A stretch of DNA of 28,874 nt from Myxococcota bacterium (GCA_040752415.1 JBFMGU010000135.1:1-28874); one strand, 5' to 3'. Numbered from the stretch's first letter, positions 1 to 28,874 are shown. The notes: a model not told the origin generated them from the letters alone. Translations and numbers: made by a program.

Positions 1-1
1 C

Positions 2-169
2 TGCGGGCTCCTGGTGGCGGCGCTGGCGGGCTTTGACCTGGTGGACAAGTTCGACTTCTCCGGCTCCAGCCCGCTCACGTCGACGGCGCTGGGCTCCCTG
101 CTGCCGTTTGTGGGCCTCGCCTTCGGGCTCTGGTGGTTTGGAACGCGCGGCAAGAGCGCCGCCACCTGA
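2..169 (+). CDS. 3' end of a membrane protein (partial, runs off window)
   Basis: Frame 2 is open from the edge to TGA at 167-169, reading CGLLVAALAGFDLVDKFDFSGSSPLTSTALGSLLPFVGLAFGLWWFGTRGKSAAT*, with GC-rich third positions and hydrophobic segments. Confidence 0.65.
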   Translation, partial: CGLLVAALAGFDLVDKFDFSGSSPLTSTALGSLLPFVGLAFGLWWFGTRGKSAAT

Positions 170-293
170 GCCTGCGGTTTCCCCACGGCACCGGTACGCT
201 GGAACCGTCAGAAAACTGATGTCTCCCCGACGCACACCCCGCGTCCCTCCAGCGATTCCGCGATGTTATCCGCCTCCTCCGCCCGGCTGGGCG

Positions 294-310
294 CTGGCCA
301 CAACCTTGCT
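294..310 (+). promoter_or_regulatory. Possible sigma54 (-24/-12) promoter
   Basis: CTGGCCACAACCTTGCT has GG-N10-GC spacing with TTGC, 16 nt before the ATG at 326. No SD is visible, consistent with a nearly leaderless transcript. Confidence 0.4.
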
Positions 311-325
311 AGCGTTCACGCCGCC

Positions 326-2935
326 ATGTTGCGACGCGTCCTGCTCCTCGTGTTGACGGCGTTCCTGGGTGCGTGCCCGGAGCCGGGGGACGTGCGCAGC
401 TTTGAGCGGCAGGCGGAGGTGGACCGCGCCGAGCTCACGCTGGGTCCCACGCGCGCCGGCATTCCGGTGCAGGGCGTGGTGCGGATGCGCAACCGCGCGG
501 AGGACAGCGTGCGGGCCAGCGTGACGGTGGAGCCGGCGGGAGATGCTTTCACCGTCCTCACCAGCGAGGTGTCCGCGGGACGCGACTGGGTGGACATCCC
601 CGTGCAGCTGCTCTCCTTCACCGACGGAACGTTCGAGGGAACGCTGCGCCTGAGCACCAACAGCACCGGGGAGCGTGAGTTCACGGTGCGCCTGCGTGGC
701 GTGGTCAACCCGCCGCCCGACTGCAACGACGACAACCCCTGCACGCTGGACCTGCTGGAGAACGACACCTGCTACCACACGCCGGTGAGCGGTGCGTGTG
801 ACGACGGCAGCCTGTGCACCGTCGAGGACCGCTGCGTGAACGGCCAGTGCACCGGGGAGCTGTTGGACTGCGGCGACGGCGTGGGCTGCACGGTGGACAC
901 CTGCGACCCCGCGCTGGGCTGCGTCCACGTCCCGCGCGTGGAGGACTGTTCCGACGGGAACCCGTGCACGCAGGACCTCTGCAACCCCGTGACCGGCTGC
1001 GCCAACGTGGTGAGCCCCAACGGCACACTGTGCGGTCCGCCCGCGTGCTCGGCGTTGCCGCTGTGCGTCGACGGGGACTGCCGTGCGCTCCCCGCTCCCG
1101 ACGGGTTCCCGTGTGAGGACGGTGACCCGTGCAGCATTGGCGACACGTGTCGTTCCGGCGTGTGCGAGAAAGGCGTGGGCGAGGAGATGGGCGTGGCGGA
1201 CCCGGTGGTGGTGGGCGCCATGTCTCCTTCCGACGTGGGCGTGACGGTGGAGCCGGTGGAGGTGGGCGGGATCCAGCCCATGGAGAGCGGCGTGGTGCGC
1301 GTGGTGTGGCGCAGCGCTCCCCTCGGCGTGACCCGCTGTCCCGACGGAAGCTGCGACAACCAGGACCCCTCCGTGGCCTGCAACCCGACGCTGCGCGCCA
1401 CCCACGGCGGCCACGCCATCCAGGTCACCGACGTGGATTCGGAAGGCAACGTGCTCCGTCGCGCCGAGCTGGCTGCGCCCCACGCCGGCGACGCGGCGGT
1501 GGCGGTGCGCGCGTCCAACACCTCGCGCGGGATTGCGGTGGTGGCCCAGTTCCGCTCCCGTCCGTCGTGCGAGTGCGAGGACACCAGCGCCTGTCCGCCG
1601 GCGCGCATCGAGAGCGCGTTCTACCTCGTGGCCACCGACGGGACCGTGCAGGGACCCCAGGTGCTGGCGACGGTGGACGAGGATCCGCTGCTGGGACCGG
1701 GCTGGCGGCTGCCCATTGCGCTCGGCGTCAACGGGGACACCGCGGTGGCGCTTGGCAGCGTGATGGGCCTCAACCAGTGCGACGGGCAGTGCCCCAACAT
1801 CGTGCGTCTCCTGTTGCACCGCGTGAACCTCGCCAGCTCGCCCCCCGCGCTGGGTGCGGTGCGGGAGGTCCGCGTGATCGTGGGCGCCACCAGCGACGCG
1901 TTGTCCGACGTGCAGGACGTCTCGGTCATGCCGGATGACGACGAGGCGACGCTGGTGTGGCGGGTGGCGGGCGGCAGCGTGAACGGATTGGCCTGCGGTC
2001 CGGTCGACGGGCGTCCGTGGCAGGCGGTGCGTTGGAACGGCGCGCTGGAGAACGGCATCAGCATCACCGACCAGCAGCTTCTGGCCTTGGAGCTCACGCA
2101 CGCGTCCGGTGTGACGGTCGCCGCGGATGCGCTGGGCCCGGTGACGTTCCTGGGCGAGCGCACCGTCACCACGGAGCCCTGCACCTGCGACGGCGGCCCC
2201 TGCCCCACCGACGACGCCGGCAGCCCATGCGTCACCTGCGTGGTGCAGGAACGGCTCACTTCGCAACAGGGCAGCGGGGGGGAGCTGTTGTGGGAGCGTC
2301 GCTCCGAGGGCGGAAGCGCGGCGATGATGCGTTTGACGTCGGGGGCGGCGTTCGGTCGCGCGGTGGGCGTGGCCGTGCTCGCCGACGGCACCGTGGGTCT
2401 GGCCAGTCCGCCGCTTGCCACCTCCCCGCTGCTGACCGCGGAGTTCACCCCACCCGAGGGATTCCCGGTACACGTGCTGCCGCAGTCGCCGGCGGTGCTG
2501 GAGCCTTTTGGAACGCGCGCGTACGTGGCGGCCCTGATGGGCGTGGACCTGGGTCCGTGGCGCCTCAACACCGTGGCGCTGGTGCAGGCAGGCTGTGGCC
2601 TTCAGCCCACCGGCACCATCAAGGGCTGGCAATGGCCCGACGCGGGACATCCTGTTCTCGACGCGGGCACGTCGGACGGCGCGACCACCGACGGATCCGA
2701 CGGTGGCGACACGGACGCGGGCAGCATGGACGGAGGATCTTCCCCGGACGCGGGCACCGACGGTGGTGACCTGGTCGACGCTGCCGTCCTCGACGCAGGC
2801 GTGGCGGACGGCGGGACTGGTGGCTCGTCCGACGGAGGCGTCCGCGACGGAGGCGTGGCGGACGGCGGGATTGATGCGGGCGCAGGCACCGACGCGGGTG
2901 GGGTGGAGGCGGGTGTTCCGTCGAGCGGGCCCTGA
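326..2935 (+). CDS. Cys-rich surface lipoprotein (Ig-like domain, Dictyostelium-type CTxDxC repeats, beta-rich core, DAG/DGG low-complexity tail), 869 aa
   Basis: ATG 326 gives MLRRVLLLVLTAFLGA-C (lipobox). Repeats CNDDNPCTLD, CDDGSLCTVEDRC, CGDGVGCTVDTC, CSDGNPCTQDLC, CEDGDPCSIGDTC. C-terminal DAG/DGG repeats. Strong GC3 bias. Confidence 0.85.
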   Translation: MLRRVLLLVLTAFLGACPEPGDVRSFERQAEVDRAELTLGPTRAGIPVQGVVRMRNRAEDSVRASVTVEPAGDAFTVLTSEVSAGRDWVDIPVQLLSFTDGTFEGTLRLSTNSTGEREFTVRLRGVVNPPPDCNDDNPCTLDLLENDTCYHTPVSGACDDGSLCTVEDRCVNGQCTGELLDCGDGVGCTVDTCDPALGCVHVPRVEDCSDGNPCTQDLCNPVTGCANVVSPNGTLCGPPACSALPLCVDGDCRALPAPDGFPCEDGDPCSIGDTCRSGVCEKGVGEEMGVADPVVVGAMSPSDVGVTVEPVEVGGIQPMESGVVRVVWRSAPLGVTRCPDGSCDNQDPSVACNPTLRATHGGHAIQVTDVDSEGNVLRRAELAAPHAGDAAVAVRASNTSRGIAVVAQFRSRPSCECEDTSACPPARIESAFYLVATDGTVQGPQVLATVDEDPLLGPGWRLPIALGVNGDTAVALGSVMGLNQCDGQCPNIVRLLLHRVNLASSPPALGAVREVRVIVGATSDALSDVQDVSVMPDDDEATLVWRVAGGSVNGLACGPVDGRPWQAVRWNGALENGISITDQQLLALELTHASGVTVAADALGPVTFLGERTVTTEPCTCDGGPCPTDDAGSPCVTCVVQERLTSQQGSGGELLWERRSEGGSAAMMRLTSGAAFGRAVGVAVLADGTVGLASPPLATSPLLTAEFTPPEGFPVHVLPQSPAVLEPFGTRAYVAALMGVDLGPWRLNTVALVQAGCGLQPTGTIKGWQWPDAGHPVLDAGTSDGATTDGSDGGDTDAGSMDGGSSPDAGTDGGDLVDAAVLDAGVADGGTGGSSDGGVRDGGVADGGIDAGAGTDAGGVEAGVPSSGP

Positions 2936-3022
2936 TCCGCGCCAAGCCAGGGAACAAGCGGGATTGACAAGCCCCCAGGGCACTCTTCAGATCCGCGCCC
3001 CACGTTCGTGGAGCGGATCCCC

Positions 3023-3619
3023 ATGGCCAAGACCACGCGAAACACCGGCGCCCGTCCCGAGGCGCTGCTCGCCACCCAGCAGGACCACCTGGATGCCCTC
3101 CACGAAGGACTGGAGAACGTCCGCACCCGCTTGGAGAGTCTCCAGGATGATCTGCGCTCCCTGCTCGCCCACGCGGCGGAGCTGGCCACCGGTCAGGAAG
3201 CGCTGCGCGAGCAGCTGGGAACGCGCGCGTCCGAGCCCACGCCCGAACGCACGCCGGAATCCGCTCCCGCGCCCACCGTCGCCGCTGCGGCACGCGGCGC
3301 GCGCGAGGTGACGCTCTCCGGTCCCCGCGGTGCCAACGCGCGCGGTGTGTTCGGCAAGGAGGGACTCACGGTGCTGCGCGGCTCGGAGATCGCCGACCCC
3401 ATGGTGCCCTCCATGCCCGCGCCCCTGCGCGCCCTGCGACAGCAGCTCCTGGATGAGCGCGTGGTGGTCCGCGCCCGCAACCGTCTCACCTTCGCCCACG
3501 ACCACGTCTTCTCCAGCCCCTCCGCGGCCGCAGCGGTGGTGATGGGCCGCAACGCCAATGGCTGGCGTGAGTGGCGCGACAAGCGCGGTCGCACGCTGGA
3601 AGACGCCAAGCGTCGCTGA
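3023..3619 (+). CDS. Coiled-coil + DUF4357-like domain protein, 198 aa
   Basis: GGAG upstream of ATG 3023. N-terminal heptads (LDALHEGLENVRTRLESLQDDL). C-terminal VLRGS...DHVFSSPSAAAAVVMGRNANGWREWRDKRGRTL is the pattern I recognise for DUF4357. Confidence 0.8.
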   Translation: MAKTTRNTGARPEALLATQQDHLDALHEGLENVRTRLESLQDDLRSLLAHAAELATGQEALREQLGTRASEPTPERTPESAPAPTVAAAARGAREVTLSGPRGANARGVFGKEGLTVLRGSEIADPMVPSMPAPLRALRQQLLDERVVVRARNRLTFAHDHVFSSPSAAAAVVMGRNANGWREWRDKRGRTLEDAKRR

Positions 3620-3855
3620 CGAAGCATCCTCTGGACATCCCGAGCGCGAGCGCACCGCAGGCATGTCGCCGCCTGGGCAGGCACCCCTGCGCCCGACGCT
3701 GTCATGGCCGCTGTGGCACCACGGTGTGCACTGACGGGGTCGTGAGCAGAACCAAAATGCGCACTCCTTGCAGGCCTTGCGCGCCGATCACGAAAGCCGT
3801 GCGAGAAATCGGTCGGTGCGGGGCGTTTTTCCGAGGAGCGCGAGAGCGGCGGGCG

Positions 3856-3872
3856 CTGGCACGCAGGTCGCA
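3856..3872 (+). promoter_or_regulatory. Putative sigma54 promoter
   Basis: CTGGCACGCAGGTCGCA = TGGCACG-N4-TCGC, one mismatch from the TGGCACG-N4-TTGC consensus, in a ~690-nt intergenic gap. Confidence 0.55.
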
Positions 3873-4277
3873 AAGACCGCTGCCGAGCCCGGCGGTCTGT
3901 GACGGACCAAAAGGCGGCATGATTTCAACCAACCCCGGCTGCCCCGCCGGAGAAAGGAGAAACCTGTCGGAACAGGTTGGCGTCCAGATCGCAATCTCTG
4001 GCGTCGTACCGTGTACACGGACTTCCTCGCTCCCGTTGCTTCGCAGCAGCTCGCGACCTCCTGCCGAAGCTTGGGCCCCTCTTGGAAGCACGTGTGGAAC
4101 CTGGAACGACAGAAGACGGACTGCTCCGCCTCAAACCTCCATGCAGCGACGTTCCTGGCAGGCGTTCGTCGCGGGAGGAGCTCCTTGGAGTGGTCCATCG
4201 CCCCCAACGCTGTTGCGAAGCGTTGTCCATGCCGTCCCGACCCACCGTCCCTGATCGCCGGCTGCTTTTTGATTCTC

Positions 4278-4323
4278 CATGCCGTGGCTCCTTCTGATAG
4301 GGAGCCACGGCATGTCTTTTTCT
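4278..4323 (+). terminator. Perfect 14-bp hairpin + U-rich tract overlapping the SD and start codon of the SDR gene
   Basis: CATGCCGTGGCTCC (4278-4291), loop TTCTGATAG, GGAGCCACGGCATG (4301-4314), then TCTTTTTCT. Confidence 0.55.
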
Positions 4324-5115
4324 ACCGTCTTCAAGGCTGACATCCTCAAGGGTCGCACCGCGCTTGTCACCGGCGGTGGTTCCGGCATCTGCAAGGCCGT
4401 GGCGCACGCGCTCGGTCGACACGGTGCCAACGTGTTCATCACCAGCCGCAACGCGGAACGGCTGCAGGAAGCCGCGCGGGAGATGGGCGCGGACGGCGTG
4501 AACGTGGGGTGGCACGCCGGCGACGTGCGCAAGCCGCCCGAGGTGGAAGCCACCATCCACGCGTGCCGGGAGAAGTTCGGCGGGGTGGACATCCTGGTGA
4601 ACGGCGCCGCGGGCAACTTCCTCTGCCCGGCGGGCGCGCTCTCCTACAACGCGTTCAAGACGGTGGTGGACATCGACCTCGACGGTACGTTCAACATGTG
4701 CAAGGCGGCCTTTGAGCTGCTGCAGCAGTCCAAGCACGCGTGCGTCATCAACATCAGCGCCACGCTGCACTACGGCGCCACGCCGCTGATGCTGCACGCC
4801 TCCGCCGCCAAGGCGGGTGTCGACGCGCTGACGCGCAACCTGGGCGTGGAGTGGGGACCGCTGGGCATCCGCGTCAACGGCATTGCGCCCGGCCCCATTG
4901 CGGGCACGGAGGGCATGGACCGCCTGGCGCCCGGTGAGATGGGACAGAAGCTGGCTGCGCGCATCCCGCTCGGTCGCTTCGGTCGGCTCGAAGAGATCGG
5001 CGACGCCGCGGTGTTCCTGGCGTCGGACGCCGCGTCCTACATCAACGGCACCACGCTGGTGGTCGACGGTGGCGCGTGGATGGTGGGGCGCCTGCACCTG
5101 GACGAGATGGGCTGA
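4312..5115 (+). CDS. Short-chain dehydrogenase/reductase, 2,4-dienoyl-CoA reductase (DECR2/SPS19-like), 267 aa
   Basis: TGGGSGI Rossmann motif, ILVNGAAGNFLCPA, NAFKTVVDIDL.GTFN, NISATLHY, HASAAKAGVDALTR (no catalytic Tyr, as in this subfamily), IAPGPI. GGAG SD before ATG 4312. Confidence 0.9.
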   Translation: MSFSTVFKADILKGRTALVTGGGSGICKAVAHALGRHGANVFITSRNAERLQEAAREMGADGVNVGWHAGDVRKPPEVEATIHACREKFGGVDILVNGAAGNFLCPAGALSYNAFKTVVDIDLDGTFNMCKAAFELLQQSKHACVINISATLHYGATPLMLHASAAKAGVDALTRNLGVEWGPLGIRVNGIAPGPIAGTEGMDRLAPGEMGQKLAARIPLGRFGRLEEIGDAAVFLASDAASYINGTTLVVDGGAWMVGRLHLDEMG

Positions 5116-5176
5116 GCCGCGGCCGGGCGTCGTCGTCGCGGCCAGCGAGATCGACGTCGTCACCGGGGTGCGTGGC

Positions 5177-6427
5177 TCACGCGCGCCTGCGTGCCTCCCG
5201 GGGCGGCAGGGCGCTGGGCAGGTGGAGGGTGAAGCGGCTTCCCTTCCCCTGCTGACTCTGCACTTCCAGTCGACCGCCGAGCAGGCGCGCCAGGTCCGCG
5301 GCCAACGCCAGGCCCAGCCGGGAACCGCGCGCCGGCCCCACCATCTTCCGACGTGACGGCCCCAGCTGGTGCATCTTCTCGAAGATGTGCTCCAGCTCCT
5401 CCTGGCTCATGCCCTCGCCGGTGTCGGCCACGTGCAGCGCCACGCCCTCCGCGGTGGGCTCCACCTCCAGGTCCAACCGCCCCTTCTGCGTGGAGCGCGC
5501 GGCGTTCATGCACAGGTTCCACAGGATCTGGCGCACCTTGCTCGGGTCGCTGACCACCTGCGCGGGACGCACCCTGACGTGCACCTCCACGGGCCGGCCC
5601 GCCAGCATCTCCACCGACGAGGAACGCAGGTCCTCCAGCAGGGGCGCCAGCTCCAGCGGCACGCTGACCGGCTCCACGCGCCCGGCCTCCAGGCGCGCCA
5701 GGTCCAGCAGGTCGTTGATGAGCTCCAGCAGCTGCGTCCCCGCGCCCTGGATGAGCTCCAGCTGCTTGCCCTGCTCCGGCGTCAACGGGCCGCTGGCCTG
5801 GTCCAGCAGCACGCTGGTGAAGCCCACAATCGTCGTCAGCGGGGTGCGGAGCTCATGGCTGACGTTGGCCAGGAACTGGCTGCGCAGGGCATCCGCCTGG
5901 GCCAGGCTGACGCGCGCTTCCTCCAGCTGGCGTTGCAGCTTGGCGGCGTGGTCGGCGTGGTCCTGCAGCCGCTCCTCCAGCTCACGCACGGTGTGCTGGG
6001 CCATCTGCTGGGCCGCGCGCAGGCTCTCGGTCTGCCGGTGGTGGGCCAGCGCCTGACGCACCGACTCGGCCAGCCACTGCTCCCCCTCGGGCTTGACCGG
6101 CAGCGGCAGCACGCCCGGCTCCAGCCCCACCGGCGGCTCCGCCCCGCGACACAGCACCAGCAGCGGCGTGCTGAGATCCAGCCGCTGCAGGCTGGTGACG
6201 ACGGAGGGGTCGGTGCGCTGCATGGCTTCCCCCACCAGCCAGCACTCATGGTGACCGGACTGAGCCAGTTTCAACGCCTGCGCCAGGTTGCGCGCCACCT
6301 CCACGCGCATGCCCGCCCGCGTCAGCGCCCCGCGCGCCGCCTCCACCAGCTCCGGGTCATCTTCCACCAGCAGGACCCGGGCGCTCCGTTGCGCCGTGGT
6401 CCCCACACTCGCGACCGACTGGCTCAC
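5177..6427 (-). CDS. Hybrid sensor histidine kinase: degenerate receiver, coiled coil, HisKA, HATPase; ~416 aa (start uncertain)
   Basis: RVLLVEDD receiver start; FLANVSHELRTPL H-box; QILWNLCMNA N-box; DTGEGM G1; VQSQQGKGSRF C-terminus. GTG 6427 chosen as start; the 5' extension of the ORF to 7054 looks non-coding. Confidence 0.85.
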   Translation of the reverse strand: MSQSVASVGTTAQRSARVLLVEDDPELVEAARGALTRAGMRVEVARNLAQALKLAQSGHHECWLVGEAMQRTDPSVVTSLQRLDLSTPLLVLCRGAEPPVGLEPGVLPLPVKPEGEQWLAESVRQALAHHRQTESLRAAQQMAQHTVRELEERLQDHADHAAKLQRQLEEARVSLAQADALRSQFLANVSHELRTPLTTIVGFTSVLLDQASGPLTPEQGKQLELIQGAGTQLLELINDLLDLARLEAGRVEPVSVPLELAPLLEDLRSSSVEMLAGRPVEVHVRVRPAQVVSDPSKVRQILWNLCMNAARSTQKGRLDLEVEPTAEGVALHVADTGEGMSQEELEHIFEKMHQLGPSRRKMVGPARGSRLGLALAADLARLLGGRLEVQSQQGKGSRFTLHLPSALPPREARRRA

Positions 6428-6910
6428 GACGGGCCCCACTGCAGGGACGGTGTCTTCATTGGCATGGCAGGCTCCCCCCCAACCCGATGGGCACCCTAAC
6501 CTGTCGCGCATCCACCGGCCAGACCTCCGTGCCGCCCCCCCATGGCTTTTCCGGTGGGAGGCTGTGCGCTGAGGGGCCGCGCCTTCCCGCGCAGCTGTTG
6601 CACAGCGTCGGGTTGCTCCTGGCGGCGTCCCCGCTGGCGCCCGCGAGGGATCCCCCGGGCGCACCGCGGAGCAATGGCGGGTCATCACATGCAGCGCTCC
6701 GGGCACGGAGTTGCCTGGGCGGATACTGGGCGCGGGAGGCGGGGTGTTGCTGAAACGCCCTGCCGCGGGCCTCGCCGGAAACGGTGACGTGGGGACTCGT
6801 CGCGGCGGGGACGGAAGCCCTCGCCGGCCGCGCGACCAGGGCGGGCTCGTTTTCGCCGCGCGCTCAGGCCCACATTGACCTCGCCGTGTCCCAGGCGGTC
6901 TAGTGCCGTG

Positions 6911-8995
6911 ATGAGCAGCGTCGCGAATCCGGTGTCGTCGTCGTTGTCGTCGGGGTCCATCAGCACGCGCGCCGGGCTGCACCTCCTGGCGGTGAGCTTT
7001 GCTTCGCTCTACTTCGAGTTGCTCTTCATCCGGTGGCTCCCCTCCGCCATCCACATCCTGGGCTACTTCACCAACCTGGTCCTCATCGCCTCATACCTGG
7101 GGCTGGGCATTGGCGTGGCGCGGCCCAGCACCAACCCACGCGCGGCGCTGCGGGCCCTGTTGGCGGTGGTGGGGTTGGGCGTGCTGACCCTGGTGTTGCA
7201 CGCCGCGGACCTCGACGCCGTGCCCCCCAACGAGACGTACTACATCAACGAGGACGCGCTGTTCGCGCCCAACCGCTTCCAGCTCCCGCTCTATCCCACC
7301 CTGGTGGTGGTGTTCCTGACGGTGCTGGGCGTTTTCTACGTCGTGGGGCAACTGCTGGGCCAACTGTTGCGCCCGCTCCCGACGCTGCCGGGCTACAGCA
7401 TCAACATCCTGGGCTCCTTGCTGGGCAGCCTGGCCTTCACCGCGGTCTCCGCGCTCAGCACGCCGCCGTGGGTGTGGCTGGCCGTGGGAATGCTGGGCCT
7501 CACGGTGCTGGTGCCGCGCGTGTGGATGGCGCTGTTGTCCGCGCTGCTGTTGTGCTCCGGCGCGTGGGGCGTGGAACGGTGGGAGGAGGCGCGGCAGGGC
7601 ACCACCATCACGTGGTCGCCGTACTACGCCATGAAGGTCTTCCCGCTGGCCAACCCCGAGCACGGCTCCCTCGTGCACGTGAACAACAACTTCCTGCTCT
7701 CCGCCATCACGTTGGAGCCTCCCAAGGAGGAGACCGCCTTCCTGGCCACCAACCGCGCCTACTACGCGCTGCCGCATCGCCTGAAGCAGGCGCAGGATGT
7801 CCTCGTGCTGGGCGCGGGTGCGGGCAATGACGTGCATGCCGCGCTGTTGGCCGGCGCCCGCAGCGTGACGGCGGTGGAGATTGACCCCAGGGTGGCCGCG
7901 GCGGGCCGCGACATCCATCCGCGCCGTCCCTACCGCGACGAGCGCGTGCGCCTGGTGGTCGACGACGCGCGCTCCTTCCTGCGCCACGACGCCAACCTCT
8001 ACGACGTCATCATCTTCGGCACGCTCGACTCGCACACGTTGTTCTCCAGCATGAGCAGCGTGCGCCTGGAGAACTTCGTCTACACCGTGGACTGCTTCCG
8101 CGACGCCGCCGCGCGCCTCAAGCCCGACGGAATCCTGGTGGTGGCGGTGGGCGGCATGGCGCCCTGGGTGCACATGCGGATCGTGCGCAACGTGGAGGCG
8201 GCCACGGGTGGCGAGGCGGTGGTCTACTACTTCGGGCAGAACATCGGGATTGTGGCGGGTGGTGGTGCACGCGCGGTGGAGCAGATCCCGGGATGGCGCG
8301 TGGTGCCCAGGGAGGAGCGCACCGCGCTGCTGGAGCAACACCCGGAGGCCAACATCCCCGCCACCGACGACTGGCCACACATCTTCGTCCGTGCGCCCGG
8401 CCTGCCGTGGGAATACACGGTGGTGCTGGGCGCCATCCTGCTCATCAGCATGCTGCTGGTGCGTCGAGCGCTGCCCACCGGGGGAGTGCTCCCCGAGTTC
8501 TTCCTGCTGGGCACCGCGTTCCTGCTCATGGAGACCAAGGGCATCAGTGAGCTGGGGCTGGTGTTTGGCGCCACGTGGGTGGTGTCCGCCGTCGTCATCA
8601 GCGTGATCCTGCTGGCCATCCTGCTGGGCAACTGGGCCAGCGAGCGACGTCGCTTCCCCCGCCGCTACACCTATCCCCTGCTCATCGCCGCGCTGGTCAT
8701 CTCCTACGCCGTGCCCATCACCGCGTTGGTGACGACGTCCTGGGCCATGCGCCTCGTGGTGGCCGCGGTGCTGGTGGGCATCCCCGTGGTGCTCTCCAGC
8801 CTGGTCTTTGCCGACGCCTACCGTGATCTCACCGACGTGGGCCCGGCCTTCGGCTCCAACCTGCTCGGCGCGGTGCTGGGCGGCGTGCTGGAATACTCGT
8901 CCATGGCGTTCGGCCTGAAGTCGCTCTGCCTCGTGGCGGCGGCCACCTACCTGGCAGCCATGCTCCTGCGCGGGAAGGGTGCCGCTTCGCGCTGA
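6911..8995 (+). CDS. Membrane-embedded spermidine-synthase-like SAM-dependent methyltransferase (TM bundle - Rossmann - TM bundle), ~694 aa
   Basis: Multiple N- and C-terminal hydrophobic helices; WSPYY; VLVLGAGAGND, VTAVEIDP, VVDDARSFL, YDVIIF, ENFVYT..F....LKPDG; FFLLGTAFLLMETK. Confidence 0.85.
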   Translation: MSSVANPVSSSLSSGSISTRAGLHLLAVSFASLYFELLFIRWLPSAIHILGYFTNLVLIASYLGLGIGVARPSTNPRAALRALLAVVGLGVLTLVLHAADLDAVPPNETYYINEDALFAPNRFQLPLYPTLVVVFLTVLGVFYVVGQLLGQLLRPLPTLPGYSINILGSLLGSLAFTAVSALSTPPWVWLAVGMLGLTVLVPRVWMALLSALLLCSGAWGVERWEEARQGTTITWSPYYAMKVFPLANPEHGSLVHVNNNFLLSAITLEPPKEETAFLATNRAYYALPHRLKQAQDVLVLGAGAGNDVHAALLAGARSVTAVEIDPRVAAAGRDIHPRRPYRDERVRLVVDDARSFLRHDANLYDVIIFGTLDSHTLFSSMSSVRLENFVYTVDCFRDAAARLKPDGILVVAVGGMAPWVHMRIVRNVEAATGGEAVVYYFGQNIGIVAGGGARAVEQIPGWRVVPREERTALLEQHPEANIPATDDWPHIFVRAPGLPWEYTVVLGAILLISMLLVRRALPTGGVLPEFFLLGTAFLLMETKGISELGLVFGATWVVSAVVISVILLAILLGNWASERRRFPRRYTYPLLIAALVISYAVPITALVTTSWAMRLVVAAVLVGIPVVLSSLVFADAYRDLTDVGPAFGSNLLGAVLGGVLEYSSMAFGLKSLCLVAAATYLAAMLLRGKGAASR

Positions 8996-9294
8996 GACGA
9001 ATCAAGGCTAAACCTGACGAAACCCATTCCCTTCTCGGGCGCTCACGGGAAGCCCCAGGTCCCGGCCGGGGTCCGCCGCTTGACGGAGCGGGGGCACACC
9101 GCCCGGGTCCCCCTCGGATCCCCGCCCTGCGTTGATGCCGGAGTCAGCCCCGCAACCCCTTGTTTCTGCGAGGTTTCCGGCCCGGGGTGTGGTAGTCCTC
9201 CGGCCGTCCGGCAACATTCCCCCGCCGGGGGACGAAACTATGGAGCCTTTGCAGGCGTAGGGCGTTGCCCCGCCGCCACACCAGGAGGATTCCC

Positions 9295-10842
9295 ATGACG
9301 GCTGTCCACAACAACGGGCTCGACGGGATGCTTTCGGCGCTGGGTCTTTCGCGCCAGCTCGCTGAGCAGGTGGGAGGCTCCCTCAAGGCGGGCCGACTGG
9401 ATGCCGCCAGTCTCCAGGCCCTGCTCACCACCATGCCCACCGGCGTCAGCACCCAGTCGGGTCTGGCCGGTGGCGCGCACGCCCTGCCGCCCAGCGGCTA
9501 CGTGGCCCGCCCCCGCGACTACCTGGCCGAGCAGCTGGCCGAGGCGGCCCTCCCCGTGGGCAACGGCTTCGGCGGCATCAACGGTGAGGACGCCTACGGC
9601 CCCACCCGCCTGGGTCACTCCCTGCAGGCCATGATGATCCGCAACCCGGCCATGGCCCAGCAGATGGAGAAGCTGCTGAAGGGCACGCTGGTGCCGGACG
9701 GTCGTGACGACGGGCGTTTCACCGTGTACCAGTCCCCGCACACGCGCACCGGTGCGTGCATGAAGCAGGCGCAGCAGGCCGGCGTGGTGGGCAAGAGCCC
9801 CTTCACGCTGCCGCTGGCCAACCTCAACGTCTCCATGACCAACCCGGCCGTGGCCAACGGGCCCACCGGCGGCATCCTCAAGGGCCTGATGGCCATGGAA
9901 GCCAACATCACGAACATGGTGGGCAGCTTCAACAAGACCGGCGGCGGCCTGCCCGCGGGCATGCAGCAGATGGCGCAGATGATGGGCATGAACCCCAACA
10001 GCGCCAACTTCGAGGACATCGTCCAGCTGCAGCTCATGTACTACGCCACCACGAAGGAGCAGGAGATTGCCGCCAAGGTGCAGTCGCTGGACAAGGGCAA
10101 CGCGGTGGGTGGCTTCTACGGCGGCCTGACCGACCCGAACGCCGGTGGCCAGACCGCGCGCCGGCTGTTCGATTATTCCGCTCCCGCGTCGGGGAACGTG
10201 CAGGCGCAGACCGCGCCGCAGGCCCGCGTCACCCCGCGTCCGCAGGCGCAGACCGCGGCCACCGCGCGCCCCCAGGCCCAGACGCAGGACAAGAACTACA
10301 ACGCGCAGGCCGCGGCCAACGCGGCGCGCTGGGACGCCATGGGCCAGGTGGTCGAGTACCAGCGGCCCATCCAGCTCGAGGATGGTCGCGTGCTCATCAA
10401 CGGGCGGCCGGTCCCGCGTGACTCCCCCGAGGCGCAGGCCGCCACCTACGAAGCCTGGGCGGCCCGCTACGGCGTCACCGACGGCTCCCAGGTGGCCATC
10501 CTCGGCCCCAACGGGAACACCAACGGCGCGGGCGGCAAGGTGCAGGGCAACGTGTATGGCATGTCCTACGGCCAGCAGATCACCGGTGGCGGCGTGAGCG
10601 CGGTGGGTGGCGCGGGCGGCGCGGGCGGGTTCGGCGCGGGCGCGGATGGTGGCTACAACGGGTTGCTCTCCGGCGTGGGCCAGGGCCTCCCGTCCAATCC
10701 CAACCAGATGAGCGACACCATGAAGCAGCAGATGCTCCAGAAGCTCATGAGCGACCTGCAGAAGATGTACGAGATGCTCTCCAACATGTTGAAGAGCATG
10801 CACGAGATGCAGATGACGCCCATCCGCAGCCTCCGCGGCTGA
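9295..10842 (+). CDS. Gly/Gln/Met-rich hypothetical protein with T3SS needle/filament-like C-terminal helix, 515 aa
   Basis: AGGAGG SD before ATG 9295; strong GC3; no signal peptide; ends QMLQKLMSDLQKMYEMLSNMLKSMHEMQMTPIRSLRG. The CDS is secure, the functional call is inference. Confidence 0.8.
   Translation: MTAVHNNGLDGMLSALGLSRQLAEQVGGSLKAGRLDAASLQALLTTMPTGVSTQSGLAGGAHALPPSGYVARPRDYLAEQLAEAALPVGNGFGGINGEDAYGPTRLGHSLQAMMIRNPAMAQQMEKLLKGTLVPDGRDDGRFTVYQSPHTRTGACMKQAQQAGVVGKSPFTLPLANLNVSMTNPAVANGPTGGILKGLMAMEANITNMVGSFNKTGGGLPAGMQQMAQMMGMNPNSANFEDIVQLQLMYYATTKEQEIAAKVQSLDKGNAVGGFYGGLTDPNAGGQTARRLFDYSAPASGNVQAQTAPQARVTPRPQAQTAATARPQAQTQDKNYNAQAAANAARWDAMGQVVEYQRPIQLEDGRVLINGRPVPRDSPEAQAATYEAWAARYGVTDGSQVAILGPNGNTNGAGGKVQGNVYGMSYGQQITGGGVSAVGGAGGAGGFGAGADGGYNGLLSGVGQGLPSNPNQMSDTMKQQMLQKLMSDLQKMYEMLSNMLKSMHEMQMTPIRSLRG
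10201..10287 (+). repeat. Short intragenic repeat (QAQT x3)
   Basis: CAGGCGCAGACCGCG occurs twice plus a CAGGCCCAGACG variant, encoding QAQTAPQARVTPRPQAQTAATARPQAQTQ. Confidence 0.6.
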
Positions 10843-11398
10843 GCTCCGCAGCACCCCTTCTCCGACGACACGCGTCCGCTTCCACGCCCCCCTTCGCAGA
10901 GCGACGCGCCCCTCCAATCCCATCCCGCATTGCATCACGCGCCCGGAACAGGCGGGTTGCCGTCCCCTGCGCTCGCGCTTCCGCCTCCCGCGGATCCGCT
11001 CCCCGGAAAATGCGAAAAATAGCGGGCAAACACGCGGCGTTCTGCCGCACCCCGGCTGAGGTGTCGTCGGAAAAACGCGCAGGAGTTGCCGCAGCGGCAT
11101 CCGCGGCGCGGAATTTTCGCCACGCCGGGGTCCGCTCGGCGGGGCGCGGCGCGGCGGCTGGAAGCGCGTCCTTCCCGTCGCCACGCGCTTAGGAATGCAC
11201 TTCGGGCACGGCCGCGTCCGCGAAGAAGTTTCGCGTTTTCTTCGCGGGGAAGGGCGTTTCCCTGACGACGGAATTGCGACGCAACGGCTTCGACCTGCGG
11301 CACTTTGTCAGTTGAATCTTGCGTTTCGCGCAAACTAAGCACGCGAAAGCCTGCTGGGCCCTGCGGGGCGCCAACACCAGCGTGGCGTGAGGTCAACC

Positions 11399-12043
11399 AT
11401 GACTTCCAAGCAGTTCCTCCTGGGACTGGCCGGCGCGGGGCTGGCGCTGCTGACGACGGGCTGTCCCTCCGCGGCGGCGGACGGTCCCGCGCGCGGCAAG
11501 ACGCTGTACGCCAACTGCGTGTCGTGTCACGGCGCCGACGGGAGCGGAAACCACACCTACGGCGCACCGGCCATTGCCGGCATGAGCACCTGGTACCTGG
11601 AAGCGCAGCTCAAGAAGTTCCGCTCCGGCGCCCGCGGCACCCACCCGCGCGACGTGGAGGGCATGCGCATGCGGCCCATGTCGCAGACGCTGGCCAGCGA
11701 CGCGGATGTCACCAACGTGGCCGCCTACGTGGCCAGCCTCCCGGCACGCAAGCCCGCCCCCACGGTGCTGGATGGCAACGCCGCCACGGGCGCGCAGCTC
11801 TTCGCCACGTGCACCGCCTGCCACGGCGCCACCGGCGCGGGCAATGAAGCGCTCAAGGCCCCGCCGCTGAGCGGCAACCACGACTGGTACCTGCTGGCCC
11901 AGCTCAGGAAGTTCAAGGAGGGCGTGCGCGGTGCCAACCCTGAAGACACCACCGGCGCGTTGATGCGCCCCATGGCGCAGACGCTCGTCGACGAGCAGGC
12001 CATGAAGAACGTGGTGGCGCACATCATGACGTTGTCCCGGTGA
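11399..12043 (+). CDS. Diheme cytochrome c4/c553-like, probably lipoprotein, 214 aa
   Basis: Two CxxCH motifs (CVSCH, CTACH) in duplicated domains with P.I/L.G...WYL.AQL.KF and axial Met (MRPM). Signal ends LLTTG-C. GAGG SD. Confidence 0.92.
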   Translation: MTSKQFLLGLAGAGLALLTTGCPSAAADGPARGKTLYANCVSCHGADGSGNHTYGAPAIAGMSTWYLEAQLKKFRSGARGTHPRDVEGMRMRPMSQTLASDADVTNVAAYVASLPARKPAPTVLDGNAATGAQLFATCTACHGATGAGNEALKAPPLSGNHDWYLLAQLRKFKEGVRGANPEDTTGALMRPMAQTLVDEQAMKNVVAHIMTLSR

Positions 12044-12075
12044 GGCACACCGCCTTCCCACCCGGAGCCCCTGCC

Positions 12076-12183
12076 ATGTCCCACGAGAGCAACGCTCCCG
12101 ACTCCCTGGCCACCGCCATCTTCCTCATGACCATGGCGGGCATCGCGGCATTCGTGGCCGCGGTGTTCATCTTCATCCTGTGA
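12076..12183 (+). CDS. 35-aa single-pass membrane protein inside the oxidase operon (not in ORF track)
   Basis: GGAG at 12064-12067, ATG 12076, MSHESNAPDSLATAIFLMTMAGIAAFVAAVFIFIL*. High GC3; stop directly precedes the SD of subunit II. Confidence 0.8.
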   Translation: MSHESNAPDSLATAIFLMTMAGIAAFVAAVFIFIL

Positions 12184-12196
12184 CGGAGGAGGGCGC

Positions 12197-12955
12197 ATGG
12201 AATCCCTAGTTGTCGAAGCCTCCAGCTACGCCAAGGACATTGATGACCTCATCATGCTCATCCTGGTCCTGGCGGGCTTCTGGTTCCTGCTGGCCGAGGC
12301 CGTCTTCTTTGGCTTCATCTTCCGCTTCCGCGCCAAGGAAGGTCAGAAGGCGCAGTACATCACCGGCGAGGAGAAGCAGCAGAAGAAGTGGATCAGCATC
12401 CCGCACGCGCTGGTGCTGGTCTGCGACATCTTCATCATCGTGGGGGCAGTGAAGGTCTGGGTGAACGTCAAGCAGACGCTCCCGGAAGCGGCCCACACCG
12501 TGCGCGTCATTGGCCAGCAGTGGGCCTGGACCTTTGTCCACCCCGGCCCCGACGGGCAGCTGGACACCCCCGACGACATCACCACCAACGACGAGCTGCA
12601 CGTCAAGGTGAACGCCGTCTACCACTTCAAGCTGGAGAGCCGGGACGTGCTGCACAGCTTCTCGGTGCCGGCGTTCCGCCTCAAGCAGGACGCGGTCCCG
12701 GGCCGCACCATCACCGGCTGGTTCGAGCCCACGCGGGTTGGCGCGTACGACGTGCAGTGCGCGGAGATCTGCGGGATTGGCCACGGCATCATGGCCGCGC
12801 GCCTGATGGTGGAGACCCCGGAACAGCATGACGCGTGGATGAAGCGCCTTGCCCCGCCGCCCCCGCCCCCGGTGGCCGCGCCCACGCCGCCGAACACGAA
12901 CACGCCGGATGCTTCCGTGCCCGGCAACACCCCGACTCCGGAGGGACAGCCATGA
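12197..12955 (+). CDS. coxB: Cytochrome c oxidase subunit II (CuA)
   Basis: Two TM helices, GQQWAWTF, DVLHSF, CAEICGIGHGIM CuA motif. GGAGGAGG SD. ATGA overlap with subunit I. Confidence 0.95.
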   Translation: MESLVVEASSYAKDIDDLIMLILVLAGFWFLLAEAVFFGFIFRFRAKEGQKAQYITGEEKQQKKWISIPHALVLVCDIFIIVGAVKVWVNVKQTLPEAAHTVRVIGQQWAWTFVHPGPDGQLDTPDDITTNDELHVKVNAVYHFKLESRDVLHSFSVPAFRLKQDAVPGRTITGWFEPTRVGAYDVQCAEICGIGHGIMAARLMVETPEQHDAWMKRLAPPPPPPVAAPTPPNTNTPDASVPGNTPTPEGQP

Positions 12956-14637
12956 GCGCGTCCGGCCACGCCGAGCACCACGCGGAGGAAGGCTTCTTCC
13001 GCAAGTACCTGTGGTCCACGGATCACAAGATCATTGCCATGCAATACCTGTTCACCGGGATGTTCATGGCGCTGATTGGCGGTTTCACCGTCTACGTGTT
13101 CCGCATGCAGCTGGCCTTCCCCGGCCAGGACGTTCCCGGCTACGGGCTCGTTTCTCCGTCGGAATACAACGCGCTCATCACCACCCACGGCTCGGTCATG
13201 ATCTTCTGGGTGGCCATGCCGGTGCTGATTGCCGCATTCGGCAACTATCTCATCCCGCTGATGATCGGTTGTGATGACATGGCGTTCCCACGTCTCAACC
13301 GCCTCAGCTACCAGGTGTTCCTCCTCAGCGCGGTGCTGCTGATGGCGTCGTTCTTCGTCGAGGGGGGAGCGTTTGGCGGCGCGTGGACGGCCTACCCGCC
13401 GCTCTCCTCCAAGCCGGAATTCAACAACACGCCCATGGGCTCGGTGATGTGGCTCACCGCGGTGGCGCTGGAGTTCGTGGCGTTCCTGCTGGGCGGCATC
13501 AACTTCGTCACCACGGCCATGAACTCCCGCGCGCCGGGCATGAAGATGTTCGACATCCCCATGGCGGTGTGGATGATCGTGATTGCATCCATCATGTTCA
13601 TGGCCAGTGTGGGGCCGCTGGTGGCAGGCGCGGCCATGCTGCTGCTGGACCAGGTGGCCGGCACCGGTTTCTACGACCCCGCGCGCGGTGGCGACCCCGT
13701 CCTGTGGCAGCACCTCTTCTGGTTCTTTGGCCACCCGGAGGTCTACGTGGTGCTGCTGCCCGCCATGGGCATCGTGGCGGAGATCATCACCGTCTTCGCG
13801 CGCAAGAAGCTGTTTGGCTACAAGACGGTGCTCTGGACCGCGGTGGCCACCGGCATCCTGAGCTTCTGCGTGTGGGCGCACCACCAGTTCGTGGCGGGCA
13901 TTGACCCGCGCATGGCCAACGTCTTCACCATCACCACGCTGCTCATCTCCATTCCCATTGCGGAGCTGTGCTTCGTCTACATTGCCACGCTGTACGGCGG
14001 CTCCATCCGCCTCACCACGCCCATGTTGTGGGCGCTGGCGTTCGTGGCGGAGTTCCTGATTGGTGGCGTGACGGGAATCTTCCTGGGCTCCAGCGGCTCG
14101 GACATCTACTTCCACGACACGTACTTCGTGGTGGCGCACTTCCACTACACGTTCTTCCCCATTGCGTTCATCGCCGTGTTCGCGGGCGTGACGTACTGGT
14201 TCCCCAAGATGTTCGGGCGGATGCTCAACGAGACGCTGGGCAAGATCCACTTCTGGGGCACGGTCATCCCGTTCAACCTGATCTTCATCCCGCTGTTCCT
14301 CACCGGCGCCGCGGGCGACCACCGCCGCATCTACAACTACAACCACTTCCCGGACCTGGCGCGGCCGGAGCTCCAGAACCTGCGCGTGCTGGCCACGGTG
14401 GCGCTGGTGACGCTGCTGCTGTTCCAGGCGGTGTTCCTCTTCAACTTCTTCCGCAGCATCTTCGCGGGGAAGGTGGCCGACGCCAATCCGTGGAGGGCCA
14501 ACACGCTGGAGTGGACGGTTCCCTCTCCGCCGCCGCACGGCAACTTCGCGGAGATGCCCACCGTCTACCGCGGCCCGTACGAATACAGCGTGCCCAACCG
14601 TGAAGACGACTACTGGCCCCAGAACGTCCCCGGCTAA
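12952..14637 (+). CDS. coxA: Cytochrome c oxidase subunit I (A1-type motif), 561 aa
   Basis: STDHK, THGSVMIF, DMAFPRLN, WTAYPPL, WFFGHPEVY, VWAHH, HDTYFVVAHFHY, RR pair. Confidence 0.96.
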   Translation: MSASGHAEHHAEEGFFRKYLWSTDHKIIAMQYLFTGMFMALIGGFTVYVFRMQLAFPGQDVPGYGLVSPSEYNALITTHGSVMIFWVAMPVLIAAFGNYLIPLMIGCDDMAFPRLNRLSYQVFLLSAVLLMASFFVEGGAFGGAWTAYPPLSSKPEFNNTPMGSVMWLTAVALEFVAFLLGGINFVTTAMNSRAPGMKMFDIPMAVWMIVIASIMFMASVGPLVAGAAMLLLDQVAGTGFYDPARGGDPVLWQHLFWFFGHPEVYVVLLPAMGIVAEIITVFARKKLFGYKTVLWTAVATGILSFCVWAHHQFVAGIDPRMANVFTITTLLISIPIAELCFVYIATLYGGSIRLTTPMLWALAFVAEFLIGGVTGIFLGSSGSDIYFHDTYFVVAHFHYTFFPIAFIAVFAGVTYWFPKMFGRMLNETLGKIHFWGTVIPFNLIFIPLFLTGAAGDHRRIYNYNHFPDLARPELQNLRVLATVALVTLLLFQAVFLFNFFRSIFAGKVADANPWRANTLEWTVPSPPPHGNFAEMPTVYRGPYEYSVPNREDDYWPQNVPG

Positions 14638-14655
14638 GCCACTTAGGAATCCACC

Positions 14656-15225
14656 ATGAAGCCCATTGCCACCACACGAAGCGCCACCGGCATTCCCACC
14701 GGCAGGCTCGCCATCTGGTGGGTCATCGCCTCCGAGATCGTGATCTTCGGCGGGCTCTTGGCCTCCTACATCATGCACCGCCTGGGTCACCCGGAGTGGG
14801 CGGACCAGGCCGCGCACACCAACACGTGGGCCGGTGCCTTCAACACGCTGGTGCTGCTGACCTCCAGCCTCTCCGCGGTGCTGGCGCACCAGGCCGCCGA
14901 GGAGAAGAACGGTCCCAAGGCCGCGCGACTCCTCCTGTTCACCTGCCTGGGCGGCCTCATCTTCCTGTGCGTCAAGGGCTTTGAGTGGACGCACGAGATC
15001 CAGGCGGGCTTCACGCTGACCGCCGGCGGCTTCTGGCACTTCTACTACACCGCCGCGGGCCTCCACGGACTGCACGTCATTGCCGGGATGGTGACCATGC
15101 TCATCATCGCCGCCGACGCGCGCAAGGGTCAGGAGCTGCAGCGCGTGGAGCTGGTGGGGCTGTACTGGCATTTCGTCGACGTGGTCTGGATCTTCCTCTT
15201 CCCGCTCCTCTACATCGCGAGGTGA
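14656..15225 (+). CDS. coxC: Cytochrome c oxidase subunit III (short form), copy 1
   Basis: IASEIVIFGGL, NTLVLLTSS, K.FEW, GLHGLHVIAG, GLYWHFVDVVWIFLFPLLY. Confidence 0.92.
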   Translation: MKPIATTRSATGIPTGRLAIWWVIASEIVIFGGLLASYIMHRLGHPEWADQAAHTNTWAGAFNTLVLLTSSLSAVLAHQAAEEKNGPKAARLLLFTCLGGLIFLCVKGFEWTHEIQAGFTLTAGGFWHFYYTAAGLHGLHVIAGMVTMLIIAADARKGQELQRVELVGLYWHFVDVVWIFLFPLLYIAR

Positions 15226-15228
15226 GCC

Positions 15229-15564
15229 GTGACCGAGCACGCGCATCCCAATTACGTGAAGGTCTGGGCCATCCTGGTGGCACTGCTGGTGGTCAGCGTG
15301 GTGGGCCCCATGCTGGGCATCAAGGTGCTCACGCTCATCACCGCCTTTGGCGTGGCGGTGGTGAAGGCCTACCTGGTGGCCCGCAACTTCATGCACCTGC
15401 ACATCGAGAAGCGCTGGGTGGTGTACCTCCTCACCACCTGCCTGGCCTTCATGCTCCTGCTGTTTGCCGGCGCCGCTCCCGACGTCATGAAGCATGAAGG
15501 CCAGCGCTGGGAGAACCATGCGGCCAAGCGTGTGACCCACCAGGCGCAACAGCCCGTGCACTGA
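15229..15564 (+). CDS. Cytochrome c oxidase subunit IV family
   Basis: YVKVWAILVAL, AVVKAYLVARNFMHL motif, three TM helices; GTG start after GAGG. Confidence 0.88.
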   Translation: MTEHAHPNYVKVWAILVALLVVSVVGPMLGIKVLTLITAFGVAVVKAYLVARNFMHLHIEKRWVVYLLTTCLAFMLLLFAGAAPDVMKHEGQRWENHAAKRVTHQAQQPVH

Positions 15565-15573
15565 GGAGAGCCC

Positions 15574-16164
15574 ATGACCACCCTGAACGCGTTCTCCACC
15601 GGCGCAGCGCCCCGACGTCAGCAGGTGATCGCCAACGGCGTGTTGGGGATGCTGATCTTCGTGATTGCGGAGGCCATGTTCTTCGCCGGCCTCATCAGCG
15701 CCTTCATGATCGTGCGCGCGTCCGCGCCGGGTGGGATCTGGCCGCCGTCGGGACAGCCGCGCCTCCCCGCCGACGAGACCGCGTTCAACACGGCCATGCT
15801 CCTGCTCAGCGGCGTGATGTTGTGGGTGGCGCACGGGCGGTTCCGAAAGAGCGCAGGGACGGCGCGCACGCCGCTGTTGTGGGCCATCCTGCTGGGGGCG
15901 TCGTTCGTGGTGCTGCAGGGCGTGGAGTGGGTGGCCCTCATCCGCGAAGGGTTGACGCTGACCTCCAGCGCGCACGGCGGTTTCTTCTATCTCATCGTCG
16001 GGATGCACGCGGCGCACGCGGTGGTGGCGTTGGGCGTGCTCTCCCACGTGTTCGCGCAGCTGGTGCGGGGACGCCTGCATCCCGCCACGCTCTGGACCGC
16101 GGAGGTGTTCTGGTACTTCGTGGTGGGGCTGTGGCCGTTCCTGTACCTCCGGGTCTACTTCTGA
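15574..16164 (+). CDS. Cytochrome c oxidase subunit III family, copy 2
   Basis: LGMLIFVIAEAMFFAGLISA, NTAMLLLSG, Q.VEW, GMHAAH, FWYFVVGLW. GAGGAG SD. Confidence 0.9.
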   Translation: MTTLNAFSTGAAPRRQQVIANGVLGMLIFVIAEAMFFAGLISAFMIVRASAPGGIWPPSGQPRLPADETAFNTAMLLLSGVMLWVAHGRFRKSAGTARTPLLWAILLGASFVVLQGVEWVALIREGLTLTSSAHGGFFYLIVGMHAAHAVVALGVLSHVFAQLVRGRLHPATLWTAEVFWYFVVGLWPFLYLRVYF

Positions 16165-16172
16165 GGCGCCCC

Positions 16173-16439
16173 ATGAAACGGCTGGCGACGTGGATGGTGC
16201 TGATCGCGGTGCTCCTGCTCCCGGAGCTGGTGTTGGCGTGTCCCGCGTGCGCGCTCCGGCAGGAGAAGAACCGTGTGGCCTACCTGGTCACCACCGCGCT
16301 GCTCAGCGTCATCCCGCTGCTCTCGGTGGGCGGGTTGGTGTGGTGGATGCGCAAGCGCCTGGCGGAGCAGGAACAGGCGCAGCGCGCGGGACCAGCAACG
16401 CCGGCGCAGGAATTGCGTCGGCTGCCGTCGGAGACGTGA
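16173..16439 (+). CDS. Small exported CxxC membrane protein, 88 aa
   Basis: GAGG then ATG 16173: signal-like MKRLATWMVLIAVLLLPELVLA, then CPAC, one TM helix and a basic cytoplasmic tail. Confidence 0.8.
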   Translation: MKRLATWMVLIAVLLLPELVLACPACALRQEKNRVAYLVTTALLSVIPLLSVGGLVWWMRKRLAEQEQAQRAGPATPAQELRRLPSET

Positions 16440-16547
16440 GACCCGCGGGTTTCCACTCCACGCTGAGGCTCTGATAAGGAACGCGCCCCCTTTCTGGTGC
16501 ACGGCGTGTGCGCCGCGTTGTCCCCCCATTCCCCAGGAATAGAACCC

Positions 16548-17036
16548 ATGCGTCAGACTGTGTTTGTGTTGAGCCTCTCCGCTGCCGTCTCAATCTTCGC
16601 CGTGGCCTGCGACAAGGGTGGAAGCGCTCCCGCTCCCGCGGCCAACCCCGTGGAGGCCGCCGCCGCTCCCGCCCCCGCGCCGGCTGCTGCTCCCGCCGCG
16701 CAGCCCGCTGCCGCACCCGCAGCCGGTGGTGCGCCGGTGGCTGCCGCTGGTGGCGCCGCCGCGGAGGCCAAGACCATCCTGGATACGCGTTGCGCGCTGT
16801 GCCACGGCGCCGACGGAAGCGGCAATGGCGCCGCCGCCGCCGCCCTCAACCCCAAGCCCCGCAACTGGAAGGATGCCGAGTGGCAGAAGTCCACCACCGA
16901 CGAGCAGATTGCCAAGGTCATCGTTGAGGGCGGCCAGGCCATCGGGAAGAGCCCGCTCATGGCGGCCAACCCCGACCTCAAGGGCAAGGATGAAGTGGTC
17001 AAGGAGCTGGTGAAGCTGGTTCGCGCGTTCAAGTGA
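16548..17036 (+). CDS. Monoheme cytochrome c lipoprotein with Ala/Pro tether, 162 aa
   Basis: AGGA SD, ATG 16548, lipobox FAVA-C, long AP linker, CALCHG, PKPRNW, GKSPLM axial Met. Confidence 0.92.
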   Translation: MRQTVFVLSLSAAVSIFAVACDKGGSAPAPAANPVEAAAAPAPAPAAAPAAQPAAAPAAGGAPVAAAGGAAAEAKTILDTRCALCHGADGSGNGAAAAALNPKPRNWKDAEWQKSTTDEQIAKVIVEGGQAIGKSPLMAANPDLKGKDEVVKELVKLVRAFK

Positions 17037-17050
17037 AGCACCGGGTGTGC

Positions 17051-17075
17051 GGGCGTCGCTTCCCCCCCGACGCCC
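17051..17075 (+). terminator. GC hairpin after cytochrome c gene
   Basis: GGGCGTCG / CGACGCCC 8-bp stem 14 nt after the stop; no U tract. Confidence 0.35.
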
Positions 17076-17110
17076 CGCCCTCAAGACAGCCGCTGAAGTC
17101 TAACGCGTGC

Positions 17111-17307
17111 CGCATTCGGCCCGAGCGAAAGCGGTACTTCATACCGCAGTCCGAAGGGGTGCGGGCGCCGCTTGTCGTCGTTGGTTGCGAACGCCCGCAC
17201 CCGCGAGACGCATCGGATGGTGCCGGCGAGCCTCCGCACAAAGGACGAACGCGGCCGGCACTTTCGGACTGCGGTATGAAGTACCGCTTTCTCTCGAACC
17301 GAATGCG
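17111..17307. repeat. Long inverted repeat (REP-doublet/REPIN-like element)
   Basis: 45-nt arms 17111-17155 and 17263-17307, 42/45 complementary with a perfect 29-nt core GAAAGCGGTACTTCATACCGCAGTCCGAA. Each arm holds the hairpin GCGGTA-N5-TACCGC. Confidence 0.85.
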
Positions 17308-17446
17308 CCCAACGCCCACAGCGACAGCCGTGAGTCCTGGGGCAAACCGGTGGTGCTCGCACTCCCCAAGCGGGCTCCGCGCGTCCGGGTTGCCCATCGC
17401 CCGCGGGGCAAGGCTAATCGACACTAAATGGCTGGAGGGGCCAGCG

Positions 17447-17476
17447 GCGCCGCGGAGCGAGAGGGCCCCGCGGCGC
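17447..17476 (-). terminator. GC hairpin downstream of the 672-aa gene
   Basis: GCGCCGCGG / CCGCGGCGC 9-bp stem 12 nt past the stop codon; no clear U tract. Confidence 0.35.
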
Positions 17477-17488
17477 GCGGTCACGACG

Positions 17489-19507
17489 TCACTTCGGCTC
17501 GATCTCGCTGGAATCCATGGCCGTGGCCACGGTCCGGATGCTGACGAACGGGCTCGACTCGTGGATGCCCTGCGCGATGCGGTGCGTGATGTTGGGCGGG
17601 GAGAAATACTGCGGCTTGTTGGGGTCGCCCAGCGGCGTGCTGCGGGCGCGCTCCAGGTCCGGCTCAATGGCCTTGTTCAGCCACTGCGTGGCCTGCTCCC
17701 GCGTCAGCCCGTTGTTCTGCAGGACGTCCGCCGCCGCCGCCTCCACGCCCTTCATCATCATCTTGGCCAGCTCCATCTTCTGCGCGTCGAGGGTGCCGCC
17801 CGGGAGGAAGTCCTCCTTCTTGCCGCCCACGCCCACGTAGAGCTCCGCCGTCTTCTGCTGCGCGAACTTCTGCAGCTCCGCCGGGTTGGTGAACCGCTGG
17901 GCCTTGGCCTCCGCGATCATCACCTTGTTGAGCACCGGCATGGCCAGGCCGATGTACTGCTCATTGGTGACGCCAGTGCGCTGCTTGACGGTGTCCAGGA
18001 AGCCCAGCACCAGCGCGTTCACCGTCACCCCGCCCACGTCCTTGAAGCTGGCGTAGATGTTCAGGAAGTCGTTGAGGATGTCCGGCGTGGTCTCCGGCGG
18101 CCAGGCCAGGCCCTTGCCAATCCGCGTCTCCGTGGCCGGGTTGGTCAACCCCTCCTTCTTCCACAGCGGCTCGAAGCTGGTCTCCTTCATCGGCTCGCCA
18201 GCCAGCGACTCGTACTTGGCCTTCACTTCCGCGAAGAACTTCTTCCCTTCCGCCTCGCCCCAGATCTCCTTGAACGCCGCCTCGTTGTGCGGAACGTTCA
18301 GCATGATGTTGGTGACGATGGTCTTGTGCTCCGCGCAGTACGTGTGCCACTTCGGGTCGCTGTGGAGCTCCGGGTCGTCGCGGACCCACTTCTGGTAGAA
18401 CTCCAGCGTCGTCTTCAGGTCAATGGTCTTGTACAGGTCGTTCTTGTAGTCGGGCGGGAACTCCACGCCCTTGTTCAGCAGCTTGTCGGCGATGAGCGCG
18501 TTCTGGTTGAGCACCGCCTGCGGAACGCCCTGCAAGCTCACGATCTGCACGTTGGCCGGGTAGCCTTTCACGTGCCACTGGTTCGAGTGGTAGGTCTCCG
18601 GCGAGTTGGTGGTGCGGCCAGCGCCGACGTACGCGCCCAGGTGCGTGTTGCCACCCTCCGTCTTCAGCATGTTGGTGGCCAGGTCCTTCAGCGAGCCGTT
18701 GTGCATCTCCGGGTGGATGTACGCGATCAGCGCGTAGATCGGGTCGTCCGGGCCCAGGCCCATCTCCTTGCGGAGCAGATCATCCATGACCTGGTGGCCG
18801 GGCACGGTGGTGCCGTCGGGAGCGGTGATGGTGCCGTGGTCGTTCACCGGCACCGGGCGCATGCCGATCTTTCCGCCGCCGAGGTCGTAGTGGAAGTCGC
18901 GCACGTTGTAGCTGCCGCCGGTGGGGAGCTGCACGTCGGTGGTGCCGAACTTGTCGGCCTTGATGCCCTTGTAGGCGTCGGCGAGCGCGTCGGCCTTGAC
19001 CTTCCACGGGCCGTCGAAGGTGGGCGTGCCCTTGTAGTGGGCCGGGTTCACCACCGCGCCGGTGTTGCCCAGGCGGTGATCCATCACGGTGCCGCCGCTG
19101 CCCACGGTGCCGCCGCTGACGGGCACGTTGCTCCCGCCGCTCGAGGGAGGCAGGGGCGTGGTGCCGCCGCTCGCCGGGGTGGTGGCGCGCAGCCCGGCCA
19201 GGAAGTCAGCCAGGCCCGCGGTCTTGGCCGCCTTGGTGAGCTTCACGTCGGCCGCAAGCTCGCCGAGGTGGCTCTTGAGCGCCGCGTCCGCGTTGGGGTG
19301 GCCAGCCAGCTTCTTGAGCCACTCACCTTCCTGCACATTGAGCGACTTCGTGCGGCCGCCAACGAGGGATTGCCAGTTGTTGTCGAGGAGCGTGCGGAGC
19401 TCCCCGGCGCTGGCACCGGCCGGAATCTTGGGCAGCGTGGGCTGCTGGCTGGTGGTGCTCGACGGCGTGGTGACGGTACCTGCAGGTCGGTTTGTGACGG
19501 GCGGCAT
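17489..19507 (-). CDS. Hypothetical protein, possible permuted papain-like (NlpC/P60) hydrolase with low-complexity N-terminus, 672 aa
   Basis: GGGAG SD, very strong GC3, S/T/P-rich N-terminus without signal peptide; THLGAYVG and TYCAEH motifs in His-then-Cys order. Confidence 0.8.
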   Translation of the reverse strand: MPPVTNRPAGTVTTPSSTTSQQPTLPKIPAGASAGELRTLLDNNWQSLVGGRTKSLNVQEGEWLKKLAGHPNADAALKSHLGELAADVKLTKAAKTAGLADFLAGLRATTPASGGTTPLPPSSGGSNVPVSGGTVGSGGTVMDHRLGNTGAVVNPAHYKGTPTFDGPWKVKADALADAYKGIKADKFGTTDVQLPTGGSYNVRDFHYDLGGGKIGMRPVPVNDHGTITAPDGTTVPGHQVMDDLLRKEMGLGPDDPIYALIAYIHPEMHNGSLKDLATNMLKTEGGNTHLGAYVGAGRTTNSPETYHSNQWHVKGYPANVQIVSLQGVPQAVLNQNALIADKLLNKGVEFPPDYKNDLYKTIDLKTTLEFYQKWVRDDPELHSDPKWHTYCAEHKTIVTNIMLNVPHNEAAFKEIWGEAEGKKFFAEVKAKYESLAGEPMKETSFEPLWKKEGLTNPATETRIGKGLAWPPETTPDILNDFLNIYASFKDVGGVTVNALVLGFLDTVKQRTGVTNEQYIGLAMPVLNKVMIAEAKAQRFTNPAELQKFAQQKTAELYVGVGGKKEDFLPGGTLDAQKMELAKMMMKGVEAAAADVLQNNGLTREQATQWLNKAIEPDLERARSTPLGDPNKPQYFSPPNITHRIAQGIHESSPFVSIRTVATAMDSSEIEPK

Positions 19508-19536
19508 CTCAACACTCCCAATTTTGAGGACGGGAG

Positions 19537-19565
19537 ACGCTACGCACGTGAAAATAGGGTGTCAA
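19537..19565 (-). promoter_or_regulatory. Sigma70-type promoter of the 672-aa gene
   Basis: Minus strand TTGACA (19565-19560), 17-nt spacer, TAGCGT (19542-19537), about 30 nt upstream of the ATG. Confidence 0.65.
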
Positions 19566-19606
19566 CGAACCGGCCCGCAGGCTACTGGCTGGGCGCCGCC
19601 CCCCGC

Positions 19607-20164
19607 TCACCCGCCGCTGCTGGAGGACGCCACCGAGCTCGTGCCGGGGCCCGCGTCGGTGCCCAACGTGCCGGAAGTGGTACCCGGAGCACTGCTACCG
19701 CTGGAACTTGACGACGGAAGCTCTTCCGAGGTCTCGCCGGGGGCTAGGGAGGTGACCTCGAAGAACTCCTTGGCGGACGGCGTGGGTGCGCTGTTTCGAT
19801 AGACCACGGCCTTCCAGATCCCGGTCATCAGGTACGTGTCAATGCTGGTGCCCTGGATGGGGAGGTGCACCTGCGTGACGCCACCACGTCCGATGGCGAC
19901 CGTGGACTTCAGAAAGCACCGGCCAGCCGGCGTGAAGACCTCGGTGTATTGCTCGTCGCCAGGATTCACGTTACTCCATGTGGTTTCGATGGTGACGAAA
20001 GGATCCACGACGGCAACCTGGCCGTCGCCGGAGTTGGACTTCACCCGGATTCGCGCTTCCGGCATTTCCGTTGGCAAGCTGGCAGTCGCCCTCTCCCGAC
20101 CCGGCTGTTGAGGACAGCCAGCCAGGAGCAGGAGCGCCAGCAGGGCCGCGTCACGCACGATCAT
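19607..20164 (-). CDS. Small lipoprotein with beta-rich (Ig-like) domain and Ser/Gly tail, 185 aa
   Basis: GGAGG SD, MIVRDAALLALLLLAG-C lipobox, GIWKAVVY strand pattern; lies 45 nt downstream of the giant gene, likely co-transcribed. Confidence 0.75.
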   Translation of the reverse strand: MIVRDAALLALLLLAGCPQQPGRERATASLPTEMPEARIRVKSNSGDGQVAVVDPFVTIETTWSNVNPGDEQYTEVFTPAGRCFLKSTVAIGRGGVTQVHLPIQGTSIDTYLMTGIWKAVVYRNSAPTPSAKEFFEVTSLAPGETSEELPSSSSSGSSAPGTTSGTLGTDAGPGTSSVASSSSGG

Positions 20165-20209
20165 GATTCACCTCCGTCGGCTGGAACGACGCTCTCTGTC
20201 CGCCATGCC

Positions 20210-23200
20210 TCATCGGAACGCCCCGAGTGGCACGCCCCAGTAGGTGCCTTCCGCGGTGGCCGCGAAGATGACCGGCCCCCCCGCGCCCTGGGTCAACGTC
20301 AAACCGCTGATGGCCCCATCCGACGCCAGGACCACGCTGGCGCCAACCTGCAGACCGGTCTCGAGGTCGAACCGCCGAATCGCTCCCCGGTATCCGACGT
20401 AGATCATGCCTTCGTGGATGAGCGGCGGGGACAGGGGGAACGTGGTGAGCGCGCGGTCCGGGAAGCCAACAAGCACGCCGAAGGCGCTCTCTGGCGACGT
20501 GTCGCACTTGGACTCATCCAGGGTACGCCGCCCCAACCGCCCAGAGCGGGTCGTGTACACCACGCCGCCCGCCCCGTCGGGCGCAAGCCCCTGAACCGAA
20601 CCACTGACGCCGAAGGAGCAGTTGGGGTGGTACCCCGAAGCGGTCTCAACAGCGAAGACCCGCGCGGTAATGGCACCGCAGAACACCGCCGCTCCCGACT
20701 TGATGCAGGGCGTGTCAAACTTGGTATTGATGACCCAGCCGTCGGTTCCCCACGGCATCGGTGGCGAAGGTTCCTGCGCTCCACGACTGCCCGCGAGGTC
20801 GAGCACCAGGATGCCCCTGCTGCCGCTGGGGAACCACGCGCGGCCGGTCTCGTGATCAATCAGCGCTTCGGCGAAGGACTGGCTCGCCAGGGGCTTGTGC
20901 CACACCTCCTGAAGATTCACGTCGAGCGCCACGATGCCCGTGGTTGTCGCGTGGAAGAAGGTGTCCTCCGGGTATTGGGCCGTCACCGACGCTGGCGCCG
21001 CGGACGAGCGCAACATCGTCATGCCGCTGACCGCGCGGGCGTCCATCTCCACCGCCAGGGGACAACCACTACCCGTGCATCCCTCCGCATTGTAGGTGGT
21101 GTGATCTGCCCGGACGTTGATGCGGTACGCGTGGGCGGGTGCGGTGGCAGGAACCTGCTGGTCACTCGCGGCGAAGACGTGCTCATACGGGGGCAGCGCG
21201 CTTGTCTGGGGAAGCGCCACGGGCCGGAGCACGGGATGGGCCAGTCTCGTCGCCCGCCGGTGCTCGTCGCCATTCGTCGAGAAGAAATAGAGTCCCTTAT
21301 CGTTGGAGGGGTAGGCCACGTAGCCTGCGGCAGGTCCGCCCAGCGGCGTGCCTGCTCCAGTGATCAGCGACGTCACCTGCACCGCCACCACGAAGGTCCC
21401 TGTCTCGTCGACGTGCACGCCGTCCCCGATCCCCGGCACCGTCAGGTCGTCACCCGGGTTTCCGGTGGAGTAGATGCCGTCCTGATCCTGATTGTAGATC
21501 CGGTAGGTCGTCTCCGCCGATTTCGGCGTCTCCTGGTCGGAGCACGCGGAGGAGTCCGACGTTGGCCCCGCCCTGAGACACATCACCGTGGATGGTCCGG
21601 TGCCGAAAGTCTCGCCGACGACGTAGCTCACTTTGTCCGCAGGCTGGTCGGTACCCTTCACCACGATGACTCGTGCCGGCCGCTCCGCGATGTTGTTCCA
21701 GATGAACCGCGTTCCAGGGAGCCCCACCGAGCGAATGGCCACGGGATGCAGGACGTCCTTGACCACCTTGACCACATAGGGAATGTCGTTCCGCGTCCGG
21801 GTGACGTCGTCCGCAGTAGTCCATGAAGCGGAGAGATCGGTGAAGGTGAGAACGTCGGAAGCCGAGGGGAATCGGTAGGCGAGGTTGAGCCGGAAGGTGC
21901 ACCTCGCGTTGTTCTCGAGAGGACCGCCGCTGAACACCTTGGCGTAGTAGTCCGAAACCGTGTTGCTCATGACGACGCCGCCGTCGCATTCCGGTTGAGG
22001 CGCGGGGTTGAAGCTCCAGAGGAAATCCCCCCGCACGAACGTCGTCCCGCTCGCATCCACGGCATGCTGCGGAGCCCCGAAGACCACTTCGTGGATGGGT
22101 CGGCCGGACTCATTGACCAGGACGATCTCGACCTCCCCGTCATGCGATGCTCCTCCCGGGGAGTTGGTGGTGATGCTGGAACCTGTGGTGTCACGCACGT
22201 TGAACGCGCTGCTGGTCCCGCTCAAGGCCGGATAGGCGCCGTGGGCTCCCGCGGTGAGGGTGAGCCGGGTCTGGGTCTCCTCTCCGTCGAGGGTCACCGC
22301 CAGCGACGCCACACCGGCGTTGAACGAAAGCACCGCGGGGTACTGGCCCGACGGACTTGAGCTGGCCACCGTCAAGGGAACCGTGACCGGTCCGTAGGCC
22401 GCGTCAACCCGATCGTTCTCATCCACCGCGTACACCGTGACCACCAGGGGCTGTTTGAGGCTGACCTCGTCCGGGTTCCCGAGCACCGGCGGAGGCCACT
22501 GACCAGGCAGCGCGATGGCCAACTTCACGGCCCCATTGCCACGGACCATGTAGGGCAGCGAGAGCGCTTCGATGTCCTCAGTTCCACTCCCTGACTGGGA
22601 CACCAGCTTCGTTGCACTTAGAACGTGTGCGCCCGCTGCGCCATCCCTCATGAAGACCGTGCGAGTGTGCTGCGACATGTCAAACGGCAGCAGCGCCGTC
22701 GGTTGGCCCGAGCCGGTGCACGCTGGGTCACCGTGGAAGGTGGCCGAGGGTGATGCCGCGACCTCGAACGCCACGGGACCGGTGGGCGGAACCGGGACCC
22801 CGGTGTCGTTCCGAAGGGATAGCGTCACTGGGACACACCCGCCCACGGAGAAGGTCCCGAGGCTTCCGTCCAGCACAATCTTCGTCGGAGCGACCTTGTA
22901 CGCTGCCGCGGAGACAACGAAGCTCCGCGCGCGGGAATAGCGACGGCCCGCTTCCACCGCATCCTCCACCAGGCTCCGTGGCGACGCAGCGACGCTCAGG
23001 AAGACGGTGCCGTTGGGGCTGGCGGCACCACCGAGGCTGGCCAGCGTGCTGCTCCAGGTGTCCGCGGTATCCACCTCCGCGCTGCCAACGGATGTGGCGA
23101 AGGCAAGTACAACATGCTCCTGCAAACCGGAGGTCGTGACCTCCGCAGGGCCCGCGATGTCGCTCTCGCCGGTGGCGGTATCCGCGCTCATGAGGCGGTC

Positions 23201-26200
23201 GGGAACAACCGGGCCACTCGCCTTCACGCCCACCGCCTCGATCGCTGCGATGGCCTTGCCAAACTTCATCCCGGTGCGCACCCCGTCGATCTTGACGTGG
23301 ACCTTCCCGGCGCGGTCGGCGTTGAACGCCTTGGACCAGACCACGTGGGTCAGCGCGACGCCGCTGGGCAACGGGCGCGAGCCTGCCCCATCGCGTATCC
23401 ACTGGCCGTCCTGGATGTCATCCCAGATGGTCACGCTGGGGTGCTCCAACGGAATCACGTTCGCGTTGCTGTAAGGATTCACCGCAACGGCGACTATCAG
23501 CACCCGGTTCTTCCTTGCCGCGTAGTCGAAGGCATACTCCGTGGCGACGTCGTCGTAGGCGACGATGAATTTCGGTCGCATGTCAACCGGGGGCAACGGA
23601 CATGCCAAGCGGCCGCCAGGGTCAAGGCCCCACGGTTGCTCTTCCGCGGGGCAGTCCTTGGCCGTGCCGTCGCAGTGCTCGCGCTCGTCGCACCATGCCA
23701 TCTGGGAGTTTCCGCAGGTCCACAAATGCGGACGGACACGGTCCTCACAGCTCTTGCTGACCCCATCGCACCGATCCTGCAGGTCGCATTCCTGGCCGTG
23801 GTAGTCCCCGCAGGGAGTGCCAGCCGGCCTGGGGATGTCCTCGGGACACGTGGGGCTTGAGCCCGTACACGCCTCCGGTGCGTCGCAATCCCCCTCGGTG
23901 TCCCGACAGGGAGTGCCTGCCAGCACATACTGCGGCCGGCAGGTGCCGTGGTCGTCGCACGTGTCCGCAACGTCGCAGTCGCCGTCTGCGCGCCGGCACT
24001 CGGTACCCTCCGCCTTGTAGGTCCGCACGCAGGTACCCAGGCCATCGCACTCGTCGGGCGCGTCGCATGGCTGGAGGAAGCCCGCGGGCGCGCACTCCGT
24101 GCCACGTCGTTTGAAACCGTCCTGGGGACACGTCGTGCTCGTGCCATTGCAGTACTCCGCAACATCGCAGACACCCTCCGCGCCCCGACATGGCTCCGGG
24201 TGGTCCGGGCGGACCGGAGTGCAGGTCCCGTCCTGCGTCCCGCCCGCCGCACGGCTGCATGCCTGGCAGTCGGTGGTGGAGCCACCGCCGCACGCGCTCT
24301 CGCAACACACTCCATCGGCGCAGTATCCCGTGCTGCACTCCGCGTTCGACGAGCAAGCGTTGCCCCACGCGTGGTATTCCCATGTCTCGGCGAGTGCGTC
24401 GGGGCCGCGGCCGCCAAAGAGCACAACCCGACGGCGTGCGGAGTCGAATGCCATCGCCGAGTAGTCACGTGGCCCTGGCGAGGAATCCGGGTCTTCCGTC
24501 GCCTCCAGCGCTTCCTTCCACGCGTACCCCCCGGCATCCCAAGCAAGCTCCCACGTCGACGGGCGCTGGCCCGACTCGGAGATGCCGCCGAACATGACCA
24601 CCACGCCGCGGGCGTCGTCGCCAACCATGGAATGTCCGAACCGCGCGTCCGGCTGAGAGTCCCCGGAAACGTGAATCTGGACCCAGTTGTCACCTTGGAG
24701 CTCGTAGGCGTCTTGAAGGGGGTGCGTGCCGTCCTCCCCGCCGAACAACACCAGCGCGTTCCGCTCGGGGTGGTACGCCATCGCATGCGCGGAACGGATC
24801 GGCACCGTGCCGCTCATCGACCTCCATTGCATGCCGTCCCACGCCCAGCTGTCGCCCTGGGGACCGGAGGCGTTTGAGCCACCCACCAGGACCACGCGTC
24901 CACGGGTGGGGTCGTAGGCCATCGCGTGGCCATAGCGCGGCCCCGGGCCATCCGCGGTGCTGGGCGGAGTCACGTCTGACCATTGCGGATCCGCCAACGG
25001 TGCCGGCCGGCCCCACTCCCACACGTCCTCGAAAACAGTATCCCCGGCGCTGGCACCGCCAAACAGGACCAGGCGCTCACGCCGAGCGTCGTAGGCCATC
25101 GCGTGCTGAAACCGTGCGGGCGGCGCAATGACGTGGGTCCACTCCTGCCATCTCGTGCCATCCCATGACCACGTATCTCCGACCGGCGCCCCGTCGACAG
25201 AACCGCCAAACACGAACACCTTTCGTTCGACATCGTGATACGCGCCCGCGCCCATCGCGCGTGCGGGAGGAGGATTGGGAGTGACGTCGGACCACTGAAG
25301 CGACGACGACAGACGCCAGACATCGTCTCGCGCGGAGCCGCCCCTGCGGCCACCCATGGCAGCCAGGCCGCGCTTGTCCGAAACCAGAACCACGCCAGAC
25401 CTTGCCGGGGGACGGTCGAAGTCCACGTCGAGGGAAACCCAGCTGCCGCCTTGCAACGACCACGCGTCGTTCAACGCCCCCGCGACTCCTTCGCCGCCGA
25501 ACAGCGTGATGACGTGGCGCACATGGTCGTACGCCATACCGGCACCGCTTCGCGCGGGCGGGCGGGGGCCCTCGAGCAGCGTCCACTGCGCTCCGTCCCA
25601 GTGCCACGTCTCGTCGGAAAGACCTGTGGCGGTGCGCCCGCCAAAGACGTAGATGCCCGCCCCACCAACCTCCGACGCCATCACATGACCGTGGCGCGCG
25701 GCGGGTGCGGGGGAGCCGGGCAGTCCCTGCGGCTCGCGCCGTTCCCACGACGTGCCATCCCACTCCCAGATGTCCGCGAGGTCGCCGGCATCGCCCGTTC
25801 CGCCGAAGAGGACAACGACACCGCGCGCGTGATCGAACGCCATCGCGTGGTGGGCCCGGGGCTCGGGAGGGTCGCCCGTGGCGGAAGCTACGGCCCAGGC
25901 GCTGCCGGTCCACAACCAGGTCGTGCCGTCGCTGATCGGCCCGCCCTCGCCAATGCCACCGAACATCACCGCTTCAGTGCGGGCTGCGTCCCATGCGATT
26001 CCGTGACCTGCTCGCGCCGAGGGATACTCGTCCGACGCGGACGGCGGCCAGAAGCGTTGCCATGCGTTCCCATTCCACGTCCACGTGTCATCGAGCGGAC
26101 CGGTGGTTGTCATCCCGCCGAACATGAGCACGTTGCCATTCGCGAGTCGTGCTGCCGCGTGGGAGAAGCGTGCCTCGGGAAGCGCGGCGTCCTTAAGCTC

Positions 26201-26947
26201 CCAGGCCACAGTCTCGATGATCGGGTCCAGGACGATTGGGAACGTCAGCCCCCGCGCGTCGAGGCGGATGGCCAGCTCGTTGCCGTCGTACGTCATCGTC
26301 GCGTCGCGGCGCTGCCCGGTGGAATCGACTGCGTAGGGACGAAGGACGCGGTAAAGCGGCTCTCCAGAGGCAGAGCACAGCAGGAGCGACCCGCCGCGCT
26401 CCCAGCGGAATTGAGGCAGTATTTCGGAACGGGCCAGTTCGACTTTGCGCTCGACGGTGTCACTGATGTTGGTGATGAGCCAGAGGAGCTCGACGCCTCG
26501 TGCGAGGGGAACGAACGCGGCGTAGGAGCCAACTCCCTCGCTGGCGGCCAACATCCCGTGCGCTTCCTGGATGCGCGAAACACCGGCCGTGCCATCGCTC
26601 AGCCTTAGCGTGAGCGCCCGGGCGCCCCTGCGCGAAAGGCTCAAGGTCGCATCCGGCCCGACGAACGCGTGACCCTGACCTGCATGGTCCGAGAAATCGT
26701 AAAAAAAGCCCCCTTCGTCGTTGCTTCCGCGCCAACGGTCTCTGTCGTGGTTCACGCCGGCCCCCAGAACCCGCTCGTGGGACATGACCTTCAACAACAC
26801 AGCGGAAGCTGCCGCCGACGTCGAAGAGGCCTCTGGGATAGCTTCGCCGCGGCATGAAAGAACAACGAAGGCGAAGATGCCTACGGACAACCCAAGGCGC
26901 CGTGCCGAAACCCCGCCCGTATCGCGATGACCTTGATTGCGGCCCAT
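20210..26947 (-). CDS. Giant surface lipoprotein: N-terminal beta domain, Kelch/galactose-oxidase-type repeats, Cys-rich and disintegrin-like repeats, Ig-like domains, C-terminal beta-propeller-like domain; ~2245 aa
   Basis: GGAGG 5 nt before ATG 26947; hydrophobic stretch ending VVLS-C; about a dozen P.AR..HAMAYD....VVLFGG....DTW.WDG..W repeats; six CD..E.C.G....CP repeats. Confidence 0.9.
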   Translation of the reverse strand: MGRNQGHRDTGGVSARRLGLSVGIFAFVVLSCRGEAIPEASSTSAAASAVLLKVMSHERVLGAGVNHDRDRWRGSNDEGGFFYDFSDHAGQGHAFVGPDATLSLSRRGARALTLRLSDGTAGVSRIQEAHGMLAASEGVGSYAAFVPLARGVELLWLITNISDTVERKVELARSEILPQFRWERGGSLLLCSASGEPLYRVLRPYAVDSTGQRRDATMTYDGNELAIRLDARGLTFPIVLDPIIETVAWELKDAALPEARFSHAAARLANGNVLMFGGMTTTGPLDDTWTWNGNAWQRFWPPSASDEYPSARAGHGIAWDAARTEAVMFGGIGEGGPISDGTTWLWTGSAWAVASATGDPPEPRAHHAMAFDHARGVVVLFGGTGDAGDLADIWEWDGTSWERREPQGLPGSPAPAARHGHVMASEVGGAGIYVFGGRTATGLSDETWHWDGAQWTLLEGPRPPARSGAGMAYDHVRHVITLFGGEGVAGALNDAWSLQGGSWVSLDVDFDRPPARSGVVLVSDKRGLAAMGGRRGGSARDDVWRLSSSLQWSDVTPNPPPARAMGAGAYHDVERKVFVFGGSVDGAPVGDTWSWDGTRWQEWTHVIAPPARFQHAMAYDARRERLVLFGGASAGDTVFEDVWEWGRPAPLADPQWSDVTPPSTADGPGPRYGHAMAYDPTRGRVVLVGGSNASGPQGDSWAWDGMQWRSMSGTVPIRSAHAMAYHPERNALVLFGGEDGTHPLQDAYELQGDNWVQIHVSGDSQPDARFGHSMVGDDARGVVVMFGGISESGQRPSTWELAWDAGGYAWKEALEATEDPDSSPGPRDYSAMAFDSARRRVVLFGGRGPDALAETWEYHAWGNACSSNAECSTGYCADGVCCESACGGGSTTDCQACSRAAGGTQDGTCTPVRPDHPEPCRGAEGVCDVAEYCNGTSTTCPQDGFKRRGTECAPAGFLQPCDAPDECDGLGTCVRTYKAEGTECRRADGDCDVADTCDDHGTCRPQYVLAGTPCRDTEGDCDAPEACTGSSPTCPEDIPRPAGTPCGDYHGQECDLQDRCDGVSKSCEDRVRPHLWTCGNSQMAWCDEREHCDGTAKDCPAEEQPWGLDPGGRLACPLPPVDMRPKFIVAYDDVATEYAFDYAARKNRVLIVAVAVNPYSNANVIPLEHPSVTIWDDIQDGQWIRDGAGSRPLPSGVALTHVVWSKAFNADRAGKVHVKIDGVRTGMKFGKAIAAIEAVGVKASGPVVPDRLMSADTATGESDIAGPAEVTTSGLQEHVVLAFATSVGSAEVDTADTWSSTLASLGGAASPNGTVFLSVAASPRSLVEDAVEAGRRYSRARSFVVSAAAYKVAPTKIVLDGSLGTFSVGGCVPVTLSLRNDTGVPVPPTGPVAFEVAASPSATFHGDPACTGSGQPTALLPFDMSQHTRTVFMRDGAAGAHVLSATKLVSQSGSGTEDIEALSLPYMVRGNGAVKLAIALPGQWPPPVLGNPDEVSLKQPLVVTVYAVDENDRVDAAYGPVTVPLTVASSSPSGQYPAVLSFNAGVASLAVTLDGEETQTRLTLTAGAHGAYPALSGTSSAFNVRDTTGSSITTNSPGGASHDGEVEIVLVNESGRPIHEVVFGAPQHAVDASGTTFVRGDFLWSFNPAPQPECDGGVVMSNTVSDYYAKVFSGGPLENNARCTFRLNLAYRFPSASDVLTFTDLSASWTTADDVTRTRNDIPYVVKVVKDVLHPVAIRSVGLPGTRFIWNNIAERPARVIVVKGTDQPADKVSYVVGETFGTGPSTVMCLRAGPTSDSSACSDQETPKSAETTYRIYNQDQDGIYSTGNPGDDLTVPGIGDGVHVDETGTFVVAVQVTSLITGAGTPLGGPAAGYVAYPSNDKGLYFFSTNGDEHRRATRLAHPVLRPVALPQTSALPPYEHVFAASDQQVPATAPAHAYRINVRADHTTYNAEGCTGSGCPLAVEMDARAVSGMTMLRSSAAPASVTAQYPEDTFFHATTTGIVALDVNLQEVWHKPLASQSFAEALIDHETGRAWFPSGSRGILVLDLAGSRGAQEPSPPMPWGTDGWVINTKFDTPCIKSGAAVFCGAITARVFAVETASGYHPNCSFGVSGSVQGLAPDGAGGVVYTTRSGRLGRRTLDESKCDTSPESAFGVLVGFPDRALTTFPLSPPLIHEGMIYVGYRGAIRRFDLETGLQVGASVVLASDGAISGLTLTQGAGGPVIFAATAEGTYWGVPLGAFR

Positions 26948-27043
26948 CCAGCCTCCGTGTTGCACCAAGTCCGACCTCGGGCACCTACGCCCACCTTCAC
27001 GACGGCCTTCGTTGACGGTGCTAGAGTTAGCTGCCGATACCTG

Positions 27044-27061
27044 CTACTTGGTAACCGGCAC
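27044..27061 (+). repeat. 18-bp site, copy 1 (inverted partner at 28772-28789)
   Basis: CTACTTGGTAACCGGCAC; 16/18 identical to the reverse complement of 28772-28789. Confidence 0.6.
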
Positions 27062-27145
27062 ACTCCGTCGATCCGTTGAAACTTCGCCCGTCACGCCGAG
27101 GCACCTCCTATGGAGGGCGCGGGGTCACGCGTGAGCCACACCGCG

Positions 27146-27433
27146 CTAACCTTTTTGAACTGCGGCCGCTGCGTGCCGACCCTTATGAAACAGATCGATT
27201 GCTTCGACCAGTGTGGCTCCTACACCAGACCGCTCCTCAGGCGGCTTCGCCAGCAGCAACTCCACGTAGTTGACATCGAGGAACTCTGAGTCCTCAGGAC
27301 GATTGTTGGCACTGTACCTATCTGCGCTCTGAACGCAGAATCCGCCGTCAGGAATCAGCTCGAAGCAACGATATCGTGTTAGTCGTCCATCATCGTCACG
27401 CTTCCAAACATCATGCGCGATATACATCCTCAT
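27146..27433 (-). CDS. Putative immunity protein of the RHS toxin, 95 aa
   Basis: ATGA overlap with the toxin stop; lower GC; YRCFE...GFCVQSAD.Y...VEL...P.ER...L.EAI pattern that I recall from small proteins downstream of polymorphic toxins. Confidence 0.7.
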   Translation of the reverse strand: MRMYIAHDVWKRDDDGRLTRYRCFELIPDGGFCVQSADRYSANNRPEDSEFLDVNYVELLLAKPPEERSGVGATLVEAIDLFHKGRHAAAAVQKG

Positions 27434-28750
27434 GGTTCCTCTCCTTCGATGTCATCGCCGTCCATGTAGTCCGGCGGCGTTGGCGTGTACGGCAACACGG
27501 GTGTCCATTGCCCACTTCTTACCTTGTCACTGACATAGGATTCATCGGCACCGCCAAAGGATGTGATCTCTTCACCCTCTGCATTGATGATCACCACTTG
27601 GCCATTGTGTACATAGACGGTTCTACCGCCTGATTGCTCGAACTCTTTGCCCTTAGCAATTAGCAATGACCTCATCAATGTCGACGTCACGGTGTTTGTC
27701 GCCCTCCATCGCTTGGCGTGTGCGGTCGCCCGCGTGTTCCGTTTGACCCGTAAGGATTTCGGTGGGATCGCGTACCGCCGGCCCATCATTCACAGATGTG
27801 GTCGGCTCTGGCACGGTCGTTGGAAAGCCGCCGACGGCATCGTTGTTGGAGTGTGGTATTCCGCCCGCGGAAGCCTCACCCTTGGATGATTCCGTCTTCT
27901 TCCCATTGTTAGACGACGCCATCACATAAATGCCGACCATGATCACACTGCCAACCGCACCACCAACCAAGGCACAGGCCAGTCCGCACACCAGACCGCC
28001 ACCAGTAGCCCCGAGAGCCATCGAGTTTCGGCCGTCTGGATCGACGAATCGAATGGGGTTCCAGTTACCGTACTGGTAGACGTTTAGCCCAATGGGTCCC
28101 TGCTTGAGCCAATCCGGATCCGGTGTCACCCACGCCGCTCGCTTGTGGTCGAGATACCGCGCACCGAAGTAACTGAACTTCGTCTCCGCATCCCACTCCT
28201 TGCCCGTATACAGAATGCGCTGGCTCAGCCCCGCCCCGTTCCCATCGGTCAGCTCCGCAAACGGCTCACCATACGGGTACAGCGCCGTCCACTCCTCCAC
28301 GCCCCCCGCCCCGTTGAGCAGCATGGACGTGCTGCCCAGGTGATCGGTCACGTACTCGACCTCGTACGCCTCACCCTGGTCAGGGTTCACCAGGCTCGCC
28401 ACACGCGTGTTGCCGACGAAGATGTGGTTGATGAGCTGGGTCGGCGACCTGACACTGTGCGGCCCCACGTACCGTGTCACGTCGCGGCCCACCGTCTTCG
28501 CGACCCGGTCGCCCGACGCGTTGTACGCATAGCTCCCGACGCGGTCGCTCCCGCTCAGGTCGTGCGCCACCCACTGCAGCGCACCCTCCGCGGTCCACCG
28601 GTAGTGCCGCGTGAGCCTTCCCTCGACCGACTTTAGCTGCTGACCAGCCTGGTCATACGCAAAGCTCGCGTAGATGCCCCCGTCAGGCGTCCGCAGCGCG
28701 GAGAGACGGTGCGGCGTTCCAGCGTCGTACTCGTAGTCCCAGGTGTGCTG
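27430..28750 (-). pseudogene. 5'-truncated (orphan) RHS core + toxin C-terminal domain, frameshifted by a 7-bp duplication
   Basis: Frame opens after TAA at 28753-28751 with YD repeats (YEYD, FAYDQAG, YAYNASGDR), TDHLGST, YPYGE, YTGKEWDAET..SYFGARY, NVYQYGNWNPIRFVDPDG. Frame breaks at 27653-27667 and continues in the 27430..27789 frame. Confidence 0.9.
27653..27667. repeat. 7-bp tandem duplication
   Basis: TAGCAAT TAGCAAT (27654-27667), creating the premature TAA on the minus strand. Confidence 0.9.
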
Positions 28751-28771
28751 TTAACGGCCAGGGCTGAGCGC

Positions 28772-28789
28772 GTGCCAATTACCAAGTAG
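28772..28789 (-). repeat. 18-bp site, copy 2
   Basis: Reverse complement reads CTACTTGGTAATTGGCAC. Confidence 0.6.
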
Positions 28790-28874
28790 GTGGCGCGCGA
28801 AGATGACCGCCTGAAGAGCGCGTGGTTGTGGTGGATGGTCGCGGAGGCGAAGTGGCGCGAGGTGGCGCTGAACG
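28790..28874 (+). CDS. Possible start or fragment of a gene running off the window
   Basis: GTG 28790 opens VAREDDRLKSAWLWWMVAEAKWREVALN with host-like GC3; preceded in frame by TAG, no SD. Confidence 0.3.
   Translation, partial: MAREDDRLKSAWLWWMVAEAKWREVALN

Follow-up and report, generated by a model that had tools for sequence, protein, structure and literature searches.

The Lys of the K-pathway is the textbook essential residue of aa3-type oxidases, and whether it acts as a proton carrier or as an electrostatic switch is still debated. How does an oxidase of this kind that has lost the Lys supply its active site with protons? The question is raised by an operon in the window, a stretch of 28,874 nucleotides from a Myxococcota bacterium (GCA_040752415.1 JBFMGU010000135.1:1-28874). 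The reading that we prefer, at a probability of roughly 55%, is that the operon encodes a working A1-type cytochrome c:O2 oxidoreductase which has lost the K-pathway and receives its substrate protons by a rerouted path of carboxylates and His; we infer both the conduction and the pumping of protons.

The operon and its conservation

The plus strand of the window carries a single operon of eight genes (11387-17036; Table 1), in which a dihaem cytochrome c, the CuA-bearing subunit II and subunit I are followed by a subunit III-like protein, subunit IV, a second subunit III-like protein, a small CxxC membrane protein and a cytochrome c. All reading frames are open, and Pfam and NCBIfam assign all core subunits. 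The dihaem cytochrome is the probable electron donor. Position 11399, the start given originally, is the first ATG of its gene, which is taken here from 11387. The PDB matches of subunit I are aa3 oxidases (E 3e-124), and its AlphaFold2 model has a mean pLDDT of 92.3. Its score of 597.4 bits against the NCBIfam equivalog for CtaD_CoxA (TIGR02891) lies below the cut-off of 670.75, and its database relatives are named generically as 'cbb3-type cytochrome c oxidase subunit I' or 'cytochrome c oxidase subunit 1'. Every NCBIfam match of subunit III-like protein a falls under its cut-off, and the small CPAC protein has no match in Pfam or NCBIfam.

Table 1. Features of the operon, with positions counted from the first nucleotide of the window
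Feature	Position	Strand	Basis
Dihaem c-type cytochrome	11387..12043	+	Pfam Cytochrom_C, two stretches, E 8.9e-32; lipoprotein-like signal LTTGC
Subunit II (CuA)	12197..12955	+	Pfam COX2; NCBIfam TIGR02866, 148.7 bits (cut-off 147.7)
Q62, subunit II	12380..12382	+	alignment to 1M56_B
H70, subunit II TM2	12404..12406	+	
D77, subunit II TM2	12425..12427	+	alignment to 1M56_B
Subunit I, A1-type (GHPEVY), 561 aa, ATG start	12952..14637	+	Pfam COX1, E 1.2e-133
Helix IV, upper D-channel: E174 (S197), A177 (S200), F178 (S201)	13471..13485	+	alignment; each invariant in 80/80 aligned relatives
Helix VI bottom and helix VII: A276 (S299), E277 (H300), ladder T292-T296-T300-S304, Q312 (M335)	13777..13887	+	alignment counts
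Helix VIII motif ISIPIAELCFVYIAT, with I336, E338 and L339	13945..13989	+	translation
E338 (I361)	13963..13965	+	codon
L339 (K362)	13966..13968	+	codon
E367, helix IX (L390)	14050..14052	+	83/87 clade rows vs 0/64 K-bearing rows
Subunit III-like protein a, 189 aa, short CyoC/CtaE-like form	14656..15225	+	Pfam COX3, E 1.3e-18
Subunit IV, caa3_sub_IV type	15229..15564	+	Pfam COX4_pro; TIGR02229, 40.5 bits (cut-off 37.25)
Subunit III-like protein b, 196 aa	15574..16164	+	Pfam COX3, E 1.1e-20
Small membrane protein, 88 aa, CPAC motif after first hydrophobic stretch	16173..16439	+	sequence features
Monohaem cytochrome c	16548..17036	+	Pfam Cytochrom_C, E 6.5e-06; lipoprotein-like signal FAVAC; Ala/Pro-rich linker

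The order of the genes is conserved in 80 related loci. The dihaem cytochrome has a homologue in 72 of them, upstream of the subunit II gene wherever it is present, while subunit III-like protein a, subunit IV and subunit III-like protein b occur in 78, 76 and 71, respectively. The small CPAC protein has a weak homologue in 23 of the 80, after the second subunit III-like gene where its position is listed. The monohaem cytochrome c is found, by best blastp hit, in only three and is therefore not a constant member of the operon. Of the 300 Myxococcota genomes sampled, at least 39 have an orthologue with 70% identity or more, or 38 if the unpublished genome G195 is set aside, and subunit I is 70-83% identical across Myxococcota families. 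The median dN/dS is 0.22 for subunit I and ranges from 0.22 to 0.51 (all below 0.52) for the six genes tested, with dS probably underestimated at about 90% GC3. The lysine-less oxidase is a conserved and selected subfamily and not a product of decay; the intact genes, the shared gene order and the low dN/dS of subunit I support the original prediction on this point.

Active site, proton pathways and the subunit I/II interface

In the phmmer alignment of subunit I to R. sphaeroides 1M56_A and P. denitrificans 1AR1_A, which is gap-free from helix VI to helix IX, the R. sphaeroides number is obtained by adding 23 to the residue number used here. As had been claimed, the six metal-ligand His, the cross-link Tyr and the Glu of GHPEVY are all kept: H79, H261, H310, H311, H396 and H398 align to H102, H284, H333, H334, H419 and H421. 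In a 61-row alignment four of them (H79, H261, H311 and H398) never vary, and the other two, H310 and H396, reach at least 90% conservation; E263 and Y265 are found in 81 of 81 operons, and GHPEVY in 120 of 120 homologues. Judged from its sequence, the active site is of the O2-reductase type.

The claim that the D-channel is kept holds for its lower part, where D109 (D132), N98, N116, N184 and S119 are present, but not for its upper part. Of the eight residues in Table 2 of PMC3084760 (P. denitrificans D124, N199, N113, N131, Y35, S134, S193 and E278), seven are found here and S193, which is S201 in R. sphaeroides, is Phe178. This Phe could obstruct the channel. The upper change, missed originally, also includes S200 to A177 and S197 to E174, and all three new residues are absent or rare among 64 representatives that bear the K-pathway Lys.

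In helix VIII, T359, G360, I361 and K362 of the R. sphaeroides enzyme are replaced by I336, A337, E338 and L339, so that the Lys and Thr are lost and a Glu stands one residue before the Lys position, exactly as first read. The same alignment agrees with the remaining substitutions that had been listed, namely S299 to A276 in helix VI, WAHHM to WAHHQ (M335 to Q312) and GMPRR to GDHRR (M479/P480 to D456/H457), and adds H300 to E277. In the K-channel set K354, T351, S291 and Y280 (PMC3084760, Table 2), the Tyr alone is kept, and the others are Leu/Met, Ile/Val and Ala. Among 81 operons, the I361 position is Glu in 79, Gln in one and Ile in one, the K362 position is Met in 77 and Leu in four, and Q312 is invariant; Glu338 is also found in 119 of 120 database homologues. 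The change is neither a one-off nor a sequencing artefact, either of which the original prediction had named as counting against it, and the conservation of the substitution pattern is far beyond chance or sequencing error. Each of E338, E367, T296, T300 and S333 is found in 95% or more of 87 clade rows but in no more than one of the 64 K-bearing rows. In the helix VII ladder T296, T300 and S304 are present in 83, 85 and 82 of the 87 rows, where the K-bearing rows have A48/S15, I63 and G53/S10. The helix IX Glu is replaced by A, L, S or T in four loci.

In subunit II, Q62 occupies the position of E101 (LEIAW), three residues before the conserved Trp, and Asp77 lies in TM2, both in accord with the original reading. 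The CuA ligands are intact and follow the pattern H...C-x-E-x-C-x3-H-x2-M (HSFSVP...CAEICGIGHGIM). Of 77 rows, 75 have H70 and 76 have D77, with one gap row for each residue. At the E101 position the same 77 rows have E35, L19 and Q16, so the proposed concerted loss across two subunits is true of the window but not of the clade as a whole.

The predicted complex of subunits I and II has an ipSAE of 0.89, compared with 0.00 for the best of three controls; this mark is reached by 116 of 157 solved complexes and by 2 of 215 mismatched pairs. At least 99% of the contacts agree among three runs, and the partner pLDDT is at least 87. Since similar aa3 complexes have already been solved, the prediction may simply reproduce known structures. 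In the predicted interface list, residues 337-338 of subunit I are included and 336 and 339 are not, while residues 62-63, 69-70, 73-74 and 77 of subunit II form a stripe on one face. Glu338, His70 and Asp77 are therefore all in the list and E367 is not; the pairs E338-H70 and E338-D77 are not among the 25 lowest-error pairs listed. At one locus (L053), E338Q is coupled with H70D in subunit II.

Relationship to known haem-copper oxidases

The best named match of subunit I is CoxN (45% identity over 99% of the query) of CoxMNOP, the A1 subtype a-III (2 COX3) of Degli Esposti et al., exemplified by coxM-N-O-P and subunit IV of the Ralstonia solanacearum megaplasmid. The parts are the same: a CuA subunit II, an A1-type subunit I, two subunit III-like proteins and a small subunit IV. 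In an IQ-TREE tree, both proteins fall in one 26-row supergroup (SH-aLRT 99), with the present subunit I outside the named CoxN clade on a separate 10-row branch (support 100) and the relations among the branches a polytomy. CoxN keeps the Lys (PTALKVY), S299 and WAHHM, all of which are lost here, and the entry 'yes' for a canonical K-channel in the CoxMNOP class (PMC8239418, Table S1) does not describe the present subunit I. CoxM retains LExxW, and the stretch of its TM2 that was compared holds no acidic residue, while subunit II here has Q62 and D77. The gene order is II-I-III-III-IV in CoxMNOP and cyt c-II-I-III-IV-III here. CoxM, with 384 aa, has a long extension after the CuA domain; the dihaem cytochrome here is a separate upstream gene without detectable similarity. 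CoxM of another species is described with two c haems in the accessible text of PMC5492768.

The canonical aa3 oxidases (R. sphaeroides 1M56, P. denitrificans 1AR1 and bovine 1OCC) are about 40% identical, in blocks that are gap-free across helices VI-IX. They share the metal ligands, GHPEVY, the D-channel entry, the Mg-site HD, the Arg pair and CuA. Their K362, T359, S299, S365, S200 and S201 are lost here, S197 is Glu, M335 is Gln, GMPRR is GDHRR and H472 is Phe, and subunit III is short, of the five-helix type and duplicated.

The Lys is not near-invariant, as had been supposed: it is absent from 53 of the 117 nearest A-family cluster representatives, and its state requires at least 6-9 changes on their tree. 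The accessible parts of PMC8239418 (supplementary tables) and of the preprint 10.1101/2020.03.01.968255 already catalogue A1 and A2 oxidases without the Lys, in which the Glu of subunit II is replaced as well. The nearest catalogued parallels are those classed there as 'KC-channel', 'hybrid' or 'modified' (Table S1 and the table for Fig. S7), such as the rus-operon COX of Acidithiobacillus/Acidiferrobacter and the oxidases of Thioclava, Elusimicrobia, Calescamantes, Methylacidiphilum and Bacteriovorax. Like the present enzyme, they are A-family oxidases, some of them A1, with a cross-linked Tyr, Glu at the 292 position, a non-ionisable residue for Lys354 (P. denitrificans), S291 and subunit II E78 often replaced, and Ser/Thr at helix VII positions equivalent to the cbb3 KC-channel. 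The KC-equivalent positions here (R. sphaeroides 300, 312, 316, 319 and 327) are E, G/A, V, T and S. The present oxidase belongs to a lineage of its own; neither the main text nor five supplementary files of PMC8239418 yielded a K-less entry from Myxococcota, and the signatures in its scheme do not include the helix VIII Glu, the helix IX Glu or the TM2 His/Asp, whose columns lie outside that scheme. Loss of the Lys is itself not new, and the version with the present set of residues is not described in the accessible parts of these sources.

Two deeper relatives with 58-65% identity (G050 and P0122) already have His or Ile at position 362. Both have E174 and Q312 and lack E338 and E367; subunit II of G050 has D77 and lacks H70. 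The residues missing there (E338, E367 and H70) were therefore gained after the Lys was lost. K-less loci of another type (G179) have Glu at both subunit II TM2 positions in five of five, and a third K-less group has Glu at the neighbouring helix VIII position (P-A-E-x-L) in 10 of 16, while the two K-bearing operons compared (Ralstonia coxMN and L111) keep LExxW with no other acidic residue in the TM2 window compared. Because the tree is a polytomy, the three K-less lineages may share one loss, and the subunit II carboxylates may be inherited rather than convergent. Ser/Thr is more frequent in K-less than in K-bearing representatives at R. sphaeroides positions 327 (42/53 vs 10/64), 323 (22/53 vs 0/64) and 356 (36/53 vs 0/64), but these are raw counts, and the enrichment at helices VII and VIII is not significant over only six independent contrasts.

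The NO reductases (cNOR and qNOR) were rejected as an identity. The motif H-x-Arom-x-E (PMC3084760) fails at a site that reads H261-P-E-V-Y, and the motif H-H-x-Arom-Arom-x17-E (PMC3084760) places its Glu at H311+21, which is Ile332, while E338 stands at +27, six residues later. The parallel once drawn with the helix VIII Glu of cNOR thus does not hold. The cross-link Tyr and the CuA subunit also distinguish the present enzyme from cNOR and qNOR.

Possible routes for protons

The K-channel is surrounded by helices VIII, IX and X of subunit I and helix II of subunit II, as described in the accessible text of PMC6115622, and the clade-specific polar residues fall on helices named there. In the reading that we prefer, the enzyme, with CuA, two haems, CuB and the cross-linked Tyr, would belong to a Myxococcota-centred subfamily related to CoxMNOP ('two COX3'). 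The Lys-based K-pathway would have been lost in the ancestor of this subfamily, and a different polar network then fixed in the clade of the window in the same region of the protein. Glu338 is predicted to lie on the side of helix VIII that is turned to subunit II, across from the face of TM2 that carries His70 and Asp77. Glu367 on helix IX may form a second element of the network, and Glu/Asp277 at the bottom of helix VI, the Thr292/Thr296/Thr300/Ser304 ladder of helix VII and Ser333, one turn above the lost Thr, a third. Substrate protons of the K-pathway type would reach Tyr265 by this route, which would be lined by carboxylates and His, partly interfacial and partly like the KC-channel of cbb3. 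The pumped protons and the rest would take the D-channel, whose entry is conserved and whose top is rebuilt, with Phe178 and Ala177 in place of two Ser and Glu174 below Glu263. Against such a path, neither E338 nor E367 is indispensable: two of the 81 operons have Gln or Ile for E338, and four loci have another residue for E367. A stricter version, in which the Lys-based path is replaced by a Glu-His-Asp relay across the subunit I/II interface (Glu338, His70 and Asp77, with Glu367 nearby), is put forward tentatively, at clearly less than even odds.

The K-pathway may instead simply be gone, with the D-channel carrying all protons and Glu338, His70 and Asp77 forming a buried hydrogen-bond or salt-bridge cluster that joins the two subunits. 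The conserved entry residues and E263, the new invariant Glu174 just below it, the predicted orientation of E338 towards subunit II and not the channel lumen, the tolerance of a single loss of E338 or E367 in a few members, and the classing of several K-less oxidases merely as 'modified' (PMC8239418) are all consistent with this. We consider it unlikely, however, since mutation of the Lys in model A-type enzymes drastically slows reduction of the oxidised enzyme (accessible text of PMC6115622), so that some substitute route is expected; three buried ionisable residues would also be costly in a purely structural role, and the change of S201 to Phe gives a less capacious D-channel.

It is improbable that the rewiring serves another function, in which the enzyme would reduce NO or another oxidant, or the Glu/His/Asp cluster would bind or translocate a cation such as Na+ or a metal. 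Two or three carboxylates and a His grouped in mid-membrane could hold a cation, the GMPRR loop on the P side has become GD/QHRR and H472 Phe, and A-family oxidases have low NO reductase activity (PMC11214002, in part), but both NOR motifs (PMC3084760) fail and the CuB His triad and the cross-linked Tyr are kept, the Tyr being given in the same part of PMC11214002 as required for O2 chemistry. The genome has a separate qNOR-like gene, and cbb3-like (L003), B-like (L004) and A2-type (L001) subunit I genes besides; moreover, a bo3 oxidase claimed to pump Na+ proved to pump H+ (PMC6423279, in part). The subunit I score below the CtaD equivalog cut-off might suggest a decaying or non-functional paralogue or an assembly or sequencing artefact, and with at least five other haem-copper family genes in the genome redundancy exists. 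Such an origin is hardly credible: the same substitutions recur in 79-81 of 81 independent assemblies and 119 of 120 database clusters, the frames are open throughout and dN/dS is below 1 for the six genes tested. The conservation data effectively refute it.

To our knowledge, natural K-less A-family enzymes have been catalogued but are essentially uncharacterised biochemically. The present clade is an unusually clean test case. Its members are of the A1 type, their active site is otherwise orthodox, and they are very well conserved and common among Myxococcota of soil and sediment. The candidate replacements for the Lys path form a short, specific list, and each can be mutated singly. Since annotation pipelines give subunit I generic names, it is easily overlooked in metabolic reconstructions. 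If the interfacial relay is real, nature would provide a demonstration that the active site of an A-type oxidase can be supplied by way of subunit II, and an anionic instead of a cationic relay might shift the pH or membrane-potential dependence of turnover.

Operon and residue changes in subunits I and II

The oxidase genes form a tight row on the plus strand (11387-17036), in DNA whose GC content is high across the window, at about 0.61-0.71. The flanks of the operon are unrelated to the oxidase and encode an SDR, a hybrid histidine kinase, a spermidine-synthase-like protein, proteins without a family and a Kelch protein. No linkage to ACIII or bc1 is found within the window. The DUF4357/RAMA domains, present in an upstream protein, are frequently associated with restriction-modification systems.

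Genes and sites of the oxidase operon and its flanks
Feature	Position	Strand	Remark
DUF4357/RAMA-domain protein	2936-3619	+	upstream
Long ORF	9265-10842	+	directly flanks operon; coding-like GC3; no Pfam match
Dihaem c-type cytochrome	11387-12043	+	lipoprotein-like signal LTTGC
Subunit II (coxII)	12197-12955	+	CuA site complete
Subunit I (coxI)	12952-14637	+	561 aa; ATG overlaps coxII stop
Upper D-channel changes in subunit I	13471-13485		E174, A177, F178
P-side loop site in subunit I	14320-14322		GDHRR
Subunit III-like protein (cox3a)	14656-15225	+	short
Subunit IV (cox4)	15229-15564	+	caa3-type
Second subunit III-like protein (cox3b)	15574-16164	+
88-aa membrane protein	16173-16439	+	CPAC motif; without family match; directly 3' of cox3b
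Monohaem cytochrome c	16548-17036	+	lipoprotein-like signal FAVAC; long Ala/Pro-rich linker
Long ORF	17489-19507	-	directly flanks operon; coding-like GC3; no Pfam match
2277-aa protein	20210-27043	-	many Kelch repeats; disintegrin-like domain

In a phmmer comparison with all PDB chains, subunit I groups with aa3 oxidases (E 3e-124), and its alignment to the chains from R. sphaeroides (1M56_A) and P. denitrificans (1AR1_A) is ungapped from helix VI to helix IX. Residues are numbered here in the window's own subunits; the R. sphaeroides (Rs) number of a subunit I residue is its own number plus 23, counted from the true start. In helix VIII, Rs T359, G360, I361 and K362 are replaced by I336, A337, E338 and L339. 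Elsewhere in subunit I, Rs S299, H300 and M335 become A276, E277 and Q312, and the P-side loop GMPRR reads GDHRR. Subunit I retains all six His that bind the metals, E263 and Y265 in GHPEVY, the Mg-site HD, the Arg pair and, in the D-channel, D109, N98, N116, N184 and S119. In subunit II, Q62 takes the place of the entry Glu, three positions ahead of the conserved Trp, and D77 is located in the middle of TM2. All the sequence statements of the original prediction, which proposed the loss of the whole K-channel, hold in the alignment to the two chains and in the reading of subunit II. It overlooked changes in the upper D-channel, where Rs S197, S200 and S201 are replaced by E174, A177 and F178. 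Table 2 of PMC3084760 gives eight D-channel residues, and subunit I has seven of them. CoxN of Ralstonia likewise lacks the two upper Ser (S200 and S201).

A charge swap, in which E101 would have become Lys so that Lys and Glu were exchanged between the subunits, was considered and rejected, since a recount from the conserved Trp pairs E101 with Q62. K63 and K64 of subunit II are ordinary basic residues at the membrane boundary.

Conservation and relatives of the subfamily

The 120 clusters listed from the database search are 77-100% identical to subunit I and all have GHPEVY and WAHHQ; the Glu of P-[IVL]-[AG]-E-[ML] is present in 119 of them. The best 80 of 587 confirmed stretches from a scan of species-representative genomes come nearly all from MAGs labelled Myxococcota, Archangium, Polyangiales, Sandaracinaceae or Nannocystaceae; a few carry other labels. 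Among these best 80 loci, some of which stop at contig edges, homologues of cytochrome c (72), coxII (76), coxI (80), cox3a (78), cox4 (76) and cox3b (71) are found, and wherever the genes are present they follow the order of the window. A weak homologue of the CPAC protein occurs in 23 of the 80 loci, positioned after cox3b; a role of this protein in assembly or copper handling is possible. The monohaem cytochrome c is detected, as best blastp match, in only three of the 80.

In the 81 aligned subunit I sequences (the window and these 80), residue 338 is E in 79, Q in one and I in one, residue 339 is M in 77 and L in four, and residue 336 is I in 41, V in 38 and L in two. A276 is found in 79 and Q312 in all 81, while position 277 is E in 75 and D in six; E174, A177 and F178 are each present in 80/80. 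The median pairwise dN/dS ranges from 0.22 (coxI) to 0.51 (cox3b), and the true values are likely lower, because dS is probably underestimated at the GC3 of the operon. The motif in 119 of 120 clusters, the conserved gene order and these dN/dS values support the earlier view that the enzyme represents a conserved, rewired subfamily, referred to here as the clade: A1-type subunits I without the Lys and marked by E338. Of 300 genomes sampled from the phylum, 39 have an orthologue with 70% identity or more, or 38 if the unpublished G195 is set aside. In the two largest genera sampled, g48 and g81, the only matches have about 42% identity. Complete genomes with the operon include G227, G247 and G204. 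The 11-Mb genome of the organism itself contains six COX1-family genes, the window's and five further. Their aligned motifs suggest an A2-type enzyme keeping the Lys (L001), a cbb3-like enzyme (L003), a B-like enzyme (L004) and a qNOR-like protein of 882 aa with the motif HLWVE (L005); the sixth match is weak.

Clustering of the library at 50% leaves about one full-length representative of the clade, short fragments aside, and the clade's next neighbours have 45-47% identity. The best named relative is CoxN, from the megaplasmid coxMNOP cluster of Ralstonia solanacearum, with 45% identity. The coxMNOP operon resembles that of the window in having a pair of subunit III-like genes along with a subunit IV. 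In contrast to the window's proteins, CoxN keeps PTALKVY, S299 and WAHHM, and CoxM retains LExxW and is free of acidic residues in the part of TM2 compared. No mention of channel residues was found in the coxMNOP literature. In an IQ-TREE quick tree of 49 rows, CoxN and the clade belong to a 26-row supergroup (SH-aLRT 99). Inside it, a 10-row branch (support 100) consists of the clade (eight rows, support 100) and two deeper relatives, G050 (58% identity) and P0122 (65%). Both have lost the Lys, with His or Ile at 362, and both have E174 and Q312; the subunit II of G050 has D77 and lacks H70. Since these two are without Lys and yet have neither E338 nor E367, the Lys was lost first and the new ionisable residues were added later.

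Candidate replacement residues and the predicted subunit interface

Clade-specific residues emerge from a comparison of 87 clade rows with 64 rows of K-bearing enzymes, which keep the Lys at Rs K362. T292, T296, T300 and S304 form a ladder on one face of helix VII, since their spacing is i, i+4, i+8 and i+12; Rs 319 and 327 are two KC-channel positions of PMC8239418.

Clade-specific residues of subunit I
Residue	Location	Clade	K-bearing
E338	helix VIII	85/87	0/64
E367	helix IX (Rs L390)	83/87	0/64
S333	one turn above lost Thr (Rs A356)	87/87	0/64
T292	helix VII (Rs 315)	69/87	outside four commonest residues
T296	helix VII (Rs A319)	83/87	A48 / S15 / T1
T300	helix VII (Rs I323)	85/87	I63
S304	helix VII (Rs G327)	82/87	G53 / S10

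H70 of subunit II is found in 75 and D77 in 76 of the 77 rows compared, with a single gap row for each; being seven residues apart, the two are on one helix face. Position 62, the old entry site, is variable (E 35, L 19, Q 16 in the same 77 rows). As described in the cited part of PMC6115622, the K-channel is surrounded by helices VIII, IX and X of subunit I and helix II of subunit II. In one locus (L053), E338Q occurs together with H70D, a coupled change seen in this single case; in another (L063), E338 is replaced by Ile, with H70 and D77 unchanged. E367 is missing in four loci.

The predicted complex of subunits I and II has an ipSAE of 0.89, versus 0.00 for the best control; the ipSAE mark is reached by 116 of 157 solved complexes and two of 215 mismatches. 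Contacts agree to at least 99% between runs, with a partner pLDDT of at least 87. Since aa3 complexes are already solved, this score shows likeness and is not a proof. The predicted interface lists residues 333-334, 337-338 and 340-342 of subunit I, without 336 and 339, and residues 62-63, 65-66, 69-70, 73-74, 77 and 80-81 of subunit II. According to this list, E338 would face subunit II, the sites where Thr and Lys have been lost would point elsewhere, and H70 and D77 would be on the face of TM2 turned to subunit I. E367 is outside the list. Helix VIII spans 319-347 in the AlphaFold2 model and runs antiparallel to TM2 (about 65-88); by estimate, E338 would lie level with residues about 72-76 of TM2, with H70 and D77 on either side, a geometry derived from the secondary-structure limits of the model and the interface list alone.

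A comparison covered 24 further operons, 23 from Myxococcota, taken non-randomly from the match list of the phylum sample, and Ralstonia coxMN. The G179 type, another K-less Myxococcota oxidase with PSVII or PSVVI in helix VIII, has Glu at both TM2 positions 70 and 77 in 5/5 loci (L088, L089, L096, L099 and L102). A third K-less CuA oxidase group in the phylum comprises 16 loci of 40-47% identity (regions L093-L110). Ten of the 16 read P-A-E-x-L, within the helix VIII motif S-[IVF]-P-A-E-[VIL]-L-F-L-N-W, so that the Glu is at the neighbouring position 360 (Rs), one before that of the window; an Asp closes TM2 of subunit II in all 16. Its displayed members have YGHHM for WAHHM and GQHRR or GQPRW for GMPRR. 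The P-side loop of the clade is G-[DQ]-H-R-R, and its His is also found in G050 (GHHRR) and the P-A-E group (GQHRR) and is absent from the G179 type (GLSRR). The K-bearing operons (Ralstonia coxMN and L111) have LExxW, with the TM2 window compared otherwise free of acidic residues. The K-less groups stand in a polytomy of the IQ-TREE tree, and their changes may be independent or inherited from one shared loss. When controlled for the tree, Lys loss with gain of Ser/Thr on helices VII/VIII gives six independent pairs and is not significant (sign-test median p 0.25-1); the raw Ser/Thr counts on these helices are a lead only.

Possible proton routes and place among K-less oxidases

The active site carries the signature of an O2 reductase and the sequence matches neither NOR motif, so the enzyme is read as a cytochrome c oxidase. 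The parallel drawn originally between E338 and the helix VIII Glu of cNOR does not survive: by motif arithmetic, the cNOR Glu corresponds to residue 332, six residues above E338. The cited part of PMC3431322 places that Glu at the top of the K-region. Electrons would come from the enzyme's own membrane-anchored cytochromes c, and the K-pathway would be rerouted and not merely deleted. In aa3 oxidases, the step that depends on the K-pathway is reduction of the oxidised enzyme. A route could start on the N-side, around residues 62-64 of subunit II, and run past H70, E338 and D77 between the two subunits to Tyr265; alternatively or in addition, an inner route in subunit I could involve E277, T296, T300, S304 and S333 and also lead to Tyr265. 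The D-channel would keep its entry, and Glu174, below Glu263, would serve as an additional relay. The anatomy and conservation of these candidate residues are established, as is their listing at the predicted interface; from them we infer proton conduction and pumping, and likewise whatever relative weight the two candidate routes may have. The main rival to such rerouting is that the D-channel carries all protons and the cluster of Glu, His and Asp is structural. The enzyme might also have a cation site or a changed chemistry, though nothing found speaks positively for either.

The Lys had been taken as near-invariant in A-family oxidases, a view not borne out by the 53 of 117 aligned near-full-length representatives that have another residue in the K362 column (M in 13, Q in 13, L in 12, I in 8, others), 12 of them from the clade, or by the nine changes of Lys state needed on a FastTree tree, six on well-supported branches. 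Judged from these alignments, loss of the Lys is less rare than was originally thought. Among A2-type COX of acidophilic iron oxidisers and Thioclava, the cited part of a preprint (10.1101/2020.03.01.968255) describes K354 replaced by Ile and similar residues, with E78 of subunit II also replaced. Several separate K-channel losses in archaeal family A oxidases are described in the cited part of PMC8239418, whose tables class K-less enzymes as 'KC-channel', 'hybrid' and 'modified'; the KC-channel idea, as set out in the cited part of its Data Sheet 2, is that protonable residues occupy positions equivalent to the cbb3 channel. The K-less A1 subclades listed there (Table S1, Fig. S7 table) are Oligoflexia/Bacteriovorax, Elusimicrobia, Calescamantes and Methylacidiphilaceae, and neither the main text of that paper nor the five supplementary files covered contain a K-less entry from Myxococcota. 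Literature searches returned no paper for K-channel, cytochrome c oxidase and Myxococc, the Degli Esposti preprint only for oxidases lacking the K-channel, and nothing relevant by title or abstract for Myxococcota and heme-copper. As far as these searches reach, the oxidase of the clade is undescribed and unstudied, and the supplementary figures of the preprint might list more taxa. In kind, the clade belongs to the K-less A-family oxidases already described. It is set apart from each listed case that can be checked by its interfacial Glu-His-Asp set and helix IX Glu, and further by its rebuilt upper D-channel and CoxMNOP-like subunit set.
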